Part shown: piece after piece, positions 1 through 64,000 of the stretch
How the letters are laid out: each line of letters begins with the position of its first letter
Numbering within the stretch: the stretch's first letter is position 1
Assembly (NCBI GenBank): GCA_964633905.1
Contig: CAZWIT010000001.1
Location: forward strand, 65,535-129,534
DNA: 64,000 bases
Direction: 5' to 3'
From: an uncultured Gammaproteobacteria bacterium
Lineage (GTDB): Bacteria; Patescibacteriota; Patescibacteriia; UBA1558; GWA2-36-10
Program-made: the position numbers and the translations under genes
Notes under the pieces: model-generated
The model's input: the letters and a program-made list of their open reading frames with translations, nothing else
Told to the model about the DNA's origin: nothing
The model's database searches: none

Positions 1-211
1 TAAAAAAGAAAAAACCGCAGTTTCAGAAGCCAGAAAGATGAAAGTGCCGGTCATTGCTTTGACTGATACCAATGTTAATCCCGAATTAGTAGATTATGCT
101 ATTCCGGCTAATGATGATGCCGTAAAATCAATTGAAGTTATTACTAATTTAGTAGCTGCTACTATCAAAGAAGCAAAAGCTGCTAGAACTCTTGCTACTC
201 CCACTAAATAA
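1..211 (+). CDS. rpsB: 30S ribosomal protein S2, C-terminal fragment (5' end lies outside the window)
   Basis: In-frame ORF ending at TAA 209-211 immediately upstream of tsf. Conserved rpsB-tsf gene order. C-terminal S2-like sequence (…LTDTNVNPELVDYAIPANDDAVKSIEVI…). Confidence 0.7.
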   Translation, partial: KKEKTAVSEARKMKVPVIALTDTNVNPELVDYAIPANDDAVKSIEVITNLVAATIKEAKAARTLATPTK

Positions 212-236
212 GATTAACAATCTCAAAAATAAAATT

Positions 237-1013
237 ATGCCAAATTTAGAATTAGTTAAAAAAATTAGAAATATTACCGGTGCCGGCATGTCGGACATTA
301 ACAAGGCTTTAACTGAAGCTGAAGGTGATGAAACTAAGGCGATTGAAATTTTAAGAAAAAGCGGACAAAAGATTGCTGCTAAAAAAGCTGATCGTGCTAT
401 TAATGAAGGAGCGATTGCTTTAGCGCAAGTTGCTAATAAGATTGCTGTAGTTGGGCTTGGTTGTGAAACTGATTTTGTTGCTCAAAACCAAGATTTTATT
501 GATACGGTAAATTCTTTAGCTCAAGAATTAATGCAAACTGGCAAAGAAGCTTTTGTGGAATCGGCTAATCACAAAATTCAAAATGAACTGATTGTTAAGA
601 TTGGTGAAAATTTACAACTGGCTAATTTTGATTTAATTGAAGGCAGTATTTTAGGCAGCTATCTGCACTCTAATAAAAAAGTGGCAGCCGTGGTAGTTTT
701 GGCCAGTGGCAGTGCAGAACTTGCTAAGGACATTGCTATGCATATTGCTGCTATGGCACCAAAATATTTACGTCCCGAAGATGTGCCAGCTGAAATTGTA
801 GCCAAAGAAAAAGAAATCTATACTGAGCAGTTAAAAACGGAAGGCAAGCCAGAAGCCATGTGGGATAAGATTTTGCCTGGAAAACTAGCTAAATTTTATA
901 GCGAAGTTTGTTTATTAAAACAGCCTTATATTAAAGAAGATAAACAAACGATTGAACAATTATTATCTGCTAATAAAGCAGTTCTAGAAAAATATTATTA
1001 TTTCTCATTATAA
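237..1013 (+). CDS. tsf: Elongation factor Ts
   Basis: The ORF-track ORF begins at 192; the likely true start is ATG 237 (MPNLELVKKIRNITGAGMSDINKALTEA…). UBA-like N-terminus and EF-Ts core motifs are present, and the gene follows rpsB. Confidence 0.9.
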   Translation: MPNLELVKKIRNITGAGMSDINKALTEAEGDETKAIEILRKSGQKIAAKKADRAINEGAIALAQVANKIAVVGLGCETDFVAQNQDFIDTVNSLAQELMQTGKEAFVESANHKIQNELIVKIGENLQLANFDLIEGSILGSYLHSNKKVAAVVVLASGSAELAKDIAMHIAAMAPKYLRPEDVPAEIVAKEKEIYTEQLKTEGKPEAMWDKILPGKLAKFYSEVCLLKQPYIKEDKQTIEQLLSANKAVLEKYYYFSL

Positions 1014-1116
1014 AATAAATTTAAAAAACCACTCTGTTTATTAGGGTGGTTTTTGTTTACCCTTGTTATTATCGATGTTATTTGCCATAATGTTAGTGCT
1101 AAATAACATATATATG

Positions 1117-1944
1117 CGCATTGCTAAAATACAATTACATAAACTAGATAAAGACTATTATTTTTTACCAGAATTTTCTACTAATAATGCCCAAGCTCAA
1201 GTTGGGCAGATGGTAGTAGTAAATACTCCTTTAGGTGAGGACATTGGTAAGATTATTTTTATTGGTGAAAATGATAATCAAGATTTAGATCCAAAAGAAG
1301 AATTGAGTTCTTTATTGCGCCCAGCTAGTAGTAAGGAATTGGAGCAGCTGAAAGAGAATGAAAAAAATTATCCTCATTATTTGAAGGTGTGCCGCCAGCT
1401 ACTCGAACAAAGTAAACTCAAAGAAATGAAGTTAATTGAAGTAGCTGAATCTTTTGATTCTAGTCGTTTAACTTTTTATTTTATTGCTAATACCAGAGTA
1501 GATTTTCGAGATTTGGTTAAAGGCTTGGTGTCTAATTTTCATAAAAAAATTAGATTACAGCAGATTGGTGTTAGAGATGCAGCTAAAGCCGAGGGCGATT
1601 TTGGTCCTTGTGGACTTAATCTTTGTTGTCGTTCTTGGTTGCATACCTTGGGCAATGTTAATCCTGACTTAATCAAGAATCAGTCTTTATCACATCGAGG
1701 TTCAGATCGTTTGACTGGTGTTTGTGGTCGCTTGAAGTGCTGCTTGCGCTTTGAAGATGAAAGTGATCGTTGGACAGATGGTAAGGTGCCACAAGTAGGT
1801 GATAATATGAAAATTAAAATTGGTAGTGGTAAAGTGGTAGCTGTTCATCCTGAAAAATTAACAGTTGATTTAGAGATTAATGGCGATATTGTGGAATATC
1901 CTTATACCGAAGGTAATCAATGTAAAGTAGCAAAAAGTAAATAA
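1117..1944 (+). CDS. PSP1 C-terminal domain protein (YaaT/RicT-like)
   Basis: Conserved PSP1 block: RLTFYFIANTRVDFRDLVKGLVSNFHKKIRLQQIGVRD…CGRLKCCLRFE with cysteine cluster. The likely start is Met MRIAKIQ (1117), not the track start 1063. Confidence 0.75.
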   Translation, partial: RIAKIQLHKLDKDYYFLPEFSTNNAQAQVGQMVVVNTPLGEDIGKIIFIGENDNQDLDPKEELSSLLRPASSKELEQLKENEKNYPHYLKVCRQLLEQSKLKEMKLIEVAESFDSSRLTFYFIANTRVDFRDLVKGLVSNFHKKIRLQQIGVRDAAKAEGDFGPCGLNLCCRSWLHTLGNVNPDLIKNQSLSHRGSDRLTGVCGRLKCCLRFEDESDRWTDGKVPQVGDNMKIKIGSGKVVAVHPEKLTVDLEINGDIVEYPYTEGNQCKVAKSK

Positions 1945-1977
1945 ATTTGTTATACTATTAGAGTAAAAATAAAAAAT

Positions 1978-2982
1978 ATGGCAAAAAAAACAATCAAAGT
2001 AGCAATTAATGGTTTTGGTCGCATTGGCCGAGCCGCTTTTAAAATAATGCAAGAATCACGTCGTTATCAGGTAGTAGCGATTAATGACTTAGCACCAGCA
2101 GATACCCTTGCTTATTTATTGAAATACGATACAGTTTATGGCCGTTATGATAAGAAAATTTCCGTAGTAGCAGGTAATATTATTGTTAATGGTAAAAAAT
2201 ATTTAGTAACAGCTATTCCTGAGCCAAAAAAATTACCTTGGAAAAAATTAGGCGTAGATGTAGTTTTAGAATGCACGGGTAGATTTGTCAAAGGCGATGA
2301 AGCCATTGACCATATTAAAGCTGGTGCTAAAAAAGTAATTTTATCTGCTCCAGCTAAAGGCGGTAGCACGGAAACTTTTTTATTGGGAGTTAATGAACAT
2401 AAGTATGCTGGCCAAAAAATAATTTCTAATGCTTCTTGTACTACTAATTGTATCGCACCAGTAGCGCAAATCATGGTTGATAAATTTGGGGTGGAAAAAG
2501 CCATGATGACCACAATTCACTCTTTTACAGCTGATCAAAAATTAGTTGACAGTCCTCACAAAGATGCTCGGCGTGGTCGGACAGCTAGTCAAAATATTGT
2601 GCCAACTTCAACGGGCGCGGCTATTTCTACTGGCCAAGTAATTCCGGAAATGGAAGGTTTATTTGATGGCTTATCAATTAGAGTCCCAACCCCAGTAGTA
2701 TCTTTAGCTGATTTTACTTTTGTTTTGAAAAAAAATGTGACAGCTGAAGAGGTTAACCGAGCTTTAAGTCGGGCGGCTAATATGCCTAGATTTAAAGGTA
2801 TTTTAGGAGTTACCGATGAAGCAGTGGTTTCCTCTGATTTTATTAAAGATTCAAGAAGTTCAATTGTTGATTTATCTCTGACTAAAGTAGTAGGTGGTAA
2901 TATGGTAAAAATTATTGCTTGGTATGATAATGAATGGGCTTATTCTAATCGTTTGGTGGAAATGATTGGGCAAATTCAATAA
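1978..2982 (+). CDS. gap: Glyceraldehyde-3-phosphate dehydrogenase
   Basis: NGFGRIGR Rossmann motif, active-site SCTTNC and the length (334 aa) are all diagnostic. Confidence 0.95.
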   Translation: MAKKTIKVAINGFGRIGRAAFKIMQESRRYQVVAINDLAPADTLAYLLKYDTVYGRYDKKISVVAGNIIVNGKKYLVTAIPEPKKLPWKKLGVDVVLECTGRFVKGDEAIDHIKAGAKKVILSAPAKGGSTETFLLGVNEHKYAGQKIISNASCTTNCIAPVAQIMVDKFGVEKAMMTTIHSFTADQKLVDSPHKDARRGRTASQNIVPTSTGAAISTGQVIPEMEGLFDGLSIRVPTPVVSLADFTFVLKKNVTAEEVNRALSRAANMPRFKGILGVTDEAVVSSDFIKDSRSSIVDLSLTKVVGGNMVKIIAWYDNEWAYSNRLVEMIGQIQ

Positions 2983-3057
2983 AATAAATAAAAATCGCCT
3001 ATTAGGCGATTTTTTGTTATAATTTATTGGTAAGTATTTATTTTAAAATTTTAAATT

Positions 3058-3744
3058 ATGGTAAAAGTTAAAAAAGTAGTGGCTTCTTTACGAGAAATTG
3101 TTTTTGGTTTGGAAGATGGTATGGTATCTACTCTGGGTGCAATCACCGGTATTGGTATTGGCAGTAATAATCATTATGTGATTATTTTGTCTGGCTTGGT
3201 AATTATTTCAGTAGAGTCTGTTTCTATGGCAGTTGGTGCATATCTAGCTAATCGTTCAGTAATCGAAGTAGAAAAAAGAGAAATCAAACAAGAAAAAGAA
3301 GAGGTGAACAGTAAGCCTAGACAGGAGCGTCATGAGCTAGAACATATTTATCGTCAGTTAGGTTGGCCAGCAAAACTAGCTACTGATATGGCGCAAGTGG
3401 CTAGTAAAAATAAGAAATTATTTTTAGAAGAGATGATTAGTCATGAATTGCGTTTGCCTTTGCGCCCTAAAGATCATTCTTTGCTTTCGGCTTTTTTTAT
3501 GTTTATTTCTTATATTTTAGGAGGACTAATACCACTATTTCCTTATTTTTTTTGGTCTAATTATCTAGCGATGTTTTTGTCTATTATTTTTACTATGCTC
3601 GGTTTATTTATGTTAGGAATTTGGACAACTAGAATTACTGGCCAGAGTTGGTGGAAAGTTGGTATGCGCATGATTTTATTAGGGGGAGTAGCCATAATTA
3701 TTGGTTGGTTAGTAGGGCGGTTGTCACCACTAGCCATTGGATGA
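3058..3744 (+). CDS. VIT1/CCC1-family membrane protein (putative iron/manganese transporter)
   Basis: N-terminal FGLEDGMVSTLGAITGIG motif typical of the VIT family. C-terminal TM helices. Confidence 0.7.
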   Translation: MVKVKKVVASLREIVFGLEDGMVSTLGAITGIGIGSNNHYVIILSGLVIISVESVSMAVGAYLANRSVIEVEKREIKQEKEEVNSKPRQERHELEHIYRQLGWPAKLATDMAQVASKNKKLFLEEMISHELRLPLRPKDHSLLSAFFMFISYILGGLIPLFPYFFWSNYLAMFLSIIFTMLGLFMLGIWTTRITGQSWWKVGMRMILLGGVAIIIGWLVGRLSPLAIG

Positions 3745-3756
3745 TAAGATAAGCCT

Positions 3757-5139
3757 ATGCCAATTTATTTTTATAATAGTTTAAGTAAGAAAAAAGAAGA
3801 GTTTAAGCCCATCAAAAAAGGGCAAGTTGGTTTGTATACTTGCGGACCAACGGTTTATAGTTATCCGCATATTGGTAATTTTGTGCCTTATATTTATTGG
3901 GATGTTTTAAAGCGTTTTTTAATATCACAAAAATATAAAGTTAAGCACATAATGAATATTACTGATGTTGGTCATTTAGTTTCGGATGGTGATGAGGGTG
4001 AAGATAAGATGGAAAAGGCCAAAAAAATAGAGAGTAAAACTGCTTGGGAAATTGCTGATTATTATCTTAATATTTTTGAAAGTGATGCTAATAAATTAAA
4101 TATTTTAGCACCAACTAAAACTTTACGTGCTACCAAAACTATCAAAGAGCAAATAGATTTTGTAAAAATTTTGGATAGTAAAGGATTTTTGTATAAGACT
4201 AGTGATGGTATGTATTTTGATACTAGTAAGATTGATGACTATGGCGTACTGGCTAATTTGCAAAATGTAGATTTACAAGAAGGGGCGCGGGTAGAAAAAA
4301 ATAAAGAGAAAAAAAATCCTACTGATTTTGCGGTATGGAAATTTTCGCCTAAAGACAGTCAACGTGATATGGAGTGGGATAGTCCTTGGGGCAATGGTTT
4401 TCCGGGTTGGCATCTAGAATGTTCGGTTATGAGTCGGATGACTTTGGGCGATACTTTTGATATTCATACGGGTGGTATGGATCATTTGACTGTGCACCAT
4501 CCTAATGAAATGGCGCAATCAGAAGCAGTGACAGGCAAATTGCAAGCCAATTTTTGGTTGCATAATGCTTTTATGAAATTTGATAATCAAAAGATGTCCA
4601 AATCTCTTGGTAATATTATGACTTTAACTAATTTAGAGGCTAAGCAGATTTCACCTTTAGCTTATCGTTTTTTACTTTTGCAAAATAACTATCGTACGCC
4701 TTTAAATTTTTCTTGGGAATCGCTTATGGCTGCTCAGACTGGCTTGATTAATATTATTAAGACAATTGCTTTTTTAGATAAGGCTACTAAGCCCAGTAAA
4801 AAAGTTATGGCCGATTTTTATGAAGCCTTAGCGGATGATTTAAATACTGCTAAAGCTTTAGCAGTATTACAAAGTTTATTAACAAGTTCCGAAAGCAGTG
4901 GTGTAAAATTGGCTACAGTTTTTAAGATGGATGAAGTCTTAGGCTTAGACCTAAAGGAATATCAAAAGCAAGCTTTGCAAATACCAGTACTAGCTAAAGC
5001 TTTGTTAAAGCAAAGAATTTTAGCTAGACAAAATAAAGATTATCAGCAAGCTGACCAGCTTAGAAAAGATTTACAGAGTTTGGGCGTAGAAGTGCAAGAT
5101 ACAAGTAAAGGGCAGCAAGCAATTAATATTAAATTTTAA
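3757..5139 (+). CDS. cysS: Cysteinyl-tRNA synthetase
   Basis: Class I HIGH-like (HIGNFVPY) and KMSKS (KMSKSLGN) motifs. Zn-binding CGPTVY. 460 aa. Confidence 0.95.
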   Translation: MPIYFYNSLSKKKEEFKPIKKGQVGLYTCGPTVYSYPHIGNFVPYIYWDVLKRFLISQKYKVKHIMNITDVGHLVSDGDEGEDKMEKAKKIESKTAWEIADYYLNIFESDANKLNILAPTKTLRATKTIKEQIDFVKILDSKGFLYKTSDGMYFDTSKIDDYGVLANLQNVDLQEGARVEKNKEKKNPTDFAVWKFSPKDSQRDMEWDSPWGNGFPGWHLECSVMSRMTLGDTFDIHTGGMDHLTVHHPNEMAQSEAVTGKLQANFWLHNAFMKFDNQKMSKSLGNIMTLTNLEAKQISPLAYRFLLLQNNYRTPLNFSWESLMAAQTGLINIIKTIAFLDKATKPSKKVMADFYEALADDLNTAKALAVLQSLLTSSESSGVKLATVFKMDEVLGLDLKEYQKQALQIPVLAKALLKQRILARQNKDYQQADQLRKDLQSLGVEVQDTSKGQQAINIKF

Positions 5140-5295
5140 ATAAAAAAAACAGCTCAGCTTTTCCTTAAAAACTGGGCTTTTTTGTGTACAATTTTTATAT
5201 TGACAAAAATTATAGGAGTGCTAGCATATAGGCTTATCTAGCATAAAGGATGCTAAGTTCTTCGGAAGTAGTATCAAGGGGGTATAGGCAATTTG

Positions 5296-5370
5296 CCGCG
5301 CGTAGCTCAGCTGGACAGAGCACTCTCATTACGAAGAGAGAGGTCGGAGGTTCAAGTCCTTCCGCGTGCC
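5296..5370 (+). tRNA. tRNA, probably Val (anticodon TAC)
   Basis: Cloverleaf: D-arm GCTCAGCTGGACAGAGC, T-arm GGAGGTTCAAGTCCTTC, anticodon region CTCTC-ATTACGA(A)-GAGAG resembling E. coli tRNA-Val(UAC). The anticodon loop appears to be 8 nt and the acceptor stem has a mismatch, so it needs a tRNAscan check. It overlaps a spurious ORF 5250..5876. Confidence 0.6.
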
Positions 5371-5372
5371 CC

Positions 5373-5420
5373 CGGGCTCGCTGGCGTAAAAAAACGTCAG
5401 CGAGCCCTTTATTTTTGACA
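5373..5420 (+). terminator. Rho-independent terminator after the tRNA
   Basis: GGGCTCGCTGGCG-taaaaaaa-CGTCAGCGAGCCC stem followed by TTTATTTTT. Confidence 0.7.
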
Positions 5421-5504
5421 AAAATTTTTAATTATGTTAATTTTGCTTGTCGATTGTTATTTGTAAATTCCTTACTATTAGTCTCAAAACAAGGGAGGGT
5501 AAGC

Positions 5505-5876
5505 ATGTCTTTTGAATTGAAGATGGGCTTGTTTACATTAGCCATACTACTATTTACCTTAGGTTTATTGGTAATTTTGCGTATTAAATATCGGCGCGAT
5601 CGGCGTCCTTTTCGGGCGCGCCAAAGAGCAATGACTTTTACTTCTGCAACTTGGAAAATCTATGAAATCAAGATTTCTAGGATTTTTATTACAGCGACGA
5701 TTCGCTTGGCACATAATCCTAGTTTGCGTTGTGAAGAGTTGGAGTTTGCTTTGGATCATCCTGATACTAAGCTTTTGCGGCAAAAGATGGCTTTAGAACT
5801 AATTAATTTTACACATACCGATGAGGCAGTAAGTAAGGATTTATCCAAGCGCAGTAGCTATCTGCGCGTAGCTTGA
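5505..5876 (+). CDS. Small membrane-anchored basic protein, unknown function (SD-bearing cassette)
   Basis: Strong SD AAGGGAGGG 6 nt before ATG 5505, which is unusual for this genome. One TM helix then an Arg-rich region. Own promoter-like TTGACA(5423)-17-TAATTT and terminator at 5898-5930. The ORF-track ORF 5250..5876 is an artefactual 5' extension through the tRNA. Confidence 0.5.
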   Translation: MSFELKMGLFTLAILLFTLGLLVILRIKYRRDRRPFRARQRAMTFTSATWKIYEIKISRIFITATIRLAHNPSLRCEELEFALDHPDTKLLRQKMALELINFTHTDEAVSKDLSKRSSYLRVA

Positions 5877-5895
5877 TTGTTACTCAATTTTTTGG

Positions 5896-5935
5896 ACCCT
5901 AGTGGTAGTGCTAGGGTTTTTTATTTTAGCTAATA
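5896..5935 (+). terminator. Intrinsic terminator
   Basis: GACCCTAGTGGTAGTGCTAGGGTTTTTTATTTT hairpin plus T-run. Confidence 0.6.
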
Positions 5936-6006
5936 TATTTTGACTGAAAAAATATTTTGTAGTATTATTCACATAATATCAAACAAAATCTTATTATCAA
6001 CAAGTT

Positions 6007-7050
6007 ATGTCAAAACAAGAAAATTCAGCAAAAAAGGAGCGTATTTTAACTGGCATGCGACCAACTGGCAGTCTGCACCTGGGACATTATGTTGGCGCTT
6101 TAGAAAATTGGATTAAATTGCAGAATGAGTATGACTGTCATTTTTTGATTGCTGATTATCAAGCCTTTGGTGATTATGCGGATAATATTTCTAAAATCAG
6201 AGATTCGGTTATCCAAGTAACAATAGATTGGTTGTCAGTTGGTTTGGATCCAAATAAAAATACTTTTGTTATTCAAAGCTATGTGCCAGAACACGCAGAG
6301 CTAGCCATGCTTTTGAGTATGATTACTCCTAGGGTATTAATTGATCGTAATCCAACTTTAAAAGACGAATCAGCTTTACAAAAAGATATTTCTTTAGGTT
6401 TTTATAATTATCCGGCTAGCCAAGCGGCTGATATACTTTTACCAAAAGCAAATTTAGTGCCAGTAGGCGAGGATCAGTTGCCTCACATTGAGCTTACTCG
6501 GGAAATTGCTAGAAGATTTAATCGTATGTACGGCGAAATTTTTCCTTTGCCCAAAGCTTTAGTAGGTAGGGTGCCGCGTTTAATAGGGATTGATGGTAAG
6601 GCTAAGATGAGTAAGAGTTTGGGTAATTGTATTTATTTGTCAGATAGTGCTGATTTGGTCGAGAAAAAAGTCAAAAAAATGTACACTGATCCAACTAGAC
6701 TTAAAGCCACTGATCCAGGTCATATTGAGGGTAATGTAGTTTTTACTTATTTAGACGCTTTTTATCATGACAAAACAGAGCTTGATAATTTAAAGAAAGA
6801 ATATCGGGCTGGTAAGCTAGGCGATGCTCAAGTAAAGAGTCTTTTGACAGGAATATTAAATAATTTTTTGGAGCCAATTAGAGAAAAAAGAGCTTTTTAT
6901 CAAGCTCATCCAGAAATGATTAAAGATGCCTTAATTGAAGGTACGCAAAAAAATAAAAAATTAGCAGCAACTACCATGGCCGAAGTTAAAGAAGCTATGA
7001 AAATAACAGCTTACGAAGACATTAAAAATATTAAAAAAATAATTTTATAA
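6007..7050 (+). CDS. trpS: Tryptophanyl-tRNA synthetase (housekeeping copy)
   Basis: TGSLHLGHYVGAL (HIGH-like) and KMSKSLGN motifs. AT-rich native codon usage. No SD. Confidence 0.95.
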   Translation: MSKQENSAKKERILTGMRPTGSLHLGHYVGALENWIKLQNEYDCHFLIADYQAFGDYADNISKIRDSVIQVTIDWLSVGLDPNKNTFVIQSYVPEHAELAMLLSMITPRVLIDRNPTLKDESALQKDISLGFYNYPASQAADILLPKANLVPVGEDQLPHIELTREIARRFNRMYGEIFPLPKALVGRVPRLIGIDGKAKMSKSLGNCIYLSDSADLVEKKVKKMYTDPTRLKATDPGHIEGNVVFTYLDAFYHDKTELDNLKKEYRAGKLGDAQVKSLLTGILNNFLEPIREKRAFYQAHPEMIKDALIEGTQKNKKLAATTMAEVKEAMKITAYEDIKNIKKIIL

Positions 7051-7059
7051 ATTATAAAA

Positions 7060-7106
7060 AGAGTCCACCTCCGCCGTTTGGCGGATGGCGGACTCTTTTT
7101 TGGTTG
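7060..7106 (+). terminator. Intrinsic terminator after trpS
   Basis: GAGTCCACCTCCGCC-GTTT-GGCGGATGGCGGACTC followed by TTTTTT. Confidence 0.7.
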
Positions 7107-7213
7107 ACATTATTGTCTATTTTTTATAATCTATATTTAGTTTTATATGATCTTTAACATATATATATTTTGTTTTTTGTGGGGCTGGCACAAAAGAGAA
7201 AGGTAGGTGCTCC

Positions 7214-8356
7214 ATGGTTGGTGTAGATAGAGAAAGGTTAATTAATTTATTTTTTGATCTAGTTAGGATAAAAAGTCCTTCTGGCGAAGAGAGGGAGTTA
7301 GCTGTATTTATTTCAAATCTGTTGGAGCAATTGGATTTTTCGGTTACCAGTGATGCTTATGGGAATATTGTAGCCAAGCTTGCAGGCATTGGCGAGTCAA
7401 TAGTATTGTGTAGTCACATGGATACTGTGCCTATTGGTGGTGATTTTATTAGGCCGCAGATTGTTGATGGAAATAAGATTACTAGTGATGGTAATACTAT
7501 TTTAGGTGCGGATAACAAAGACTCGATAGCTGCTATTTTTGAAAGTATTTTTTTGGCTAGAGAAAATAAGTTATCTCATAGGCCAATAGAGCTAGTTTTT
7601 ACTAGGCAGGAAGAGTTGATTTCTCTTGGTGCTAAACAGCTAGATATGTCACTTATTTCTGGAAAGAATTGTATTATTTCAGATAATGCCGCGCCCTATG
7701 GCTTGATTACTTTAGGTGCGCCATATAATTATAGATTTAATATTGTGATCAATGGTAAGCGTTCTCATGTTAAAGAGCCAGAGCGTGGGGTTGATGTTTT
7801 TAAGATTTTGGCTAGGGCGATCGCTGTAGAAGGGTTACCCTTGGGCAGAATTGATGATTGGACTACTTCTAATTTAGCTCAGGGCTTTCTTGGTTTGGAT
7901 GGAGAGATAACTAAGGCAGATTTGAAGGTAGAAAATTTGTCAGACTATCCTAGAAATACTGTGCCAGACATTTGTTGCCTATTTGGAGAATTAAGAAGTT
8001 TAAAAGTTGAATCTTTGAAATTAGCTACAGATAATATTCGTATAGCCTTAGAAAAAGCAACAGCTTTTTATGGTGGCACCATTGATTTCCAGATTAATTC
8101 CGTAGCTGACGGATATTTGTATGATAAAGAAGATCCTCTAGTTGTTGAGATTGTATCCATTTTTAAAGATCAAAATATCGAGCCTCGATTTTTTGAATCA
8201 GTTGGCGGATCTGATGCCAATGTTTTAATTCATAAAGGCCTTAAGACCGTAGTCATTAGTTCGGCACATAGAGATAACCACAAAAAGACAGAATTTGTTT
8301 TGATAGATGAACTTGTATTGTTAGCAGATTTTTATTTGCGCGTAATATGCTCTTAA
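7214..8356 (+). CDS. M20-family metallopeptidase (ArgE/DapE/PepT-like)
   Basis: N-terminal LVRIKSPSGEE…, HMDTVP metal-binding motif, overall M20 architecture. Upstream TTGACA(7104)-TATAAT promoter. Confidence 0.75.
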   Translation: MVGVDRERLINLFFDLVRIKSPSGEERELAVFISNLLEQLDFSVTSDAYGNIVAKLAGIGESIVLCSHMDTVPIGGDFIRPQIVDGNKITSDGNTILGADNKDSIAAIFESIFLARENKLSHRPIELVFTRQEELISLGAKQLDMSLISGKNCIISDNAAPYGLITLGAPYNYRFNIVINGKRSHVKEPERGVDVFKILARAIAVEGLPLGRIDDWTTSNLAQGFLGLDGEITKADLKVENLSDYPRNTVPDICCLFGELRSLKVESLKLATDNIRIALEKATAFYGGTIDFQINSVADGYLYDKEDPLVVEIVSIFKDQNIEPRFFESVGGSDANVLIHKGLKTVVISSAHRDNHKKTEFVLIDELVLLADFYLRVICS

Positions 8357-8413
8357 CAATATAATTAAGCTATTTTTTGAAAAACCGATGTGATATCACA
8401 TCGGTTATTATAT

Positions 8414-9226
8414 TTAAGTAATTTTATTAATTATTTTTTTTACTTTATTTTTGGAAATTCTTTGTTGCCAGCCTTTGACGTTGATTTCATTATTTTTATT
8501 ATTACCTTCTTTTAGAGAAGTGCTGACAATAACTCCATTAGCATATTGTAATAATGTTTTAATATTTTTATGGTCAGCTCCGCTACCGATAAATATTGGG
8601 AAATTACCAACGCTATTTCTTAATTTTTTTAACTCATCAAGATTAGGCGCTTGGCCAGTCCAATTGCCAGTAATAATTAAAGCATCAGAGCCGCTCTTAA
8701 TTGCCATTTTTGCAGATTGATATAAATTGTATTTTGATAATATTTTTGAGTGCTTAACGTGAATATCGGTAAAAAGTAAAATATTATTTGCTTTTAATTG
8801 TTGGCGGTATTTAACAGCTTGTTTATATACAGGCTCAACTAAACCGCAACTGGTACGAACTTTATCTACAAATACAGGTATTCTAATAAATTTTAAATCT
8901 AAAGTTTTGGCAATGCTTAAGCTTGTTTTATAGTCATTCCACAGGGTGCTAATGCCGATTGGTAATGTGCTTTGTTTTTTAATTTTTTCTCCTAAATAAG
9001 TCATGGCGACAATAGTTTCAGGGTTTACCATTATTTGGTGGGGGATATCGTAATTATTTTCAAAAATAACAGCATCAACTCCACCATCACTAAAGGCTTT
9101 AAGATCACTTAAGGCATTCTGGCTAGCGATTTTAAAACCAGGGAAATCAGGATAAGCTAAAAGTGGGGGAAAATGCAGAGCCCCAATGATAATATTTTTA
9201 TTTTTTTTGAATATTTTTTTTAACAT
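8414..9226 (-). CDS. BtpA/SgcQ-family TIM-barrel protein
   Basis: Start MLKKIFKKNKNIIIGALHFPPLLAYPDFPGFK… is typical of the BtpA family (PF03437). Native AT-rich composition. Confidence 0.75.
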   Translation of the reverse strand: MLKKIFKKNKNIIIGALHFPPLLAYPDFPGFKIASQNALSDLKAFSDGGVDAVIFENNYDIPHQIMVNPETIVAMTYLGEKIKKQSTLPIGISTLWNDYKTSLSIAKTLDLKFIRIPVFVDKVRTSCGLVEPVYKQAVKYRQQLKANNILLFTDIHVKHSKILSKYNLYQSAKMAIKSGSDALIITGNWTGQAPNLDELKKLRNSVGNFPIFIGSGADHKNIKTLLQYANGVIVSTSLKEGNNKNNEINVKGWQQRISKNKVKKIINKIT

Positions 9227-9278
9227 AATTTATTATTTATAATAATAGCATAAAATTTAAAATGTATATATATTTAAA

Positions 9279-9308
9279 TGCGCTAGGCAAGTGTGAACTT
9301 GCCTAGCG
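9279..9308. terminator. Perfect 12-bp stem hairpin between convergent/tandem minus-strand genes
   Basis: GCGCTAGGCAAG-TGTGAA-CTTGCCTAGCGC. Lies just downstream (on the minus strand) of the TrpD-like gene stop. Confidence 0.6.
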
Positions 9309-9323
9309 CATTGTATCACAATC

Positions 9324-10487
9324 TTAATTTGGTAACATCTTAGCTACCAATCTCATCGTTTCAAGGGCTTGGCCACTTTTGAGAGCAGCTTCAGCCATTT
9401 TGAAACCTTCGGCAAAAGATTTGCAATAACCAGCTAGGTAGTAGAGCAAGGAAGCGTTCGCATAGACAGTGCTCATGCGTTCGCCGTTAATTTCTCCAGA
9501 CAGGAGCTGGAGCGAATATTCGCCTTTATTGCCAATCGGGCGCACAGCTTCCAGTGGGATAGGGTGAATACCAAAATTTTCGGCACTAAGCTCGTATTCC
9601 AAAATTTCTTCATTACGCAATTCAGCAACTTGAGTACCACCATGGCACACAGAAGCTTCGTCCATACCAAAGATTCTTGATTCATCAGCAAAACCACGAA
9701 TAAATAGGCCGTGCTTGAGATGTGTTAAGCCTTTCTGATTAAGAATCAAATAAACTTCAGCTACGACGCGAGGCGGGATCAGTTGATTCACGCCCAGAAC
9801 ACGCCTGGTCATGAGTTTAGTGGATATAGGATTAGTGATGGGTCCGATGATGTCATTCATATGGGGTAGTTTAGCAAAGCTATGGGTTTGCAAATGAATC
9901 TTTTTGTAGCGAGTATCAAGTGCTTCCGTATACCCAAAATTATATTTTCTCAATGCTTCCATTACTTTGTCTTTGTCGGCAAAAGTATTAATGCGACAAA
10001 TTTTAGAAACAAAATCAGAACTACCATAAAGACCTTTATCAGCATTGGCAGGGGAACCGTGTTTGCACATCGGTATGCCATCAGAGGCAGCAATAAATGC
10101 TGACACCGTGCTAATATTAGCGGTAACGATCAGATCGCCACCCATGCCGCAATTATCCATTGCAAATTCCATTTCCGGGTTCAAGAATCCAAATTCGGAT
10201 TTAGCAATATCATGTTCAAAAATAGCAGCACAGATACCAGCAATTTGTTCAGCTGGACTCTTGGGCAGTGGATGACCGTGATGTTCTTCAAGACGCTTGT
10301 TCCATTGCCAGTTATAGGTAGCTTGGCTGTGCAGAGCGCAAAGGACAGCCACGCTTTGTATCTGCGCAAGGGCATTACCAGCGCATCCATCTAGCGTGTA
10401 GACACCCAAGGCGTAAGCTTCGTCATATGTCAAAGGAATATTCTGATAAGCATGATCTTTGAGTAGGTGCTTGACATCGATGGGCAT
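9324..10487 (-). CDS. Glycosyltransferase family 3 protein, anthranilate phosphoribosyltransferase (TrpD)-like paralog
   Basis: GMGGDL (the TrpD GTGGD PRPP motif) and CKHGSPANADKG (TrpD KHGNR region). SD AAGGAG 8 nt before ATG (MPIDVKHLL…). Elevated GC (~48%). The track ORF 9324..10532 includes a 5' extension. Confidence 0.7.
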   Translation of the reverse strand: MPIDVKHLLKDHAYQNIPLTYDEAYALGVYTLDGCAGNALAQIQSVAVLCALHSQATYNWQWNKRLEEHHGHPLPKSPAEQIAGICAAIFEHDIAKSEFGFLNPEMEFAMDNCGMGGDLIVTANISTVSAFIAASDGIPMCKHGSPANADKGLYGSSDFVSKICRINTFADKDKVMEALRKYNFGYTEALDTRYKKIHLQTHSFAKLPHMNDIIGPITNPISTKLMTRRVLGVNQLIPPRVVAEVYLILNQKGLTHLKHGLFIRGFADESRIFGMDEASVCHGGTQVAELRNEEILEYELSAENFGIHPIPLEAVRPIGNKGEYSLQLLSGEINGERMSTVYANASLLYYLAGYCKSFAEGFKMAEAALKSGQALETMRLVAKMLPN

Positions 10488-10519
10488 TGTTGGTGCTCCT
10501 TCTTTTAGGCTAGTTGCCT

Positions 10520-11023
10520 TTATCCCAACCACTCTATTAGCTTGTCCATTCCTAGTCTCACGGTATTGTGAATAGATATTATAACCATTTGATGAGATTC
10601 GGAATCTTTATTTCCATTAGGGTCTATTATGTCACTAACATCAGTGGATAATTCCCCGAATAATCTTATTTTATAAAAATATTGGGGGAATTGTTCTTTA
10701 AGTTTAGTCAGTATGTAAGAATCCATGGCCAATATTTGTTCAGCCTGGTGAATTATGTCGTTATCTATCGGAGTAGATTTTTTATCAATAGGTATTTCTA
10801 TACCTATATTATCCAGGTATGGTTTAGCCAAATTATATTCTTCTGAGTAATCACGAAGATTAAGATGTTTTGGTAAGGGTAGACCCATTGTGCCTTGTAA
10901 GCTTCTAGAAACTACACTTATAGTATCTTCTTTGCCTATTTTTTTTATTTCTTTTTGCATACATAATTCAGCAATCACTGAGCGATATATATTGCCTTTG
11001 CAGACTATTAAAATGGTTTTCAT
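10520..11023 (-). CDS. Low-molecular-weight protein tyrosine phosphatase / ArsC-like (CX5R P-loop)
   Basis: VCKGNIYRS P-loop near the N-terminus and a C-terminal DP motif. SD AAGGAGG 8 nt upstream. First gene of a minus-strand operon with the TrpD-like gene. Confidence 0.7.
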   Translation of the reverse strand: MKTILIVCKGNIYRSVIAELCMQKEIKKIGKEDTISVVSRSLQGTMGLPLPKHLNLRDYSEEYNLAKPYLDNIGIEIPIDKKSTPIDNDIIHQAEQILAMDSYILTKLKEQFPQYFYKIRLFGELSTDVSDIIDPNGNKDSESHQMVIISIHNTVRLGMDKLIEWLG

Positions 11024-11149
11024 TTCTTTAGCCTCCTTGTTTTGCGGGAAATTTGTAATATCGTTTTACAACCTAAGCTATAATGTTAAAGAGCAAGTCG
11101 ATAAATTAAACATAAATGTACGAAAAAGTCAATAAAAAAACTTCTTATC

Positions 11150-11425
11150 CTCTTGTTACAAATATAATATTTGTACTAAAAGGACGAGAAGCTTCCCGTG
11201 GTACCACCTTTATTATTTTGATTGTTATGACAAATTAAAAAATCTGTCAGTAAAACAGATCAAAATCACTTTTACCGACTCAAGCCCCATTAGCTTATGC
11301 TTATGGCGACATCAGTTAGCCCATGATTACGGAGGCTGCCGAGTTATCACTAACGCAATAACCATCTCTGCGTGCCCAACCCCGCAATTTGCGGGACACG
11401 CTTCATAGATTTTGTAATTTTCAAA
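11150..11425 (-). ncRNA. Candidate T-box riboswitch leader (minus strand) upstream of the phosphatase/TrpD-like operon
   Basis: The minus-strand RNA contains AAUAAAGGUGGUACCACGGG. This matches the T-box antiterminator consensus AAUUAGGGUGGUACCGCGG at 18/20 positions. It lies in a GC-richer, hairpin-dense ~270-nt leader between a candidate minus-strand promoter (TTGACA at plus 11460-11465 as complement) and the ATG at 11023. A terminator helix could not be folded convincingly by eye. Confidence 0.4.
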
Positions 11426-11480
11426 GTATTAATATTATCTTATATTTTATTATTATTTTTGTCAAGCTTGTTATTAATGC

Positions 11481-11515
11481 CTTGACATAAGCCTTTTTTT
11501 ATGTATAATACCATT
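11481..11515 (+). promoter_or_regulatory. Consensus sigma70 promoter for tRNA-Trp (TTGACA-16-TATAAT)
   Basis: cTTGACAtaagcctttttttatgTATAATacc, ~20 nt upstream of the tRNA 5' end. The minus-strand -35 TTGACA (complement of plus 11460-11465) lies just upstream, ~16 nt away (back-to-back, not overlapping). Confidence 0.6.
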
Positions 11516-11537
11516 ATATTTAGTTCATGTCATTGGT

Positions 11538-11612
11538 GGGCGCGTCGGTTAATTGGTAAACCACTGGTCTCCAAAACCAGGACTGGGGGTTCGAGTCCCT
11601 CCGCGCCTGCCA
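11538..11612 (+). tRNA. tRNA-Trp (anticodon CCA), CCA encoded
   Basis: Acceptor GGGCGCG/CGCGCCU, D-arm GGTTAATTGGTAAAACC, anticodon stem-loop CTGGT-CTCCAAA-ACCAG, T-loop TTCGAGT, discriminator G, 3' CCA. Confidence 0.85.
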
Positions 11613-11634
11613 CCCTAAAATATGGCTCAGATCT

Positions 11635-11660
11635 AGCTCAGATTTGAGCTTTTTATTTTT
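11635..11660 (+). terminator. Intrinsic terminator after tRNA-Trp
   Basis: AGCTCA-GATT-TGAGCT followed by TTTTATTTTT. Confidence 0.6.
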
Positions 11661-11827
11661 GACAATTATTTAGAATTATGGTAATTTCATAGGCAATTTA
11701 AGGTACATTGATAATATAAAGAAAGTACCATTTTCTATACAAAAACTGATATTTTTAGCGATTTTGGAAATATAGTTTTTACTTGTTAACTTCACCACAA
11801 CTAACACAGGAAAACGGAGGTGATGAC

Positions 11828-12862
11828 ATGCAAAATAAGCGTATCCTGACAGGTATGCGTACGACCGGCAGATTGCACCTTGGTCATTTTGTTGGCGCGT
11901 TGCATAGTTGGCTGGAATTGGAAAGAGAATATGAATGTTATTTTTTGTTAGCTGATGTTCAAGCTCTTACTACTCATTTTGATCGCGTGGCTGAGATTGA
12001 GGAATCAGTACGACAAGTGGTCATTGACTGGTTGTCGGTTGGCCTTGATCCCAAGCATTCTGCTTTTGTACTGCAATCAGCAGTGCGGGAATATCCGGAA
12101 CTTACTACCTATTTAGCCTTGCTAACCAGCATGGCTGAGCTAGAGAGAAATCCTACGCTAAAGGACGAGATCAAGCAACACGGCATGTCTTCAGTGAATT
12201 TGGGATTTATGATGTATCCTGTTTCACAGGCAGCTGATATTTTGCTATTCACTCCTGATCCCAGTGATCCGGAAGCTGAACTGCTAGTGCCAGTTGGCGA
12301 AGATCAGGTGCCTCATATTGAAATGAGTCGCGATTTGGCGCGGGCTTTTAATCGCCAATATGGCGATACTTTTGTTTTGCCTAAAGCTAAGGTTGGTTTT
12401 ATTCCGCGTTTGGGTGATTTGAGCGGTGGTCAGAAGAAGATGGGTAAAAGCTATGGTAATGCTATCTACCTATCTGATAATAGTAGCGATGTTTCAGAAA
12501 AAGTTCGTCTGGGTACCACTGATCCTAATAAGGCTAGAAAAAATGATCCGGGTAATCCTGACATTTGTCCAGTTTTTTCTTATCAGCAAATCTTTAATGA
12601 ATCAGAAGAGTTTCAGATTCGTAAGGATTGTATAGCTGGTAGTTTGGGTTGTGTTGATTGTAAGGCCCGCTTGGCTCAATCAATCAACACTTTTCTAGAG
12701 CCAATGCGTGATCGTAGATCAGATGTTGAACAAAAACCCGATATTGTTGCTGAAGCTGTTTGGTCCGGCACCAACCGTGCTTGTGAAATTGGTCAGAGGA
12801 CCATGGAGGAAGTGCGGCGGGTAATGCACCTGGACTACCCAAGTCTTCCCAAGCCGTCCTAA
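11828..12862 (+). CDS. Second tryptophanyl-tRNA synthetase paralog (TrpRS-II), higher GC, KMGKS variant
   Basis: TGRLHLGHFVGAL and KMGKSYGN (KMSKS→KMGKS). ~60% identity to the copy at 6007. RBS GGAGGTGA 5 nt before ATG 11828; the track ORF 11783 is a 5' extension. GC ~45% against ~35% background. Confidence 0.9.
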   Translation: MQNKRILTGMRTTGRLHLGHFVGALHSWLELEREYECYFLLADVQALTTHFDRVAEIEESVRQVVIDWLSVGLDPKHSAFVLQSAVREYPELTTYLALLTSMAELERNPTLKDEIKQHGMSSVNLGFMMYPVSQAADILLFTPDPSDPEAELLVPVGEDQVPHIEMSRDLARAFNRQYGDTFVLPKAKVGFIPRLGDLSGGQKKMGKSYGNAIYLSDNSSDVSEKVRLGTTDPNKARKNDPGNPDICPVFSYQQIFNESEEFQIRKDCIAGSLGCVDCKARLAQSINTFLEPMRDRRSDVEQKPDIVAEAVWSGTNRACEIGQRTMEEVRRVMHLDYPSLPKPS

Positions 12863-12877
12863 GGGAGGTTAGTGGTC

Positions 12878-14281
12878 ATGGAAGAAACCAAAATGTTTTC
12901 CGGTCGATGGCCCCTGGTGGGGGCCAAAGACGACACGATCCGAGCTTTCTTGGATCAGCAGTTTAAGGAAACTATTCGTTGGGGTGAAAGCGAAGTCCTG
13001 GGTTTTCCCAGTATGTCGCCACACCCTTTGGGTTTGGATATTTTGCAACAGGGTTTTCTGTTGCACGCTAACAATATTATGACCCTGACTCGTAGTAGGG
13101 GAGAAAAAGGTTTTGCTGGTTTTCAAAATATCGAGCGTGATTTGATTAATATGGTTGGCAACCTGTTGGGTGCCAAGCAAGTTGACGGCTACGTTACTTC
13201 TGGTGGAACTGAAGCTAATATGATGGGTTTGTGGGTTGGTCGTGAGAAGCTACGGCACACTGTTGTTGATCCGAGTGATAATCGGGTAGCGGTGTTAGCT
13301 TCGTCAGCTTCCCATTATAGTCTGCGTAAGGCTTGTAATCTTTTGGATTTGGGCGAGGGTATTTGGACTCCTTGTGCCAAGCCTTGCTTGGATCCTATTG
13401 GTAATAAGCCGATTAAGCATGTTTTTCATCCGTCAAACAATGGCGGTGGCCTGCATTTCATCAAGTGCGATGAAAGTGGTCGTATCGATGTTGTTGAATT
13501 GGAACGACGCATTTGTCATTTGCGTGAGCATTACGGCATTCGTCGTTTCCTGATTTTTTTGAATGAAGGTACGACTTTGACTGGCGCTATGGACAATGTC
13601 CAAAGCGTCGGCTCTCTAGTTTCTTGTTTGCGTAATGAAGTTTCGCAGCAGTGGGATTTTTATATTCATGTTGACGCTGCTTATGGTGGCTTTGTTTACC
13701 CCTTCTTGCGTGAAACGCAAGACATGAATTGGGGTTTTCGAGTGCCTCAAGTTGATTCTATGACAGTTGATCCGTATAAGATGGGGCAGTGCCCCTTGGC
13801 TGAAGGGATTTTCTTGTGTCGGCGTTCCGAACAAGGTGATGGTCCGCAATGCTATATCGAGCGTTCGGCTCATTATGTTGATGGTGCTCAAGATGATACT
13901 TTGATTGGTTCGCGTGCCGGCGCTTTTGCCGCAGCTTGCTGGGCTGTTTTCCAGCGAGAGGGTTCGAGCGGCTTTGCCGGTATGCATTCCGCATCTTTGC
14001 TGCAACGTGACTATTTGGCTGATCGTTTGGCCAAGTTGTCTTTGCAACCTCAGTGTCATTTGAATATGGTATCTTTCTATTTTCCTCAAGATCTGAATAG
14101 TGCTGTTTGGCGTCGGATGGCTGATTTGGTTACCGACTATCGTTTGATGTGGGATTGGTTTAGCCGTGATCCTGAGGATCCGGAAGATCATCCCCGCAAG
14201 ATCGTCAAGTTTAATATTACTCGTGACGTAAAAAGCGAGTGGATTGATAACTTCATTTCCGATTTGGAGAAGATTTTTTGA
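12878..14281 (+). CDS. PLP-dependent group II amino-acid decarboxylase (aromatic/tyrosine-decarboxylase-like)
   Basis: SGGTEANMMGL (S-G-G-T-E-[AS]-N signature) and TVDPYKMG (PLP-lysine region of MfnA/SPL-like decarboxylases). SD AGGGAGG 9 nt before ATG. GC ~52%. Translationally coupled to the upstream trpS paralog (16 nt gap). Confidence 0.8.
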   Translation: MEETKMFSGRWPLVGAKDDTIRAFLDQQFKETIRWGESEVLGFPSMSPHPLGLDILQQGFLLHANNIMTLTRSRGEKGFAGFQNIERDLINMVGNLLGAKQVDGYVTSGGTEANMMGLWVGREKLRHTVVDPSDNRVAVLASSASHYSLRKACNLLDLGEGIWTPCAKPCLDPIGNKPIKHVFHPSNNGGGLHFIKCDESGRIDVVELERRICHLREHYGIRRFLIFLNEGTTLTGAMDNVQSVGSLVSCLRNEVSQQWDFYIHVDAAYGGFVYPFLRETQDMNWGFRVPQVDSMTVDPYKMGQCPLAEGIFLCRRSEQGDGPQCYIERSAHYVDGAQDDTLIGSRAGAFAAACWAVFQREGSSGFAGMHSASLLQRDYLADRLAKLSLQPQCHLNMVSFYFPQDLNSAVWRRMADLVTDYRLMWDWFSRDPEDPEDHPRKIVKFNITRDVKSEWIDNFISDLEKIF

Positions 14282-14417
14282 TAATTCCTGATTTTACAAA
14301 GGAAATATGCAAAGGGGGCACTTAAAGTGCCCTCTATTTTTATTATTTTTTCTTGACAATCTTTATTCAAAATTGTATCTTTAAACAAGACGGCTTAATT
14401 ATTTAGACGGCTTAATT

Positions 14418-15803
14418 ATGTTGCTATCAACATTTATCTTACTGCTTGTTTGGCTAATAAATTTTTCCTTATTGATATTTATTTTAGTTCAAAAAAATCG
14501 TCCGCGGCGCTGGCCAATATTTACTATGGTAGCGCTGCTTTTTATTTGGCAAGCTTCAGAGTTAGCTAATATTTTTTTATTTTTGGACAGTCCTTATCTC
14601 TTGTTGTCTGTACGTTTTGGTCTGCTGCCAACTTTATATTTAGCGCCAACTTGGGTTTGGCTAACTTGGTCGCTATTTGATCACTGGTCGACAACTAAGC
14701 TATTTAAAAAAATATTATGGTTTGTGCCAGCTATTATTTTGTCGCCATTGGTTTTTACTGACTATAATTTGAGCAAAGTTATTTTTGATAAAGGAGAATT
14801 ATCTTATGTACCTGGTCCGATTTATATTTATTTTGTTTTATATTTTGCCTTATTGATGGCCTATGGTTTGTATTATTTAATTCGTAATCGCAAAACAGCA
14901 GCTAGTATTGTCAAAAGACAAATTGATTATATTTTTATTGCCACTGCCTTAGTAGCTCTTTCTGCTATTTTGTTAAACGTAGTTTTACCTTTATTAGGTG
15001 TTTCTAATTTATATTATATTGGTGTTAATGTTTCTATATTTTTCACAGCTATTGTTACTTATGCCTTATTTCATGAAAGATTTTATGATTTAAGGATAGC
15101 TAGTTATCGGACAGTAGTTGATTTGTGGCGTTTGTTTATTACTGGTGCTATTTTTTATTTATTATTTATACTGCTTAAGCAGGTAATAGTAGTAGACTTT
15201 AATCAAGGTGCCAATATTATTGTTGGCTTCATTGTTTTAGGACTATTAGCACCAATTGTGTTTGAGGGAGTGAGTCGTTCTTTGGATTATTTGATTGTGA
15301 ATCCAGCTTGGGACTACACGCAAGCCCTGGATAATATTGCTAAAATTTTACGTTCCAGCCAAGATTTAAATTTTTTACTAGCTAATCTTACTAAGGAAAT
15401 TAGTCATATTATTGATTATAATGATATTTATTTGTATTTATCTAAGCGCCATAAGCCTGATATTTTTTATCAAGTCTTTCCTAGCGGTGAAAGATTATTG
15501 GCTCTTAATGAAAATCTCTGGCTACAAAAATTAGCTCAAGATAAAGAAATTAAGCAAACTGCCGAATTGGTTTATTGGCAAGGGGATTCGCAAATCACGG
15601 CCGAGCTTTTAAATAGTCATATTGACATTGCTTTGCCAGTGTTTTATAATCAACAGCTTTTGGGAATATTGTTAATAGATAATAAACAAAAACTATTATC
15701 CATACAACAATTGGAATTTTTAATTGAAGTTAATAAATATCTAGATATTGCCATTGGCAGTTTATTATTGTATGAGCAGGCCTTAGTAGGAAAGCAATCG
15801 TAG
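14418..15803 (+). CDS. Membrane protein: histidine-kinase-type 7TM sensor domain + C-terminal GAF domain, no kinase output
   Basis: N-terminal ~7 TM helices homologous to the N-terminus of the HK at 23314, then a GAF-like region (…QQLLGILLIDNKQKLLSIQQLEFLIEVNKYLDIAIGSLLLYEQA). Confidence 0.65.
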   Translation: MLLSTFILLLVWLINFSLLIFILVQKNRPRRWPIFTMVALLFIWQASELANIFLFLDSPYLLLSVRFGLLPTLYLAPTWVWLTWSLFDHWSTTKLFKKILWFVPAIILSPLVFTDYNLSKVIFDKGELSYVPGPIYIYFVLYFALLMAYGLYYLIRNRKTAASIVKRQIDYIFIATALVALSAILLNVVLPLLGVSNLYYIGVNVSIFFTAIVTYALFHERFYDLRIASYRTVVDLWRLFITGAIFYLLFILLKQVIVVDFNQGANIIVGFIVLGLLAPIVFEGVSRSLDYLIVNPAWDYTQALDNIAKILRSSQDLNFLLANLTKEISHIIDYNDIYLYLSKRHKPDIFYQVFPSGERLLALNENLWLQKLAQDKEIKQTAELVYWQGDSQITAELLNSHIDIALPVFYNQQLLGILLIDNKQKLLSIQQLEFLIEVNKYLDIAIGSLLLYEQALVGKQS

Positions 15804-15833
15804 GAAGAAATAATATTATATTAATATAATAAA

Positions 15834-16532
15834 ATGGAAAAATTTTTAATACAACAAAATTTAGTTTTATTTATTGTTGGCCTAGTTAATTTATTAATGG
15901 GCGTGTTTATTTTTAGTCGCGGAGTAAAGAATAAAATAAATTTGTATTTTAGTTGCATGACTTTGGCTAATTTTTTTTGGTCTTTAAGTTTAATACTTTT
16001 TAATTTAAGTTCCAATCAAGAGACATTGAGATTTTTTGCTAGCCTGCCCTATGCCTTTGCTTTTTTAGTGGTGGTATTTTTGTTTTATTTTTCTATATAT
16101 TTTCCTTATAAAATTTTTAATTTACCAAAAATTTATAAATGGTTATTAAACTTTATTGTGGTTATTGTGTTAGTTTATACTACCGTTTTTTATAGATTGT
16201 TCGTTGTAGAAACAATAATCTGGCCTGGTAATATGGCAAATTTTAATTTATTATCTTATGTAATATACACTTTATTATTAGTTTTATTAATGTTGGCGGC
16301 TCTTATATTTTTATTTTATAAATATCGTTTGGCGGAGGGTTTATTTAAATGGCAATTAAAAGTTGTATTTTGGGGAGTATTTTTAGGTACTTTTTTTGGC
16401 AGTTATTTTAATTTATTCTCAATGTATAATGATGATTTTGATTATGTTCATTTAGGCCCTTTATTTACATTATTTATTAATTTTATAGTTTTAGGTTTTA
16501 TTATAATGCCAAAGGATAAAATAAATAATTAA
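15834..16532 (+). CDS. Stand-alone 7TM sensor-domain membrane protein (paralog 1)
   Basis: 232 aa, all TM. Shares the KYRLAEGLFKWQLK… motif with the HK N-terminus and with the adjacent paralog. Confidence 0.6.
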   Translation: MEKFLIQQNLVLFIVGLVNLLMGVFIFSRGVKNKINLYFSCMTLANFFWSLSLILFNLSSNQETLRFFASLPYAFAFLVVVFLFYFSIYFPYKIFNLPKIYKWLLNFIVVIVLVYTTVFYRLFVVETIIWPGNMANFNLLSYVIYTLLLVLLMLAALIFLFYKYRLAEGLFKWQLKVVFWGVFLGTFFGSYFNLFSMYNDDFDYVHLGPLFTLFINFIVLGFIIMPKDKINN

Positions 16533-16535
16533 TTT

Positions 16536-17237
16536 ATGAATATTTTTTTAACAGTACAAATTATAACATTAACCTTTGCAACTTTAATTAATTTGTTGAT
16601 GAGTATTTTAGTGGCTAAGCGTGGCTTAAAAAATAAAATAAATAGGTATTTTAGCATTGTAACATTTTTTAATTTTTTATGGAGCTTTACAGTAATATGT
16701 GCTTTTTCTGGAGTTGCAATAGAGTTAGTTAATTTTTTTGATAAAACCACTAATTTTCTTAGTATTGGTATTATTTTATCTTTGTTTTATTTTTCTTTAC
16801 ATTTTCCCTATCAAAGAGAAGAAATAGATAAAGTTAAAACTACTATAATTTGGTTATTTACTATTTTATTATCCAGTATAATTTATACTAAGTGGTTTAT
16901 TATTAGTACTGTTTGGAGAATGAGACCATTTGATTATATTTCGTATTTTAATAGATATGGCTATTTTATTTATGTTACTTATTTTTTTATGTTAGCAATT
17001 TGGTCAATTTATTTATTATTTGTTAAATATAAACATGCTGAGGGTTTAGCTAAAAAGCAATTAAAATGGTTAATTTTAAGCATTAGTATTGGCTTATTTG
17101 GTGGCGCCTATTTTAATATATTGTTAAATTACTTAGGAGAATTTAGTTTAGGTTGGCTTGGTCCAATTTTTACTTTATTTATGAACATTACTGTTTTCTA
17201 TTTTATTATATCCTCTAAAGATAAGATTAATGACTAG
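16536..17237 (+). CDS. Stand-alone 7TM sensor-domain membrane protein (paralog 2)
   Basis: 233 aa. KYKHAEGLAKKQLKWL… motif. Tandem to the paralog at 15834. Confidence 0.6.
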   Translation: MNIFLTVQIITLTFATLINLLMSILVAKRGLKNKINRYFSIVTFFNFLWSFTVICAFSGVAIELVNFFDKTTNFLSIGIILSLFYFSLHFPYQREEIDKVKTTIIWLFTILLSSIIYTKWFIISTVWRMRPFDYISYFNRYGYFIYVTYFFMLAIWSIYLLFVKYKHAEGLAKKQLKWLILSISIGLFGGAYFNILLNYLGEFSLGWLGPIFTLFMNITVFYFIISSKDKIND

Positions 17238-18219
17238 AGCCAGGAAAAAAATATTATTACTATTGGCTGGTGGCACTTGGATTTCAGATAAGAATCAACG
17301 CTTATTAAGCATCCAAGAAAAAACAGACGTCCTGCCTTGGCTTAGTGTTTTGCCGGAATTATCAATTATGGCTGACTTAGAGCCTGTTTTTATCAGCGGC
17401 GAAGCAGAAACTTTGAATCCTTTAATTTGGGAAAAAATGGCTAAAGTTATTTTAGCCAAACAAGCAGAAGCAGATGGCTTTATTATTGTGAGTCGCAATG
17501 AGCAACTAACTTACACGGCTAGTGCTTTAGCTTTTTCATTGCCTAATTTTTCTAAAAATATTATTTTAACTGCTAGTTATTTAAGTGGCTTAGAATGGCA
17601 ACGCAATAAAGAATATTTAGTCAAGATTAAGGCTAAATATAGTGGTTTGGGCTTAAAGGCTAATTTAATTAATGCAATTCAGGCCTTAGATTATAAGTTG
17701 CCGCAGCCAGCTATTATGTTTGGCACGCGTTTGTTGCCTGGCTTGCGGGCTAATTTTGAGCCTAATAGTGATTTAAATTTATTTAGCAGTCTTGATAATA
17801 ATTATTGGGGTAGAGTTGATTTTGGTGTTAATATAAAAACAAATTTGCCGAATTATAAAACAAATTTGCCGAATTATAATAAATTACAAGCTGAAATTTT
17901 AATTTTAAATAATGTTAGTGGCTTGCCCTGCTTATTTTCCAAAACAGAAATAAAAAAGTATAAAGCTATAATCATCAAGGGTGAAGATGGGGCAATTTTA
18001 GAGCCCAGTAAATTAAAACAAATAAAAGATTGGACTAGACCAGTGGTTTTATATAATTTTGTTAATCACAATAATCAGGCTGGTATATTTTTTATTAATA
18101 ATTGCACTTGGCCAGCTGCTGTAATTAAAACTATGTGGCTGGCAGCTAATGTAAAATCAAATTTAGAGTTTGGTAAATTATTAAATAAAAATTTGATGGG
18201 TGAATATTTATTATATTAA
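17230..18219 (+). CDS. L-asparaginase family protein (type I asparaginase/GatD-like)
   Basis: N-terminal ILLLLAGGTWIS (asparaginase GGT motif). Confidence 0.75.
   Translation: MTRARKKILLLLAGGTWISDKNQRLLSIQEKTDVLPWLSVLPELSIMADLEPVFISGEAETLNPLIWEKMAKVILAKQAEADGFIIVSRNEQLTYTASALAFSLPNFSKNIILTASYLSGLEWQRNKEYLVKIKAKYSGLGLKANLINAIQALDYKLPQPAIMFGTRLLPGLRANFEPNSDLNLFSSLDNNYWGRVDFGVNIKTNLPNYKTNLPNYNKLQAEILILNNVSGLPCLFSKTEIKKYKAIIIKGEDGAILEPSKLKQIKDWTRPVVLYNFVNHNNQAGIFFINNCTWPAAVIKTMWLAANVKSNLEFGKLLNKNLMGEYLLY
17836..17877 (+). repeat. Perfect 21-nt tandem duplication inside the asparaginase CDS
   Basis: aaaacaaatttgccgaattat ×2, giving the TNLPNYK-TNLPNYN peptide repeat. Confidence 0.9.
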
Positions 18220-18263
18220 TTGAAGATCCGCCCAGTTAAATAAATTTAAATTTTTATAATATT

Positions 18264-18521
18264 ATGTCATTCTACACTTATGTATTGTTGAGTAAAGAGG
18301 ATAATAAATTTTATATAGGTTATACTAAAAATTTAAATTTAAGATTTAAGCAACACTTAGCAGGTCAAGTAGAATCAACTAAAAATAGGAGGCCATTAAA
18401 GATAATTTATTACGAAGTATGCTTAAATCAACAAGATGCAATAAAAAGAGAAAAATATTTAAAAACTTATTTAGGTAAATTATTTATATATAAGAGGCTT
18501 AAATCTTATTTAACGGGGTAA
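18264..18521 (+). CDS. GIY-YIG nuclease-domain small protein (UPF0213-like)
   Basis: FYTYVLLS…KFYIGYTKNLNLRFKQH GIY-YIG motif. Confidence 0.7.
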   Translation: MSFYTYVLLSKEDNKFYIGYTKNLNLRFKQHLAGQVESTKNRRPLKIIYYEVCLNQQDAIKREKYLKTYLGKLFIYKRLKSYLTG

Positions 18522-18523
18522 AT

Positions 18524-19096
18524 ATGAAAATATATTTTTACAGTCCACAAGCAAGTAGCGAGGCTAGTTTAGTGAGTAATTATTTAAAGCAGGCAGGTGT
18601 TTCATTACTTAGTAATTTAGCGCCGGTTTTGAAAAAAAACAAAGATAATAGCGAAGGCGCGTTGAAAGTAGATGCTTTGTTGATTTTAGCTAAAAATTTA
18701 GATACACAAGCAGCCTATCTATTGGCTTTAGTTTTGGCCCAAAATCGTCCAGTTTTATGTTTGTTGCCCAAAGGATCTAAATTAGATAGCACTTTGGAAA
18801 ACCTGAATCAACAAGCCAATTTTGCTAAAAAATTGCAAATTAGCTTTTATCAAGACAGCGATTTAAAACAACAAGTTATTGCCTGGTTGCAAACTTTAGA
18901 TCAGGGTAAATTGCGCAATTTATTTAATATTAAATATACTTTGCGTTTGTCAGGAAAAATTTCTGATTATTTAAATTGGAAAGCAAGTGATGCTAATATG
19001 TCAGGAGCAGATTGGTTGCGGCAGTTGATCCAAGATAATATGGATAACGACACTGCTTATCAAACAGTTTTAAAAAATAAATATAAGCTTAATTAA
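18524..19096 (+). CDS. Hypothetical protein, possibly nucleoside 2-deoxyribosyltransferase-like fold
   Basis: N-terminal KIYFYSP… and VDALLILAKN…NRPVLCLL resemble the NDT/DUF4406 pattern. This is a weak call. Confidence 0.35.
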   Translation: MKIYFYSPQASSEASLVSNYLKQAGVSLLSNLAPVLKKNKDNSEGALKVDALLILAKNLDTQAAYLLALVLAQNRPVLCLLPKGSKLDSTLENLNQQANFAKKLQISFYQDSDLKQQVIAWLQTLDQGKLRNLFNIKYTLRLSGKISDYLNWKASDANMSGADWLRQLIQDNMDNDTAYQTVLKNKYKLN

Positions 19097-19099
19097 ATT

Positions 19100-19918
19100 A
19101 TGATGGAAAATCAGCATCCGGTTAAGAATTTTTATGATTTGGATTATCAAGTTTCACTAAAGGCTAAACCTTTTTTTATCAAAGCCAAGGAAAATAATAA
19201 TACTTTAATTATTTTAGTGCATGGTTTTTCTAGTTCGCCTTATGGTTTGCATAAGCTAGCTGATAATTTGGCCAACTTAGGTTGGGACGTAGAAGCGATA
19301 TTATTAAAGGGTCATGGCGGCAGCTTTGAAGCTTTGAGGGATAGTAACAGTTTGCAGTGGTATCATTCTTTAGAACAGGTCTATTTTAAATATGCTAATA
19401 TTTATGAAAATATTTTTATAATTGGTGATTCTTTTGGGGCTAACATGTGTATGCAGTTAGCTTATCATCATCCTCGTATCAAGGGTATTGTAGCGATTAA
19501 TCCAGCTATTTTTATTAATAAAGAGCGCTATATTCGTTTAGCATTGCCACTGGCACGAATATTTATGAAGCGCTATAAAAAAAATTGGCATCAAGTTGCG
19601 GATTTAAAAAATGTTCGCGAAGCTGGTCGCCATGTTTATTTGCCAATTAAAAGCATTGTTCAGTTTTATCATTTTATTGACCATTTTACTAAAAAGACAG
19701 TAGCTCAAATATCAGTGCCGATTTTGATTATTCATTCTCGGCAAGACTCTGTTTCTAGTCCGCGTAGTTCGCAATGGATTTATGATAATTGGGCCAATGC
19801 TGATCGGCAATTATTTATTTTACAAAAAAGCAAACATGGTTTTGGCATGATTAATTCCAGTCGGCATGATTTTATTATGAATAAGATTGATAATTTTATT
19901 AGTAGGCGTTGTGTTTAA
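19100..19918 (+). CDS. Alpha/beta-hydrolase (esterase/lipase)
   Basis: LIILVHGF, nucleophile elbow GDSFG. Confidence 0.75.
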   Translation: MMENQHPVKNFYDLDYQVSLKAKPFFIKAKENNNTLIILVHGFSSSPYGLHKLADNLANLGWDVEAILLKGHGGSFEALRDSNSLQWYHSLEQVYFKYANIYENIFIIGDSFGANMCMQLAYHHPRIKGIVAINPAIFINKERYIRLALPLARIFMKRYKKNWHQVADLKNVREAGRHVYLPIKSIVQFYHFIDHFTKKTVAQISVPILIIHSRQDSVSSPRSSQWIYDNWANADRQLFILQKSKHGFGMINSSRHDFIMNKIDNFISRRCV

Positions 19919-19921
19919 ATT

Positions 19922-20227
19922 ATGTTAGCTAAAAAATTTCAACGTCATATTGAGGATTTTATTTGTGAGCATTGTGGTATTAAAGTACAAGGAAATGGCT
20001 ATACCAATCATTGTCCCAAGTGTTTATGGAGCAAGCATGTAGATATTAATCCTGGAGATAGAGCTTCGGCTTGTCAGGCCTTGATGAAGCCTATTGATTT
20101 AGAATCAAAAGGTGATGGACAAGTTATTACTTACCATTGCCTTAAGTGTGGTTTTGAAAGAAAAAATAAGGTAGCAGAGACTGATGATTTAGAAGAATTA
20201 ATCAAACTAAGTACTATTAAATTATAA
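19922..20227 (+). CDS. RNHCP-domain zinc-ribbon protein
   Basis: CEHCG…YTNHCPKCL…HCLKCG: paired CxxC motifs and an NHCP signature. Confidence 0.55.
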   Translation: MLAKKFQRHIEDFICEHCGIKVQGNGYTNHCPKCLWSKHVDINPGDRASACQALMKPIDLESKGDGQVITYHCLKCGFERKNKVAETDDLEELIKLSTIKL

Positions 20228-20319
20228 TAAAGAATTGCCCCGAAGTATAAAACAGCGGGGCAATTTTACTATTGTGGTAAAAAGTAAAATTATGGTAAAA
20301 TAATATTGAAAAAATAGAC

Positions 20320-22032
20320 ATGTCACAGACAATTACGGATGTTTTTAAGGAAAGCGTGGAAAAGTATGGTAAGCGAAATGCTTTGGCTTTTTTAAGTAAC
20401 AAAAAATACCAAACTATTACTTATCAAGCTTTAGATAATTATCGTTTGCAGATAGCTAAATGGTGGCAAGAATTGGGCCTACAAAAAGGGGAAAAAATAG
20501 CTATTATGTTACCTAATTCTCCAGAGTGGATTATTGCTGATTTAGCTGCTGCTAGTCTTGGTCTAGTAATTGTGCCAGTGCATAGTACTTTTAGTGGTAG
20601 TTATTTAGCCAATTTAGTTAAACATGCTCAGGCTGATTATTTATTGATTGATGGTACTAACTTTGCTAAACATAAAGATACAGTTAAAAATTTGTCTTTT
20701 AAAAAAATATTTTTAGTGAATAAAGAAGGTGAATCGCAGCATTTGTCCTGGCCAGTTTTAGACGCTGGGCTTTGTCCAGAAATCAAAAAGCCTAATATTA
20801 AGGCAAACGATTTACATATTATTATTTATACTTCTGGCACTACCGGTGATCCCAAAGGTGTGATGTTATCGCATCATAATATAGTGACTGATGCCTTGTC
20901 TGCTATTCGGCGCGTGCCGATCAATTGTCAGGATAGATTTTTTTCTTTTTTGCCTTTATCACATGCTTTTGAGCGTATGGCTGGCTACTATTGTCCGATT
21001 TTTGTTGGTGCTAGTATTTATTTTGCTCAAAGTCCTAAAACCATGGTTGCTGATATTAAGTTAGCCAAGCCTACGGTTTTGCCTAGCGTGCCTAGAATTT
21101 TTGAAAAGATTTACGATAAGATTTACGATAAGATTAGGAGTTCAGGGCAAATGCGCAAACAATTGTTTTATCAGGCAATTGATTTAGCGAGAGCTAGACG
21201 ACATGGTCGTTTGCCTTGGTCACAATTAATAAAATACAAAATTTTAAATATTTTGGTTTTAAAAAAGTTGCGTCAAATTTTTGGTGGTAGTTTACGTTTA
21301 GCAATTTCTGGCGGATCTTCATTAAATCCTATGATTGGTAAATTTTTTGAAAATCTTGGCATTAAAAATATCGAAGGTTATGGTTTGACTGAAACCAGTC
21401 CGATTGCGGCTATTAATAAATTGGATTTTTATAAGTACGGCACGGTTGGTCCAGCTATAGATTGTAATCGCATTAAGATTGCGGAGGATAAAGAGATATT
21501 AATAAAAGGCGATAATGTGATGTTAGGGTATTATAATAACCCTGAGGCTACAGCTGATGTGATGGTAGATGACGGCTGGTTTAAAACTGGTGACCTTGGT
21601 TTTATAGACAATGATGGTTTTCTGACCATTATTGGTAGGGCTAAAGATATGATAGTACTGTCTACTGGTAAAAAAGTATTTCCAGAACCAATTGAAAATG
21701 TTTTAAATGCTAATAAATATATTAGCCAAAGCATGGTTTATGGTAGTAACAGCAAACATATTTCTGCCTTGATTGTGCCGGATAAAGAGGAATTATCCAA
21801 GTGGTGCCAAAAGTCTGATTTGCAGTTTGCTTGGCCTGAAATTTTAGAAAAAACAGAGTTAAAAGAGTTTTATCAACAGCAAATAACTAAAGCTTTAGAG
21901 CACTTGGCAAATATTGAACAAATTAATCATTTTCAATTGTTAAATGAAGAATTTAGTCAGGAGAATGGCATGTTGACATTAACATTGAAATTGAGACGGC
22001 CTCATATTATGTCCAAATATATAATTAAGTGA
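20320..22032 (+). CDS. Long-chain-fatty-acid--CoA ligase (AMP-binding family)
   Basis: YTSGTTGDPKGV AMP-binding signature. 570 aa. Confidence 0.9.
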   Translation: MSQTITDVFKESVEKYGKRNALAFLSNKKYQTITYQALDNYRLQIAKWWQELGLQKGEKIAIMLPNSPEWIIADLAAASLGLVIVPVHSTFSGSYLANLVKHAQADYLLIDGTNFAKHKDTVKNLSFKKIFLVNKEGESQHLSWPVLDAGLCPEIKKPNIKANDLHIIIYTSGTTGDPKGVMLSHHNIVTDALSAIRRVPINCQDRFFSFLPLSHAFERMAGYYCPIFVGASIYFAQSPKTMVADIKLAKPTVLPSVPRIFEKIYDKIYDKIRSSGQMRKQLFYQAIDLARARRHGRLPWSQLIKYKILNILVLKKLRQIFGGSLRLAISGGSSLNPMIGKFFENLGIKNIEGYGLTETSPIAAINKLDFYKYGTVGPAIDCNRIKIAEDKEILIKGDNVMLGYYNNPEATADVMVDDGWFKTGDLGFIDNDGFLTIIGRAKDMIVLSTGKKVFPEPIENVLNANKYISQSMVYGSNSKHISALIVPDKEELSKWCQKSDLQFAWPEILEKTELKEFYQQQITKALEHLANIEQINHFQLLNEEFSQENGMLTLTLKLRRPHIMSKYIIK

Positions 22033-22041
22033 TTTAAAAAT

Positions 22042-23304
22042 ATGTTTTTTTCAAAATATAATTATATTAAAAATATTTTATTATCTAGAATTAAAAAAAA
22101 TGTTAAATCTGATTTAGAAATCATTAATATATTAAATTTATTAAAAAATAGTGTAGGCTATCCTGATATTAAGGTTTTAGAGTCTGCTACTGGTTCAGAG
22201 GTATTTGTTGATAATAAAAAAATATTAATGTTTGGGTCTTATAATTATTTAGGCTTAGCTAATAGAAAAGAGGTTATTGATAGTGCCGTTAATTATGTAA
22301 AAAAATTTGGCATTGGTACGGGCGGTGTGAGATTGTTGACTGGTAGTATGGTTATTCATGAAGAAATGGAAAATTTAGTTGCTAATTTTACAGGTCACAA
22401 TAACTGCGTTTCTATAGCTTCTGGTTTTGGCACTAATGCAGGTATTATTCCAGCTGTTTCTAACCTTCTAGGGTTTGGTAAATTAATATCAGCTAGAAAG
22501 TTGGTAATTTTTAGTGATGAATATAATCATGCAAGTATAGTTGATGGTTGTAGATTAAGTAAGGCTAAAGTATTAGTATATAAACATAATAATATCATTG
22601 ATTTGGAGGAAAAATTATCTAGGTATAAATATAATAGAAAGTTAATTATAACGGATGGCGTTTTTAGTATGGATGGTGATATAGCTAAGCTTGATAAAAT
22701 TCTAGATTTAGCAAAAGAATATAATGCTTTAACCATGGTAGATGATGCTCATTCAATTGGTGTTTTTGGAAAAACTGGTTCCGGAACAGCGGAACATTTT
22801 AATAGAATAGGAGAGGTTGATATTAATATGGGAACGTTTAGTAAGGGCTTGGGTGTATCAGGCGGCTTTGTTTCTTGTAGTAAGGATTTAGCAGATTATT
22901 TTAGAGTAGCTTGTAGAACATATATGTTTTCAGATTCATTATCGCCAGCCATTGTTGGTGGTGTTATTGGCTCTATTAATTATATAAAAGAGCATCCTGA
23001 AATTAGAGAAAAACTTCGAACTAATTATGAATATTTTAATAGTAATTTAAAAAAAATGGGTTTTGACACTTTTAATAGTAATACGCAAGTGGTGCCACTT
23101 TTAGTAGGTAGTGATTATAATACAATGTTATTTTTTAAAAAATTATTTGATTATGGTTTATTTGCGCCAGCTGTAAGATGGCCAGCTGTTCCAAAGAATA
23201 CTGGTAGGATAAGATTTTCAATAATGTCATCTCATAACAAAACACAGATAGACACAGCTTTAAATATGATAGAAACGGTTGGTAGACAATTACATATTAT
23301 TTAA
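22042..23304 (+). CDS. Alpha-oxoamine synthase family PLP enzyme (AONS/serine palmitoyltransferase/CqsA-like)
   Basis: Class-II aminotransferase fold. GTFSKGLGVSGGF PLP-lysine motif. 9-nt gap to neighbours on both sides. Confidence 0.85.
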   Translation: MFFSKYNYIKNILLSRIKKNVKSDLEIINILNLLKNSVGYPDIKVLESATGSEVFVDNKKILMFGSYNYLGLANRKEVIDSAVNYVKKFGIGTGGVRLLTGSMVIHEEMENLVANFTGHNNCVSIASGFGTNAGIIPAVSNLLGFGKLISARKLVIFSDEYNHASIVDGCRLSKAKVLVYKHNNIIDLEEKLSRYKYNRKLIITDGVFSMDGDIAKLDKILDLAKEYNALTMVDDAHSIGVFGKTGSGTAEHFNRIGEVDINMGTFSKGLGVSGGFVSCSKDLADYFRVACRTYMFSDSLSPAIVGGVIGSINYIKEHPEIREKLRTNYEYFNSNLKKMGFDTFNSNTQVVPLLVGSDYNTMLFFKKLFDYGLFAPAVRWPAVPKNTGRIRFSIMSSHNKTQIDTALNMIETVGRQLHII

Positions 23305-23313
23305 AAATTTTTT

Positions 23314-26121
23314 ATGTTTGGTTTGATTTTAGTTAGTTTTATAGTGATTGCTAGTTTTATTTTACCGTTTTTTGTTTTAAAGCAAAATACTAAGAGTAGA
23401 CTGCATCAATTATTTTTTATATTTGCTCAAACAAATACAGTATGGGCTATTGATAATTTGCTTACAGGGATTTATCCATTAGAGATATGGGTAAGAGGAA
23501 TGTATGGCATAGGAGCCCTTTTAGTTTCTAGTGGATTGGCTTGGTTTTTTTATCTATTAGAAGGTAAAATTAATATATTTAAATATTGTTTTGTTTATTT
23601 TTTTGGTTTTTTATTCTTTTTTCTATCCTTATTTACAGACTATGTTGTAAAAAGTGTCGATAAAATTTATTTTGGTTATTTTGATGGTCAGTTTGGGTCA
23701 CTTTTTTATATTTATAGTATTTTTTTATCTGGATCTTTAATATATATAGTCTTTAGACTTTTTAGAGCAGCTCATAGGAGTATTGGTATAAAAAAATTGC
23801 AGATGATGTATGTAGCAACAGGAGCTTTTATATTTGCATTTTTTGCAATAATATTAAGTTTTATTTTTCCAATTATATTTACTAACTTCTTTAGTCAGTT
23901 TGATTTGACTGGTTCTTTTATATTTTTACTTTTTATATCTTATTCCATAGTAAAGTATAGGCTAATGGATATAAGAGTAGTTTTAATTAGGAGTATTTTA
24001 TATACTTTTCTTGTTGCTATGGTTGCCAGTTTTTTTGCATTATCAGTTTTTTTATCTACTACTTATTTAGGTGAAGAAAATAAATCTAGTAACATTATTG
24101 TTTACATAATTACTTCTTTTATTATAGTTATTTTTTTAGATCCTTTAAAAAGAGCTTTTGCTAAAATTACAGACAGAATTTTTTATAAAGACCGCATTGA
24201 TTACCAAAAAGTTTCACAAAAAGCCAGTGCTGTTGTTGCTAAAGAAATTGATTTAGATAAACTTTCTTATGCCATATCTCATCTGCTAGCAACAGAATTA
24301 AAAATTAAAGAAGTTTCAACTTTAATTGCTAAAGATAAAAATTTCGTTTTACTTTCCAGTTCTCAAATCAGTAAGTCAGACTTTAAATTGAGCCCTAGTT
24401 TTATTAATTTTATCCAAGAGCATAGGGAATTTATTATTGTTGAAGAATTAATTAGAGAGCAGGGTGATATAAATAATGAGTCCCCATATTATCAGACTTT
24501 GGATATTTTTATCAGAGAAGCCGAAAGTTTTAATGTAGAAATGGTAGTACCAATTGCCGATGATAATAATATTGTAACAGCCATATTGTTATTTTCTGCT
24601 AAAAGTTCTGGCGATTTATATAATCAAGATGATATTAACTTTTTAAAAGTCTTAGTGCCACAAATTGGTACGGCTATCACTAAGTCTAAATTGTATGAAG
24701 AAGTTCAGATCTTTAATCGTGAATTACAGGCTAAGGTAGAGGACAGAACCAAGAGTTTACGCGAGGCCAATATTGGTTTAGAAGAGCGTAATAAATTTTT
24801 GACTACTATGCAGGTGGTGACTAATATGGTTAGTCGCACCCTAGATTTAAAGCAAGTTAATCAAAATATCGCCAATAGTATTGCTTTGGAATTAGGTTAT
24901 GTGGGTGGTATTTTAAGTTTTATTGATGAATCTAAGCATACTCTAAAAATAGGCGCTATTACTGATAATGAAAAAACGAAAGATGTTATTAGTATTTTGG
25001 GTCGTGATCCTAAAACTTTTGAAGCTCAACTTAATCCGGAATTTTCTTTGGGCGCGCAAACTGTTTTGTCTGGTAAAATAAATTTTTCCGATAAAATGTC
25101 TGATTTTTTCTCACCGCCGGTTGAAGTTGCGGCGATTGATAAAATACAGAAATTTTTAGGAGTTAAAACAGTGGTGGGTTTGCCAATTTTTTCAGAAAAC
25201 AAAATTATCGGTGTGATACATTTTTTGATGGCAGTAGAACGCCATCATATTTCGGCTTTGGATATTGAGACTATGACCGCTTTGACTAATCAAGTTGGAA
25301 TCGTGTCTCGTAATTTATATTTATACAATAATTTACAATCAGCCAATGCCGAATTACAAGAAGCTAATTTGCGTTTACGCGAGCTTGATCGGGCTAAATC
25401 TGAATTTTTATCAATTGCTTCGCATCAATTGCGCACTCCAATCTCGGCTCTCAAGGGCTATTTATCCATGATGATTGACGGAGATTTTGGTCCAGTGCCG
25501 GATAAAATTAAAGTAGTTATTAAAGATTTATTTGAGAGCGCTTCGCGTTTAGCACGTTTAATCAATGTCTTTTTAAATGTTTCCCGGATTGAGTCAGGTC
25601 GATTAAAATTAGACAAACATGAAGTTCAAGTAAATGATTTGATAGTTAGTGTTGTTAAGGAATTAAATAACCAGGCTTTACAGAAAAAATTAGAGTTGCT
25701 TTATGAAGAGCCTAAAAAAACCTTGCCTTTGATTAATGCTGATAGTGATAAATTAAGAGAAGTGATTTTGAATTTGATTGATAATTCTATTAAATACACC
25801 TTGACTGGCTCGGTAAAAATTTCAGTCAGTGTTGAGGCTAATGATTTTCATTTTGTGGTCAAGGATACTGGTATTGGCATTGATCCAGAAGAAGCCAAAA
25901 CTTTATTTAGAAAATTTGTCCGTGGCTCGGGTGTGGCGCAAATTCATACTGGCGGCTCTGGTTTAGGTTTATTTATTGCCCAAAAGATTATCAAAGAGCA
26001 TGGTGGTAAAGTTTGGGCGGAAAGCGAAGGCAAAGGTAAGGGTAGTACTTTTCAATTTGTTATACCAATCGATGGTAATGGTGAGATGGTAAAGATCGCT
26101 AGCGCTGAAGAATTTAAGTAA
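23314..26121 (+). CDS. Sensor histidine kinase: 7TM N-terminal sensor + GAF domains + HisKA + HATPase_c
   Basis: Multi-TM N-terminus. H-box ELDRAKSEFLSIASHQLRTPISALKGY. N/G-box region DNSIKYT…DTGIGI…GGSGLGL. No receiver domain. Confidence 0.9.
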   Translation: MFGLILVSFIVIASFILPFFVLKQNTKSRLHQLFFIFAQTNTVWAIDNLLTGIYPLEIWVRGMYGIGALLVSSGLAWFFYLLEGKINIFKYCFVYFFGFLFFFLSLFTDYVVKSVDKIYFGYFDGQFGSLFYIYSIFLSGSLIYIVFRLFRAAHRSIGIKKLQMMYVATGAFIFAFFAIILSFIFPIIFTNFFSQFDLTGSFIFLLFISYSIVKYRLMDIRVVLIRSILYTFLVAMVASFFALSVFLSTTYLGEENKSSNIIVYIITSFIIVIFLDPLKRAFAKITDRIFYKDRIDYQKVSQKASAVVAKEIDLDKLSYAISHLLATELKIKEVSTLIAKDKNFVLLSSSQISKSDFKLSPSFINFIQEHREFIIVEELIREQGDINNESPYYQTLDIFIREAESFNVEMVVPIADDNNIVTAILLFSAKSSGDLYNQDDINFLKVLVPQIGTAITKSKLYEEVQIFNRELQAKVEDRTKSLREANIGLEERNKFLTTMQVVTNMVSRTLDLKQVNQNIANSIALELGYVGGILSFIDESKHTLKIGAITDNEKTKDVISILGRDPKTFEAQLNPEFSLGAQTVLSGKINFSDKMSDFFSPPVEVAAIDKIQKFLGVKTVVGLPIFSENKIIGVIHFLMAVERHHISALDIETMTALTNQVGIVSRNLYLYNNLQSANAELQEANLRLRELDRAKSEFLSIASHQLRTPISALKGYLSMMIDGDFGPVPDKIKVVIKDLFESASRLARLINVFLNVSRIESGRLKLDKHEVQVNDLIVSVVKELNNQALQKKLELLYEEPKKTLPLINADSDKLREVILNLIDNSIKYTLTGSVKISVSVEANDFHFVVKDTGIGIDPEEAKTLFRKFVRGSGVAQIHTGGSGLGLFIAQKIIKEHGGKVWAESEGKGKGSTFQFVIPIDGNGEMVKIASAEEFK

Positions 26122-26287
26122 AGCTTGACGGTTATTTTTTCTTAGGTATATAATAAGTTTAGCTTAAGAAAAGCGACAAGATGGCAATTGTCAGATTTAA
26201 TTTAGGATATTTTACAGGCAATTATTTTAGATTGTTTTTTTAATATAAACAAAAACACAGGCAAGCTTTAATTATTAATTTAAAGTT

Positions 26288-27460
26288 ATGCCTCAAAAGA
26301 AAAGCGATTTTAATTATTTATTTTTAGTATCGATCTTTTTATTTATTTTTTTGCCGCAACTTTCTTTGGCTCTTGGGTCAAAGCAAAAAATAATACAGGA
26401 CAGTACCAAATACGTAGATAAATATTTTAGTAGTAATTTAAAAACAGGCGATCAGGATTTTATCTATTTAGGCGAACAAAAAATAGCCACCGTAGATGCT
26501 CAAGGCAATGTTTTTTACAATTTAGATGACCATTTGGCTTCGCCGACTTTGATAACTGATTCAGTTGGTCAAATTGTCTCTAGTCTTGATTATCAGCCTT
26601 TTGGCAAATTAAATTCGGCTGTTTCTAGTACTAATGATCATTATCAATTTAGTGACAAAGAGTTTGATGCTGAAAATAATTGGCAGTATTTTGGCGCTCG
26701 TTATTATGATAATATTTTGGGTCGTTTTAGCTCGCTTGACCCCGTTTATCTACAAAATGTTGGGCAATATTTGGCTGATCCGCAGCAGCTCAATAGCTAT
26801 GCTTATGCTCGTAATAATCCAATTAAGTTAATAGACAAGTCTGGAGAGAAAGTTTCGGAATACCAGCCATATAAGGCTAAAAATAATTTTTATAATGTAG
26901 GCGAAGCTTTTGGCGTATATCGTGGCTTAACATTAAAAAGCGGGGGAGAATTTACCGGCAGTGATAAGCACGAGTATCAATGTGTTGCTCTGGCTAAGGA
27001 CTTTGTCAAGCAACAATTTGATGTTACTATTGGCAGGATAGGGAGCGGTAGTAATTTTGGTAAGCAAGAAATACTTAATAGTTTTAAAAATGCAGGTAAT
27101 TTTGAGGTTTATAAAAATGGTGCTACAGTTATGCCGCAAGAAAATGATATTATTTCTTGGCAGGGCGGTGGCTATGGTCATGTAGGTGTTATTGCGGAAA
27201 TAAGTTTTGATCCAAAATCAGGCAGTGGTTATGTGTATACGCTAGAACAAAATGCTAGTAAAAATAGCGCTTTGTTTGCCCAAACACTGCAAAGAAATTA
27301 CAATAAAGCTGGTCAGGCTACTTATACTATTGGTGACCGATGGCAGAGTTATCAGGTGCAGGCCTGGGCTCGCTATGGAAACCAAAGCCAATTACCAGCT
27401 GAAAATTATTCACCAATTTTATATACGCCAGCTCCTAATTTATCAAAATATTATGAATAA
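26288..27460 (+). CDS. Secreted mini-RHS protein: signal peptide + terminal YD repeats/RHS core tip + C-terminal CHAP (amidase/peptidase) domain
   Basis: Signal peptide MPQKKSDFNYLFLVSIFLFIFLPQLSLALG. RHS core tail YFGARYYDNILGRFSSLDPV…NSYAYARNNPIKLIDKSGE. CHAP-like Cys (HEYQCVALAKDF) and His (GHVGVIAEI). Confidence 0.7.
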   Translation: MPQKKSDFNYLFLVSIFLFIFLPQLSLALGSKQKIIQDSTKYVDKYFSSNLKTGDQDFIYLGEQKIATVDAQGNVFYNLDDHLASPTLITDSVGQIVSSLDYQPFGKLNSAVSSTNDHYQFSDKEFDAENNWQYFGARYYDNILGRFSSLDPVYLQNVGQYLADPQQLNSYAYARNNPIKLIDKSGEKVSEYQPYKAKNNFYNVGEAFGVYRGLTLKSGGEFTGSDKHEYQCVALAKDFVKQQFDVTIGRIGSGSNFGKQEILNSFKNAGNFEVYKNGATVMPQENDIISWQGGGYGHVGVIAEISFDPKSGSGYVYTLEQNASKNSALFAQTLQRNYNKAGQATYTIGDRWQSYQVQAWARYGNQSQLPAENYSPILYTPAPNLSKYYE

Positions 27461-28151
27461 AAAATTATTATTTTTTTTAAGCCTAGTTTTTTTGTTAGCG
27501 ATTACTGTGGCTTTGTTAGTATATTATTTAAATAAATCAACGAATTCACATTTAACAAATCAAGTAAATAATATTTCTTGGTTAACATATAAAAATGAAT
27601 CTTTAGGTTTTCAGATTAATTATCCACAACAGATGGAGTTGTGGAATGGTAATTGTATCTTAGAAGATGGTCAGGCAAAAATTACCAATGGCTTAGTACC
27701 TACCAAAATGTTCGTTGATACTGCGGCGGTTTGGATTTCCTATGAATATTTTTATGAAAATGTTAATGGAGCTTGCAAAAGAATTGATAACTCAATAGCT
27801 CTCCTAAAGGAACAAAGTGCTTGGAAAATTGTTATAGCTGATAATATTAATAATGATAAAGATCTAGATATTTTTATTAAAAAATTCTATAAAAATTTTG
27901 GTAATTGTCAATTAGAAGAAAAGCGTCCTGCTATACAAAATGGCGTTTATGATGTTTTTACAGCTTATGATGGTAAGGACTTAGGAGAGTCAGAATGTTT
28001 TATTAATACTTGGTCAGTTATTAAATATTATCCAGCTAATAAAAAAGTGATTGCTTGGACAATTGGGCAAGAGCCATACTTTTGGTCTGACAATAGGGGA
28101 GCGATTACATTTGATCAAGCTATGGCTGATAGTTTTATGTTTTTACAATAA
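27453..28151 (+). CDS. Candidate immunity protein for the CHAP toxin (N-terminal TM/signal anchor)
   Basis: ATG 27453 overlaps the upstream stop (ATGAATAA). MNKKLLFFLSLVFLLAITVALLVYY… The track ORF 27252 is a 5' extension inside the upstream gene. Confidence 0.45.
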   Translation: MNKKLLFFLSLVFLLAITVALLVYYLNKSTNSHLTNQVNNISWLTYKNESLGFQINYPQQMELWNGNCILEDGQAKITNGLVPTKMFVDTAAVWISYEYFYENVNGACKRIDNSIALLKEQSAWKIVIADNINNDKDLDIFIKKFYKNFGNCQLEEKRPAIQNGVYDVFTAYDGKDLGESECFINTWSVIKYYPANKKVIAWTIGQEPYFWSDNRGAITFDQAMADSFMFLQ

Positions 28152-28314
28152 TATTCCAAATTTAAAAATCAGAAAAACTAAAAGCCTCTAGTATTAATTA
28201 GGGGCTTTTAATATTTGACAAGTTTTTTGCTTAAGCGTATATTTAATGTAGCTAGTATAGACGGCTTAAATTCTTGCGACGGCTATACAAATTGTCCGCT
28301 AAATTTAAATATTT

Positions 28315-28512
28315 ATGTTAAGAATAGCAAAAAGTAATTTATTATCAAAAATATATTGGCCTTTTGTCTTTATTTTGATAATTTTAATTTCTTTATTATT
28401 TTTAATATTTGGCTGGATTTTTTATTTAGCTGATTGTTTATTTTTTCAAAAATCTTTAGAGCGTAAAATCAAGAAAAGCGTTTTGGAGGATAAAATTATT
28501 TTAAACAATTAA
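28315..28512 (+). CDS. Small hydrophobic protein (65 aa)
   Basis: Single long TM segment. Its 3' end is part of the 64-bp direct repeat DR1. Confidence 0.35.
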   Translation: MLRIAKSNLLSKIYWPFVFILIILISLLFLIFGWIFYLADCLFFQKSLERKIKKSVLEDKIILNN

Positions 28513-28537
28513 TCAAAATTATATGTCGAGGTTAAAA
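28474..28537 (+). repeat. Direct repeat DR1 (64 bp)
   Basis: aaaagcgttttggaggataaaattattttaaacaattaatcaaaattatatgtcgaggttaaaa, 62/64 identical to 31140..31203. Confidence 0.9.
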
Positions 28538-28551
28538 TTATTTAATACCTT

Positions 28552-31068
28552 ATGTCTTTAAATAAAGAATCATCATTTAGTTTTGATAACGTTTTTAATG
28601 AAAAAACGGAGTTTGTGCAATATACTCTGGATACTTATAACCGTATTTATAATTTACCTACAATCAAATACGAGGGGGATGTTTCGGATGAATTATTTGC
28701 TTATGTGCAAAAAAGGAATTTTTTTGTACTTTTAGTTATCTATGATGGGAGTGGTCGTATATTTCTGGAAAGAAATTTACAAGAACAACTTTACTGGTCT
28801 TTGCCTGGTGGTAGCATTTTAAAAAATGAAGATATTCATACGGCGGTTAGAAGAATTTCTGAGAGAATACAAACAGATGGTAATAAAATGATTTTAGGTG
28901 AGATTGAACCAATTGCTTTTATCAAGAATAAATTTAATTGTCAGGATAATAGTTTTGTGCATCATGGTATAGCCTTTACTGCTAGGATTAGAAATTTTAA
29001 AGAGATTAATTGTGACGAATCTTTGGGGGCATTTATTCATCCAACTGATCAAGAGATTGATAAAATTAATAGGTATGCTAATCAGCAGGTGGTAAAATTA
29101 GTCTTGAGCAGATTAAAGTTTTTTGATACGCCTTTTCCAGAAATAGAGGTTGCTACTAATGAAAATTGTGCTTGGCGATATTTTATTCATAATAAGTTCG
29201 TTAAAAAATTTATTTTAACTTCAAGAATCAAGAAAAGATCAGAATTTTTAGATAAAATAAAAAATCTAATCGGTGAAGCTGGTAGTTTCATAGATGTCTC
29301 TTGTGGTGATAGTGATATTATTAATAGTGTTAATAATGAAAAGTTTAATTATTTGGTGGCTAATGATATTAGTTGGAGTCAAATAAAGTCTATTCAGAGT
29401 AACGATAAGAAAATTATTTTTACTAATCATAATGCGACTTATTTACCATTTAAGGAAAATTCTTTTGCTGTAGCATATTGCGCTAATACCTTGCACCACA
29501 TGTCTTCTAAAAAAGAGTTGTTAAAATTATTGGATAGTATTTTTAGAGTTGCTGAAAAATTGATTATTGTAGAGATAGAAAAACCAAATAATTCAGGCCT
29601 TATTCCATATTTTTTACATAAATATTGGTATGCCGGTTTTTTAAAAGATGTTGGTGGCGCTTATCTATCACGTCAAGATTTTTATAGTATCATTTCTTCA
29701 CATTTTGAAAAAAATGCTAGTATAAAATTTGATAATTTTTCCAATATTCAAGGAAATTATTTGATAGCCGAAATATCAAAAAAGAAAAAATCAGACTTAT
29801 CAACTCGAAAAATTATTGAGGTAGAGGCTAAATATATTTGTAAGGATATTTTAGCATTAATTAAAGAGTGCCAAAAAAAAGGTTTTATTTTACAAAAAGA
29901 CTTGTTGGAAAAAGATGAATATTTTACTGATATTAATGGGCAATTTGTTAAAGATAGAACTTGTTTAAGATTGCGTAGTAATAATGATAAACTGGAGTTG
30001 ACTTTTAAGGGCAAGTCCCAAGTGCCATCTAATTTTTATTTGAAAGAAGAGCATAATATTATTTTAGACATTAGACAATATAATGATTATCAAGAGATGA
30101 TTAATTCTTTAGGTTATCATAATTATGTTGAGGTCAAGAAAAAGCGTCGGGTATACCTTAAACAAGAAGTAGACTTTGCTATAGCTGTAGTTTTAGATGA
30201 GTTGCAAAATATTGGTTCATTTGTAGAATTTGAGATTAGTTATATTCGCGGCCAAAATTCACATTCAGAGGATGATTTTGTCAATATTTTTGATAAAATA
30301 GTAGATGAATTTAAGGTTTGTGGTTTAACGCCAGCGGACGAACCTTATCGGGATTATGTCGCGAAATTTTATGCTAATAATATTTTAAATAAAGATAAAT
30401 TAAGCACTATTTTATTTGATTTTGATGGCACAATCGCTCCATCTGAACAGATTTTTTTTGATGCTTACAAAAAAACAGCGACAGAGTTTTTTGGGCAACA
30501 AATCTCAATAGATGATTATCGTAAATTTGAGTTGGATCAAGAAGGCTGGTTATTTGATCATCTTTCAGCTGGTTCCATAAATGGCAATAGGATTTTTGGC
30601 AAAGAAACATTTATGGAGGCAGTTTATCTTGAATACGAAAATTTATTAGTTAAAATATTTAATAATAATAGTTTATTTTTAAATTTACATGGCATAGAGA
30701 TGCTAAAAAAGAAAGGCTATAAATTAGGGTTGGTTTCTTCCTCTAAAAGAAAATATATTGATTTAATATTAAATAATCTAAATCAAAATGGATTATTTGA
30801 TGTTATTATAGCCAGAGAAGATGTTGATAATTTGAAGCCTACACCTGATCCTTATTTGTTAGCTATGGATAAATTAGCAGTTAAAGCAGATGAGTGTCTG
30901 GCTGTAGAAGATTCTAACAAAGGTATTATGGCAGCAACCCAAGCTAAAATTAATTGTGTATCAGTTCGTAAAGATTCTATTTATGAAGAATATAATAATA
31001 GTAAATACGGTGATAGATCATTTGCTAGCGTTTTGCAAATTTGTTTGATTTTGTTATATGCAGATTAA
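28552..31068 (+). CDS. Multidomain protein: Nudix-like + class I SAM-methyltransferase-like + CYTH (triphosphate tunnel) + HAD hydrolase
   Basis: Nudix-like LPGGSILKNEDIHTAVRRISERI. CYTH start IEVEAKYICK. C-terminal HAD motifs ILFDFDGTIA … LGLVSSS … VEDSNKG. Confidence 0.7.
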   Translation: MSLNKESSFSFDNVFNEKTEFVQYTLDTYNRIYNLPTIKYEGDVSDELFAYVQKRNFFVLLVIYDGSGRIFLERNLQEQLYWSLPGGSILKNEDIHTAVRRISERIQTDGNKMILGEIEPIAFIKNKFNCQDNSFVHHGIAFTARIRNFKEINCDESLGAFIHPTDQEIDKINRYANQQVVKLVLSRLKFFDTPFPEIEVATNENCAWRYFIHNKFVKKFILTSRIKKRSEFLDKIKNLIGEAGSFIDVSCGDSDIINSVNNEKFNYLVANDISWSQIKSIQSNDKKIIFTNHNATYLPFKENSFAVAYCANTLHHMSSKKELLKLLDSIFRVAEKLIIVEIEKPNNSGLIPYFLHKYWYAGFLKDVGGAYLSRQDFYSIISSHFEKNASIKFDNFSNIQGNYLIAEISKKKKSDLSTRKIIEVEAKYICKDILALIKECQKKGFILQKDLLEKDEYFTDINGQFVKDRTCLRLRSNNDKLELTFKGKSQVPSNFYLKEEHNIILDIRQYNDYQEMINSLGYHNYVEVKKKRRVYLKQEVDFAIAVVLDELQNIGSFVEFEISYIRGQNSHSEDDFVNIFDKIVDEFKVCGLTPADEPYRDYVAKFYANNILNKDKLSTILFDFDGTIAPSEQIFFDAYKKTATEFFGQQISIDDYRKFELDQEGWLFDHLSAGSINGNRIFGKETFMEAVYLEYENLLVKIFNNNSLFLNLHGIEMLKKKGYKLGLVSSSKRKYIDLILNNLNQNGLFDVIIAREDVDNLKPTPDPYLLAMDKLAVKADECLAVEDSNKGIMAATQAKINCVSVRKDSIYEEYNNSKYGDRSFASVLQICLILLYAD

Positions 31069-31139
31069 TTATTGATAAGTACATAAAAGTAGTCATTTTT
31101 TAAAAAATATATATTTATTAAAGTAACTTTATAAATAAT

Positions 31140-31203
31140 AAAAGCGTTTTGGAGGATAAAATTATTTTAAACAATTAATCAAAATTATATGCTGAGGTTA
31201 AAA
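31140..31203 (+). repeat. Direct repeat DR2 (64 bp), contains the start codon of the giant RHS gene
   Basis: Same 64-mer as DR1 with tc→ct at the ATG(c/t)(t/c)GAGG position. ATG 31189 of the RHS ORF lies inside it. Confidence 0.9.
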
Positions 31204-34200
31204 GCAAAATTTAAAATGAAAATAAAAATTTTTAGTTTGGCTATTTTATTGCTGCTCAATAATTTTGCTTATTTACCAAAAGTAAGCGCGCAGGCAAAAA
31301 TAGTTGAGCCAGTAATGCCAGCGGATTTAAATATAGACGAATCAGTTTTGTCTTTGCCAATACCAGAAGAAGTAAAGCCAATTTTGATTGATCCTGATTT
31401 AAAACCGGATTTATTGCCAATAGAAGAGCCTGGTGATATTTTGGCAATAGAGCCAAAGCCAGGCAATCTAGAAATAGAGACTTTGACCGAAGAAGATCCT
31501 GAACCAAATTTTGATAAAGGCGAAAACAAAATTTCTTTAGAAAAATTAAATTTAAAAACCGAAGGCAATTCTGGGGCTTTGGTTTATGATTTTCCTTTAG
31601 CTATTCCTCAAGGCAGAAATGGTTTGCAGCCCAATCTTGCCTTAAGCTACAATAATCAAGATACAGAAAAATTAAATCAGTTTGGCTATGGGTGGTCTTT
31701 AAATCTTCCCAGTATCAAAAGAATTAATAAAAAAGGTTCGGATAATCTCTATGCTGAATCTTTTTTTAGTTCTTCCTTATCGGGTGAATTAAAATTAGTA
31801 AATTCCCTTGATGGTCTGCATGGTGAATATCAAGCTGAAGTAGAATCTGGTGATTTTATTAAATATGAATTAACTGAAAGTAATTATTGGCAAGCAACTG
31901 ATAAAACAGGTAATATCTATACTTTTGGTGTTGCTACCAGTTCTCGTCAAGATAATCCTAGTGATCAAGCTCAGATTTACCAGTGGTTTTTAAGTGAAAC
32001 TCGGGACACTAATGATAATTATATAAAATATGAATATTTTAAGGATGCTGGTCAGATTTATCCTGATACCATAACTTATACTGGTAATGATACAACAGAT
32101 GGTATTTTTACTATTGAGTTTTTAAGAGAAACAAGAGCTGATAATTTAGACTCTAATAACACTGGTTTTAATGTTATTAATAATTATCGTATTTCGGAAA
32201 TAGATATTAGTATTAATGATAATTGGGTTAAAAAATATGAACTGGATTATATTACTAGTAATAACGGTCAAAGCTCATATTTAGATACTATTTTAGAAAG
32301 TGCTAAAGATGAAAGTAATAATATAGTTAGTTTACCAATAAATGACTTTGATTATCAGGAAACTGTTAAAAGTTTTACCTTAGAAGAAAATTATGAGTTT
32401 CCTTTAATTTTTCATTATGATTACGGTAACACTGAGAAAGACCAGGGTGTAAGATTGGCTGATGTTAACGGCGATGGATATATAGACGCAGTCCATGCTT
32501 ATTATCGTGAATATTATCAGGAAGAGCAGCACTACGTTCTTGATTATAAAGATGTATATATAAATGACGGCAATGGTCATTGGAATTTAGATGAAACTTA
32601 CAATTTCCCAGAGTATTTTTTATTTTATGATGGTGATCAGGGTGTTAGATTAGATGATGTTAATGGCGATGGCCTGGCTGATGTGGTCAGGGCTTATTAT
32701 CGTGAGTATGACCAAGAGGGACAACATTATATTAATGACTATAAATATGTTTACATTAATAATGGTCATGGTTGGGATTTAGATGAAAACTATGAACTAC
32801 CAACTTATTTTATTTCATATTACAAAGAAAGAGGCGTGAGATTAACGGATGTAAATGGGGATGGCTTAGTAGATTTTGCTAAATCTTACTATGTTTGGAA
32901 CGGTAGTACAGAGTATATATATAAAGAGGTCTATATAAATGACGGCAATGGTAATTGGAATTTAGATGAAAGTTATGATATTCCTGTATATTTTAATTAT
33001 ATGAGCTGGGGTACAGACAGCAATCAAGGTGTGGAATTAGCTGATGTAAACGGAGATAATTTAGTCGATATTTTAAGATCATCCCATATTGTAAATAGTA
33101 ATGAATATATTATTAAAGAGGTCTATATAAATGACGGCAATGGTAATTGGAATTTAGATGAAAGTTATGATATACCAGTGTATTTCTACTATATTAGTTG
33201 GAGTACTGTAGTTGATGAGGGTGTAAAGTTAATGGATATCAATAAAGATAATTTAGTTGATTTTGTAAAATCTTATGGAGTATCTAGTAACGAATATCAA
33301 GAAGTATATATTAACAATGGTCATGGTTGGGATTTAGATGAAAGTTATACTTTACCAATAGATTTTTCTAGAAGTGGAGATAGAGGTGTACGAATAGGAG
33401 ATGCTGATGGAGATGATATAGGGGGTTTGATTCAGGGTTTGCGTTGGTGGAATTCACAAGGGTCTCATGATGAACAAAAGGTTTATCTTAACAACGCCAA
33501 AATCGAATCTCTCTCTACTATTAAAAACAGTCAAGGCTCAGAAATAAATATTAGTTATCAGCCATCTACACAATATAAAGATCAAAGTGGCAATCTACTT
33601 AATCCTAACCTGCCTTTTGTAGTGCAAACAGTTAAACAAATCACTATTAATGATGGTTTAGATAATGAATCAACTATCGATTATCAATATAGTGATGGTC
33701 AGTATTATTATAATAATCCCGAGCAAAGAAAAGTAGCTGGCTTTGGTCAAGTAGAAAAAATTATTGATGATACTAAAACCATTACTTATTATCACCAAGG
33801 CAATGAATCAAATTCTAGCCAAGGCGAATATCAAGATAGCTATTATAAAATCGGCAAACCATATCGTAGTGAAACTTATGATAATAATAGTAATAATTTG
33901 CTTTCTCAAGAATTATATAAATGGGAAGAAACTGATTTAGGTCATAATAATAAATTTGTTTATAACACTTTAAAATCTAGCACTGACTTTACTGGAGCTA
34001 CTAAGTCAACAGCTATCCAATATAATTATGATTTAACTTCAGGAAATTTGTTAACGGAAAATAATCTGGGTGAAGTAGTTGTTAATACTGATACTGGTGA
34101 AATCACTAGTCAACTAACTGGTGATGAAAAAGATACAGCTTATGCTTATGCTGAAAATATAGAGGATCATATTTTAGCAGCACCAATGACTAAAGTAATT

Positions 34201-37200
34201 AGTGATAACTCGGATAGTAAAGAGCAAAATCTTTATTATGATAACTCTTTGGTTTTAGGACAAGTAGAAAAAGTAAATTTAACCAAAGAGGATTATCTTG
34301 AGCAAGATGTTGAAGTTAATAGAAATTTTAACAATCTTGGCTTAGTAACTGAAGAAATATCGCCTGAAAATGCTACTACCACTATTGCTTACGATAGTAA
34401 TAATTTATATCCAGCTTCTTCTACTAATGCTTTAAACCAAGTTAGTTATACAGAGTATAATTTACTCAATGGTCAAGTAGCAACTACAACTGCTTCTAAT
34501 GGACTGACAACAGTTAATAAATATGATGCTTTTGGTAGGTTAAAAGAAGTATGGATTTCTAATCCTGATAGTCCTTCAAATTTAATTAAAAAACAAGAAA
34601 TCAGCTATCAGGATATTACTTTACCAAGATATAAAGAAAGCAAAGATTATTTTGATAATAATCTCTACACTACTACGCGCGAGTATTACGACGGTTTAGA
34701 CAGAGTTATTCAGAAAAAAAGCAGCTTAGCTAGCACAAATGAGTTTACTACCCTTGATATTAGTTATGATTCACAAGGCAGGGTAGCTAGACAATCTTTG
34801 CCGTATATTACTAGTAGTATTGTCTACAGTAGTGCTGATTTATCAAAGCCTGCCAAAACTTATACCTATGACGCTTTAGGCAGAGTTTTGACAGAAGTAA
34901 CACCAGTGGGGGCTACTAACTATGATTATAATGGTTTTACTACTCAAATTACTGATGCTAATAATAATCGTAAGGATTTGACTAAAGATGCCTACGGTAA
35001 TTTAGTGCAAGTCAAAGAATACAATGGCGCCAGTGTCTATACTACAAATTACGAATATACTTTGACTAATAAGCTGAAAAAGATTACTGACTCGTCTGGT
35101 AATATTAGAAACTTTAGCTATGACGCTCTAGATAATCTAGCTTGGCAAGATATGGTGCACAAAACATCGGTTAGCAATCCGGCTAAGATTCAATACACCT
35201 ATGATAAAAATGGCAACGTCTTAACGGAAACATCTTTTAAGAATGATGCTATATCTTACACTTACGATGATATTAATCGACCCTTATTAGAAAAATTAAG
35301 TGGCAATACTAAAATTAGTTATACTTATGATCAACATGGCGATATTGGCCAGCTAAGTTTTGCCGATTATGGCAATGGCAATTCTAAGGCCTATGATTAT
35401 GATATTTTGGGTAGAGTCAAAACAGCTACTACCACCATTGCCAATGAAGTATTTGTCATGGAGTTTGACTATAATTTAGCTGGCGCTTTAAAGATAATAA
35501 AGTATCCAGACAATAAGACAGTTAGCTACAACTTTAATGCTATTGGTCAAGTAAGCGGTGTGAATTTAGCTACTTCTACTTTGGCTACAAATATCACTTA
35601 TAATCAAAACGGCCAGATGACGCATGTAGAAAGGGCTAGTGGCGTGACTACTGATTATACTTATGATCCAGCGCAAGCTTTTCGCTTAACTAGAATTTTA
35701 TCTACCCAAGCTACTTCCACTTTGCAAGATCTTAATTATACTTATGATAACGTAGGTAATATTTTGACTTTAGTTGATAATGCTAATATGGATCTTAAAA
35801 AATCAGCTACTTATGCCTATGATGATTTAAATAGGCTACTCACAGCCACGGTCAGTTATCCTAATCATCCTGATAAAAATTATACGCAAAGCTTCACTTA
35901 CGACAGTATTGGTAATATGACCAGTAATTCTGACTTAGGCACTTTAAACTATAACAATGGTCAGCCACATCAATTATCTAGCTATGGTTCTAGAAACTTC
36001 CAATATGATGCAGCTGGTAATATGACTAGAAACGGCGGTATTAATAAATTCTCTTGGGACTATCGTAATCGTTTAAGTCTGTCTAACGACATTGTCTCAA
36101 ATAATAATACTTATTACCAATATGATCATAATAACCAAAGATTCTTAAAATATACTGAAGACTATGTCTTTATCCCTCCAGATATTGAAGAAACACCAAC
36201 GGTACAAGGCAGTATGATGCAGGCAGAAGGTTTGGATGGTGGTGAAGAACAGCTAGATGGAGTCGGTCATTGGGAATGGCAGAGGATAAAAGAGGATAAG
36301 TATATTGAAAATTATTTTGAAAAAAATGAGACTGATCAGACTAAAGCACATATTTATTTAAACTCTATCAAGATAGCAACTATTAATAATAATGATAATC
36401 CATATTATATTTTAGGAGATCATCTGAATTCTAGTTCAATATTAACAGATGGCTCTGGTGCTACGGCTCAATTGTCAGATTACAAGCCATTTGGTAGTAT
36501 TAACTATGATAACAAGCTCGTTGATTTGAAAAATGATTATAGTTTTACTGGACAGGAGTATGACGAAGAGTCTAGTTTGCAGTATTATGGGGCTCGGTAT
36601 ATGGATAATGAGATAGGGAGGTTTACTAGTGTAGATCCAGTAATAATTCAAGTAGAGTCTTTATCTAAAATATTAGCAGATCCTCAATCCCTAAATAGCT
36701 ATGTTTATAGCAGAAATAACCCAATAATATTAGTAGATAAAGATGGTAATTTTTGGCAAATATTTACAGCCGGAGTTGGGGCAGTAGGTGGTGCTATTTG
36801 GGGCGCCAAAGATAGCTATAACATGGTTAAGAATACTTTTCAGGGTAATTTTGACGCCGCTGCATATTATAGTGAAAGATCATTAAATAAATTAGGTACA
36901 GGTTTTATGGTAGGTCTTGGAGTTGGTGAGTTGGCCAAGCCATTTGTACAGACTTATGCGCCTAATACTTATAATGCTATAAATGGCAGTAAGTCTTTGC
37001 CTGTGTTAACTGATAAAGTTGGCGATCCTGGTCAAGGGTATTATCCTGGAAGAAATACGGGATTTAAATTAGATTCACAAGGGAGAATCTTAGACGGTAA
37101 AAATTTAGCTAATGGTAATTATAAAGTAGTAGTAAAAAATAACAATGTTATATTTGGCAAGGAAAAAAGCATTCCGGGCGGTGGTGATGACTTTAGTCAT

Positions 37201-37386
37201 GCAGATTTAGTAAATGGAGGAGATGTTAATTTTGCTGGTACTATGAGATTTAAAAATGGTCAACTACAATCATATAACGAATGGTCTGGGCATTATCAAG
37301 GAAAAGGTAATCAATGGGTGTTAGAGCAACAATTTGAAAAGTCCGGAATAAATTATAGAAATAAATTTGTAGATGTTTCGTATTAA
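31189..37386 (+). CDS. Giant RHS/YD-repeat polymorphic toxin (SpvB/TcB-like N-domain + FG-GAP propeller + YD repeats + RHS core + variable C-terminal toxin domain)
   Basis: Signal peptide. SpvB-like GNSGALVYDFPLAIPQGRNGLQPNLALSYNNQ…GYGWSL. Repeated DVNGDG FG-GAP blades. Many YD repeats. RHS core QYYGARYMDNEIGRFTSVDPV…NSYVYSRNNPIILVDKDGN. ~270-aa C-terminal domain of unknown type. Confidence 0.9.
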   Translation: MLRLKAKFKMKIKIFSLAILLLLNNFAYLPKVSAQAKIVEPVMPADLNIDESVLSLPIPEEVKPILIDPDLKPDLLPIEEPGDILAIEPKPGNLEIETLTEEDPEPNFDKGENKISLEKLNLKTEGNSGALVYDFPLAIPQGRNGLQPNLALSYNNQDTEKLNQFGYGWSLNLPSIKRINKKGSDNLYAESFFSSSLSGELKLVNSLDGLHGEYQAEVESGDFIKYELTESNYWQATDKTGNIYTFGVATSSRQDNPSDQAQIYQWFLSETRDTNDNYIKYEYFKDAGQIYPDTITYTGNDTTDGIFTIEFLRETRADNLDSNNTGFNVINNYRISEIDISINDNWVKKYELDYITSNNGQSSYLDTILESAKDESNNIVSLPINDFDYQETVKSFTLEENYEFPLIFHYDYGNTEKDQGVRLADVNGDGYIDAVHAYYREYYQEEQHYVLDYKDVYINDGNGHWNLDETYNFPEYFLFYDGDQGVRLDDVNGDGLADVVRAYYREYDQEGQHYINDYKYVYINNGHGWDLDENYELPTYFISYYKERGVRLTDVNGDGLVDFAKSYYVWNGSTEYIYKEVYINDGNGNWNLDESYDIPVYFNYMSWGTDSNQGVELADVNGDNLVDILRSSHIVNSNEYIIKEVYINDGNGNWNLDESYDIPVYFYYISWSTVVDEGVKLMDINKDNLVDFVKSYGVSSNEYQEVYINNGHGWDLDESYTLPIDFSRSGDRGVRIGDADGDDIGGLIQGLRWWNSQGSHDEQKVYLNNAKIESLSTIKNSQGSEINISYQPSTQYKDQSGNLLNPNLPFVVQTVKQITINDGLDNESTIDYQYSDGQYYYNNPEQRKVAGFGQVEKIIDDTKTITYYHQGNESNSSQGEYQDSYYKIGKPYRSETYDNNSNNLLSQELYKWEETDLGHNNKFVYNTLKSSTDFTGATKSTAIQYNYDLTSGNLLTENNLGEVVVNTDTGEITSQLTGDEKDTAYAYAENIEDHILAAPMTKVISDNSDSKEQNLYYDNSLVLGQVEKVNLTKEDYLEQDVEVNRNFNNLGLVTEEISPENATTTIAYDSNNLYPASSTNALNQVSYTEYNLLNGQVATTTASNGLTTVNKYDAFGRLKEVWISNPDSPSNLIKKQEISYQDITLPRYKESKDYFDNNLYTTTREYYDGLDRVIQKKSSLASTNEFTTLDISYDSQGRVARQSLPYITSSIVYSSADLSKPAKTYTYDALGRVLTEVTPVGATNYDYNGFTTQITDANNNRKDLTKDAYGNLVQVKEYNGASVYTTNYEYTLTNKLKKITDSSGNIRNFSYDALDNLAWQDMVHKTSVSNPAKIQYTYDKNGNVLTETSFKNDAISYTYDDINRPLLEKLSGNTKISYTYDQHGDIGQLSFADYGNGNSKAYDYDILGRVKTATTTIANEVFVMEFDYNLAGALKIIKYPDNKTVSYNFNAIGQVSGVNLATSTLATNITYNQNGQMTHVERASGVTTDYTYDPAQAFRLTRILSTQATSTLQDLNYTYDNVGNILTLVDNANMDLKKSATYAYDDLNRLLTATVSYPNHPDKNYTQSFTYDSIGNMTSNSDLGTLNYNNGQPHQLSSYGSRNFQYDAAGNMTRNGGINKFSWDYRNRLSLSNDIVSNNNTYYQYDHNNQRFLKYTEDYVFIPPDIEETPTVQGSMMQAEGLDGGEEQLDGVGHWEWQRIKEDKYIENYFEKNETDQTKAHIYLNSIKIATINNNDNPYYILGDHLNSSSILTDGSGATAQLSDYKPFGSINYDNKLVDLKNDYSFTGQEYDEESSLQYYGARYMDNEIGRFTSVDPVIIQVESLSKILADPQSLNSYVYSRNNPIILVDKDGNFWQIFTAGVGAVGGAIWGAKDSYNMVKNTFQGNFDAAAYYSERSLNKLGTGFMVGLGVGELAKPFVQTYAPNTYNAINGSKSLPVLTDKVGDPGQGYYPGRNTGFKLDSQGRILDGKNLANGNYKVVVKNNNVIFGKEKSIPGGGDDFSHADLVNGGDVNFAGTMRFKNGQLQSYNEWSGHYQGKGNQWVLEQQFEKSGINYRNKFVDVSY
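32923..33171 (+). repeat. Intragenic duplication inside the RHS propeller region
   Basis: A 57-nt identical stretch, aaagaggtctatataaatgacggcaatggtaattggaatttagatgaaagttatgata, occurs at 32923-32979 and 33115-33171, 192 nt (one blade) apart. Confidence 0.85.
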
Positions 37387-37408
37387 TTTAGATAAATAAT
37401 ATTAAATT

Positions 37409-37948
37409 ATGGACATAAAAGAAATTTATAAAAAAATTATTGAACTATCATCGCAGATTTTTAATAATGATGAAGAGCAACATAAGATTGATAATAAGAT
37501 AGAAAGATTGATTGAAGAGGTTAATATAAAACTAAGATCTTTAACTGATGAGGAAAAGGATAGATTGTTATTGCCATTTTTAAATGACTTCCATAGGTTT
37601 AAATATAGAACTTATATATTAAGGACTTTGGAAAATGTTTCCACATTTAATATTAACAATTTTTTATTAGGTGAGATTTTGTTGGAAAATGATGTGTCAG
37701 GGGTAATCCCATATTTACGTATTGTTTCTTTATCAACCGGTAAAGATATTATTAAGAATCAAATAAATGATATTTATATTTCTAACAAAGTTATTCCCGA
37801 AACAAAAGAATTTAATAATCTTTGTGTGTTACTATTTTATATTGGTATTAGACAAGATGTTGCTAATAAAATGAAGCAAGATATTAATAAATTAGGTCCG
37901 AATTCAAAGAAATTCATAACTCATATATTAGAGAACTATAAGTCATAA
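37409..37948 (+). CDS. Candidate RHS immunity protein 1 (hypothetical, 179 aa)
   Basis: Small AT-rich cytoplasmic ORF 22 nt downstream of the RHS toxin gene. Confidence 0.45.
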   Translation: MDIKEIYKKIIELSSQIFNNDEEQHKIDNKIERLIEEVNIKLRSLTDEEKDRLLLPFLNDFHRFKYRTYILRTLENVSTFNINNFLLGEILLENDVSGVIPYLRIVSLSTGKDIIKNQINDIYISNKVIPETKEFNNLCVLLFYIGIRQDVANKMKQDINKLGPNSKKFITHILENYKS

Positions 37949-37963
37949 TTTAAAATAGATATT

Positions 37964-38386
37964 ATGTTAAATTATGAAAATGTTTTAGAAAAATTATTAG
38001 ATTATGTCCCTAAATTGAATAATTATAATGATTATAAGTATATTTCTGACAATGGAAATAGGAATAATCAGTATGTAGTTTTTGGTGTATTGCAGAATTT
38101 TTTTAAAGAAGTCTTTAAGGAAAAGAAGATTAAGATTTTAGAAAGTATATCAAAATTTTTAGAAGAAGCCTGTTCATCTGACGATCTTAAACTTAAAGAA
38201 TTAGGGATGTTCGGATTTATGGAGAATCTTTACGGAAATCCTGAAGATTTTGATAAAGATATGTTGGATTACTTTGGTAAAAATACTAAACAAGTATTAA
38301 TTGATACAGTAGAACACAACTCCAAAATAGGCATGGAAGATAAGGAAAAAATTTATAAACTATTCGGTGATAAATTGAATAAATAA
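37964..38386 (+). CDS. Candidate RHS immunity protein 2 (hypothetical, 140 aa)
   Basis: Second small ORF immediately downstream, the typical toxin-immunity arrangement. Confidence 0.4.
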   Translation: MLNYENVLEKLLDYVPKLNNYNDYKYISDNGNRNNQYVVFGVLQNFFKEVFKEKKIKILESISKFLEEACSSDDLKLKELGMFGFMENLYGNPEDFDKDMLDYFGKNTKQVLIDTVEHNSKIGMEDKEKIYKLFGDKLNK

Positions 38387-38513
38387 ATATTAGATAATTG
38401 CTCAAAGAAGTAGTTAAATCAAAAATCTTTTCCCTTTAAAAATAATCTCAAAAATGTTATAATACCTCTGCCTCTAGTAGAGGTATTAGCCTTTAATTTT
38501 AAAGAAAAATACT

Positions 38514-38885
38514 ATGAAAATAAGCCAATCGGCTTCTTATTTTCTGATTATTTTGATCAGCTTGGCTTTGATTTTTACTTTTGTTAGTAATAAAAGTAAA
38601 AAAGAAGATAAAATATTATTACAGACATTGAGTTGTCAATCTGATAAAATTGATCAATCTATTTTAAGTTTAAACGCCAAAACTACTTTGATTGGCGCTT
38701 ATATTAATTTTAAAAAAGTGCCAATTACTCAAGCAGAAAAAGATCAGCTTAATAAATTAAAAGTTATGATTGATGAAAAAAGCTGGATTTTTGAAAGAGC
38801 GCAAGCACAAATTCCGACTGCTAGTTTATGCGAATTAATTCAATCGGAAAACATTGATTATATTTTTATTCCTCAATTCAACTAA
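38514..38885 (+). CDS. Hypothetical small membrane-anchored protein
   Basis: N-terminal TM (SYFLIILISLALIFTFV). Ends 1 nt before pgk. Confidence 0.4.
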   Translation: MKISQSASYFLIILISLALIFTFVSNKSKKEDKILLQTLSCQSDKIDQSILSLNAKTTLIGAYINFKKVPITQAEKDQLNKLKVMIDEKSWIFERAQAQIPTASLCELIQSENIDYIFIPQFN

Positions 38886-38886
38886 T

Positions 38887-40050
38887 ATGCAATTAAAAAC
38901 AGTTCAATCAATTGAAAAGCTAGAAGGGCAAAGAGTTTTGTTGCGCTTAGATTTAAATGTGCCTTTAAAAGATGGCCAAGTTGCCAAAGATGGTCAAGAG
39001 AGGATTATTAGATCTTTAGCAACTATCAAATATCTGCAAGACAAGGGTGCTAAAGTTATTATCGTAGCTCATTTAGGGCGTCCAGAGGGTAAGGCTGTCA
39101 AAAAATATTCTCTAAAGCCAGTGGCTTTAAGCTTGTCTAAGTTTTTGAAAACTCCAGTAGCTTTGTGGGATAAAGATATTGTTAGTTATCGTAAGGCCAG
39201 CGAGGAACTCGAGCCTGGTCAGGTTGTATTATTGGAAAATATTCGTTTTCAAGAACGTGAGCAAAAAAATTGTAAAAGATTAGCTAAAAAATTAAGCTCT
39301 TTAGCTGATGTCTATGTTAATGATGCTTTTGCTAATATTCATCGCCAAGATACTTCCATGTATACTATTACTTATTTTTTACCTAGTTATGCCGGCTTGC
39401 TTTTACAAGAAGAAATAAAATATTTAAGCAAAGCACAAGCCGAAGAAGCTGGTTTAGTAGTATTACTAGGCGGGGCTAAAGTTTCTACTAAAATTAAATT
39501 AATTAAAAAATTTATTTTATCAGCTGAAAACATCATGATTGGTGGCGCTATTGCTAATACTATGCTAGCGGCCAAGGGTTTGAGTGTAGGTAAATCAGTC
39601 AAAGATAAAGATTATTTAGATGTGGCTCGGCAATTATTGTATCGCAAAGTGCTGTTGCCAGTTGATGTGGTAGTTGCTTCTTCTTTAGACGGTCGTAGCA
39701 CTAGGATAGTGCCAGTTGATAAAATAGCAGCCAGTGATGTGATTATTGATATTGGACCGCAGACTGTCAGGCAGTATTTGAAAATACTAGCCAAAGCAAA
39801 GCTTATAGTTTGGAATGGTCCTTTGGGTTATTTTGAAAACAGTCAGGGCAGGCAGGGCTCTAGCACTATTATGAAAGTAATTTCCAAATATCGGGCCCAG
39901 ACTATTATTGGCGGCGGTGAAACAGTGGAACTAGTTAATTTATTAAAATTAAAAAATAATTTTTCTTTTATTTCTACTGGTGGTGGTGCTATGTTGTCTT
40001 TTTTGCAGGGTGACGTTTTACCGTCTTTAAATAGGTTAAAGAAAACTTAA
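38887..40050 (+). CDS. pgk: Phosphoglycerate kinase
   Basis: MQLKTVQSIEKLEGQRVLLRLDLNVPLKDGQ… The likely true start is ATG 38887; the track ORF 38854 is a 5' extension. Confidence 0.9.
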   Translation: MQLKTVQSIEKLEGQRVLLRLDLNVPLKDGQVAKDGQERIIRSLATIKYLQDKGAKVIIVAHLGRPEGKAVKKYSLKPVALSLSKFLKTPVALWDKDIVSYRKASEELEPGQVVLLENIRFQEREQKNCKRLAKKLSSLADVYVNDAFANIHRQDTSMYTITYFLPSYAGLLLQEEIKYLSKAQAEEAGLVVLLGGAKVSTKIKLIKKFILSAENIMIGGAIANTMLAAKGLSVGKSVKDKDYLDVARQLLYRKVLLPVDVVVASSLDGRSTRIVPVDKIAASDVIIDIGPQTVRQYLKILAKAKLIVWNGPLGYFENSQGRQGSSTIMKVISKYRAQTIIGGGETVELVNLLKLKNNFSFISTGGGAMLSFLQGDVLPSLNRLKKT

Positions 40051-40088
40051 AATGTAATTCTTGAGATTATAATTTAATAAGAAAAGCG

Positions 40089-40313
40089 ATGGATAAACAA
40101 TATTTTGTTTATATTTTGAGTAATCAGAATAATAATGTGCTATATGTAGGAATTACTAATGATTTAGAACGTAGGATTTTTGAACATAAACATAAATTAA
40201 TAGCCAGTTTTACAAAAAAATATTATGTTAATAAATTAGTCTACTATGAAGAATATGATAATGCTTATGATGCTATAGTTCGTGAGAAACAGTTGAAAAA
40301 TTGGCATAGGTAA
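40089..40313 (+). CDS. GIY-YIG nuclease-domain small protein (second copy)
   Basis: YFVYILSNQNNNVLYVGITNDLERRIFEH. Confidence 0.65.
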   Translation: MDKQYFVYILSNQNNNVLYVGITNDLERRIFEHKHKLIASFTKKYYVNKLVYYEEYDNAYDAIVREKQLKNWHR

Positions 40314-40387
40314 TGGAAAATTAATTTAGTAGAATCGGTTAATAAAAATTGGGAAGATTTAAGTAAAGAATTTATATAAATATCAAT

Positions 40388-40465
40388 TAGTCATCCTGAA
40401 CTTGTTTCAGGATCTCCAATTAACTATAGTAACTTGGAGATGCCGAAATAAATTCGGCATGACAA
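40388..40465 (+). repeat. Structured hairpin repeat element, copy 3 (GTCATCC-stem-ACTTGnT-stem-GGAT family)
   Basis: GTCATCCTGAACTTGTTTCAGGAT plus two further interlocked hairpins (ATCTCCAA…TTGGAGAT; ATGCCGAA-ATAAA-TTCGGCAT). 19/24 match to the copies at 48821 and 60790, with compensatory stem changes. Confidence 0.6.
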
Positions 40466-40483
40466 AAATAAATAATTAAACTA

Positions 40484-41755
40484 ATGCCGCTTAAAATAAA
40501 AAAAATAAGTGCTCAAGAAATTTTAGACTCACGGGGCAATCCAACCCTCGAGGTTAGTGTTGAGTTGGCTAATGGTTTTGTGGCTAGCGCTGGCGTGCCT
40601 TCTGGGGCTTCCACGGGCCGTTGGGAAGCTTTTGAATTAAGGGATGCAGATCAACATCGCTATGATGGTCTCGGTGTTTTAAAAGCGCTTAAAAACGTTA
40701 ATACTATTTTAAATGAAGAATTAAGTGGTTTGCAAGTTACTGAGCAAGCTCAAATTGACCAACTAATGATTGAGCTGGATGGTACTAAAAATAAAAGTAA
40801 CTTAGGGGCCAATGCTATTCTAGGTGTTTCTTTGGCAGTAGCCAAAGTTGCGGCTAAGGCTAATAATCTGCAACTCTATCAGTACTTGCGTCAATTGTAT
40901 AATAATAAATTAACTAAATATACAATGCCTACGCCAGTAGTCAATGTGATTAATGGTGGTAAGCACGGCAGTACTAATATTGATTTGCAAGAATTTTGGC
41001 TAGTGCCACATCAAGCTCATACTTTTGCTGATAAGCTAAGGCAAGCTAGTGAAATATTCCATGAGCTAGCAAATGTATTACATAATGTTGGTATGGATAT
41101 TGATCTGGGTAATGAAGGCGGTTATTCACCGGAAGCTAAAAGTCATCATCAAATTTTTGATTTATTGATGCAAGCAATCCATAAGAGTGGTTTTTCGGCA
41201 CCCGATGATATTGTTTTAGGTATTGATGCGGGGGCATCAGTATTTTATGATGAGATGGCAAGTACTTATCAATTAAAATTAGAAAAGAAAAAATATAGTT
41301 CGGATGAGCTAGCTGATTTTTATACTGAATTAATGCAAGCTTATCCTTTGCGTTTTTTAGAAGATCCTTTTGATCAAGAAGATTGGTCTGCTTGGCAGCA
41401 TTTTACTAAAGATGATTTTGTGACTAACCATAAAGTAAAAATTATCGGCGATGATTTATTTGTGACTAATGTTAGTCGTTTGCAAAAAGGTATTAAATTA
41501 AAAGCTGCTAATACAATTTTGATAAAACCAAACCAGATTGGAACGCTGACAGAAACTTTAGCAGCGATCAGTTTAGCACAAGCAAGTAACTACCAAATAA
41601 TGATTTCTCATCGTAGCGGTGAAACTACAGATACTACTATTGCCGATCTTGCAGTAGCTGTAAATGCTGAGTATATCAAAACTGGCTCTACTGCAAGGGG
41701 TGAGCGGATTGCTAAATATAATCGTTTATTAAGTATTGAAACTAGACTCAAGTAA
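40484..41755 (+). CDS. eno: Enolase
   Basis: EILDSRGNPTLEVSVEL…, 423 aa. Confidence 0.95.
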   Translation: MPLKIKKISAQEILDSRGNPTLEVSVELANGFVASAGVPSGASTGRWEAFELRDADQHRYDGLGVLKALKNVNTILNEELSGLQVTEQAQIDQLMIELDGTKNKSNLGANAILGVSLAVAKVAAKANNLQLYQYLRQLYNNKLTKYTMPTPVVNVINGGKHGSTNIDLQEFWLVPHQAHTFADKLRQASEIFHELANVLHNVGMDIDLGNEGGYSPEAKSHHQIFDLLMQAIHKSGFSAPDDIVLGIDAGASVFYDEMASTYQLKLEKKKYSSDELADFYTELMQAYPLRFLEDPFDQEDWSAWQHFTKDDFVTNHKVKIIGDDLFVTNVSRLQKGIKLKAANTILIKPNQIGTLTETLAAISLAQASNYQIMISHRSGETTDTTIADLAVAVNAEYIKTGSTARGERIAKYNRLLSIETRLK

Positions 41756-41762
41756 ATAATTT

Positions 41763-43346
41763 ATGCCAAGAATAAATTTTCATCGCAATGATAAAACAAG
41801 TGGGCCGGTAGTTTTGGCTATTTTAGATGGCTGGGGTATTAGTAAGGAAAATACAGGTAATGCTTTTGTTTTAGCTAAAAAACCAACTTTTGATAATTTA
41901 TTTAAAAAGTATCCACATGCAAAACTAGCCGCGTCTGGTGTCGAGGTTGGTTTGCCTGCTGGTCAGCCCGGAAATTCAGAGGCTGGTCATATGAATATTG
42001 GTGCTGGTCGGGTAGTTGAGCAGGATGCTGTTACTGTTTCCCGTTCTATTAATAATGGTACTTTTTTTAAGAACCCAGCTTTTTTGCAAGCCATCAAGCA
42101 TGTGAATAAACATAAATCTAGTATTCATCTGATGGGTTTGATTTCCAATGTTTCTAGCCCGCATTCTGATACTGATCATCTTTTATCTTTGTTAAGCTTG
42201 TTTCAACAAAAAACTAAACAACCGATTTATTTGCATTTATTTACTGATGGCCGTGATAGTCCAATTTTTGCTTCAGCTAAAATTTTAGCTCACTATCGTC
42301 ATATTTTTGATTCAGAGCGCGTGCATATTGCTACTATCATGGGTCGTTTTTATGCTATGGATAGAAAAAAGGCTTGGGATAGGACAAGGGCTGCTTATGA
42401 GGCTATGACTTTAGCCAAAGCCGAATTTTTTGCAGCTAATGCCGAGTCTGCTGTATCAGCGGCTTATGCTAGAGGTGAGAGTGATGAGTTTATCAAACCC
42501 ACAGTTATTTTAAATGGTAAAAAACCAGTAGCTACTATTGGTAATAATGACTCGGTAGTATTTTTTAATTTGCGTTCTGATCGAGCGCGACAGTTGAGCA
42601 AAGTTTTTGTTCAAGCTGATTTTGTCAAAAAAAATCCAGGTGCTTTTAAACCCAGTAAAGTTTTAAATAATTTAGTGTTTGTGGCTTTGACTGACTTTGG
42701 GCCAGATTTAGATAGTATTTTGACTGCTTATCCAGGTATAGATTTAGCTGATACTTTAGTGGCCAGTCTAAAAGATAAACGTCAGCTTTATATTGCTGAA
42801 ACCGAAAAATATGCCCATGTTACTTATTTTTTTAATGGCGGTTATGATCATGCGATTGTTGGTGAGACTAGAGTCAATATTCCTAGTCAAGAAGTAGATT
42901 CTTATGATATGTCTCCAGCTATGTCAGCATCACAAATTAGCAAATATATTGTTGATGTCTTACAAAATAAGCAATTTGATTTTGTAACTGTTAATTTTGC
43001 TAATCTTGATATGGTTGGACATACTGGCAATCTCCAGGCTGCTATTAAAGCCATTGAAGCAGTAGATTTGGCTTTAACTGATATTTTAAAAGCAGTTTTT
43101 GATCATAATGGTACTTTAATAGTTACAGCTGATCATGGTAATATAGAAGAGATGATAAATTTAAAAACTGGCGAAATTGATACCGAACATTCTATTAATC
43201 CAGTGCCATTTATTGTTGCTCAAAAAAATATAAAATATAAAATAAAAAGTAATGGCAGTTTGAGTAATATTGCTCCAACTATTTTAGAAATTATGAATGT
43301 TGATAAACCACTGGCCATGACTGCTAAATCTTTAATTATAAAATAA
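41763..43346 (+). CDS. gpmI: 2,3-bisphosphoglycerate-independent phosphoglycerate mutase (copy 1)
   Basis: ILDGWG, GNSEAGH (catalytic Ser), YAHVTYFFNGG, ADHGN. Confidence 0.9.
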   Translation: MPRINFHRNDKTSGPVVLAILDGWGISKENTGNAFVLAKKPTFDNLFKKYPHAKLAASGVEVGLPAGQPGNSEAGHMNIGAGRVVEQDAVTVSRSINNGTFFKNPAFLQAIKHVNKHKSSIHLMGLISNVSSPHSDTDHLLSLLSLFQQKTKQPIYLHLFTDGRDSPIFASAKILAHYRHIFDSERVHIATIMGRFYAMDRKKAWDRTRAAYEAMTLAKAEFFAANAESAVSAAYARGESDEFIKPTVILNGKKPVATIGNNDSVVFFNLRSDRARQLSKVFVQADFVKKNPGAFKPSKVLNNLVFVALTDFGPDLDSILTAYPGIDLADTLVASLKDKRQLYIAETEKYAHVTYFFNGGYDHAIVGETRVNIPSQEVDSYDMSPAMSASQISKYIVDVLQNKQFDFVTVNFANLDMVGHTGNLQAAIKAIEAVDLALTDILKAVFDHNGTLIVTADHGNIEEMINLKTGEIDTEHSINPVPFIVAQKNIKYKIKSNGSLSNIAPTILEIMNVDKPLAMTAKSLIIK

Positions 43347-43347
43347 A

Positions 43348-44925
43348 ATGAAAAGACCTCGCCCAGTAGTTTTGCTTATTCTTGATGGTTTTGGTATTGC
43401 GCCACCTTCGCGCGCTAATGCTATTTCTTTAGCTAAAACCCCAAATTTTGATAAATATTCGGTGCATTATCCAATCATGCCCATTGCTGCTTCGGGTGAA
43501 GCGGTAGGCTTGTCTTGGGGCGAGATGGGTAATAGCCAAGTCGGACACTTATCTTTGGGCTCAGGTTTAATTCCTTATCAAAATTTACCTAGGATTAATA
43601 AATCAATTACCGACGGCAGTTTTTTTAATAACGAAGCATTTTTAGCAGCCATCAAGCACACTCAAGACCATAATAGTGCTTTGCATATTTTAGGTTTAGT
43701 AAGTTCTGGTGGTGTGCATAGCTATAATGAACATCTTTATGCTTTGTTAGAATTAGCGCGTAAGCATAAAGTCAATCAGGTTTATGTGCATGCTTTTTTG
43801 GATGGTCGCGATACGCTCTATAATAGCGGTGTTAATTTTATTTCTAAATTACAAGAAAAATTAAGAAGTATTGGCGTCGGAGTTATCGCAACTGTGGGAG
43901 GGCGTTTTTATAGCATGGATAGGGATAATCGTTGGGATCGGGTTGCTAAAGCTTATGAGGCTATGGTTTTGGGTCAATCTCAAGATAAATATGACGATCC
44001 TATTACTGCTATTCAAGAGTCTTACAAAAAAAATATTTTCGATGAAGAAATGGTGCCCAGTGTTATTATTGATGACTTGGGGCAAGCTAAAGGTAAGATT
44101 AAAGACGGTGATGCAGTAATATTTTTTAATTTTCGTTCAGATCGGGCCAGACAAATGACAGAAGCTTTGACTGTTCCGGGTTTTGAAAAATTCCCTCGTG
44201 AATATTTTAAAGATTTATTCTTGGTGACCATGACCGAATATGAAAAGGATTTGCCAGTTAAAGTTGCTTTCCCACCATTGATAATCGATACGCCACTAGC
44301 TAAAGTAATTTCAGATGCTGGCTTAAAACAATTGCATATTGCTGAAACCGAAAAATATGCACACGTTACTTACTTTTTTAATGGCGGGCAAGAGCAAATT
44401 TATGCAGGTGAAGATAGGATTTTGGTGCCTTCTCCCCAGGTTGTGTCTTATGATCAAAAACCAGCTATGTCAGCACGGGAAATTACTAATAAGATTAATC
44501 AGGCTATTAAAGAAGGTAAATATGATTTTATTGTTGCTAATTTTGCTAATCCTGATATGGTGGCTCATACCGGTAATTTGCAGGCGACAATTGAAGCTAT
44601 TGAATTATTAGATCAATTAATTAATGAAATTGTAGAGGTTACTTTGTCTTATGAGGGCGTTGTTTTAATTACCGCCGATCATGGCAATGCTGAAGGTTTA
44701 TTTGATTTACAAACTGGTGAAATCGAAAAAGAGCATAGTAATAGTCCGGTGCCTTTATTTATCATTGGTTCGGAATTTGCTGGTAAAAGCGTTTTAACTG
44801 GTCTTACAAGCTCGGATCTTAGTCGCATTACGCCAGTTGGTGTTTTGGCTGATGTGGCCCCCACAATTTTAAAAATTATGGGTATTAAAAAACCACCAGC
44901 TATGACTGGCAGTTCCTTAATTTAA
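43348..44925 (+). CDS. 2,3-bisphosphoglycerate-independent phosphoglycerate mutase (tandem paralog, copy 2)
   Basis: ILDGFG, GNSQVGH, YAHVTYFFNGG, ADHGN. ~40% identity to copy 1. 1-nt intergenic gap. Confidence 0.85.
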   Translation: MKRPRPVVLLILDGFGIAPPSRANAISLAKTPNFDKYSVHYPIMPIAASGEAVGLSWGEMGNSQVGHLSLGSGLIPYQNLPRINKSITDGSFFNNEAFLAAIKHTQDHNSALHILGLVSSGGVHSYNEHLYALLELARKHKVNQVYVHAFLDGRDTLYNSGVNFISKLQEKLRSIGVGVIATVGGRFYSMDRDNRWDRVAKAYEAMVLGQSQDKYDDPITAIQESYKKNIFDEEMVPSVIIDDLGQAKGKIKDGDAVIFFNFRSDRARQMTEALTVPGFEKFPREYFKDLFLVTMTEYEKDLPVKVAFPPLIIDTPLAKVISDAGLKQLHIAETEKYAHVTYFFNGGQEQIYAGEDRILVPSPQVVSYDQKPAMSAREITNKINQAIKEGKYDFIVANFANPDMVAHTGNLQATIEAIELLDQLINEIVEVTLSYEGVVLITADHGNAEGLFDLQTGEIEKEHSNSPVPLFIIGSEFAGKSVLTGLTSSDLSRITPVGVLADVAPTILKIMGIKKPPAMTGSSLI

Positions 44926-44929
44926 AAAA

Positions 44930-45361
44930 TTAGTTAGGCCAAATATTGATTAGTAAAAAAGTAGTTACTAGACCCAAGATAATACCGACTAGTACTTCGC
45001 TGTTTTTGTGGCCAAAACGTTCTTCTAAAACCGGATAGTGATATTCCTTATTATCAGGTAGCTCTTTGATCAATTGGTTTATTAATTTGCTGTTTTTACC
45101 AATTTGCCAGCGGATACCAGTAGCATCACGGATAGTCAGCAGGGCTAAAATTAAAGCTAAAGCAAAGCTAGGCGAATCAAAGCCTTGAAATTTAGCCATT
45201 AGATAAACTAGGGAAGTAACAACTGCAGCGTGAGAAGAGGGCATGCCGCCGTAGCTAAGTATTGAAAACCAAGTAAATTTGCCTTGAAACATTTCAATGA
45301 CAACCTTGATTAATTGGTTTAAAATCATTACTATAAGGGGGATAAGAAATAGTTGATACAT
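44930..45361 (-). CDS. Divergent PAP2/DUF212-family membrane protein
   Basis: YGGMPSSHAA signature. Confidence 0.7.
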   Translation of the reverse strand: MYQLFLIPLIVMILNQLIKVVIEMFQGKFTWFSILSYGGMPSSHAAVVTSLVYLMAKFQGFDSPSFALALILALLTIRDATGIRWQIGKNSKLINQLIKELPDNKEYHYPVLEERFGHKNSEVLVGIILGLVTTFLLINIWPN

Positions 45362-45410
45362 AAGTTTTTATTATAATATAATCATTATAACAAATAATTA
45401 CTAAAATACA

Positions 45411-46166
45411 ATGAATTGGTGGCAGAGTATAATTTTGGGTATTAGTCAGGGCATTACTGAATGGCTACCCATTTCTAGTGACGGACATTTGGTTTTGCTA
45501 GAAAAAATAATGGCTGTGCAAGTTAATATTGCTTTTGATATTTTTTTACATCTAGGTAGTTTACTAGTAATCATTATTTTTTTCCGAGAGCAACTTAAAA
45601 ATTTCGTAAAAGATTTTTTTAAAAAACCAAGTAACTGGCCTGAGGACAGAAAAAAATGGTGGCAGTATTTTTTGATAAGTACTTTGCTTACTGGGATAAT
45701 TGGTTTGAGCATTTATCCTTTTATCGAAAATTTACGCACCTTAGAAATAGCTGCTTATGGTTTTTTATTAACTAGTTTATTTGTAGGGGCTAGCTTTTGG
45801 TCTAAAGAAAAAAGAGATTTTGGCTATATAATTGCTATTTTAATTGGCATTGTCCAAGGTTTGGCAGTCTTACCAGGTGTTTCTCGTAGCGGTTTAAGTT
45901 TGTCAGTAGCTTTACTATATGGCTTGAAGCGCCAAGCCGCCTTTGATTACGTTTTTATACTAGCGATTCCAGCGATCATTGCTTCTTTTATTTTATCAGT
46001 CAAAGATTTAGCTTGGCAGCCGGTTTATTTATTGGGATTTTTTACCACAATTATCGTTGGTCTACTAGCTTTAAATTTACTTAGGAAAATTGTCCAGCAT
46101 AATAAATTTTATCAATTTTGTTTTTATACTTTAGTATTAGGTATAGTAATTTTAGTTTTAAATTAA
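45411..46166 (+). CDS. uppP: Undecaprenyl-diphosphatase
   Basis: GISQGITEWLPISSDGHL motif. Confidence 0.85.
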   Translation: MNWWQSIILGISQGITEWLPISSDGHLVLLEKIMAVQVNIAFDIFLHLGSLLVIIIFFREQLKNFVKDFFKKPSNWPEDRKKWWQYFLISTLLTGIIGLSIYPFIENLRTLEIAAYGFLLTSLFVGASFWSKEKRDFGYIIAILIGIVQGLAVLPGVSRSGLSLSVALLYGLKRQAAFDYVFILAIPAIIASFILSVKDLAWQPVYLLGFFTTIIVGLLALNLLRKIVQHNKFYQFCFYTLVLGIVILVLN

Positions 46167-46167
46167 T

Positions 46168-47169
46168 ATGAAGATTTTTAAGAAGATATTATCACTCATT
46201 TTTTTAGGAGTATTAGTTTTTGCGCTTTGGTTTGCTTATAATCTATTTTTCAATAATGCTTTAAGTAAAGATCAGAGTTTTAGTATTGAAACTGGTCAGG
46301 GCGTTAATCAAATAAGCGCCAATTTATTTGATCAAGGTATTATTAGAAATAAATTTGTTTTTGAAACTTGGCTATGGTTAAAAAGGGAAGAAAATAAAGT
46401 AGTGGCCGGAGTTTATGATCTGCCGAGGGGGATTAGTATTTATCGTTTAAGTAATACGATCACTAAATTACCAGCCAATAGTCAACGTTCAGTTTTGCTG
46501 CCCGAAGGTTTAGACCGTAGGAGTGTTGCTGAAATTTTAAAAAATAAAGGTTTTGATGCCGATAAATTTTTATTAATTAGTGGTGATAAAGGGGAGTGGC
46601 AGACAGAATTTACTTTTTTGCGGGATGCTCCACGCATTGCTAGCTTAGAAGGTTATATTTTTCCAGACACTTATTTTGTTGATAAATATACAACAGTTGA
46701 GGATTTTATTAAGAAGACTTTAGCTAATTTTGATCGGAAATTAAGTGATAAATTAAGAGCGGAAATTGTTACTCAAAATCAAACCATCTTTGAAGTAGTC
46801 ACTTTGGCTTCTATTATTGAGCGTGAAGTGCCTAATGACTCTGACAAAAAAATGATTGCTGATATTTTTTTAAAGCGCTTAAAGATTAATATGGCTTTGC
46901 AGTCGGATGCCACTGTTAATTTTGTGACTGGCAAGGGTTTAGCTCAGCCGACCTATGCAGATTTGGAAGTTGATTCACCTTATAATACTTATAAAAACCC
47001 AGGCTTGCCTCCGGGCCCTATTTCTAGTCCAGGTATTAGTAGCATTGAAGCTGTTTTATATCCAACTCCTAATGATTATTATTATTTCCTAACTGATAAA
47101 GAAGGTAAAGTTTATTACGCCAAAACTTATGACGAACATTTAGCTAATAAGGCAAAATATTTAGACTAG
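46168..47169 (+). CDS. mltG: Endolytic murein transglycosylase MltG/YceG-like
   Basis: N-terminal TM plus YceG-like domain (…VTLASIIEREV…). Confidence 0.75.
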   Translation: MKIFKKILSLIFLGVLVFALWFAYNLFFNNALSKDQSFSIETGQGVNQISANLFDQGIIRNKFVFETWLWLKREENKVVAGVYDLPRGISIYRLSNTITKLPANSQRSVLLPEGLDRRSVAEILKNKGFDADKFLLISGDKGEWQTEFTFLRDAPRIASLEGYIFPDTYFVDKYTTVEDFIKKTLANFDRKLSDKLRAEIVTQNQTIFEVVTLASIIEREVPNDSDKKMIADIFLKRLKINMALQSDATVNFVTGKGLAQPTYADLEVDSPYNTYKNPGLPPGPISSPGISSIEAVLYPTPNDYYYFLTDKEGKVYYAKTYDEHLANKAKYLD

Positions 47170-47192
47170 GTTTTATTTATAATCTAAAATTA

Positions 47193-47225
47193 AAAAAAGA
47201 AGCCCGTCGCGTGTGCAACGGGCAA
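47193..47225 (-). terminator. Intrinsic terminator for the GC-rich cassette gene (minus strand)
   Basis: Minus-strand GCCCGTTGCACACGCGACGGGC followed by TTCTTTTTTT. Confidence 0.65.
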
Positions 47226-47257
47226 TCATTGAGACTTGCTCGGGGCCAGAGACTCTC

Positions 47258-47491
47258 TTAGTACTCGTCATCGATAGGAGTCAATTTTCCTTCGATGTGG
47301 TGGAAGTCCCCCACGCCGAGGTATTTTGCATCGTCCCAGTTGCTGGAGGGGGTTGCTTGGCCTTCCTCCACGGTCTTAGCCTCGGTAATCTCGACCACTT
47401 TACCTTCGATCTGGTAGAAGACTTTGTGATCCTGGTACGTCGCTACGACCTCGGCCTGTTTGGCCGAATAGAAGAGGTGAGTTTTCTTCAC
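47258..47491 (-). CDS. Hypothetical 77-aa protein, GC-rich (~55%) foreign-looking cassette gene 'A'
   Basis: SD AGGAGG upstream of GTG 47491. Codon usage and GC are unlike the host. Own promoter and terminator. The plus-strand ORF 47213..47548 is its shadow. Confidence 0.55.
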   Translation of the reverse strand: MKKTHLFYSAKQAEVVATYQDHKVFYQIEGKVVEITEAKTVEEGQATPSSNWDDAKYLGVGDFHHIEGKLTPIDDEY

Positions 47492-47548
47492 GGCCTTAGC
47501 CTCCTAGTTGGGGAACAAACTAACTTGACCAGTTTAGTTTTAAACTAA

Positions 47549-47577
47549 ACTATATCATATTATATTTATTTTGTCAA
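47549..47577 (-). promoter_or_regulatory. Promoter P1 (minus strand): TTGACA-17-(TG)-TATAGT
   Basis: Minus-strand TTGACAaaataaatataatatgaTATAGT. Extended -10 TGaTATAGT. Confidence 0.6.
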
Positions 47578-47603
47578 TAGTATAGTTATTACAATAATTT
47601 TTC

Positions 47604-47632
47604 TTGACAAATATTATTTTTTGCCTTATAAT
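47604..47632 (+). promoter_or_regulatory. rplJ operon promoter (TTGACA-17-TATAAT)
   Basis: TTGACAaatattattttttgcctTATAAT, perfect consensus. Confidence 0.7.
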
Positions 47633-47730
47633 ATTGCTACAATTTAGTAAATAGCCGCAGATAGTGGGTTTTTAGCTAATATTAGCTAGATATAAATCCT
47701 GCCGAGGTAAAAATTTCTTAGTTTTTATTG

Positions 47731-47754
47731 TCTGCGCTATGACGCAGATTTTTT
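47731..47754 (+). promoter_or_regulatory. L10-leader-like attenuator hairpin immediately upstream of rplJ
   Basis: TCTGCG-CTATGA-CGCAGA + TTTTTT, ending 16 nt before the rplJ ATG inside a ~140-nt 5' UTR. Confidence 0.5.
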
Positions 47755-47769
47755 AATAACAACAATAAT

Positions 47770-48294
47770 ATGCCCCAGAATAAACAACAAAAAGGCGAGG
47801 TTTTACAAAAAATTCAGGAAAAGATTGCTAAAAGCAAAACTATTTTGTTTTCGGCTGATCAGGGTTTAAATGTAAAAACCGTTGAAGATTTACGTAAAGC
47901 TTTAAAAGCAGAAGGCGCTGAGTATTTGGTAGCTAAAAAAACTTTAATTAAAATGGCCACCAAAGAATTAATGCCTAACGAAGAGTTAGATAAAATTGAT
48001 GGTTCAGTTGGTATGACTTTGTCTTATGAAGATGAAGTTAGTGGTGCTAAAATTTTACACAAGTTTGCCAAAGCTAACGAAAAATTAAATATTAGCGGTG
48101 GTATTTTAGAAAACAAGTACATTGATACCAGTGTGGTTCAACGTTTAGCTAGCTTGCCTTCCAAGCATGAACTACTTGCTAAATTAGTTGGTACTATTCA
48201 AGCTCCAGTTTCAGGTTTGGTAAATGTCTTAAGTGGCAATTTACGTAACTTGGTAGGAGTTTTGGGAGCTATTAAAGATAAAAAAGCAAATTAA
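47770..48294 (+). CDS. rplJ: 50S ribosomal protein L10
   Basis: MPQNKQQKGEVLQKIQEKIAKSKTILFSADQGLNVKTVEDLRKAL…. Confidence 0.9.
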   Translation: MPQNKQQKGEVLQKIQEKIAKSKTILFSADQGLNVKTVEDLRKALKAEGAEYLVAKKTLIKMATKELMPNEELDKIDGSVGMTLSYEDEVSGAKILHKFAKANEKLNISGGILENKYIDTSVVQRLASLPSKHELLAKLVGTIQAPVSGLVNVLSGNLRNLVGVLGAIKDKKAN

Positions 48295-48330
48295 TTAAAT
48301 ATTTTAATCAATAATTAAAAAATTAATATT

Positions 48331-48732
48331 ATGTCAGAAGAAAAGAAAGAAATAACAGTGCCAGCTAAATTTAAAGGCATTGTTGAAGAGATTGAAAAAA
48401 TGTCAGTTTTGGATTTATCTGAACTAGTTTCTATTCTAGAAGATAAATTTGGTGTTTCAGCTGCTGCCCCAATGATGATGGGTGCTATGGCTGCTGCTCC
48501 AGCCGCTGCTGCTGAAGAAAAAACTTCTTTTAGCGTTGAGTTAACAAACGCTGGTAGCAACAAAATTGGCGTTATCAAAGTAGTACGTGAACTTACTCAA
48601 TTAGGCTTAAAAGAAGCCAAAGATCTAGTTGATGCTGCTCCTAAGATGGTTAAAGAAGGTGTCTCTAAAGAAGATGCTGAAAAAATCAAAGCCCAATTAG
48701 TAGAAGCTGGTGCTACTGTCAATTTAAAATAA
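48331..48732 (+). CDS. rplL: 50S ribosomal protein L7/L12
   Basis: Ala-rich hinge [11 protein letters not shown] and C-terminal [25 protein letters not shown]…EAGATVNLK. Confidence 0.95.
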
Positions 48733-48745
48733 ATTTTTCTATTCA

Positions 48746-48860
48746 AAAACTGACCCATCTACGTCATTCCCGCGAAAGCGGGAATCCCATTGTTCTGGCA
48801 TATAGTCAAATTAATGGTAGATCCCGCATCAAGTGCGGGATGACACAAGGGTCAGTTTTT
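48746..48860. repeat. Structured hairpin repeat element, copy 1 (nested inverted repeats)
   Basis: Outer IR AAAAACTGACCC…GGGTCAGTTTTT. Inner hairpins GTCATTCCCGC-GAAA-GCGGGAAT and ATCCCGCA-TCAAG-TGCGGGATGAC (48821-48844). Sits between convergent rplL and the 694-aa gene. Confidence 0.65.
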
Positions 48861-48872
48861 ATTTGTTTAAAT

Positions 48873-50957
48873 TTATTGATTAACGGCTAGTAAATAGAGA
48901 TGTTGACCATTGAGTAAATAAATTGCTTGTTCGTTAGGGTCAATGGTTAGATCAAGTAATTGATCAAATTTTAGGGAAGTATATTGGTCTTTAATATTAC
49001 CGTCTTTATTTAAAATAACTACGCGTTGGTTACTGGGATCAATAATATAGAGATATTTAGAATCACGGAAAGTTTGGATAGTAGCCTGAGCGCCAATTTT
49101 TGGATTGGGTGTTTGGTAGTTAAATTCTTCTGTTTTTCCTTTGGTAAATTTTTTGATCTGACCTTGGTTATCAATAGTATAAATACTGCCATCAACTGTA
49201 AAACTAGAAACATCTTGTAGATTTACCGTTTCTTTTAACCAAGCTTGACCATTGCTAAAGCTATTTGCATTTTCTGGGTATTTAAAAAATTGATTGCCTT
49301 TAGCGTCTAAAACATAGAGATTGTTGCTATAGATGTTTAAATCTTGGACGCTAGTATTGCCGGAAGATTGGGATAAGGGGAAGTTAGCTTGTTTATTTTC
49401 GGTAATATCATAAATAAAAAATTGTTCACTATTACCAACTACTAGGCGTTGACTTTGGGGCCAGTCCGCTAAAAATTTGCCTTGATTAAAGTCAGAAACA
49501 GCGTTTAAGTTTCGGTCTTTTAGTAAATAAATTTTTTGACTATCCAAGATATAAAAATTGCCATCTTTTTGAACAATTTGTTGGGGGTTTACTAAAGTAC
49601 TTAAACTACTTAATTCTAATGGCTCGGGAACATCGTGAATGCGTCGCACTTCATTTAATTGTTTGCGAGTCTTTTCTTTAAAGGTAGCAATTTCTTCTTC
49701 TTGTTGTTTGCTAGTGAGTTTTAAGTTTTCTAAGGTTGTTTGGATTTCTAGTAGGATGGTTTCAGCGGCTATTTGGTCATTGTAAATCAGTTTACTATCA
49801 GCTTCAGCAAATTTACCATCAATTGAACTTATTAATTCTTGATAAACTTTATCTTTTTGACTAACTGATTTTTTTTGAGTTAAAAAAACTAAACTTTGAA
49901 TAAATATTAAGACTGTAGCCAGTAAACCGACTAAAGCAATTTTTTGGGCAGACTTTAATCTTTGCCACCAATTATATTTTTTATCAAAGGTATTTTTTAC
50001 TTCTGATAATACTTGCTCTTCCTTTTGTTTGCGCCAGTGTGGTGAAAAAATAAACAAAATACTATTTTTTATTTGGCGGTATAAAAATCTTAATACTTTA
50101 TAGACACTGATAAAAAATAAAGCTATTAAGGCAAAAAATCTTTTTATTTTTTGTAAAGGATTATTATTGTGTTTATGCTCAAAGTCTAAGCTAGCTTGGT
50201 GATGACTAGGTGTTTTAGGTCGATGATAACTAATAAGATCTGACTTTTTCTTTATTTCATCATTTGCTTCAATAGTAGTATTTGCTGAGGCTACTTGATC
50301 ATAATCTCCAGGACCACTATTTTTTATTACCACAGCGTTAAAGCTAACAAAATCAGGCACAGTAGCCAGGAGTGAATTAAGTTTGATTACTGTAGCTTGT
50401 GGGGTATAGCGTTTGGCTATTTGTCTAATTTTTTCTTGGGCAATATAGTCAAGGAGTGAGTTGGTAGAAATAATAAAAACATCGCCTTCTTCAAGTAAAC
50501 CGCTGTGAATGTCAGTAAAAGCTTTGCTGGGGCTAAAGTTTTGTTTTTTATGTAAAACAGCTTCTAGGCGGTGGCGTGATAGAGCAAGTCCGTTGATCTG
50601 ACCAATGTTTGATAAATGAATAGCTTCATTATTAAAAATGCCAATAGCCATATCTAAACCATATAACCAGTTGCGAATTTTGCTAGCGGCGCTTAATTCT
50701 GGTAATAGGCTGTTTATTTTTTGCAAGATATCTTCTAAAACAATCTCTGGATTAGAATTTTTGCTAGAACTAAGGATATTACTAGCTTCGCTGATAATTT
50801 GTTCTAAAAGTGCTTGCTGGTCTATTTTATTTTTTTGGACTTCTAGTACGATAAAAAGACGACCACAGGCCGCAGCATCGCTAATATAGTTGACAGATAA
50901 TTCACGAGCACTAAAGGCGTCGTGGCGGAATAATCTGTGATATCTTAAGTCCGGCAT
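48873..50957 (-). CDS. Large membrane protein: degenerate PPM/SpoIIE-like N-domain, 2 TM, coiled coil, C-terminal beta-propeller-like repeats
   Basis: …EEGDVFIISTNSLLDYI… (PP2C-like GDxxxxxSDGL pattern). TM helices FFALIALFFISVY / IALVGLLATVLIF. Repeated [FY]x[IL]D…N units in the last 250 aa. Confidence 0.5.
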   Translation of the reverse strand: MPDLRYHRLFRHDAFSARELSVNYISDAAACGRLFIVLEVQKNKIDQQALLEQIISEASNILSSSKNSNPEIVLEDILQKINSLLPELSAASKIRNWLYGLDMAIGIFNNEAIHLSNIGQINGLALSRHRLEAVLHKKQNFSPSKAFTDIHSGLLEEGDVFIISTNSLLDYIAQEKIRQIAKRYTPQATVIKLNSLLATVPDFVSFNAVVIKNSGPGDYDQVASANTTIEANDEIKKKSDLISYHRPKTPSHHQASLDFEHKHNNNPLQKIKRFFALIALFFISVYKVLRFLYRQIKNSILFIFSPHWRKQKEEQVLSEVKNTFDKKYNWWQRLKSAQKIALVGLLATVLIFIQSLVFLTQKKSVSQKDKVYQELISSIDGKFAEADSKLIYNDQIAAETILLEIQTTLENLKLTSKQQEEEIATFKEKTRKQLNEVRRIHDVPEPLELSSLSTLVNPQQIVQKDGNFYILDSQKIYLLKDRNLNAVSDFNQGKFLADWPQSQRLVVGNSEQFFIYDITENKQANFPLSQSSGNTSVQDLNIYSNNLYVLDAKGNQFFKYPENANSFSNGQAWLKETVNLQDVSSFTVDGSIYTIDNQGQIKKFTKGKTEEFNYQTPNPKIGAQATIQTFRDSKYLYIIDPSNQRVVILNKDGNIKDQYTSLKFDQLLDLTIDPNEQAIYLLNGQHLYLLAVNQ

Positions 50958-51128
50958 TTTACATTTGTTACGAATAATATTATACTATATTCAGCCGTTT
51001 TAGTAAATCACGTTTAAAAATTCACCTTTGAAATTTTGACCACAATTAGTAGTGGTAAGTAATAAATAATAGCTTATTTATTATTAAAAGATTTTATAGT
51101 AATTTTTTTACGTGATAAATATTTTTTT

Positions 51129-51749
51129 ATGCTTGAACAAATTTTTGGTTCAACAGCCAGAACAGAAATTTTAAAATTTTTTTGTGTGCATGCCCAGGAT
51201 AAAGTTTTTATGCGAGAGCTAGCACGGCTTTTAAATTTACAACTAAATTCCATTAGAAGAGAGTTGGATAATCTAGAAAATTTTGGTTTTTTGCATTCAG
51301 CAGAGGAAGGTGGCAAGAAATTTTATTATACTAATCAAGATTTCCCCTTATTTTTGGAAATAAAAAATTTAGTGCTTAAGGCTATTACTTTGGATGATAT
51401 GTATTTAGCTGATAAGATGTCTAAAATTTCTGGTTTAAAGCTTTTGGTTTTTACTGGTATGTTGACCAAGGCTCCGACTTTGACTGATGTTTTGATTGTT
51501 GGTAAAGTGAAAAAACAAGATTTTGAAAAGTATTTAAAGAAAATTTCGGAAGGCTTAGCTCATGATTTAAGATTTACTTATCTTAGCACCGAGGACTATC
51601 TTTATCGTTTGGCGGTAGTAGATAAATTTTTGTATGATATTTGGGCACATAATAAGATAGTGGTAGTTGATAAGCTTTCCAAAGAACCAAAACTAAGCAC
51701 TATTTCCGATTATAATTTTAAGCATTTTAAGGAGAATGAACAAAAATGA
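51129..51749 (+). CDS. Winged-helix transcriptional regulator
   Basis: N-terminal HTH ARTEILKFFCVHAQDKVFMRELARLLNLQLNSIRRELDNLENFGFL. Confidence 0.55.
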   Translation: MLEQIFGSTARTEILKFFCVHAQDKVFMRELARLLNLQLNSIRRELDNLENFGFLHSAEEGGKKFYYTNQDFPLFLEIKNLVLKAITLDDMYLADKMSKISGLKLLVFTGMLTKAPTLTDVLIVGKVKKQDFEKYLKKISEGLAHDLRFTYLSTEDYLYRLAVVDKFLYDIWAHNKIVVVDKLSKEPKLSTISDYNFKHFKENEQK

Positions 51750-52174
51750 TTTTAGTTTTAAATATCAAAGTTAAAGAACAGGCGCTTTGGCAGCTTTATC
51801 AAGATGATAAGTTGATAGCCAGTCAATTAGTTGCTAAATTTGAGCAGAATGATAGTTTTTTAGCTTCTTTAGACAAGCTTTTTGAAAAAACTGGCAAAAA
51901 TTTAAAATTAGTTAAATCTTTTATTTTATTAGTAAAAGAAGCTAGTCTAACACAGCTAAAATTAGCGACGGCTATTATCAATGCCTTGGCTTGGCTAGAG
52001 GCAAAACCAATAGCAGGTGAGTTTTTTTATCATTTAACTGAAGCTGAAGTTTTAAGTCAGCAGTTTGTTAAAATATCAAAGATAAAAGAGTTTACACCTT
52101 TAAAAGTTGAGTATTTACGGCCAGTTGATATTACCATTAGTAAAAAAGTTAATAAATTTAAGTTAACTAATTGA
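51746..52174 (+). CDS. Hypothetical protein (142 aa), 4-nt overlap with upstream regulator
   Basis: ATGA overlap. No recognisable motif. Confidence 0.4.
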   Translation: MILVLNIKVKEQALWQLYQDDKLIASQLVAKFEQNDSFLASLDKLFEKTGKNLKLVKSFILLVKEASLTQLKLATAIINALAWLEAKPIAGEFFYHLTEAEVLSQQFVKISKIKEFTPLKVEYLRPVDITISKKVNKFKLTN

Positions 52175-52377
52175 TCCGGGTATAAATTGGTAATAAGAAT
52201 ATATAAAAACAGTCATTATTGTCTGTTTTTTTATTTAAAATGGTTTACTAGACTGCTTGCGCCGTAAGGAGCTTAGTGGCTATATGGTGTGGATAAGTTA
52301 TTTTTTTTGATTTGGCAAAAAAGTTAAAAAATTGTTTAACATAAGCATTATTGTGGATAAGTAAAGCCTTTATTTTA

Positions 52378-52407
52378 TTGACATTTGCTTAGTCAGTGGG
52401 GTATAAT
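52378..52407 (+). promoter_or_regulatory. mraZ/dcw promoter TTGACA-17-TATAAT
   Basis: TTGACAtttgcttagtcagtgggGTATAAT. Confidence 0.65.
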
Positions 52408-52423
52408 GTATTAAGAAAGTAGA

Positions 52424-52440
52424 AAAGTGGTAAAAAGTGG
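52424..52440 (+). promoter_or_regulatory. MraZ-type operator repeats (AAAGTGG ×2, 10-bp periodicity) in the mraZ 5' UTR
   Basis: AAAGTGGtaaAAAGTGG between -10 and the start codon. This matches the Firmicutes/Mollicutes MraZ box AAAGTG[TG] with 3-nt spacers. Confidence 0.5.
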
Positions 52441-52472
52441 GGAATAACTAGTTTGAGCTGTGGATAAGTTTT

Positions 52473-52904
52473 ATGTTTATTGGCGAATACAAATACAACT
52501 TAGATGAAAAAAATCGCTTGGCTATACCTAGTAAGTTTCGCCAGCAATTTTCTGATGGCTTAGTTATTACCAAAGGTTTGGATAACTGTTTGTTTATTTA
52601 CACTGCTAAAGAATGGCAAAAATTAGTTGATAAATTAACCAATTTGCCGATCAGCCAAGCTAAATCCAGAGCTTTTTCTCGTATGATGTTAGCTGGTGCT
52701 ATGGATGTAATGCTTGATAAACAAGGTAGAGTAGTCTTGCCGGATTATTTAAAGGAGTTTGCTTCTTTAAATAAACAAATAGTTATAGCTGGTCTTTATA
52801 ATCGTTTAGAAGTTTGGGATGATAAATTATGGGCTAGGTATCAAAGAGTGGCTGATAAAGACAGTAATAATATAGCTGAGAGCTTGATTGATTTGGGTAT
52901 TTAG
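52473..52904 (+). CDS. mraZ: Transcriptional regulator MraZ
   Basis: MFIGEYKYNLDEKNRLAIPSKFR… with two SpoVT/AbrB-like halves (DKQGRVVLP). Confidence 0.9.
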   Translation: MFIGEYKYNLDEKNRLAIPSKFRQQFSDGLVITKGLDNCLFIYTAKEWQKLVDKLTNLPISQAKSRAFSRMMLAGAMDVMLDKQGRVVLPDYLKEFASLNKQIVIAGLYNRLEVWDDKLWARYQRVADKDSNNIAESLIDLGI

Positions 52905-52905
52905 T

Positions 52906-53874
52906 ATGCCGCCATTTAAACACCAGAGTGTTTTAAGTAAGGAGTTGATAGCTTATTTAAAACCACTTAGTAATCAGAATTTTATTGATGGTACCTTGGG
53001 TGGTGGCGGGCATAGTAAAGCAATTTTGCAAAAGACTGGGCCCAGTGGCAAAGTTTTAGCTTTTGAACTTGATGTAAGGGCATTGACGGCAGCTAAGCAG
53101 TATTTGAGTGAATATAAAAATCGTTTAATAGTTGTTCACGATAGTTACGCTCATTTAAAAAAGAATTATCAGGAACATAAAAATTTTGGTGCCGTTTCCG
53201 GCATTATTGTAGATTTAGGTTTATCCTCTGATCAATTGGATCAAGCGCAGCGTGGTTTTTCTTTTAAAGATCAAGGCAAGCTTGATATGCGTTTTGATGC
53301 TACTCAAGATAGTTTGACTGCTAGCGATATTATTCTGAACTGGTCGGAAGCAAATTTATTTAAAATATTCAAGGAGTATGGCGAAGAATTGCAGGCTAAG
53401 CGCCTGGCTAAAGGTTTAGTCCTTTGGCGAGAAGCTATATCAAAACAAAAACAAAAGTATATAGAGACTCCCATGCTTGTCTCCGCCATACTTCGAATAT
53501 TAAATATAAAAGAAAGTGATTTAAAAAAATTCCGTCGCCATCCCGCTACTAAAGTTTTTCAGGCTTTGCGGATAGCGGTTAATCAAGAATTAACAAATTT
53601 ACAAGCTTTTTTGCCACAAGCAGTTGAAATCTTGGCCCCAGGCGGACAGCTGGCTGTAATCAGTTTTCACTCCCTTGAGGATAGGATAGTGAAACAATTT
53701 TTTCAGAAATCAGCTCGTCCTTGCATCTGTCCGCCTGCTTCACCTCAATGTGTTTGCGGCTTAAAACCCAGTTTAAAAATAATTAGCAAAAAGGCAGTCA
53801 AGCCCAGTGAAGAGGAGATTTCCTTAAATCCTCGTAGTCGTAGTGCAATCTTAAGGCTTGCACAGAAAATATAA
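52906..53874 (+). CDS. rsmH: 16S rRNA (cytosine1402-N4)-methyltransferase RsmH
   Basis: HQSVLSKE…DGTLGGGGHS SAM motif. The likely start is ATG 52906 (MPPFKHQ); the track start is 52888. Confidence 0.9.
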   Translation: MPPFKHQSVLSKELIAYLKPLSNQNFIDGTLGGGGHSKAILQKTGPSGKVLAFELDVRALTAAKQYLSEYKNRLIVVHDSYAHLKKNYQEHKNFGAVSGIIVDLGLSSDQLDQAQRGFSFKDQGKLDMRFDATQDSLTASDIILNWSEANLFKIFKEYGEELQAKRLAKGLVLWREAISKQKQKYIETPMLVSAILRILNIKESDLKKFRRHPATKVFQALRIAVNQELTNLQAFLPQAVEILAPGGQLAVISFHSLEDRIVKQFFQKSARPCICPPASPQCVCGLKPSLKIISKKAVKPSEEEISLNPRSRSAILRLAQKI

Positions 53875-53897
53875 AAATAAAAACAAAAATAAAAAAT

Positions 53898-54218
53898 ATG
53901 TTAAAATCACAAACTTTATCAAAAATGTTGACAATTTTAAAAAAACGTAATGGTTTATGGTTGGCAATGATAGTCTTGTTGTGGATGTTTGGCTTAGTAG
54001 CTTCTAATCTTTCTACTAGTCAAAATTTAGAGCGTAATGAGTTAAGCAAGAATATTAGAAAATTAGAAGACGAGCAACGTATTTTGGATGCGGCCGTTAG
54101 TCAATTACAGGCTTTAGACCGTATTGAAAATGCCAGTCAGCGTTTAAATTTAGTGAAAGTTGATAATAAAAATGTAGCATATTTGACAGTGTCTGATGAT
54201 AAAGTGGCTTTAAAATAA
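53898..54218 (+). CDS. ftsL: Cell division protein FtsL-like
   Basis: Small bitopic protein with a coiled-coil between rsmH and ftsI. Assigned by position and topology. Confidence 0.55.
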   Translation: MLKSQTLSKMLTILKKRNGLWLAMIVLLWMFGLVASNLSTSQNLERNELSKNIRKLEDEQRILDAAVSQLQALDRIENASQRLNLVKVDNKNVAYLTVSDDKVALK

Positions 54219-54242
54219 ACTAAAAATTAGTTTTGGTAATCT

Positions 54243-56051
54243 ATGAATTGGGGACGCAACAGCTTTAATCAAACTATTATTACCAGAACTAATATTTTAC
54301 AGAGTATTATTTTTTTATTTATACTAGCGGTCATTGGCCGCTTGTTTTATTTGCAAATTATTAAAAATAAATATTATTTTGACTTAGGTTTATCACAACG
54401 TGGTGTTGAACAAGAAGTAAAACCTGAGAGAGGGAGAATATTAGCTTTAAGTTCTGAAACAGAAGCAGAACAGTTTTATCCTTTGGCAGTCAATAAAGTT
54501 TATTATGAGGTCATTTTAAATCCTAGTAAAATTACTCGACCTCAGAATATGGCGGATATTTTAGCTGAGACTTTAGAAATGGATAAAAATCTTGTTTTAG
54601 AAAAGGTGAAATTAGTTGATAAACGTTATGAATTGCTTGCTAAAAATATCAGTGAAGATAAAATTATCACTATTAAATCAAAACTAGAAGAGATTTTAAC
54701 TGATGTTAATCAGGGTAAATCAAGTAAAGATAAATTAAGGACAATTGAAGAATTAGGCATTAGTTTTAATAAAAGTGTTTTGCGTTATTATCCCGACAAG
54801 GAAGTAGGTGCTCATATTTTGGGTTTTTTAGGTTTTGCTGAAGATGGAGTAAGTCGCGTTGGTAAATATGGTTTAGAAGCCTATTTTGAAAAAGATTTAT
54901 CAGGCCAAACTGGTTGGGTTTTAGGTGAAAAAGATGTAGCTGGAGTACTACTTGCTGATAGCCAAGCCGAAGCAGCGGTTAATGGGGCTGATTTAGTTTT
55001 GACCATTGATCACACTGTTCAATACAAAGCTTGTAAGATGTTAGAAAAATCAGTAATAAAACACAGTGCTGATAGGGGTTCTTTGATTATTTTAGATAGT
55101 AGCACAGGAGCTATTCGGGCTATGTGTAATTATCCTAGTTTTGATCCTAATGAATACAATAAGGTAAGTGATGCTAATGTTTATAATAACTTAGCTGTTT
55201 ATCAAGCCTATGAGCCTGGTTCAGTTATGAAAGCTCTTGCTATGGCTATTGCTATTGACCAGGGTAAGGTCAATCCAACTACCATGTATGAAGACAAGGG
55301 TGAAATTAAATTCGCTAGCGGTCAAGTTATTCGTAATGCTGGTAATAAGACCTATGGTTTTGTTGATATGAAAAAAGTCTTAGCTTATTCTATTAACACT
55401 GGTATTGTTCGTGCTACTTCAGATGTGCCTAACAAAGTATTTCATGATTATATGAAAAATTTTGGTTTTGGCGAAGCAACTAATATTTATTTAAGTCAGG
55501 AAGTCAAAGGCGATATAGATGAATTAGAAAAAAAAGGTGATATTTATAAAGCTACTGCTTCTTATGGTCATGGTATTACAGTTACGCCTTTGCAAATGGT
55601 TAATGCTTTTAATGTTATTGCTAATCGTGGTAATCTGATGCAGCCTTATATTATTAACTCAGTTCGCTATAATGATAAAGTAATTGCTCAATATGAGCCT
55701 AAAATTTTACGTCGAGAAGTAATTTCTACGCAAACAGCCTCAACTCTATCTGCAATGTTGGTACACGTAGTAGATAGCGAACACGCTGTTGGCGCTCGCG
55801 TGCCAGGATATTTTGTTGCTGGTAAATCAGGCACAGCTCAAGTTGCTAGTATTGGAGCTAAAAAATATGATAGCAGTGTTACTATTCATAGTTTTATTGG
55901 TTTTGCTCCTAATGAAAATCCTAAATTCACCATGTTAGTAAAATTAGATAACCCTAAGACTGCTCAATACTCTGAAGCCACGGCTATTCCTTTATTTGGC
56001 GAAATTGCTAAATTTCTGTTAGAATACTATCGCATTCCACCCAGTCGTTAA
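54243..56051 (+). CDS. ftsI: Penicillin-binding protein (FtsI/PBP2-type transpeptidase)
   Basis: N-terminal TM, dimerisation domain, transpeptidase motifs (SVMK…, SIN, KSGT). Confidence 0.85.
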   Translation: MNWGRNSFNQTIITRTNILQSIIFLFILAVIGRLFYLQIIKNKYYFDLGLSQRGVEQEVKPERGRILALSSETEAEQFYPLAVNKVYYEVILNPSKITRPQNMADILAETLEMDKNLVLEKVKLVDKRYELLAKNISEDKIITIKSKLEEILTDVNQGKSSKDKLRTIEELGISFNKSVLRYYPDKEVGAHILGFLGFAEDGVSRVGKYGLEAYFEKDLSGQTGWVLGEKDVAGVLLADSQAEAAVNGADLVLTIDHTVQYKACKMLEKSVIKHSADRGSLIILDSSTGAIRAMCNYPSFDPNEYNKVSDANVYNNLAVYQAYEPGSVMKALAMAIAIDQGKVNPTTMYEDKGEIKFASGQVIRNAGNKTYGFVDMKKVLAYSINTGIVRATSDVPNKVFHDYMKNFGFGEATNIYLSQEVKGDIDELEKKGDIYKATASYGHGITVTPLQMVNAFNVIANRGNLMQPYIINSVRYNDKVIAQYEPKILRREVISTQTASTLSAMLVHVVDSEHAVGARVPGYFVAGKSGTAQVASIGAKKYDSSVTIHSFIGFAPNENPKFTMLVKLDNPKTAQYSEATAIPLFGEIAKFLLEYYRIPPSR

Positions 56052-56062
56052 ATATTAGTAAA

Positions 56063-57340
56063 ATGAGTAAAATTTTGAGAAAACCATTGTTTTGGCTATT
56101 AAAGTTACTGGCTAAGGCAACTATCAAAAAATACCAACCAAAAGTGATTGGCATTACTGGTTCAGTTGGTAAAACATCGGCAAAATTTGCAACTGCTGTT
56201 GTTTTGGCATCAAAATTTTCTATTCGTTATGGTAAAAAGAATTATAATAACGAAATTGGTTTACCGCTCACTATTTTAGGAGATGATCTTACTGCTGGAA
56301 AAAATATTTTTGTTTGGTTTAGGATTTTTTTAAGGGCTTTAAAAAATTTATTATTTACAGATAAAAAATATCCTCAAGTTTTAATTTTAGAAATGGGTGC
56401 AGATCGTCCAGGTAATATTGATTATTTGGTTGATATTGCGTCACCACATATAGCAGTAATTACAGCAATTGGTGCTAGTCATTTAGAGTTTTTTGGCAGC
56501 ATTGATAAAGTATTAATTGAAAAATCTAAGATTTTTAAAAAATTAAAATCAGGCGATTGGGCCGTTTTAAATAGTGATGATGTTTATTTACAAAAAATTA
56601 TTCCTCAGATTAAAAATAATATTCACACCTTTGGCACTAGTGCGGATAGTAGTTTGCAGATTGAACAAGTGCATTTAAGTAAAAAGAATGACAGTTATGG
56701 TACTAGTTTTAAATTAAAGTTTAAAGGTGCTGAAGCGCCAGTATTTTTGCCTAATGTCTTGGGTAAACAGCAGGCCGCAGCTAGCGCTGCCGCTGCCTCT
56801 GTTGGTTTGCTTATGGGTTTAAATTTAGTAGAGATTAGTCAATCTTTGATTAATTATAAATCAGCTTTAGGCCGCACTAATTTAATTAAAGGCATAAAAA
56901 ATACTTGGATTATTGATGATACTTATAATGCTTCACCGCAATCTTGTTTGGCAGCTTTAGAAATTTTAACAAATTTTCCGCTAGCTGGTAGAAAAATAGC
57001 AGTTTTTGGTGACATGAGAGAATTGGGTAATTTTAGCGAAGAAGGGCATAGGCAAGTAGGTGAGGCAGTAGTTAAATTTAAAATAGATTATTTATTTGTT
57101 ATTGGTGAAAAATCACGCGATATTGCTCGTAGTGCGCAAGACCAGGGCATGCCCGAAGATCATATTTATCATTTTCCGCAGACAATAGAAGCAGGTATTT
57201 TTTTACAAGAGAGGTTAAAAGACAATGATATAATTTTGGTTAAGGGTTCTAGGGGTAGTAAGATGGAGCAGGTGGTGTATGAGATTATGGCTAGACCATG
57301 GGATGCGGATGAATTATTAGTTGCTAAAGTTAGTCGTTAG
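56063..57340 (+). CDS. murF: Mur ligase (UDP-MurNAc-pentapeptide synthetase MurF-like)
   Basis: GITGSVGKTS P-loop, Mur ligase middle/C domains, position after ftsI. Could alternatively be MurE. Confidence 0.7.
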   Translation: MSKILRKPLFWLLKLLAKATIKKYQPKVIGITGSVGKTSAKFATAVVLASKFSIRYGKKNYNNEIGLPLTILGDDLTAGKNIFVWFRIFLRALKNLLFTDKKYPQVLILEMGADRPGNIDYLVDIASPHIAVITAIGASHLEFFGSIDKVLIEKSKIFKKLKSGDWAVLNSDDVYLQKIIPQIKNNIHTFGTSADSSLQIEQVHLSKKNDSYGTSFKLKFKGAEAPVFLPNVLGKQQAAASAAAASVGLLMGLNLVEISQSLINYKSALGRTNLIKGIKNTWIIDDTYNASPQSCLAALEILTNFPLAGRKIAVFGDMRELGNFSEEGHRQVGEAVVKFKIDYLFVIGEKSRDIARSAQDQGMPEDHIYHFPQTIEAGIFLQERLKDNDIILVKGSRGSKMEQVVYEIMARPWDADELLVAKVSR

Positions 57341-57397
57341 TAAGTTAGTTTTGATTGACAAAGATTTATTTTTTTGTTAGAAATATTAAAGTTTTTT

Positions 57398-57472
57398 GGC
57401 CCTATCGTCTAACGGTTAGGACGCGTGGTTCTCAACCATGCAATCAGGGTTCGATTCCCTGTAGGGTCACCA
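57398..57472 (+). tRNA. tRNA-Glu (anticodon CTC), CCA encoded
   Basis: GGCCCTATCGTCTAACGGTTAGGACGCGTGG-TTCTCAA-CCATG…GGTTCGATTCCCTG-TAGGGTC-A-CCA. Similar to E. coli tRNA-Glu. Confidence 0.85.
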
Positions 57473-57473
57473 A

Positions 57474-57550
57474 GGTCGCATGGCTCAGCTGGTTAGAGCG
57501 TCGCATTCACATTGCGAAGGTCCCTGGTTCGAATCCAGGTGCGACCACCA
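57474..57550 (+). tRNA. tRNA-Val (anticodon CAC), CCA encoded
   Basis: Acceptor GGTCGCA/TGCGACC, D-arm GCTCAGCTGGTTAGAGC, anticodon stem-loop TCGCA-TTCACAT-TGCGA, T-loop TTCGAAT. 1-nt spacer from tRNA-Glu. Confidence 0.85.
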
Positions 57551-57565
57551 TTATTGAGTAATTAA

Positions 57566-57592
57566 AAAAATCAACCGATCTGGTTGTTTTTT
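57566..57592. terminator. Bidirectional terminator between the tRNAs and the GC-rich cassette
   Basis: Palindromic CAACCGATCTGGTTG flanked by A-run and T-run. A further hairpin AAGACCC…GGGTCTT (57606-57634) and GC-rich hairpin (57652-57685) serve the minus strand. Confidence 0.6.
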
Positions 57593-57700
57593 GGTATAAA
57601 AAACAAGACCCTTATTTATACTCCTTGGGTCTTAGGTAGGAGTTGGTGGTAGGCGGGCCCGAAGCTTGCAGCTTCGAACCCGCCGTACCGGTCGGAGGTG

Positions 57701-58525
57701 CTAGCCGCGCCGCGCCTTGGCAGCCGCGAGCAGCTGGTTGGCGATGACACGGGCCTCGCCGTTCACGGGCTTCAGCGGCTCGTGATCCAGCTTGGCAATG
57801 GCTTCATCCTGCACCGTGAGGTCACGGATGACCTCGTCGATGCTCTCGACGTCCGGGATCGCGATCGCGATCCCCATGCCGCCGTGGTCTCTCATGCAGA
57901 CCAGGCAGAGCCTCCAGACCTTGTCGCCGAGCGGAACCTGGGGCACGCCGTTCTTCCCGAACACGGGAATCCCGGCCTTGCCATCGATGCCGGTGCCCAG
58001 CTTGGTGACCATCTGCAGGGTGTCGGCCTCGTCTTCGCTGCGCTTCGTCTTCATCTGTGAGACGAACTCGCAGACACGGATGAAGACGCGGTCGGACGGG
58101 TAGTCCGGGTTGGTGGCGTAGAAGGCCAGCGCCGCGTTGATGTCCTTGGCGTACTGGTCGTTCTCCATCGCCATCGCCGACTTCTGCTGCTGCAGAGCCT
58201 CGATGCAATCGCGGACCCGGTCGTGGTCATGGTTCATCATGCCCACGGCCTCGTCCTGGTCGGGCCAGATCCGCATGACGAGCATGCGGTAGCCGTCGCC
58301 CGGAACCTGCAGGCCGCGCCGACGGTCGTCGATGACGACCGACAGGGGCTTGGCGGTGCCGATGCCGTGTTCGGCCGCGCCGTCTTGGACGTACACGACG
58401 CCGTAGGCGTTGCGGTACTCGCTGCGGGTGTTGCCGGTGGCGGTGGTCGGAGCGGTGGCGGTGGTCGGAGCGGTGGCGGCGGGAGCAGCGGCCTTGGGGG
58501 CCTTGGTGTTGGTCTTACGAGCCAT
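57701..58525 (-). CDS. Hypothetical 274-aa protein, ~65% GC foreign cassette gene 'B' (Ala/Pro/Thr-rich N-terminal tail)
   Basis: Coherent high-GC3 codon usage on the minus strand. SD AGGAGG 8 nt before ATG. Own consensus promoter P2 and downstream hairpins. The N-terminus MARKTNTKAPKAAAPAATAPTTATAPTTATG… is low-complexity. No motif recognised. Confidence 0.6.
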   Translation of the reverse strand: MARKTNTKAPKAAAPAATAPTTATAPTTATGNTRSEYRNAYGVVYVQDGAAEHGIGTAKPLSVVIDDRRRGLQVPGDGYRMLVMRIWPDQDEAVGMMNHDHDRVRDCIEALQQQKSAMAMENDQYAKDINAALAFYATNPDYPSDRVFIRVCEFVSQMKTKRSEDEADTLQMVTKLGTGIDGKAGIPVFGKNGVPQVPLGDKVWRLCLVCMRDHGGMGIAIAIPDVESIDEVIRDLTVQDEAIAKLDHEPLKPVNGEARVIANQLLAAAKARRG

Positions 58526-58623
58526 CTTGCTTACCTCCTGAAAATTAGAATGTGCACATCCCCTAAAGTGACAACAGTACCAACAGTCAGTACGTTTATT
58601 AGGGGATTTTTCATTATATCATA

Positions 58624-58652
58624 TATACAAATATTTGTCAAGGGTATTGAAA
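58624..58652 (-). promoter_or_regulatory. Promoter P2 (minus): TTGACA-17-TG-n-TATAAT
   Basis: Minus strand TTGACAaatatttgtatatatgaTATAAT. Confidence 0.65.
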
Positions 58653-58713
58653 AGCCCCGGCACTAGGTGCGTCGGGGCTTGGGGCGAAGTGGTACAACAC
58701 AGTCGGCTTGCTA

Positions 58714-59091
58714 CTAGATGTAGCAATTGATCTTGACCCTGGAAATGACTTCTCCAGAGACGCGATCACGAAGTAGTACTTCGTAATTGCCCACCACCAA
58801 GGTGGCTTTGGGATCGTTCATGACTTTAGCCAACAAGCGGCCATTCTTATAGATTTCCATGTAGGCCAGCTTCCTGGCCTGGTTGGATACCATGCAGATG
58901 GGCTTTTCATCAGCCAAGCGGAGGCGGATCGAATCGCCATCGACACAGACGTAGCTAGTATCGATATAGCGCGGGTTGGGCCGAACCAGGATGGTCGCTT
59001 CCCCAGGCTTGGTGATCGGCTGCGAATTGCAGGCGGCAAGCAGAGTCAGCGAAAGAAACAGCAGGCTGGCGATCAGGAAGAACTTACGCAT
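58714..59091 (-). CDS. Putative lipoprotein, GC ~55%, foreign cassette gene 'C'
   Basis: Signal peptide plus lipobox LLAAC. SD AAGGAGG 6 nt before ATG. Own promoter P3. Confidence 0.55.
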   Translation of the reverse strand: MRKFFLIASLLFLSLTLLAACNSQPITKPGEATILVRPNPRYIDTSYVCVDGDSIRLRLADEKPICMVSNQARKLAYMEIYKNGRLLAKVMNDPKATLVVGNYEVLLRDRVSGEVISRVKINCYI

Positions 59092-59143
59092 CTTAACCCT
59101 CCTTGGTTTTTTGCCACTTCAATTGTCCTTAAAGAGCTTATAT

Positions 59144-59172
59144 ATTATATCATATATATTGATTATTGTCAA
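59144..59172 (-). promoter_or_regulatory. Promoter P3 (minus): TTGACA-17-TG-n-TATAAT
   Basis: Minus strand TTGACAataatcaatatatatgaTATAAT. Shares the 14-mer ATATATGATATAAT with P2. Confidence 0.65.
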
Positions 59173-59303
59173 ATATAATATATTAATCTTTTATAGCATT
59201 GACCCGCCTATGCTAAAGCTTCGGCGGGCGAGATGTGGTTTTTAAGAATAAATAGAAGTAGAGATGAGGTGTATTTTCTTATTAATGATTAGTTCTATTA
59301 ACC

Positions 59304-59397
59304 TTGACAATTAGCTTATTTTTTGTTAACATTTACCCCGTTAAATGCCGCGTGCGGCAATCGCGTTAAACGCGATTATTTAACGGGGTGAACCCCG
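59304..59397 (+). promoter_or_regulatory. rplU promoter + L21-leader-like structured 5' UTR
   Basis: TTGACA(59304)-17-TAACAT. Then CCCCGTTAAAT[GCCGCGTGCGGC][AATCGCGTTAAACGCGATT]ATTTAACGGGG. The GGGG can alternatively pair with the downstream CCCC (GGGG-TGAA-CCCC), giving mutually exclusive structures. Confidence 0.5.
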
Positions 59398-59420
59398 TAT
59401 TTATAAATTATTATATTATT

Positions 59421-59738
59421 ATGTTAGCAGTAATAAAAACTGGTGGTAAACAATACCCAGTCAAAGTTGGCGACAAATTATCAGTCGAAAAATTAGCAGT
59501 TACTGAAAATGGTGCTAAAGTTATTTTTGATGAAGTTTTACTTGTGATTGATGATAAAGATCAGGTAACTGTTGGTAAACCATTACTTGATAAAGTTAAA
59601 GTAGAAGCTAGTTTAGTTAAAAACTATAAAACTAAAAAAGTGGATGTCTTAAAATATAAAAATAAGACTCGTTATCGTAAACGTTTTGGACATCGTCAGC
59701 AACAAGCTGAAGTCAAAATTGAAAAAATTATCTTATAA
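59421..59738 (+). CDS. rplU: 50S ribosomal protein L21
   Basis: MLAVIKTGGKQYPVKVGDKL… The true start is 59421; the track ORF 59388 is an extension. Confidence 0.9.
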   Translation: MLAVIKTGGKQYPVKVGDKLSVEKLAVTENGAKVIFDEVLLVIDDKDQVTVGKPLLDKVKVEASLVKNYKTKKVDVLKYKNKTRYRKRFGHRQQQAEVKIEKIIL

Positions 59739-59741
59739 TAA

Positions 59742-59782
59742 AAAAGCCGTCCATTCGACTATGCTCAGGACGGTTTTTTTAT
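59742..59782. terminator. Bidirectional terminator between rplU (+) and recR (-)
   Basis: AAAAAAGCCGTCC-…-GGACGGTTTTTTT. Confidence 0.65.
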
Positions 59783-59786
59783 TTGT

Positions 59787-60383
59787 TTATAATTCTTTTC
59801 TATTCTGTAGAGCGGAACTTAAGGTAGCCTCATCGGTGTATTCAATATTTGCCCCCATAGGTATACCACGGGCTAGTTGGCTAATTTTGATGGGATATTT
59901 TTTAAGGAGCTTGCTCAAGTATAAAGTAGTAGCTTCTCCTTCTAGGCTTTGATCTAAAGCTAAAATTATTTCTTGGATATTATTTTTACTTAAACGAATT
60001 TCTAATTCTTTGATTTTGAGTTTATCAGGGGTTACTCCTTCTAAAGGGCTTAAGTAGCCGCTAAGTAAGTGGTAGGTGCCATTAAATTCTCCAGTTTTTT
60101 CAATAGCTTCTACATCCTGATTATGAGCTACAATACAAATTAGATTTTGATTCCTTTTAGGATCAGCGCAGATATTGCACAAACCTTGATCGCTTAGATT
60201 AAAGCATTGAGGGCAAAAACTGACTTGTGAATAGGCATCATCTAGAGCTCGAGCTAATTCTTTCATATCGGCTTTGCGGTGCAATAAATCAAAAGCTAGC
60301 CGGGTGGAAGTTTTAGGTCCAATACCCGGCAGTTTATCAAATTCGTTTATTATTTTTTGGATAAAGTCTGGTAAGTAAGCCAC
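59787..60383 (-). CDS. recR: Recombination protein RecR
   Basis: HhH N-terminus (LPGIGPKTSTRLAF), C4 zinc finger (CPQC…CNIC), Toprim. Confidence 0.9.
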   Translation of the reverse strand: MAYLPDFIQKIINEFDKLPGIGPKTSTRLAFDLLHRKADMKELARALDDAYSQVSFCPQCFNLSDQGLCNICADPKRNQNLICIVAHNQDVEAIEKTGEFNGTYHLLSGYLSPLEGVTPDKLKIKELEIRLSKNNIQEIILALDQSLEGEATTLYLSKLLKKYPIKISQLARGIPMGANIEYTDEATLSSALQNRKEL

Positions 60384-60394
60384 TTGCTTATAGA

Positions 60395-60688
60395 TTATTT
60401 TAAGCCAGACAAATCAAAGCCACCGTTTTGTTGCATAACAGTAGCCATTTTTCTCTGGATTTTTTTAATGCATTCAGCCAAGCCATCTTTGATAGCTTTT
60501 TCTAATTCAGCTTTTTTGTCAGGTGATAAAAATTCTTTTTTAATATCAATAGATTTTAATTCTTGATTGCCATCCATGACAATTTTGACAGCACTATTTT
60601 CGACTTCGACTATTTCTTTAGCTAAAATTGATTTTAAATCATTTGCTTGTTTGCGTAAGTCGTTAAATTGTTTTAATTTGTTGAACAT
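60395..60688 (-). CDS. ybaB: Nucleoid-associated protein YbaB/EbfC
   Basis: 97 aa, characteristic MQQNGGFDLSGL C-terminus. Lies upstream of recR. Confidence 0.85.
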   Translation of the reverse strand: MFNKLKQFNDLRKQANDLKSILAKEIVEVENSAVKIVMDGNQELKSIDIKKEFLSPDKKAELEKAIKDGLAECIKKIQRKMATVMQQNGGFDLSGLK

Positions 60689-60711
60689 ATTTTTATTAAT
60701 TATCCTTTCTT

Positions 60712-60815
60712 GTCATTCCCGTTCCGTATCAAGTACGGGATAAACTCCAGCGGGAATCTAAATTTTTATTTTTTAATTATTTTTTTGGGATCCAGCATCA
60801 AGTGCGGGATGACAG
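60712..60815. repeat. Structured hairpin repeat element, copy 2
   Basis: GTCATTCCCG…CGGGAATC and ATCCAGCATCAAGTGCGGGATGAC (60790-60813). Same two-module order as copy 1. Lies between dnaB and ybaB. Confidence 0.65.
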
Positions 60816-60820
60816 CGGGA

Positions 60821-62275
60821 CTAAGGGATATTTTGCCAGCCTAAGGTGGTTGGTAATTCTTCGCTACTTAAAGTTAAATCTATTTCACCGTGATTGGCTG
60901 GAGGCGGAGGAGTGTTTTGATTTTGTCCTTCACGCTCAGTATCTAAATTTTTGAAGCTGACTTTGTTTTCATCAAAGAATAAACGGACAACGCCAGTAGG
61001 GCCATTACGGTGTTTATCAACATGAATTTCGGCTAAATGTTTTTCTTCTTCTGGGCAGTCACCTCTAGTTTTATCTTTGGCGCGTCTATAAATAAACATT
61101 ACCACATCGGCATCTTGCTCAATTGATCCAGATTCACGTAAATCAGCCAGTTTTGGTATAGCCGGGGATCTATTCTCAACAGCACGGGATAGCTGAGAAA
61201 GCGCAAGTACAGGAATATCAAGTTCTCTAGCAATTTGTTTTAAGGCTCTGGAAATTTCTGATATTTCTTGCACTCTATTTTCTTGACGACCACCGCCATC
61301 CATTAATTGTAAATAGTCAACCACTAAAAAGCCAAGATTGTGTTCCATTTTTAAGCGTCTAGCTTTAGTGCGGATTTCCATGATATTAGCATTAGCAGAA
61401 TCATCTATAAAAATTGGTGCTTCTGAAAGTACCCCCATAGCCCTACCAATGCGAGGGAAGTCGTCGTCATCTTCTTTATCAGATAGTCTGCCGGTGCGCA
61501 TTTTCCATAAATCAACTTGAGCTTCTGAAGCAAGCAAACGATCGACTAGCTGTTCTTTTGACATTTCTAAAGAAAAGATGCCGACCGCTACTTTGGAATT
61601 TACGGCAATATGTCTTACCATATCTAGGGCAAAGGTGGTTTTACCCAAAGAAGGTCGAGCAGCTAAAATTACTAGATCGGAATTTTGTAAACCAGATAAA
61701 AGTTTGTCTAAAGCTGTGTAACCAGTGGGAATACCACGGGTACCTAAGCCACCCATTTTGTGTAGTTCGTCAATACGAGTAAAGGCTTCGCCCAAGACGG
61801 TTTTAATAGGTATAAAATTCTTTTTCAAAGATTCTTGAGAAATGGAAAATAGCTTTTGTTCGGCTCTATCTAATAGTTTTTCTACATCTTCAGATTCACT
61901 AAAGCTAAATTCGCTAATTTCTGAAGCAGCTTGTTCTAATTTTCTTAAAGTAGATTTTTTGCGAATAATATTAGCATAGGTCAAGACATGAGAAGCATTG
62001 GGCACAGCTGCAGTTAGATCAGCTAAGTAGGCTTTGCCACCAACCATTTCTAATTGTTTTTTTTCATTTAAGCGATTAGCTAGAGATAAAATATCAATTG
62101 GCTCGTGTTTTTCAAACAAATCTAAGATAGTTTGGTAAATAATACCATTAATATCTTTGTAGAAATCGCTAGGTTTTAAAGTATCACCAATTTTAATAAC
62201 AGCATCTTTATCGATGAGTAGAGCGCCTAAGATACTAGCCTCGGCTTCTAAATTTTGGGGAGGAATTTTTGGCAT
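60821..62275 (-). CDS. dnaB: Replicative DNA helicase DnaB
   Basis: N-terminal DnaB domain, Walker A ARPSLGKT, 484 aa. Confidence 0.9.
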   Translation of the reverse strand: MPKIPPQNLEAEASILGALLIDKDAVIKIGDTLKPSDFYKDINGIIYQTILDLFEKHEPIDILSLANRLNEKKQLEMVGGKAYLADLTAAVPNASHVLTYANIIRKKSTLRKLEQAASEISEFSFSESEDVEKLLDRAEQKLFSISQESLKKNFIPIKTVLGEAFTRIDELHKMGGLGTRGIPTGYTALDKLLSGLQNSDLVILAARPSLGKTTFALDMVRHIAVNSKVAVGIFSLEMSKEQLVDRLLASEAQVDLWKMRTGRLSDKEDDDDFPRIGRAMGVLSEAPIFIDDSANANIMEIRTKARRLKMEHNLGFLVVDYLQLMDGGGRQENRVQEISEISRALKQIARELDIPVLALSQLSRAVENRSPAIPKLADLRESGSIEQDADVVMFIYRRAKDKTRGDCPEEEKHLAEIHVDKHRNGPTGVVRLFFDENKVSFKNLDTEREGQNQNTPPPPANHGEIDLTLSSEELPTTLGWQNIP

Positions 62276-62377
62276 GGGAAATATTGTAGTCTTAGCTTAA
62301 CCTATTTTGTTTATTTTTTCAAGCTAAAATATAGACAGTTTATACTCATTTTAAATACAGCTTAAATAAATTTACCT

Positions 62378-62406
62378 TGACAATTGTCAAAAAATAATTT
62401 ATAATA
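62378..62406 (+). promoter_or_regulatory. Consensus promoter TTGACA-17-TATAAT upstream of the tRNA-Lys region (overlapping palindromic TTGACAATTGTCAA)
   Basis: TTGACAattgtcaaaaaataattTATAAT. The palindrome also gives a minus-strand TTGACA for divergent dnaB. Confidence 0.6.
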
Positions 62407-62429
62407 TTTCCGTATTTTTTAATTTTTTT

Positions 62430-62490
62430 GCGCCTAAGCTTAAGTCGGTAGATCCGCCAGCTGGCGGACTATTAAGCAAACGGTCGTAGG
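62430..62490 (+). pseudogene. tRNA-Lys 5' fragment / degenerate duplicate with a palindromic insertion
   Basis: GCGCCTAAGCTTAAGTCGGTAGATCCGCCAGCTGGCGGACTATTAAGCAAACGGTCGTAGG aligns to the first two-thirds of the intact tRNA-Lys 98 nt downstream. The D-stem is disrupted, and the palindrome CCGCCAGCTGGCGG replaces the anticodon-stem 5' side. No T-arm or acceptor 3' strand. Confidence 0.6.
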
Positions 62491-62527
62491 CGTGCATTGA
62501 ACATCAAAATTTATACTTTATTTATAT

Positions 62528-62603
62528 GCGCCTATAGCTCAGTCGGTAGAGCAGTTGCCTTTTAAGCAAACGGTCGTAGGTTCGATTCCTACTGGGCGCA
62601 CCA
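62528..62603 (+). tRNA. tRNA-Lys (anticodon TTT), CCA encoded
   Basis: GCGCCTA-TA-GCTCAGTCGGTAGAGC-A-GTTGC-CTTTTAA-GCAAA-CGGTC-GTAGG-TTCGATT-CCTAC-TGGGCGC-A-CCA. Confidence 0.85.
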
Positions 62604-62731
62604 TTCTTACAGCTTCATGGCTGTTTTTTTATTTATTAAAAATCCTTGACTAAGTATCTTTTTTATTTTATAGTATTTACCTATTTTGTTCCCCCCAGAA
62701 AGTAAAACCCAAAACGAAGGAGCGGATTGCT

Positions 62732-63118
62732 ATGCCAACTGACCTGCTGGATATTTTTCATATTATTAGTAACGGTTGTAAAGTAAAAGTTACTGAAGAA
62801 AAGACTAAAGAGATTAGGAAAAAAATTCGCACACTGGATGATCCAGAACAAATCAGGTCTTGCCTGCGTATTCTCTTGAGCTATTATCCAGAAGAAAGTT
62901 TGATCGAATTTTGTTTGGATAGCTTGTTTATGAATGCTCGTCCTAATTACTTGAGTGGTCCTAAGCATGATATTTGGATCAGAGAAGTGTGTAAATTAGC
63001 TGAAGCCATCAAAGATCTTCGTGTCCCATATTGGGAATTTGTTATGTATAGAAAGGTTAATTTCTATTGTCCGCAATTGGTAGATAAAATCTGGAAAGAT
63101 GGGGTGCCTGCTGGTTAG
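62732..63118 (+). CDS. Hypothetical 128-aa protein (SD-bearing, ~43% GC)
   Basis: Promoter TTGACT-17-TATAGT at ~62647-62675. SD GAAGGAG 9 nt before ATG. No motif recognised. Confidence 0.5.
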   Translation: MPTDLLDIFHIISNGCKVKVTEEKTKEIRKKIRTLDDPEQIRSCLRILLSYYPEESLIEFCLDSLFMNARPNYLSGPKHDIWIREVCKLAEAIKDLRVPYWEFVMYRKVNFYCPQLVDKIWKDGVPAG

Positions 63119-63253
63119 TAGCGCCTAAGGATATGACCCTGTTGTGTTTGAAGCGACAGGGTTTTTATTTGCCTAATTTTTTTTTAGCTTTAAAATTATG
63201 GCGAGTCTTTGTTTCTTTGTCAGCACATCTCTAGACAAGCAGGAGGTTGATCA

Positions 63254-63850
63254 ATGTTTTCCAGTGAAGTACTCAACACCAAGTGGTTGTTTACAAATAT
63301 TTTTGAGTGTTTGCAAATCAAGTTTGATGCACAAGAGATTAGCCTAGATAGGCCGATTCGGGCAGTTATTACTGCTAATAACACAGAACAAAGGCTTGAA
63401 AATCAACGTATGCAATATAATCGTTTTTTGTATCTACGTTTGGCTAAAAAAATATGGATTTTGTGTTTGGGTGCTAATGAAACCGATGATGGTGTTAATT
63501 ATATAGCAGATTTATCTGCTTTGCGTATTTTTGATACCAAATTGCAAGCTATGGAAACTATTGCTGAAATTAAGGCTAGACTTAGGTCTAGTCGCACTTT
63601 TCATTATTCCTTGCTTTGTGCTCGGGCTAGTAATGATTTACTTTTTCCTTTAGAAAGTATGCATTATGAAATGATGCAGGTTTTTTCTGATGTTGATCCA
63701 AATATTTTTTGGGTAGAAGCTCGTCATCGTGATCTTAGTTTTGGTGATAATCAATTTCGTGATCCTCATTTACAAGCTGGTTTTTATAAAGAAAATGCTT
63801 TGACACATTTTGTCAATTTAATGGCTAATGTTTTGGTAACGCCTGACTAA
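63254..63850 (+). CDS. Hypothetical 198-aa protein (SD-bearing)
   Basis: SD AGGAGG 7 nt before ATG. No motif recognised. Confidence 0.5.
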   Translation: MFSSEVLNTKWLFTNIFECLQIKFDAQEISLDRPIRAVITANNTEQRLENQRMQYNRFLYLRLAKKIWILCLGANETDDGVNYIADLSALRIFDTKLQAMETIAEIKARLRSSRTFHYSLLCARASNDLLFPLESMHYEMMQVFSDVDPNIFWVEARHRDLSFGDNQFRDPHLQAGFYKENALTHFVNLMANVLVTPD

Positions 63851-64000
63851 ATTTTGTGTAGAGATAAAATTTTGATAAAGTCTAGCCACTCTGGCTAGAC
63901 TTTTTATTTAAAATAAGCATTGACTTTGTTTATTTTTTATGTTATAAAATTTTATGCATTTTATCAGTCCCTTTCACTTGTTGGTCAAGCAAAACACGGA

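Follow-up and report, generated by a model that had tools for sequence, protein, structure and literature searches.

The minus-strand segment 11134-11415 of the window (the whole 64,000-nt stretch of DNA that was analysed) is very probably a Trp-specific T-box riboswitch that controls an LMW-phosphatase/TrpD-like/BtpA operon by transcription attenuation. The evidence is computational throughout: it comprises the sequence and structure elements, their covariation, the complementarity to codon and acceptor, the competition between terminator and antiterminator, and the content of the regulon. That the leader binds tRNA, senses its charge and permits read-through is predicted, as is the promoter. 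What is new is a Class III/IV-type decoding module combined with an intrinsic terminator in a Trp-specific leader that threshold-based annotation misses. With it, the known range of T-boxes comes to include the Candidate Phyla Radiation (CPR). No report of a T-box in Patescibacteria, CPR, Parcubacteria or DPANN was found in the literature searched, the coverage of which was incomplete, so an earlier description is possible.

The initial annotation had placed a T-box on the minus strand at this site, and a full-length Rfam alignment together with covariation in two independent sequence sets bore it out. The proposed Trp specificity and control of the phosphatase/TrpD-like operon were likewise supported, by an invariant UGG specifier, a UGGY bulge matching G73 of tRNA-Trp, a terminator/antiterminator pair in every member and Trp genes behind the same leader elsewhere. 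Two elements that had not been located by eye are present: the UGG specifier, in the Stem I side bulge (11378-11376), and the terminator helix (hairpin 11193-11141 with U7 at 11140-11134).

Architecture of the Leader

The leader and its candidate promoter comprised the following features.

11437-11465, minus strand: candidate sigma-70-type promoter, TTGACA-17 nt-TAAGAT (consensus match only)
11134-11415, minus strand: complete T-box leader (K-turn, Stem I, Stem II, IIA/B, PX, Stem III, antiterminator, terminator)
11364-11410, minus strand: Stem I with basal K-turn (Rfam alignment, MFE fold, covariation)
11375-11380, minus strand: specifier side bulge GUUGGG on the 3' side of Stem I, facing a single invariant U at 11396
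11342-11363, minus strand: Stem II, a 6-bp helix with the conserved loop UGCGUUAGUG on top
11318-11341, minus strand: Stem IIA CGG/CCG (invariant) and pseudoknot IIB (covariation, sequence check)
11274-11316, minus strand: PX, a family-specific helix ACUGA/UCGGU, which the Rfam model treats as an insertion (45 nt) after Stem IIA/B and before Stem III
11215-11266, minus strand: Stem III, outer helix AUUUUGAU/AUCAAAAU
11180-11210, minus strand: T-box sequence and antiterminator, AAGG[UGGUACC]ACGGG-AAGCUU-CUCGUCCUU
11134-11193, minus strand: intrinsic terminator, hairpin 11193-11141 (-19.5 kcal/mol) followed by U7 at 11140-11134

The promoter and the terminator are consensus and energy predictions that follow rules from model bacteria, and the host is a CPR bacterium.

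A Family of Homologous Leaders

A hand-written structure was scored on 17 leaders. Altogether, 95.5% of the cells were paired, and 26 of the 33 pairs, pseudoknot included, had double (compensatory) changes. None of 500 shuffles reached these values, and slid controls were 35-55% paired. A covariance model covered the 5' half of the leader (164 positions, the full ~260 exceeding the calibration limit), and the 3' half was handled by scripts. Among 60 reference-genome loci, the model placed a single copy ahead of the same gene in 26, and 10 of these lay outside the training set. Metagenome loci had been collected by means of a 21-mer of the pseudoknot, and 80 of 80 contained a copy. The metagenome set had 95.1% paired cells and double changes at 23 of 28 pairs. 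There were thus 27 genome members (26 CPR reference genomes and the window) and, with the 80 metagenome leaders, 107 homologous leaders in conserved positions.

Decoding Module

Stem I of the window leader began with a K-turn (C-stem AUC/GAU, 3-nt bulge UAU, tandem pairs GA/GA) and continued as a lower helix GCGUG/CACGC and an upper 5-bp hairpin CCCGC-AAAUU-GCGGG with the loop AAAUU. The base, lower and upper helices all covaried in the genome and metagenome sets. Around half of the family members had a three-way junction in place of the K-turn. Stem I was short (median 35 nt, range 11-68, 107 members), and a Stem I motif search found the two motifs of the distal interdigitated double-T-loop platform (IDTM: AGAGA and UGxRA), which in Class I stacks on the tRNA elbow, in order in 0 of 107 members.

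Stem II was paired in 98-99% of cells, with compensatory changes at 5-6 of 6 pairs in both sets. In its loop UGCGUUAGUG, AGU aligned with AGUA, the Rfam consensus form of the purine-rich, loop E-like S-turn by which T-boxes of Classes I, III and IV buttress the codon-anticodon helix. The match is only partial: the loop has AGUG instead of AGUA, and its 5' partner is UGC, not GAA. In pseudoknot IIB, the loop AGCCU (11337-11333) paired with GGGCU (11322-11318), and an F-box-like CCGUAAUCA lay between the two strands. Four of the IIB pairs covaried (GC<->UA, CG<->UA, UA<->CG).

The hairpin inside PX is variable and the internal loop is conserved (5' U-GUC-G / 3' GNC-N-GAG). Its pairing (89-96% of cells) and its compensatory changes (4-5 of 5 pairs) were seen in both sets. 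A K-turn reading of the internal loop, with tandem G·A pairs at G171/A172, was discarded: at those positions the covariation is that of Watson-Crick pairs.

Within Stem III, a nested hairpin AUCUGU-UUUACUG-ACAGAU was followed by U6 (11260-11237 in all, U6 at 11242-11237). This hairpin competes with an alternative, UGACAGA...UUUGUCA. Nested hairpin and U-run occurred in approximately 19 of 100 family members and may constitute a pause signal.

Predicted Terminator-Antiterminator Switch

The T-box bulge core AAGG[UGGUACC]ACG was located at 11210-11195 and had the 7-nt UGGNACC form. Its UGGU (11206-11203) was complementary to the 3'-GCCA of tRNA-Trp, with a U·G73 wobble. The antiterminator of the window had an energy of -6.2 kcal/mol in a constrained fold, and its helix covaried across 27 leaders. 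The 5' arm of the terminator is the 3' strand of the antiterminator, and the shared strand, CUUCUCGUCCUU, makes the two helices mutually exclusive. Family energies were -5 to -16 kcal/mol for the antiterminator and -20 to -39 kcal/mol for the overlapping hairpin, which is followed by a U-run. When the antiterminator was parsed as a fixed 5+4 bp, four members whose upper helices have 4 bp or whose loops are long (L019, L033, L039, L015) fell out of register; free-energy folds showed them correctly.

It is improbable that the T-box acts mainly on translation initiation or mRNA stability, with the hairpin and U-run not decisive. In its favor, T-boxes with a Class III/IV decoding module, as here, mostly regulate translation initiation (PMC10482949, PMC7583486), and a strong SD, rare among the genes of the window, precedes the controlled gene. 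However, this SD (11038-11032) lies approximately 100 nt downstream of U7 and is not a partner in any alternative pairing that involves the T-box region. In every one of the 27 genome members and the 69 testable metagenome members, a terminator-type hairpin with a U-run overlapped the antiterminator, its arms covarying with the antiterminator strand, and the distance from leader to first start codon differed widely among loci. SD sequestration in the manner of Classes III and IV was not found in the window leader, where the expression platform is the terminator hairpin with U7.

Probable Tryptophan Specificity

The Trp codon UGG in the Stem I side bulge of the window was followed by a purine, G, at 11375. 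UGGG was invariant in this bulge: all 27 genome members had it, as did each of the 79 metagenome members having the region (the 80th, L066, was 5'-truncated and left out), with flanking helices that vary and covary. The positions preceding UGG were variable: GUU, GCU, GGU, AUU, or absent. Among 100 members tested, the T-box bulge was UGGU in 71, UGGC in 29, and UGGA or UGGG in none. Opposite G73, this UGGU/UGGC split has been documented for known Trp T-boxes (PMC7778990). Eleven of the 13 tRNA genes near other family loci were tRNA-Trp, and G73 was encoded in 12 of 12 tRNA-Trp genes (the 11 linked genes and the window's own).

The bulge GUUGGG holds overlapping triplets, so that another frame would specify Leu (UUG, or the variant CUG, both Leu codons), Gly (GGG) or Val (GUU), and UGGU is also able to pair with A73. 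Such a specificity is very unlikely. UGG and the following G are constant while the preceding positions vary, and the bulges GUGGG and GGUGGG break the Leu reading. The bacterial discriminators are A73 in tRNA-Leu and U73 in tRNA-Gly; the UGGC bulge is complementary to the G73 of tRNA-Trp and to neither of these. Additionally, the linked tRNAs are tRNA-Trp, and the regulated genes include TrpRS, TrpB, TrpA and TrpB2.

Regulated Operon and Neighboring tRNA-Trp

The regulated genes and the divergent tRNA-Trp gene were located as follows.

10520-11038, minus strand: first regulated gene, LMW phosphatase family, 167 aa (Pfam LMWPc, 47.3 bits)
9324-10532, minus strand: second regulated gene, TrpD-like phosphoribosyltransferase, 402 aa (Pfam Glycos_transf_3)
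8414-9226, minus strand: BtpA/SgcQ-family TIM-barrel protein, 270 aa (Pfam BtpA, 198 bits; NCBIfam BtpA/SgcQ subfamily)
11482-11509, plus strand: tRNA-Trp promoter, TTGACA-16-TATAAT, divergent from the leader's candidate promoter
11538-11612, plus strand: tRNA-Trp, anticodon CCA, G73, encoded CCA end (ARAGORN, Rfam)

The first gene has the SD AAGGAGG and the ATG at 11023 that the initial annotation had given it. In some genomes the LMWPc domain was fused to the TrpD-like protein (P0066, L012). The TrpD-like gene overlapped the end of the phosphatase gene. Its product scored 140 bits against NCBIfam trpD (cut-off 199), and its best solved relatives were anthranilate phosphoribosyltransferases; PRPP/Mg motifs were retained, with KHGN changed to KHGS. 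BtpA is probably the third gene of the operon, which would require co-transcription with the first two; at 22 of the 27 loci, it came after the TrpD-like gene. The sole PDB sequence match of the BtpA protein was tryptophan synthase alpha. Nothing relevant on BtpA with anthranilate phosphoribosyltransferase was found in the literature searched, of which coverage was incomplete.

In other CPR contigs, the same leader was found ahead of TrpRS, trpB-trpA, TrpB2 and TrpA. A tblastn search for TrpB2 and TrpA over the window and 60 genome loci gave no match, so the window alone does not show a complete Trp route. The TrpD-like, BtpA and LMW phosphatase genes of the window are not established Trp genes. 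The regulon ties the TrpD-like protein, BtpA/SgcQ, LMW phosphatase, HAD phosphatases, a PfkB-like kinase and others to Trp limitation, and provides a testable function hypothesis for a TrpD-like/BtpA gene pair common to CPR bacteria and DPANN archaea.

The tRNA-Trp gene is divergent from the leader, 123 nt from its 5' end, and is presumably the ligand gene. Beyond it, a block encoding TrpRS2 and a decarboxylase (12001-14000) had 46% GC, against approximately 33% elsewhere.

Comparison With Known T-box Classes

The window leader has the elements that define Class IV (PMC10482949): lower helix, bulge (here GUUGGG), upper hairpin and K-turn. Class IV T-boxes, such as that of Actinomyces odontolyticus ileS (PMC10482949), share with the family a basal K-turn, an intermediate Stem I without IDTM, a Stem II domain, the IIA/B pseudoknot and a UGGN discriminator bulge. 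In contrast, Class IV T-boxes are Ile-specific, occur in Actinobacteria and mostly use an SD sequestrator, whereas the family is Trp-specific (UGG), occurs in Patescibacteria and uses an intrinsic terminator with a U-run. The covarying PX helix with its hairpin between IIA/B and Stem III is an addition of the family, as is the three-way junction that about half of its members have for the K-turn.

A few relatives (L009, L015, L029 and five to six metagenome members) resembled the Class III 'ultrashort' T-boxes of Mycobacterium and Nocardia ileS, for which co-crystal structures exist (PMC10482949, PMC7583486). Their Stem I is very short and presents the specifier in its apical loop; Stem II and the pseudoknot are both retained. 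The likely binding mode is a clamp of Stem I and Stem II on the anticodon arm. The window leader differs from Class III in its side-bulge (Class IV-like) form, and the family differs in amino-acid specificity, in phylum and in the terminators found in all members.

The Class I Trp T-boxes of Firmicutes (RF00230; TBDB Trp family) share with the family UGG followed by a purine, UGGU/UGGC opposite G73 and a terminator/antiterminator switch, and some family members likewise control trp biosynthesis genes or TrpRS. The Class I Stem I is ~85-100 nt long and carries the IDTM (AG bulge and distal loop), both unlike the family's short, IDTM-free stem. The window operon also differs from Class I targets in encoding non-canonical proteins (TrpD-like, BtpA and an LMW phosphatase).

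Proposed Mechanism

The nascent leader would fold into a compact decoding module (K-turn, short Stem I with the UGG side bulge, Stem II and IIA/B pseudoknot) that would bind the anticodon arm of tRNA-Trp (anticodon CCA). With uncharged tRNA-Trp, the free 3'-GCCA would pair with UGGU in the T-box bulge and stabilize the weak antiterminator, and RNA polymerase would read into the operon. With charged tRNA-Trp, the stronger overlapping terminator hairpin and U7 would form, stopping transcription at about 11134-11140. The tRNA would be captured by a clamp of Stem I, Stem II and pseudoknot and not by elbow contact, because the decoding module is platform-less (Class IV-like, and Class III-like in some relatives). 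Efficient co-transcriptional capture is not guaranteed, as the absent IDTM is regarded as generally required in transcriptional T-boxes (PMC7583486). Current reviews consider it dispensable only where T-boxes act on translation. With over 100 members in which a platform-less module is joined to a conserved terminator, the family provides a direct test of that rule. The leader is also a compact natural scaffold (~280 nt) and, as a native tRNA-responsive switch, could serve as a genetic tool in Patescibacteria.

A broader reading joins these observations and is put forward tentatively, as a minority possibility. Patescibacteria may own a T-box lineage in which a platform-less module drives termination, PX and the pause hairpin (in about a fifth of members) may offset the lost elbow contact, and the widespread TrpD-like and BtpA pair, with associated phosphatases and kinases, may form an unrecognized Trp-supply pathway (salvage or non-canonical synthesis) in CPR and DPANN. 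If true, such a pathway would be present in organisms thought to be without amino-acid biosynthesis.

Origin of the Leader

The leader preceded the same operon in Falkowbacteria, Moranbacteria, Giovannonibacteria, Taylorbacteria, Paceibacterota and other Patescibacteria lineages. Because it occurs with the same operon in many lineages and has its own distinct architecture, the leader is native to Patescibacteria and not a recent transfer. The initial annotation had suggested an unusual transferred regulatory unit, which this distribution does not support. A recently transferred Firmicutes-type T-box outside the host's own repertoire is accordingly most unlikely. T-boxes are best known from Firmicutes, and the leader is somewhat GC-richer than its AT-rich surroundings and has the block of 46% GC as a neighbor; yet the architecture shared across lineages is not that of Firmicutes (short Stem I, PX), the leader was found in more than 120 metagenome stretches (21-mer retrieval), all members score low against an Rfam model built largely on Firmicutes (below), and the GC-rich TrpRS2/decarboxylase pair occurs in seven family loci, the window counted. 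The host had also been described as SD-less. An SD core was present in six of 43 long ORFs of the window versus a 1% background, which makes the host SD-poor and not SD-less.

Detection Below the Rfam Threshold

A sequence check located the minus-strand 20-mer AAUAAAGGUGGUACCACGGG at 11195-11214. Its 13-mer core AGGTGGNACCNCG, with at most one mismatch, had one match in the window versus 0.13 expected, and at least one match was found in 13 of 100 window shuffles; the motif by itself is therefore only suggestive of a T-box. All 219 model positions of RF00230 (1-219) aligned to 11177-11415 (minus strand) at 58 bits, the sole such match in the 64-kb window; E was 6e-12 locally, and 5e-10 when the search covered all of the window. 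In this alignment, 24 nt replaced 76 Stem I model positions, and there was a 45-nt insertion besides. The score falls short of the curated gathering threshold of 93 bits because Stem I is approximately 50 nt shorter than in the model, with the insertion adding to this. The sub-threshold result is thus a threshold effect of a naturally short Stem I, not the element's absence.

Two outcomes had been named in the initial annotation as counting against a T-box. The first, no hit above the Rfam gathering score, was what the search returned (58 versus 93 bits); the second, no foldable alternative structure, was not, as antiterminator and terminator both folded. The 301-nt leader fold had z = -5.75 versus shuffles, and the leader as a whole lies far outside chance expectation. 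A coincidental resemblance without regulatory function, in an intergenic patch that is structured and GC-elevated, to which the shuffled 13-mer matches and the low Rfam score might point, is refuted for practical purposes by the full-length model match, the covariation in two independent sets and the conserved positions of the 107 homologous leaders.

At the gathering threshold, RF00230 reported no T-box in the window or in the 16 relatives tested. Members of the family scored 43-58 bits or were not reported, and standard pipelines consequently miss the whole family at the 93-bit cut-off.

Identification of the leader

The T-box-like motif AAUAAAGGUGGUACCACGGG quoted in the initial annotation lies on the minus strand at 11195-11214. 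Taken alone, its 13-mer T-box core was only weakly improbable in the window (one match against 0.13 expected, and at least one in 13 of 100 shuffles). No T-box was found in the window at the Rfam gathering threshold. A permissive scan with the Rfam T-box model (RF00230) aligned 219 of 219 model positions to 11177-11415 on the minus strand, the sole T-box match in the window. Its score of 58 bits fell short of the cut-off of 93, with E = 6e-12 locally and 5e-10 over the whole window. The deficit is explained by 24 nt that replace 76 Stem I positions and by 45 extra nt after the pseudoknot. The 301-nt leader folded far better than its shuffles (z = -5.75). A UGG specifier and a terminator, both of which had escaped the first reading, are present.

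Features of the leader and its surroundings
11465-11437, minus: promoter-like site TTGACA-17-TAAGAT, just upstream of the leader
11482-11509, plus: promoter-like site TTGACA-16-TATAAT of the tRNA-Trp gene, back to back with the preceding site
within 11410-11364, minus: K-turn (C-stem AUC/GAU, bulge UAU, tandem GA/GA)
11401-11397 / 11374-11370, minus: Stem I lower helix, GCGUG/CACGC
11396, minus: single U opposite the specifier bulge, invariant
11395-11381, minus: Stem I upper hairpin, CCCGC-AAAUU-GCGGG
11380-11375, minus: specifier bulge GUUGGG; UGG at 11378-11376, then G
11363-11342, minus: Stem II, conserved loop UGCGUUAGUG
11341-11330, minus: Stem IIA, CGG/CCG
11337-11333 with 11322-11318, minus: pseudoknot IIB, AGCCU with GGGCU
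11316-11274, minus: PX, a family-specific extra helix and hairpin
11266-11215, minus: Stem III, with a nested hairpin and U6 inside
11210-11180, minus: T-box sequence and antiterminator, AAGG[UGGUACC]ACGGG..CUCGUCCUU, -6.2 kcal/mol
11193-11141, minus: terminator hairpin, -19.5 kcal/mol, reusing the antiterminator 3' strand
11140-11134, minus: U-tract, U7
11038-11032 and 11023, minus: first gene start (SD AAGGAGG, ATG), about 110 nt beyond the U-tract

Very probably the leader functions as a Trp T-box that works by attenuation. The observation of the initial annotation is confirmed and its core interpretation supported.

Conservation of the leader family

The T-box core, searched as a regular expression, was found upstream of the TrpD-like gene on the coding strand in 17 genomes. 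In all 17, a short hairpin preceded a bulge with UGGG at its end, and the flanking helices differed in sequence. An explicit structure comprising the base helix, two Stem I helices, Stem II, IIA, pseudoknot IIB and PX was written on a MAFFT alignment of the 17 5' halves. This structure left 95.5% of cells paired, with both-side changes in 26 of 33 pairs; not one of the observed measures was reached by any of 500 shuffles, and sliding the partners lowered pairing to 35-55%.

With a covariance model built from the leader 5' half, the window gave a single match, as did each of 26 related loci, always upstream of the gene; ten of these 26 lay outside its training set. Scanning metagenomes with a 21-mer from the pseudoknot region returned more than 120 stretches, a lower bound, and every one of the 80 retrieved loci gave a full-length leader match. 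Among the 77 distinct metagenome sequences 95.1% of cells were paired and double changes occurred in 23 of 28 pairs, against 21-51% paired in slid controls.

None of 16 relatives tested reached the Rfam T-box threshold, their scores being 43-58 bits or no match being reported. The leader family is native to Patescibacteria and consists of platform-less, terminator-type, Trp-specific T-boxes; the suggestion that the leader is a transferred regulatory unit was not borne out. Threshold-based Rfam annotation misses this family, and in the literature searched no paper connected Patescibacteria or CPR with T-boxes.

Specificity for tRNA-Trp

Specificity for this tRNA was indicated by five independent and concordant lines of evidence: the specifier, the acceptor bulge, the discriminator base, gene linkage and the regulon. 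UGGG was invariant in the specifier bulge of all 27 genome members and of all 79 metagenome members having the region, while the bases 5' of it varied (GUU, GCU, GGU, AUU, or shorter). Readings of the bulge as Leu, Val or other frames were therefore rejected.

At the variable position of the UGGN bulge, 71 members had U and 29 had C; A and G did not occur. G73 was present in the window tRNA-Trp and in all 11 tRNA-Trp genes of related loci. The same U/C split opposite G73 is found in known Trp T-boxes, of which it is a peculiarity according to TBDB (PMC7778990).

Within about 4 kb of family loci, 11 of 13 tRNA genes were tRNA-Trp. A tRNA-Trp gene is thus physically linked to its own riboswitch in the window (11437-11612, promoter-like sites included) and in L002, L004, L006, L009, L011, L012, L015, L028, L039 and L051. 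The window tRNA-Trp gene is divergent from the leader, with promoter-like sites about 17 bp apart. In other contigs the leader preceded TrpRS, TrpB-type with TrpA, TrpA with TrpB2, or TrpB2 alone (NF009057, 684 bits; Trp_syntA, 214 and 233 bits).

Mode of action

In every member folded, a weak antiterminator (-5 to -16 kcal/mol) was opposed to a stronger hairpin (-20 to -39 kcal/mol) whose 5' arm is the antiterminator 3' strand and which is followed by a U-run. A run of at least five T stood at the right distance in all 69 metagenome members with enough sequence, and compensatory changes were present in the antiterminator helices. The SD of the first gene lies far downstream of the T-box region and takes no part in pairing. 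With the terminator/antiterminator pair conserved and the SD outside the pairing, classical T-box transcription attenuation is the best-supported mechanism. Uncharged tRNA-Trp would bridge the specifier and the UGGU bulge, and so stabilize the antiterminator and allow read-through into the operon; binding and charge discrimination are likewise predicted from the leader.

Architecture and relation to T-box classes

Across the 107 members the median Stem I was 35 nt long (range 11-68), and in none did it contain the pair of T-loop motifs that make up the elbow-binding IDTM platform. The current scheme recognizes four T-box classes. The descriptions of Class III and IV come from ileS leaders of Actinobacteria, and these two classes "mostly regulate translation initiation" (PMC10482949). 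The decoding module in the window matches Class IV (PMC10482949) in its intermediate Stem I, side-bulge specifier, K-turn, Stem II and pseudoknot, and a few relatives (L009, L015, L029), in which an apical loop carries the specifier, match Class III. Unlike the actinobacterial leaders, the family is Trp-specific, occurs in CPR and is coupled to a terminator; it also carries the PX domain, which covaries and counts as an insertion in the Rfam alignment. A three-way junction takes the place of the K-turn in about half of the members.

A second T-box unrelated to the family was found in L002 (8848-9054, plus strand; sub-threshold, 40 bits), with a shortened Stem I (46 nt for 88 model positions), a UGGU bulge and a terminator, preceding another gene that begins MKKINKLWGTAF. 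This single example hints that a short Stem I with a terminator is a general design in CPR.

In the window, the nested hairpin of Stem III is AUCUGU-UUUACUG-ACAGAU followed by U6 (11237-11260, minus strand); such an element also occurs in L002, L022, L028, L032, L107, L133, L083, L098 and L073. An alternative hairpin, UGACAGA..UUUGUCA, competes with it, and the two pairings covary among the leaders having them. In about 19 of 100 members, Stem III contained some hairpin with U6-8, placed upstream of the point at which the T-box decides. By analogy with the programmed pause reported for glyQS, it could be a pause signal (PMC13001445).

The PX 3' strand and linker UCGGUAAAA (11270-11278) is complementary to UUUUACUGA in Stem III (11247-11255, minus strand), and the CUGA of the PX 5' strand is repeated by the Stem III motif, a relation also seen in L002, L028 and L032. 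In L032 the Stem III copy, CCGA, is a closer match to UCGG than the true PX strand. Such complementarity could represent an alternative long-range helix or a duplication relic.

The regulated operon

The genes behind the leader encode LMW-phosphatase-family, glycosyltransferase-family-3 (TrpD-fold) and BtpA-family proteins. Homologues of the TrpD-like protein number in the hundreds at about 60% identity; the named ones come from Patescibacteria or Parcubacteria, and some are fused to the phosphatase domain. It is related to anthranilate phosphoribosyltransferase (140 bits against the NCBI trpD cut-off of 199) and keeps the PRPP/Mg motifs CGMGGD, NIST and GMDE, with KHGN changed to KHGS. The protein is thus presumably active as a phosphoribosyltransferase, and its acceptor site may be altered.

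Scanning species-representative genomes for the TrpD-like gene gave 60 loci in CPR bacteria and DPANN archaea, both groups of ultrasmall episymbionts having it. DPANN copies (Woesearchaeota, Nanoarchaeota, Nanohaloarchaeota) shared 41-52% identity, and the T-box covariance model found no leader at the DPANN loci L041, L043, L044, L046-L050, L053, L054, L056, L057 and L060.

In 22 of 27 loci the TrpD-like gene was followed by a BtpA/SgcQ gene, whose product had tryptophan synthase alpha as its only sequence match among solved structures (E = 2e-4). Other genes in or beside the operon encoded HAD phosphatases, a small PfkB-like kinase, an APH-like protein, a class-I glutamine amidotransferase, an EamA transporter, an amino-acid dehydrogenase and aminotransferase, TrpRS and a chorismate-mutase fusion. 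The fusion, of chorismate mutase type II with a SAM-methyltransferase (~391 aa), stood beside the operon in L029, L033, L051, L052 and L055, and a radical-SAM/SPASM protein did so in four genomes.

Since trpBA, TrpB2 and TrpRS stand under the same leader elsewhere, the operon is naturally hypothesized to serve tryptophan supply; the window contains neither TrpB2 nor TrpA. Two more novel readings are less likely than not: that the absent platform is made up for by PX or a pause signal, and that a new pathway of Trp supply is encoded in the operon.

Host and other features of the window

The initial annotation described the host as SD-less and of low GC. GC content of the window is indeed low (~33%); an SD core preceded six of 43 long ORFs, so the host is SD-poor, not SD-less.

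A first TrpRS is encoded at 6007-7050. Upstream of it, ARAGORN called a tRNA (5295-5373, plus strand) with the four-base anticodon 'tacg' in an 8-nt anticodon loop and no identity given; the Rfam tRNA model gave only 42 bits. A second TrpRS (359 aa), directly followed by a PLP-dependent decarboxylase (469 aa), occupies 11783-14281 on the plus strand at 46% GC against ~33% elsewhere. The pair also adjoins the T-box operon in L001, L004, L006, L009, L015 and L028, and is therefore a conserved CPR module, not a one-off island.

GC content rises sharply to 49-58% at 57001-59000, against ~33% elsewhere. This stretch opens with tRNA-Glu and tRNA-Val (57398-57550), and its remainder matched no Rfam family at the gathering threshold. 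A ribosomal protein L10 leader (RF00557) aligned over the full model length at 47637-47763 on the plus strand, with 40 bits against a threshold of 44.

What the first reader, a model, noticed from the sequence alone, without database searches (positions are those of the whole stretch)
28474..31203. 64-bp direct repeats (62/64 identical) bracketing the 838-aa Nudix-MTase-CYTH-HAD gene between the two toxin loci
DR1 (28474-28537) is the 3' end of a small membrane ORF plus its downstream leader. DR2 (31140-31203) repeats it and supplies the actual ATG of the giant RHS gene. The only differences are two bases at the ATG-proximal position. So the 2.6-kb multidomain gene sits in a duplicated-leader 'slot', as if inserted by recombination into the small-ORF/RHS junction. 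Alternatively, the leader containing GGAGGATAAAATTATTTTAAACAATTAATCAAAATTAT-ATG may be a reused expression module for toxin-locus genes.
Basis: seen in the sequence. Interest (0 to 1): 0.55.

Follow-up and report, generated by a model that had tools for sequence, protein, structure and literature searches.

The report
Insertion scar repeats around one gene
Two near-identical 64-base repeats really do flank a 2.5-kb enzyme gene, and they most likely mark where that gene was recombined into the junction between a small gene and a giant toxin gene; this is a fairly ordinary kind of genome scar, though homologues of this gene carry the same kind of scar in three unrelated genomes.

Summary
The repeat is real. 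Window 28474-28537 and 31140-31203 match at 62 of 64 bases: 52 exact, a TC/CT swap, then 10 exact. The borders are sharp. There is no third copy in the 64 kb and none in three public collections. An independent Logan assembly breaks exactly at both copies.

DR1 holds the last 12 codons and stop of a 65-aa membrane ORF plus 25 nt. DR2 repeats this, but its ORF tail is dead (stops lie upstream). DR2 carries the first ATG of the RHS ORF (31189). An in-frame ATG at 31216, outside the repeat, is equally plausible as the true start.

The repeat shows no promoter-like site, RNA structure or Rfam match. This genome barely uses Shine-Dalgarno sites, so the "expression module" reading lacks support.

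The Nudix-MTase-CYTH-HAD gene belongs to a conserved family that often sits next to tmk in Patescibacteria. In three other unrelated loci it is also flanked by 56-125-nt copies of the upstream gene's 3' end. That makes 4 of 20 loci against about 1% background. One locus has three serial relics and is identical in nine assemblies.

Best reading (0.6): a junction duplication left when the gene was recombined in, with no transposase or integrase. It is now an excisable 2,666-bp unit. No close relative exists, so an empty site could not be tested.

The parts
28215..28243 (+). Best sigma-70-like site of the region (TTGACA-17-TATATT), upstream of the small ORF. It is a possible promoter for a small ORF / G / RHS transcript.
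   Evidence: 11 of 12 consensus match. The total number of such sites in the region is no higher than in shuffles, so this is a consensus match only.
28315..28512 (+). 65-aa ORF with one long hydrophobic segment. Its last 12 codons and stop lie inside DR1.
   Evidence: No Pfam, NCBIfam or PADLOC hit. No tblastn homologue next to any other G or RHS locus. Whether it is a real gene is unproven.
28474..28537 (+). DR1: the tail of the small ORF (KSVLEDKIILNN*), 10 nt, then ATG TCG AGG TTA AAA.
28523..28561 (+). 12-codon mini-ORF (MSRLKLFNTLCL*) that starts at the repeat's ATG and overlaps the start of G. Read as a dead copy of the first five RHS codons, if RHS starts at 31189.
Evidence: Read directly from the sequence.
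28552..31068 (+). G: the 838-aa Nudix(weak)-SAM methyltransferase-CYTH-HAD protein. It is the only gene between the repeats.
   Evidence: Pfam, NCBIfam, PDB sequence hits to HAD-IA phosphatases and a triphosphate tunnel metalloenzyme. The family is about 830-850 aa at 41-52% identity. The start agrees with homologues.
31069..31139 (+). 71-nt AT-rich spacer between the stop of G and DR2. It belongs to the inserted unit.
   Evidence: No terminator-like site and no plus-strand promoter-like site.
31140..31203 (+). DR2: the same 64 nt. Its small-ORF tail is untranslatable because TAA TAA lies just upstream. It contains ATG 31189, which is in frame with RHS.
31189..37386 (+). Giant RHS/YD-repeat toxin ORF (2065 aa, or 2056 aa from ATG 31216) with a signal peptide, an SpvB N-terminal domain, FG-GAP repeats and RHS repeats.
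26288..28151 (+). Upstream toxin locus: a 390-aa signal peptide + Rhs-associated core + CHAP protein (26288-27460), overlapped by 8 nt by a 232-aa lipoprotein-like ORF (27453-28151, candidate immunity).
   Evidence: The immunity role is inferred from position only.

Best explanation
The 64-bp pair is a junction duplication. It is a scar left when a single-gene unit (14 nt + G + 71 nt, 2,666 bp repeat-to-repeat) was recombined into a formerly tight small-ORF/RHS junction.

The ancestral junction would have read: ...KSVLEDKIILNN* - 10 nt - ATG CTG AGG TTA AAA GCA... (RHS). After insertion the whole junction is present on both sides. The left copy keeps the small ORF intact and carries a dead RHS head. 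The right copy keeps the RHS leader and start intact and carries a dead small-ORF tail.

No transposase, integrase, terminal inverted repeats or attC-like hairpin is involved. The event is therefore most likely host recombination. Two routes are plausible:
- one-sided homology-anchored (HFIR-type) insertion or displacement;
- single-crossover integration of a circle that shared the junction sequence.

Survival would be limited to events that left both neighbours intact. As it stands, the two repeats allow precise excision or tandem amplification of G by repeat-repeat recombination.

Shown: the repeat, its anatomy, its uniqueness, and the recurrence of the same anatomy around G homologues elsewhere. 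Inferred: the direction of the event (G as the newcomer), the recombination pathway, and present-day excision.
For: (1) Anatomy. Only one functional copy of each flanking gene's end exists. The other copy is a relic. Deleting one repeat plus G leaves both ORFs intact.

(2) Recurrence. The same bracket occurs around G homologues with unrelated neighbours.
- L092: 56 nt at 95%, the last 18 codons of a histidine kinase.
- L103: 125 nt at 98%, the last 13 codons of a PHP-domain gene plus its terminator hairpin.
- L025: 119 nt at 84%, the intergenic region after PPDK.
The downstream genes are a radical SAM gene, YfhO and NusB. That is 4 of 20 distinct loci with usable flanks, against 15 of about 1050 other ORFs in the same loci. 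Fisher p=3e-4, or 3e-3 without the discovery case.

(3) L092 has three serial copies of the kinase tail, separating G and then a radical SAM cassette. The arrangement is the same in nine independent assemblies. Such brackets are therefore real and accrete at one site.

(4) The L103 bracket is retained in a relative at 95% nucleotide identity (L111).

(5) G adjoins tmk in at least 5 Patescibacteria lineages, including its closest homologues. There is no tmk in this window, so G's position here is probably derived.

(6) No mobile-element machinery was found. G is the only ORF in the unit, the insert ends have no TIRs, the checked ORFs include no integrase, and the repeat sequences differ in every genome.

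(7) Known analogues exist: sequential displacement in T6SS/Rhs arrays (PMC5361080) and the recombinase-less H47 island with imperfect flanking repeats (PMC5426353).
Against: - No empty-site relative and no G-less strain could be examined. DnaB, G and the CHAP toxin are singletons at 90% identity among 15 billion proteins, and the repeat is absent from all three collections.
- G's codon usage and GC3 are typical of the host. Any transfer was therefore old, came from a close relative, or was an intragenomic move. Yet the repeats are still 97% identical, which needs recency, gene conversion or selection.
- The small ORF is not shown to be a real gene.
- 16 of 20 G loci have no bracket.
- The recombination pathway is not demonstrated. 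Microhomology at the left border is only fuzzy.
- Only 64 kb of a 211-kb contig was visible.
Confidence: 0.6

Rival explanations
1. Duplicated cis-acting leader kept by selection. The 64-mer gives G and RHS the same upstream control region (promoter, translation-coupling context or mRNA-stability element). This could hold whether or not it arose by insertion.
For: - Both genes start 12-14 nt after the repeat ends, counting RHS from ATG 31216.
- The copies are 97% identical although half of each is non-coding relic.
- In L103 and L025 the duplicated piece includes a terminator hairpin and promoter-like sequence that could serve both genes.
Against: - No promoter-like site lies in either copy.
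- GGAGG is coding sequence of the small ORF and sits 33 nt from the ATG. The genome's starts are preceded by A/T runs, not SD sites.
- The repeat folds no better than shuffles (z +1.05 to +1.19) and has no Rfam match.
- No third copy sits upstream of any other gene in the window, including the other toxin gene.
- In L092 the duplicated piece is pure kinase coding sequence.
Confidence: 0.15
2. Local secondary copy unrelated to acquisition of G. G was always downstream of the small ORF. Later a 64-bp patch of that junction was copied in front of RHS by ectopic gene conversion, template switching, or when the RHS block was brought in.
For: - G's codon usage is host-like.
- RHS loci are known recombination hotspots (own knowledge; PMC5361080 discusses Rhs arrays).
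- RHS homologues elsewhere have no small ORF upstream.
Against: - This does not explain why the copies lie exactly at the two ends of G.
- It does not explain why three unrelated G loci without any RHS show the same bracket.
- The small ORF/G pairing is not seen in any other G locus either.
Confidence: 0.12
3. Assembly artefact. G resides only on a 2.67-kb circle, or in another strain, and was threaded into the chromosome through a shared 52-mer.
For: A k=31 graph cannot tell chromosome plus circle from the integrated form. The Logan unitig ends inside both copies.
Against: - The two copies differ at 2 bases and then agree again for 10, which is unlike a collapsed or duplicated k-mer path.
- The exact stretch is only 52 nt, shorter than the reads and than the usual final k of metagenome assemblers (own knowledge).
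- The unitig break itself shows that the repeat has two contexts in the reads.
- Analogous brackets in L092 have exact runs of 23 nt or less and recur in nine assemblies.
Confidence: 0.05
4. One member pair of a dispersed genomic repeat family (REP- or MITE-like) that happens to flank G.
For: Only 64 kb of the genome was available, and AT-rich intergenic repeats occur in small genomes.
Against: - Exactly two copies in 64 kb at any sensitivity.
- No palindromic structure.
- 39 of the 64 nt are the coding end of an ORF.
- Zero exact matches to the core in genome, metagenome and viral collections.
Confidence: 0.05

Closest known systems
Sequential displacement scars in Rhs / T6SS effector-immunity arrays (homology-facilitated illegitimate recombination model; Kirchberger et al. 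2017, PMC5361080)
   Same: New DNA enters next to a conserved anchor. The old 3' end is pushed downstream and kept as a relic copy, and repeated events give serial relics. This is seen in L092. The window shows one such relic, and it lies in an RHS neighbourhood.
   Different: Here the anchor is not the toxin gene's conserved core but whatever gene lies upstream (a small ORF, a kinase, a PHP-domain gene, PPDK). The cargo is a metabolic-type enzyme gene, not a toxin tip with its immunity gene. The relics are only 56-125 nt. The pathway was not demonstrated here.
Recombinase-less islands flanked by imperfect direct repeats, e.g. the microcin H47 genomic island of E. coli (Azpiroz & Lavina 2017, PMC5426353)
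   Same: An element without its own recombinase is bounded by imperfect direct repeats. Excision is by host, RecA-independent repeat-repeat recombination and gives a circle plus a restored site. This is the behaviour predicted for the 2,666-bp unit.
   Different: The H47 island is 13 kb with long composite att sites, and its excision was shown experimentally. Here the unit is one gene and no excision product has been observed.
Integrase-driven islands that target the 3' end of a gene and leave partial-gene repeats, including tandem accretion (tycheposons, bioRxiv 10.1101/2020.12.28.424599; SCCmec at rlmH, own knowledge)
   Same: A complete target gene lies on one side and a partial 3' copy on the far side. 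Successive insertions at one site leave serial partial copies.
   Different: No integrase lies in or beside the unit. The repeat sequence and the target gene differ in every genome, which a site-specific enzyme would not explain.
Transposon target-site duplications
   Same: Direct repeats of target sequence lie on both sides of an insert.
   Different: Those duplications are typically 2-15 bp and of fixed length, and come with terminal inverted repeats and a transposase (own knowledge). Here the repeats are 56-125 bp and variable, with no TIRs and no transposase.

Membership tests
Transposon / IS target-site duplication | Short duplication of fixed length (typically 2-15 bp) | tested here: not met
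   64 bp here, and 56, 125 and about 119 bp in the other bracketed loci.
Transposon / IS target-site duplication | Terminal inverted repeats at the insert ends and a transposase gene | tested here: not met
   No complementarity between the insert ends in any of the four loci. No inverted pair at the borders. The only ORF in the unit is G, which has enzyme domains.
Integrase-mediated integrative element (attL/attR) | An identity block in direct orientation at both ends, with one copy completing the 3' end of the target gene and the other a partial relic | tested here: met
   DR1 completes the small ORF. DR2's tail has stops upstream. The geometry is the same in L092 and L103.
Integrase-mediated integrative element (attL/attR) | A tyrosine or serine recombinase gene in or next to the element | tested here: not met
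   None lies between the repeats. None was found among the 19 window ORFs scanned with Pfam. Not every ORF of the window was scanned.
Integrase-mediated integrative element (attL/attR) | The same att core and target in different hosts | tested here: not met
   The four brackets have unrelated sequences and unrelated target genes.
Integron gene cassette | An attC site (imperfect inverted repeats folding into a hairpin) at the cassette end, with IntI/attI nearby | tested here: not met
   The repeat and its flanks fold no better than shuffles. No integrase was found.
Homology-anchored displacement/insertion scar (HFIR-type, as proposed for Rhs/T6SS arrays) | A relic copy of the anchor gene's 3' end retained downstream of the new DNA | tested here: met
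   Window DR2; L092 and L103.
Homology-anchored displacement/insertion scar (HFIR-type, as proposed for Rhs/T6SS arrays) | Serial relics from repeated events at one anchor | tested here: inconclusive
   Three copies in L092. Only two in the window, with no third copy.
Homology-anchored displacement/insertion scar (HFIR-type, as proposed for Rhs/T6SS arrays) | Microhomology at the illegitimate junction, and a donor lineage with the anchor gene next to the cargo | not testable with these tools
   The left borders show only fuzzy extra similarity. No relative of the organism exists in the collections.
Dispersed intergenic repeat (REP/MITE-like) | Many copies per genome, usually palindromic | tested here: not met
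   Two copies in 64 kb, no hairpin, and none in public collections. The rest of the genome was not visible.
Cis-regulatory leader / riboswitch / attenuator | A conserved RNA structure or known family; or promoter and SD elements at working distance | tested here: not met
   No Rfam match with E of 1 or less in either copy. Fold z-scores are +1.05 and +1.19. No promoter-like site lies inside either copy. GGAGG is 33 nt from the ATG in a genome that hardly uses SD sites.

The most novel reading that the evidence does not exclude
The Nudix-MTase-CYTH-HAD module, whether fused or split into 2-3 ORFs, travels as a minimal recombinase-less cassette in small AT-rich genomes (Patescibacteria and gut Bacilli-like lineages). 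It would enter at the 3' end of arbitrary genes by a still-undescribed host or trans-acting mechanism that duplicates 56-125 bp of the target. The same process could stack other cassettes, such as the radical SAM/RiPP-like unit in L092, at the same site. This would be a general gene-gain route in lineages that lack classical mobile elements.
Probability: 0.1. Interest if true: 0.7.

Novelty: new member of a known kind. Interest (0 to 1): 0.38.

Why it matters
For this window, the repeat explains how an unrelated four-domain enzyme gene came to sit between two toxin loci. It also predicts a precise, testable excision and amplification unit of 2,666 bp. Loss of that unit would rejoin the small ORF to the RHS toxin gene.

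More broadly, candidate-phyla-radiation bacteria have few recognisable mobile elements. Recurrent brackets made of the upstream gene's tail around the same cargo in unrelated genomes hint that plain host recombination may be a regular way these reduced genomes gain single genes. That recombination could be one-sided homology or repeat-mediated.

The finding is not a new class of element on present evidence. The gene's own function, and its recurrent pairing with thymidylate kinase, may be the more interesting open question.

Tried and rejected
- Exact-core scans for the repeat in genome contigs (34-mer), metagenome contigs (28-mer) and viral contigs (28-mer) gave 0 hits each. Neither further genomic copies nor an empty site could be found.
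- Exact look-ups of the small ORF and the 2065-aa RHS found nothing on record.
- A search with the RHS N-terminus gave a best hit of 55% identity and no self hit. The start codon stayed unresolved and the homologues share no synteny with the window.
- Short Logan contigs carrying homologues (L160, L161) were checked for the end-overlap signature of flanking repeats. None was found.
- Terminal inverted repeats at the insert ends: none.
- RNA element: no structure and no Rfam family.
- Promoter or SD module: not supported.
- Defence-system reading of G and its neighbours: no PADLOC hit.
- Phage carriage of G: no relative in IMG/VR.
- Recent foreign origin of G from composition: rejected, because its codon usage is host-like.
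- An integrase or transposase nearby: none among the ORFs scanned.
- G-encoded mobility: rejected, because the second bracketed cassette in L092 lacks G.
Full report
**Observation**

The two 64-nt segments 28474-28537 and 31140-31203 are identical at 62 positions. The first 52 nt are exact, then TC versus CT, then 10 exact bases GAGGTTAAAA. Similarity ends abruptly on both sides.

The 52-mer, allowing 3 mismatches, occurs exactly twice in the window and never in 100 dinucleotide-preserving shuffles. Sensitive blastn-short and nhmmer --max searches find no third copy; the next best hit has E=0.24. The start-to-start spacing is 2,666 bp.

**Anatomy**

- ORF 28315-28512 encodes 65 aa with one long hydrophobic stretch. 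Its last 12 codons (KSVLEDKIILNN) and TAA lie in DR1.
- 10 nt later comes ATG TCG AGG TTA AAA, where DR1 ends.
- G, the 838-aa ORF, starts 14 nt further on at 28552. This start agrees with its homologues.
- G stops at 31068, and a 71-nt AT-rich spacer follows.
- DR2 follows the spacer. Its small-ORF tail cannot be translated because TAA TAA lies just upstream. Its ATG (31189) is the first start codon of the 2065-aa RHS ORF.
- A second in-frame ATG at 31216, 12 nt past the repeat, begins MKIKIFSLAILLLL...

RHS homologues have signal peptides with n-regions of very different lengths, and this genome has almost no Shine-Dalgarno sites. I cannot say which ATG is used.

If 31189 is the start, the repeat spans the whole ancestral junction: small-ORF tail, stop, 10 nt, and the first five RHS codons. 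DR1 then carries a dead RHS head, which opens a 12-codon mini-ORF overlapping the start of G.

**Gene content**

- G hits Methyltransf_11, CYTH and HAD_2 strongly and NUDIX weakly. NCBIfam and PDB sequence searches give only generic HAD-IA phosphatase and triphosphate-tunnel matches.
- The downstream ORF has SpvB, FG-GAP and RHS repeats.
- Upstream lie a 390-aa Rhs-core + CHAP toxin and a lipoprotein-like ORF.
- The window is chromosomal. It holds DnaB, RecR, PGK and a class I tRNA synthetase, is about 33% GC, and its best hits are to Patescibacteria.

**Is it an artefact or a dispersed repeat?**

An independent Logan assembly (SRR13355620, the same contig in 3 samples) has a 2,674-nt contig equal to window 28496-31169. 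That is a unitig reaching exactly 30 nt into each exact repeat copy, as expected for k=31 at a repeat with two contexts. This supports the junctions DR1-to-G and G-to-DR2 and shows that the repeat branches in the reads. It cannot by itself separate "integrated" from "circle plus empty site".

The two-base difference followed by ten identical bases argues against a collapsed or duplicated path. The core of the repeat has no exact match in 185,579 species genomes, the JGI metagenomes or IMG/VR.

**Is it a regulatory module?**

- No promoter-like hexamer pair falls inside either copy. The best one in the region lies upstream of the small ORF at 28215.
- No terminator-like site lies between the small ORF and RHS.
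- The repeat folds worse than its shuffles, with z of +1.05 to +1.19, and has no Rfam match.
- Of about 50 gene starts in the window, only a handful have any SD-like motif at working distance. The typical context is an A/T run.

The "reused expression module" reading therefore lacks positive support. It cannot be excluded by sequence alone.

**Comparative evidence**

G belongs to a conserved family of about 830-850 aa, at 41-52% identity to the window protein (54% best tblastn segment). It is found in Patescibacteria and, patchily, in gut Bacilli, Clostridia and Bacteroidota MAGs. It is absent from viral contigs.

I fetched 24 distinct loci (clustered at 85% nucleotide identity, plus the window), of which 20 have at least 300 nt on both sides. 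I compared 1.2 kb upstream with 1.2 kb downstream of the gene. Three further loci show a direct repeat that brackets the gene:

| Locus | Repeat | What is duplicated | Downstream gene |
|---|---|---|---|
| L092 | 56 nt, 95% | last 18 codons and stop of a histidine kinase | radical SAM |
| L103 | 125 nt, 98% | last 13 codons of a PHP-domain gene plus its terminator hairpin | YfhO |
| L025 | about 119 nt, 84% | intergenic sequence after PPDK with a terminator-like hairpin | NusB |

The flanking genes are unrelated between loci. The inserted units measure 2,599-2,949 bp. Each is G plus 10-288 nt upstream and 11-71 nt downstream, with no terminal inverted repeats.

The same test on 1,074 ORFs of at least 250 aa in all fetched loci gives 17 hits at E of 1e-8 or below, including duplicates and two G cases. 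Some of these, from their coordinates, look like tandem paralogues. Background is therefore about 1.4%, against 4 of 20 for G. Fisher p=3e-4, or 3e-3 without the discovery case.

L092 has a third, more diverged copy of the kinase tail after a radical SAM + 212-aa cassette. The order is kinase, G, relic, cassette, relic. This order and the relic after G are found in nine independent assemblies, and the third relic in the three that reach that far. L111, a relative of L103 at 95% nucleotide identity, keeps both repeats.

These brackets are therefore real, heritable, and can accrete at one site. Because the second L092 cassette lacks G, G does not encode its own mobility.

**Position of G**

In at least five Patescibacteria lineages, including the closest homologues (52%), G is directly next to thymidylate kinase. 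The window has no tmk.

A 415-aa Nudix-MTase-only homologue (L096) sits beside homologues of window genes 14418-22032. The family therefore has some loose link to this neighbourhood.

G's codon usage is among the most host-typical in the window: distance 0.082 against a median of 0.124, and GC3 of 0.206 against 0.25. It is not a recent import from a distant donor. A move within the genome or from a close relative fits better.

**Mechanism**

The simplest account has one event placing G into a tight small-ORF/RHS junction and leaving the junction on both sides. The following were each tested and not met (see the membership table):

- transposition, because the duplication is long and variable in length, with no TIRs and no transposase;
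- a site-specific integrase, because none is present and the sequences and targets differ in each genome;
- integron capture, because there is no attC-like hairpin and no IntI.

What remains is host recombination. One option is one-sided homology-anchored insertion, as proposed for the serial relics of Rhs and T6SS arrays (PMC5361080). The other is single-crossover integration of a circle sharing the junction. The recombinase-less H47 island, with imperfect flanking repeats and RecA-independent excision, is a worked precedent for later excision (PMC5426353). Tycheposons show the same "newcomer pushes the old partial copy downstream" picture, but with an integrase (bioRxiv 10.1101/2020.12.28.424599).

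Which pathway acted here is inference. I put 0.6 on "insertion/relocation scar of G".

**What could not be done**

DnaB, G and the CHAP toxin are singleton clusters at 90% identity among 15 billion proteins. The RHS N-terminus has no hit above 55%. No near relative exists in which to look for an empty site. Reads were not available, and only 64 kb of a 211-kb contig was visible.

**Verdict**

On present evidence this is a new example of a known kind of recombination scar. The modestly interesting extra is that the same enzyme gene carries such scars in several unrelated small genomes.

Noticed in passing
window 57600-59100: A patch of 61-76% GC (57600-58500), then 44-58% GC to 59100, in a 33% GC genome. 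It lies directly after tRNA-Glu and tRNA-Val. It holds a 274-aa ORF on the minus strand (57701-58525) with an Ala/Thr/Pro-rich N-terminus. That ORF has no Pfam, NCBIfam, Rfam or phage-database match. It could be very recent foreign DNA at a tRNA site or a chimeric join in the assembly.
   Followed up: partly
window 9324-14281: A block of higher GC (44-46% against about 33%) with atypical codon usage. It carries a family-3 glycosyl transferase-like gene, a class I Trp/Tyr-tRNA synthetase and a PLP-dependent decarboxylase. It may have a foreign origin.
   Followed up: no
window 5295-5373: A tRNA-like gene (Rfam 42 bits). Its anticodon stem CTCTC/GAGAG encloses an 8-nt loop, ATTACGAA, instead of 7 nt. 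ARAGORN calls a four-base anticodon 'tacg'. It lies inside ORF 5250-5876, which has atypical composition and may be spurious. It could be an Arg-ACG-like tRNA with an expanded loop or a pseudogene.
   Followed up: partly
L164 7447-8217; L165 4410-4958; L167 7505-8218; L080-L085; L094: The Nudix-MTase-CYTH-HAD gene is immediately next to thymidylate kinase in at least five Patescibacteria lineages, and overlaps it in L164 and L167. This hints at a role in nucleotide metabolism.
   Followed up: partly
L103 9998-12494; L011 100-2581; L025 7165-9673; L096 1261-2508: The four-domain protein is split exactly at domain borders in some genomes. There are two ORFs (Nudix-MTase | CYTH-HAD) in L103 and two tblastn segments in different frames in L011. 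There are three ORFs in L025. A Nudix-MTase-only form of 415 aa exists in L096 and in Clostridia and Alphaproteobacteria MAGs. It therefore behaves as a module that can be fused or unfused.
   Followed up: partly
L092 10396-12600: The second cassette bracketed by kinase-tail relics holds a radical SAM enzyme, a 212-aa ORF and, on the opposite strand, a 54-aa Cys-rich ORF (12243-12407...CVSSNCDGGWGACECNCDCSGG). It looks like a small RiPP cluster. An IS30-type transposase-like ORF lies about 2 kb further on.
   Followed up: no
L111 7498-9986: In the 95%-identical relative of L103, the gene is interrupted by about 2.5 kb of extra DNA with three ORFs (151, 97 and 347 aa), while both flanking repeats are kept.
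   Followed up: no
window 26288-28151: A compact toxin gene of 390 aa has its own signal peptide, only the Rhs-associated core tip and a CHAP amidase domain, with no RHS repeat shell. It overlaps a lipoprotein-like ORF by 8 nt.
   Followed up: no

Follow-up and report, generated by a model that had tools for sequence, protein, structure and literature searches.

The gene studied here lies in a window of 64,000 nucleotides, the whole stretch of DNA that was analysed, and the ORF list and its translation show that it begins at an ATG and encodes 838 residues combining Nudix-like, methyltransferase, CYTH and HAD domains. A small hydrophobic ORF precedes it, a gene for an SpvB/FG-GAP/RHS-repeat protein follows it, and the same 64-nt element stands in front of both larger genes. 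The first copy of this element takes in the final 13 codons of the small ORF plus the leader, stopping 14 nt short of the fusion ATG, and the second begins 72 nt past the fusion stop codon and ends 13 nt before the ATG at 31217, which is likely the true start of the RHS protein. A promoter-like site upstream of the small ORF could possibly serve all three of these genes jointly, and no terminator-like site was found between them; the site itself counts as weak evidence because the regional total of such sites is no higher than in shuffled sequence.

Table 1. Features of the fusion gene and its surroundings, in window coordinates; residue numbers refer to the fusion protein.
Feature	Position	Strand	Basis
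Promoter-like site TTGACA-17-TATATT, 11/12 matches, upstream of the small ORF	28215..28243	+	Consensus scan only
Small hydrophobic ORF, 65 aa, upstream of the fusion gene	28315..28512	+	Conserved in relative L084
Direct repeat, copy 1, 64 nt	28474..28537	+	52-nt exact match, 0 expected by chance
Inserted segment, 2602 nt, fusion gene only	28538..31139	+	blastn colinearity with L084, three-way junction alignment, L084 gene map
Fusion gene, 838-aa protein (Nudix-like, methyltransferase, CYTH, HAD)	28552..31068	+	ORF list, translation, Pfam and NCBIfam matches
Nudix-fold domain with N-terminal helical extension, residues ~18-190	28603..29121	+	
Degenerate Nudix box, residues 87-109, GSILKNEDIHTAVRRISERIQTD	28810..28878	+	Family alignment
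Class I SAM-dependent methyltransferase domain, residues ~206-412	29167..29787	+	
CYTH/triphosphate-tunnel-metalloenzyme domain, residues ~420-604	29809..30363	+	Pfam, 44.1 bits; PDB profile match to SaTTM 7ns8, E=1.3e-13
HAD-IA phosphatase domain, residues ~616-810	30397..30981	+	Pfam HAD_2, 108 bits; NCBIfam HAD-IA above cut-off
Direct repeat, copy 2, 64 nt, 2 mismatches	31140..31203	+	Same repeat match; single-copy homologue in L084

Comparison with L084, a close relative whose enolase is 94% identical, revealed the same order of small ORF, RHS gene, PGK and enolase, with one copy of the element and without the fusion gene. The small ORF of that relative (61 aa, 933..1118, 81% nucleotide identity) directly precedes its RHS gene. 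From this empty site we infer that the fusion gene is an accessory insertion in the leader of an RHS toxin operon, within a variable island, and has no functional connection with the toxin. Scanning metagenomes for the 64-nt repeat gave no match. The base composition of the insert (GC 0.28 against 0.34 for the window, GC3 within the range of native genes) carries no clear foreign mark.

The sequence-only reading had placed the gene between two polymorphic-toxin loci and had suggested an immunity-like or detoxifying enzyme for them, or an effector in its own right. Downstream this description of the neighbourhood holds, with the SpvB/FG-GAP/RHS gene; upstream, the supposed locus consists of a CHAP-domain protein and an unknown protein that match no defence model. 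The suggestion draws on position, in that the fusion gene sits in a variable island, downstream of the CHAP gene and 72 nt before the repeat leading into the RHS gene, with a leader sequence common to both genes and probable co-transcription, but insertion can bring a gene next to a toxin gene by accident, and other family loci give the suggestion no support. An RHS gene was present in none of ~35 other loci (~15-20 independent lineages), and no RHS or CHAP neighbour was seen in the examined loci of Patescibacteria, Bacillota, Bacteroidota, Alphaproteobacteria, cyanobacteria and archaea, four loci annotated later included. Clustering of neighbouring genes from 30 family loci and the window likewise revealed no window neighbour sharing a family with another locus. 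The RHS gene already has small genes of immunity size downstream, the fusion protein matched 0 families in PADLOC v2, and inspection of its translation by eye revealed no recognisable N-terminal signal-peptide-like or toxin-delivery segment. Because the site is empty in L084 and toxin neighbours are absent from the other family loci, a toxin or immunity role was rejected, and we regard work alongside the flanking RHS and CHAP loci as very improbable.

Profile searches support each part of the fusion to a different degree: HAD_2 matched residues 620-805 (E=7e-31, 108 bits, cut-off 23.8), CYTH (PF01928) residues 422-562 (E=2.7e-11, 44.1 bits, cut-off 23.2) and Methyltransf_11 residues 248-334 (E=8e-9, 36.4 bits, cut-off 21.2), and the NUDIX match (PF00293, residues 59-130, E=2.8e-3, 18.1 bits) fell below its cut-off of 21.1. 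All four domains are real, although the Nudix box of the first, Nudix-fold domain is dead. The full-length architecture is kept in ~30 other clusters at 827-854 aa, so the fusion is neither a chance ORF nor an assembly chimera. The single four-domain polypeptide proposed earlier is thus genuine; with real Nudix-like and methyltransferase segments it is no plain CYTH-HAD protein or HAD phosphatase, and a full-text literature search found no description of the architecture, in line with the initial impression that the domain order was undescribed. As for the catalytic residues to which that reading had pointed, the CYTH ExExK and HAD DxD are intact and the Nudix REUxEE is absent in all members. 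Across 30 full-length members, the HAD motifs (DxDGT/S/K/ED) and the CYTH motifs (ExExK/RxR/ExE) are invariant or nearly so.

The Nudix-fold domain ranks among the best conserved parts of the fusion protein and has the Nudix alpha/beta/alpha fold, with the metal-binding glutamates of GX5EX7REUXEEXGU missing. The G-x5-E-x7-R part of the box is retained, with G87, E93 and R101 invariant in the family alignment, and R-I-S-E-R-I stands where REUxEE would be expected. In every member with an alignable box, I, V or L replaces the Glu of 'RE', and the EE pair is missing in the four-domain subfamily. A catalytic Nudix hydrolase was ruled out on these grounds, and because the box is degenerate in every member the domain is probably a binding module. 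Its nearest structural relatives are NrtR, NudC, ADPRases and NUDT12, which bind ADP-ribose or NAD(H)-type dinucleotides, and GDP-mannose mannosyl hydrolase and AraR, which binds arabinose, are among the weaker Nudix matches. Non-catalytic Nudix-fold ligand-binding domains are known from the NrtR, AraR and NadQ regulators and from the C-terminal domain of MutY, where the fold is joined to a DNA-binding or glycosylase domain, whereas here it is joined to a methyltransferase; the catalytic enzymes NudC and ADPRases are structurally equally close.

The second domain combines a Rossmann-like methyltransferase fold with a score above the Pfam threshold, and it is a class I SAM methyltransferase domain with predicted use of SAM. 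Its motif I, D248-V-S-C-G252-D-S, retains a single Gly and reads D-V-S-C-G-D where Methyltransf_11/25-type enzymes (RebM, phosphoethanolamine N-methyltransferase) and Hen1 have D-x-G-x-G-x-G. D272 is invariant, N312-x-x-H315-H316 and D366 are kept without exception throughout the wider family, and the family methyltransferase has an invariant set of its own made up of C251, H293, C310, N312, H315, H316 and D366. No specific methyltransferase subfamily reaches its curated threshold.

In the CYTH domain the motifs are E423-x-E425-x-K427, C471-x-R473-x-R475 and E559-x-E561, with E423, E425 and K427 conserved in at least 90% of members and C471, R473, R475, E559 and E561 all invariant. Published motif rules assign R-x-R preceded by a small residue, together with a C-terminal ExE for two-metal catalysis, to the triphosphatase type, and HFxxxxExExK, a small residue for the first Arg of RxR and ExA to true class IV cyclases (PMC8233210). 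By these rules the domain is of the triphosphatase type. The closest solved sequence relative is SaTTM (Saci_0718), with PH1819, NeuTTM and CthTTM as further TTM kin; the domain resembles SaTTM-type enzymes in scoring above the Pfam CYTH cut-off and keeping ExExK, RxR and ExE intact, and it differs from them in being one module of an 838-aa protein. Thiamine triphosphatase (W/YxRxR motif) was rejected as well, the invariant C471 occupying the W/Y position.

These motifs also bear on the database names of homologues, which NCBI and JGI list as 'class IV adenylate cyclase' or 'predicted adenylyl cyclase CyaB', other entries being named 'HAD-IA hydrolase'. Such names, and a TIGR00318 score of 57.3 bits that narrowly misses the equivalog cut-off of 57.95, would fit a CyaB-type signalling protein, but the segment S-T-R-K-I-I-E-V-E-A-K lacks HF, R473 and R475 are both kept, E559-x-E561 stands in place of ExA, and SaTTM forms no cyclic nucleotide. 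We therefore consider a class IV cyclase scarcely credible, and the cyclase annotation of family members should be corrected as a misleading label. Since the domain has triphosphatase and not cyclase motifs, the earlier suggestion that it might act on nucleotide messengers appears unlikely.

The C-terminal domain retains and conserves all four HAD motifs (D623-x-D625-G-T627, S731, K762 and E786-D787) and scores 48.1 bits against 29.4 with the HAD-IA model TIGR01509 of NCBIfam. Its PDB matches are TM_1254 (profile E=1e-26), the beta-phosphoglucomutase family and HAD-type pyrophosphatases. The nearest relatives include the pyrophosphatases PpaX and BT2127 as well as sugar-phosphate phosphatases, and all four motifs are common to this domain and the HAD-IA phosphatases (beta-phosphoglucomutase/YqaB, TM_1254, PpaX, BT2127). 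No named equivalog (beta-phosphoglucomutase, PpaX, phosphoglycolate phosphatase or others) was reached, with scores of 74 against 218 for PpaX and 71 against 189 for beta-phosphoglucomutase, and substrate specificity is not transferable because the scores lie far below every equivalog cut-off.

Evaluating the wider family, the four-domain form proved rare (~35 clusters, mostly Patescibacteria), and the best non-self relative of the window protein reaches at most 52% identity. The Nudix-like plus methyltransferase core (N-M) occurs in ~150-190 clusters among billions of proteins, and the four-domain form is the most elaborate version of this core family. Arrangements found were N-M alone, N-M-CYTH, N-M-HAD, HAD-N-M and N-M-CYTH-HAD, together with a split version in which N-M and CYTH-HAD are two adjacent genes and with loci where a standalone CYTH gene lies beside the core. 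A Tmk-like kinase recurs as a partner in cyanobacteria, two CPR lineages and gut Bacilli, the neighbour in a DPANN archaeon giving a weak AAA_28/Tmk-like match only, and other recurring neighbours are cytidylate kinase, canonical Nudix genes and HD hydrolases. A distinctive GreA-like protein with a conserved WHDN tip recurs beside the core in Bacillota (including Clostridia), CPR and Alphaproteobacteria. Neither a kinase nor a Gre-like protein accompanies the window copy, and several other loci are flanked by unrelated housekeeping genes (gatC/gatA, pta-ackA, asnB); a gatC-X-gatA operon was dropped as a functional clue because it is seen only in one closely related Patescibacteria group. The family is concentrated in uncultured organisms, namely Patescibacteria, a DPANN archaeon, and MAGs of gut Bacilli, Clostridia and Alphaproteobacteria. 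Many such lineages are generally regarded as small-genomed, and for organisms with small genomes the supply and quality control of nucleotides are generally considered critical. Each domain is of a known kind, and their combination forms a conserved family without a description in the literature searched.

From the domains, their intact and dead motifs, the modular family and its recurring partners, we infer a substrate, an order of steps and a physiological role, and tentatively favour a cytoplasmic multi-step enzyme whose substrate would be a nucleoside polyphosphate or a comparable small molecule linked to an NDP. The Nudix-like domain, its catalytic glutamates lost, most likely binds the nucleotide, and the methyltransferase presumably methylates the ligand so bound. 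The CYTH triphosphatase would strip tri- or pyrophosphate, and the HAD-IA phosphatase would take off the last phosphate or clear PPi, which inhibits such triphosphatases (PMC8233210). The net outcome would be a methylated nucleotide or nucleoside that is made, or disposed of, and in this genome, which its enolase homologues place as that of a Patescibacteria/CPR bacterium, the fusion gene would be an accessory insertion functionally separate from the RHS toxin. We lean towards nucleotides because the core is repeatedly fused to CYTH and HAD domains and lies beside genes for nucleotide enzymes (Rosetta-stone evidence); a dead-Nudix and methyltransferase core has been joined repeatedly and independently to triphosphatases, phosphatases and NMP-type kinases, a pattern that points to nucleotide chemistry so far unrecognised. 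Against this reading, neighbourhoods vary, with unrelated housekeeping genes at several loci, and a kinase plus phosphatases do not obviously make a simple degradative route.

Nor do the individual domains point to nucleotides exclusively, since the HAD domain, nearest to sugar-phosphate phosphatases, also fits a non-nucleotide substrate and non-catalytic Nudix folds can bind non-nucleotides. A phospho-sugar, a phosphoethanolamine-type head group or an isoprenoid diphosphate might accordingly be bound by the Nudix-like domain, methylated and dephosphorylated. Such a pathway would suit the sugar-phosphate phosphatases and beta-phosphoglucomutase-family proteins among the best HAD relatives and the weak Nudix matches to GDP-mannose mannosyl hydrolase and AraR, but it leaves unexplained the recurrent CYTH triphosphatases, NMP/dNK-type kinases, cytidylate kinase and canonical Nudix genes, and genes for sugar, lipid or isoprenoid biosynthesis do not recur beside the family at the loci examined. 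We rate this pathway as rather unlikely.

A similar weighing applies to modification or repair of RNA ends, in which CYTH would be an RNA 5'-triphosphatase, HAD a polynucleotide phosphatase and the methyltransferase a Hen1-like terminal ribose methylase, with the Nudix-like domain recognising the RNA 5' end or cap. RNA triphosphatases do occur in the TTM superfamily, but the CYTH domain, which matches Pfam CYTH, is nearest to SaTTM-type enzymes and not to the mRNA triphosphatases of the Cet1-like family. Decapping and deNADding of RNA are known activities of Nudix enzymes, NudC and NUDT12 stand among the top matches here, and the Gre-like partners would tie the system to transcription; set against this, the family loci show neither a fused nor a recurrently neighbouring RNA ligase, polynucleotide kinase or RNA-binding domain, and the recurring kinases are of the mononucleotide-acting NMP/dNK type. 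The top structural match of the methyltransferase is Hen1, a ribose 2'-O-methyltransferase, a similarity that is non-specific. Metal ligands in Hen1 are E-x-x-E-H and a distal His (E796, E799, H800 and H860 in plant HEN1). The fusion methyltransferase appears not to reproduce them, having N-x-x-H-H, and RebM, which is no RNA enzyme, has a similar 'ESLHH'. An RNA-end role is therefore quite improbable.

Returning to nucleotides as the substrate, the core might, by analogy with viperin, produce a nucleotide analogue bearing a methyl group, such as a chain-terminating ribose-O-methyl NTP or a new alarmone, as part of an antiviral or signalling module, which we see as an outside chance. The Tmk-like kinase would then supply the substrate, the Gre-like partner would help the host RNA polymerase cope with the analogue, and CYTH, HAD, HD or Nudix would provide an off-switch or self-protection. 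Two defence-candidate models of PADLOC are matched by the partner kinases, PDC-M51B at 41-115 bits and VakA at 32-79 bits, although these matches may reflect general Tmk similarity; we take VakA to stand for 'viperin-associated kinase', and our literature search found no description of VakA or PDC-M51. The core gave a single weak generic methyltransferase match (mad2, 30.6 bits), and the fusion, as noted, gave none. Defence-type genes adjoin several loci (pPIWI-RE; OLD-like ATPase with UvrD and Fic; SIR2_2; AAA_15/21 ATPase), yet many are flanked by housekeeping genes. The recurrence of the WHDN Gre-like protein beside the core in Bacillota, CPR and Alphaproteobacteria and the accessory insertion of the gene into a variable island fit the idea, as does the Hen1 match for what such a non-specific similarity is worth, but the window copy stands without either partner and no member was found on the viral contigs scanned for the core.

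Were this reading correct, the core and its CYTH, Tmk-like kinase, phosphohydrolase and WHDN Gre-like partners would constitute an undescribed system for making a methylated nucleotide analogue, a proposal that we hold to be unlikely. The analogue would be an antiviral chain terminator, in parallel with viperin/CMPK2, or an alarmone read at RNA polymerase through the Gre-like factor, and the window's four-domain protein would be the most compact, self-contained form, mobile among CPR bacteria. An analogue with antiviral or signalling activity would add a new branch to nucleotide-based immunity or signalling. The comparison with viperin and its NMP kinase (CMPK2/'viperin-associated kinases') is a works-like analogy only: the family is without a radical-SAM domain, it would carry out methyl transfer and not dehydration, the window copy is without the kinase, and an antiviral role is putative. 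The likeness lies in a SAM-using enzyme predicted to act on a nucleotide, genetically linked to a thymidylate/CMP-kinase-type kinase and occasionally to a triphosphatase/cyclase domain.

Evaluation of the fusion gene revealed four non-overlapping Pfam regions within one open reading frame, an architecture that recurs full-length in 30 homologues and so bears out the Nudix/methyltransferase/CYTH/HAD fusion proposed by the sequence-only reading. All four domains fall within known superfamilies, and CYTH fusions in print are with HD, exopolyphosphatase, nucleotidyl kinase and CHAD domains (PMC8233210); for the four-domain architecture itself, of which the sequence-only reading was aware of no description, we found none in the full text of 7.7 million papers and 0.34 million preprints. 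Judged from its sequence, the fusion is an undescribed, rare and conserved multi-enzyme of familiar parts with a predicted function.

Coordinates and lengths of the fusion gene, its domains, the flanking repeats and related features. N-M, Nudix-like plus methyltransferase core; L numbers, loci in other genomes.
Feature	Position or length	Strand	Remark
Fusion ORF, 838 codons	28552-31068	+	ORF listing and translation
NUDIX region	residues 59-130		Pfam, E=2.8e-3, 18.1 bits, under gathering score 21.1
Methyltransf_11/25 region	residues 247-334		Pfam, E about 1e-8, over gathering score
CYTH region	residues 422-562		Pfam, E=2.7e-11, over gathering score
HAD_2 region	residues 620-805		Pfam, E=7e-31
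Direct repeat copy 1, 64 nt	28474-28537		just before fusion gene
Direct repeat copy 2, 64 nt	31140-31203		just before RHS gene
Tmk/dNK-like kinase genes	L006:4477-5022, L086:5153-5731, L088:3661-4227, L089:8953-9528
GreA/GreB-like proteins at core	L018, L020, L024, L087, L088 (e.g. L088:6784-7293)
N-M	about 380-440 aa		majority class
N-M-CYTH	about 566-627 aa
N-M-HAD, plus one HAD-N-M	about 630-680 aa
N-M-CYTH-HAD	about 830-850 aa

Motif conservation was read from an alignment of the 30 full-length homologues (827-854 aa, 39-52% identity to the window protein), in which the CYTH ExExK and HAD DxD that the sequence-only reading named for checking are present and the Nudix box REUxEE is not. In the CYTH domain E423-x-E425-x-K427, C471-x-R473-x-R475, more basic residues and E559-x-E561 are all (nearly) invariant, and the HAD domain keeps D623-x-D625-G-T627, S731, K762-P763 and E786-D787. 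Methyltransferase motif I (D248-V-S-C-G252-D) is glycine-poor and invariant, as are N271-D272, N292-H293 and C310-x-N312-T-x-H315-H316, with N312, H315, H316 and D366 invariant in the wider family too; a SAM site in this domain is plausible. The Nudix-like domain retains G87-x5-E93-x7-R101 and carries R-I-S-E-R-I in place of REUxEE, the Nudix-box glutamate after the arginine being I, V or L in all members with an alignable box. Distant relatives retain one or both later glutamates (e.g. RVVLEETGL, RIVLKETGL), and the four-domain subfamily has none at the catalytic positions. The CYTH (triphosphatase-type) and HAD sites are thus predicted to be alive and the Nudix site dead within a conserved fold. 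A catalytic Nudix hydrolase was rejected as a class for the window protein, which lacks the defining motif; its HAD and methyltransferase parts fall under every equivalog threshold.

Under published motif rules (Vogt et al., PMC8233210), class IV adenylate cyclases are marked by HFxxxxExExK, by ExA and by a small residue where RxR has its first Arg; thiamine triphosphatases carry W/YxRxR, and triphosphatases a small residue then R-x-R, plus ExE. The corresponding stretches of the window protein are S-T-R-K-I-I-E-V-E-A-K, C-L-R-L-R and E-F-E, and because these fit the triphosphatase rules its CYTH domain is triphosphatase-type by motif. Its closest solved sequence relative in a PDB profile search was SaTTM (E=1.3e-13), an enzyme that forms no cyclic nucleotide and whose product, pyrophosphate, inhibits it (PMC8233210). 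Homologues are named 'class IV adenylate cyclase' or 'predicted adenylyl cyclase CyaB'; given these motifs and SaTTM as closest relative, the names are probably wrong, and a class IV (CyaB-type) cyclase, a class rejected on its missing defining motif, is highly improbable.

A profile of the Nudix-like domain run against 1.84 billion representative proteins gave just 192 matches at E<=1e-3 (125 at E<=1e-10), and family members, checked by Pfam and BLAST, fell into the tabulated length classes. Gut Bacilli and Muribaculaceae carry the four domains on two neighbouring genes, N-M and CYTH-HAD. A standalone CYTH gene (31% identity to the fused CYTH domain) adjoins N-M or lies at most 2 genes off in the cyanobacterium Laspinema and in MAGs of a Solirubrobacterales member, a proteobacterium and an Aenigmatarchaeota member. 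From these fused, split and standalone arrangements we conclude that N-M is the family core, to which CYTH and HAD were added repeatedly and in varying orders, and this repeated joining argues strongly that all four activities belong to a single process. In the Clostridiales proteins P0031 and P0032 (L004:2080-5455, a MAG) 'VKQGK' stands in place of the lost ExExK of the fused CYTH; directly behind it comes another CYTH gene, standalone and 277 aa long, in what looks like a functional replacement.

The window is ordinary chromosome of a Patescibacteria/Parcubacteria-type bacterium, with genes including GAPDH, CysRS, TrpRS, PGK, enolase, two iPGM, BacA, MltG, PBP and Mur ligase; all named relatives of the enolase are Patescibacteria. 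The sequence-only reading had placed the fusion gene amid toxin loci, which is borne out in part: downstream a 2065-aa SpvB/FG-GAP/RHS protein (the RHS gene) precedes small genes, and upstream we found a CHAP-domain protein and an unknown protein. The two repeat copies share 52 nt exactly (0 expected by chance), and the sequences flanking the copies are unrelated. In the close relative GCA_964533435.1 (locus L084; enolase 94% identical), a small ORF, RHS, two small genes, PGK, enolase, iPGM, iPGM, BacA and YceG are colinear with the window and the fusion gene is absent. The nucleotide alignment matches through 28540 and picks up again within the RHS gene. Because L084 has a single repeat copy, with the left flank of copy 1 and the right flank of copy 2, the 2602 nt holding the fusion gene alone were either inserted with a 64-nt duplication or lost from the relative via repeat-repeat recombination; by either route, the RHS locus exists without the fusion gene. 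Nor does the relative seem to carry the gene elsewhere, since the best non-self homologue anywhere has only 52% identity. Neither an integrase nor a transposase is encoded in the 2.6-kb insert.

The fusion and RHS genes have a leader in common (GAGGTTAAAA, followed after about 14 nt by ATG), and a site scan found no terminator-like site between them, so they are probably co-transcribed. Such co-transcription with the RHS gene would be a consequence of insertion, and the toxin neighbourhood an accident of it. With an empty site in L084, and no RHS or CHAP neighbours at the other family loci mapped, the toxin-linked immunity, detoxifying or effector role suggested from this placement finds no support, and a toxin-immunity protein is very unlikely.

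The listed RHS start (ATG 31189) falls within repeat copy 2; the true start is likely ATG 31217, which agrees in position with the relative's start region and gives an N-terminus (MKIKIFSLAILLLLN) that is signal-peptide-like in appearance. The RHS gene (31217-37386) has a GC3 of 0.43 vs 0.21-0.28 in its neighbours and about 79-80% nucleotide identity to the L084 copy, its central part being rearranged. The CHAP-domain gene and a 299-aa gene upstream of the small ORF (~26288-28300) have no counterpart in L084 1-930, which instead has a 232-aa gene and part of a TehB-like methyltransferase; the histidine kinase-to-PGK region is a variable island. Elsewhere in the window, three consecutive genes (14418-17237) each encode HisKA_7TM as the N-terminal membrane region, and the two with products of 232 and 233 aa lack a kinase domain; tandem cofactor-independent phosphoglycerate mutase paralogues (527 and 525 aa; 41763-44925) are both present in L084. 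Patches at 12000-14000 and 56000-60000 have G+C of 0.40-0.46 vs about 0.33. ORFs of the two strands overlap at 12-14 kb and 57.7-60.4 kb, the 56.0-57.3 kb part is a Mur ligase gene, and Rfam gives only tRNAs (57398-57547) there.

The associations of the core with its neighbours are hand tallies from roughly 15-20 independent lineages, descriptive rather than statistical. A small thymidylate-kinase/dNK-like P-loop kinase lies beside it in Patescibacteria (L006, adjoining a four-domain gene), Staskawiczbacteria (L088), Laspinema (L086) and gut Bacilli (L089), and an archaeon (L032) has only a weak AAA_28/Tmk-like match. The first three kinases share 35-48% identity. Against PADLOC, the family-adjacent kinases score 41-115 bits (top 114.7) with PDC-M51B, a defence-candidate model, and 32-79 bits (top 78.9) with VakA, a name we take to mean 'viperin-associated kinase', vs only 21 bits for a cytidylate kinase; these matches may reflect general Tmk similarity. 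The fusion protein matched no PADLOC model, and the N-M core gave a weak generic methyltransferase match and nothing else. Flanking genes also include cytidylate kinase plus canonical Nudix (four gut Clostridia loci), canonical Nudix (three Alphaproteobacteria loci) and an HD hydrolase (Bacillota). Another repeated neighbour, in Bacillota (including Clostridia), Alphaproteobacteria and Staskawiczbacteria (CPR), is a GreA/GreB-like protein whose members have in common a 'WHDN' motif at the place of the Gre acidic tip, by comparison with E. coli GreA; these partners look like a separate subfamily of Gre-like proteins. Defence-type genes (pPIWI-RE; OLD-like ATPase + UvrD + Fic; SIR2_2; AAA_15/21 ATPase) border some loci, and plain housekeeping genes (gatC/gatA, pta-ackA, asnB) border others. 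In Patescibacteria L003 and L005 the four-domain gene interrupts the amidotransferase operon between gatC and gatA (ligA-gatC-X-gatA), an arrangement seen only within a single group of close relatives.

The nearest structural relatives of the Nudix-like domain have ADP-ribose or NAD(H)-type dinucleotides as ligands, and the core is repeatedly coupled to phosphohydrolases and NMP-type kinases. We tentatively favour, at a little under even chances, an enzyme that would bind a nucleoside polyphosphate or NDP-linked ligand through the Nudix-like domain, methylate it, take off tri- or pyrophosphate through CYTH, and remove the remaining phosphate through HAD, which might instead act on inhibitory pyrophosphate, since the HAD-type pyrophosphatases PpaX and BT2127 are among its relatives. 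A non-nucleotide phosphometabolite as substrate is rather unlikely, and RNA-end modification slightly more so. It is also unlikely, if the least so of these alternatives, that the product would be a methylated nucleotide analogue, antiviral or signalling, and that RNA polymerase would be where the Gre-like factor acts; such a role would parallel that of viperin, a protein with links to NMP kinases and, in occasional fusions, a 'triphosphatase or cyclase domain'.
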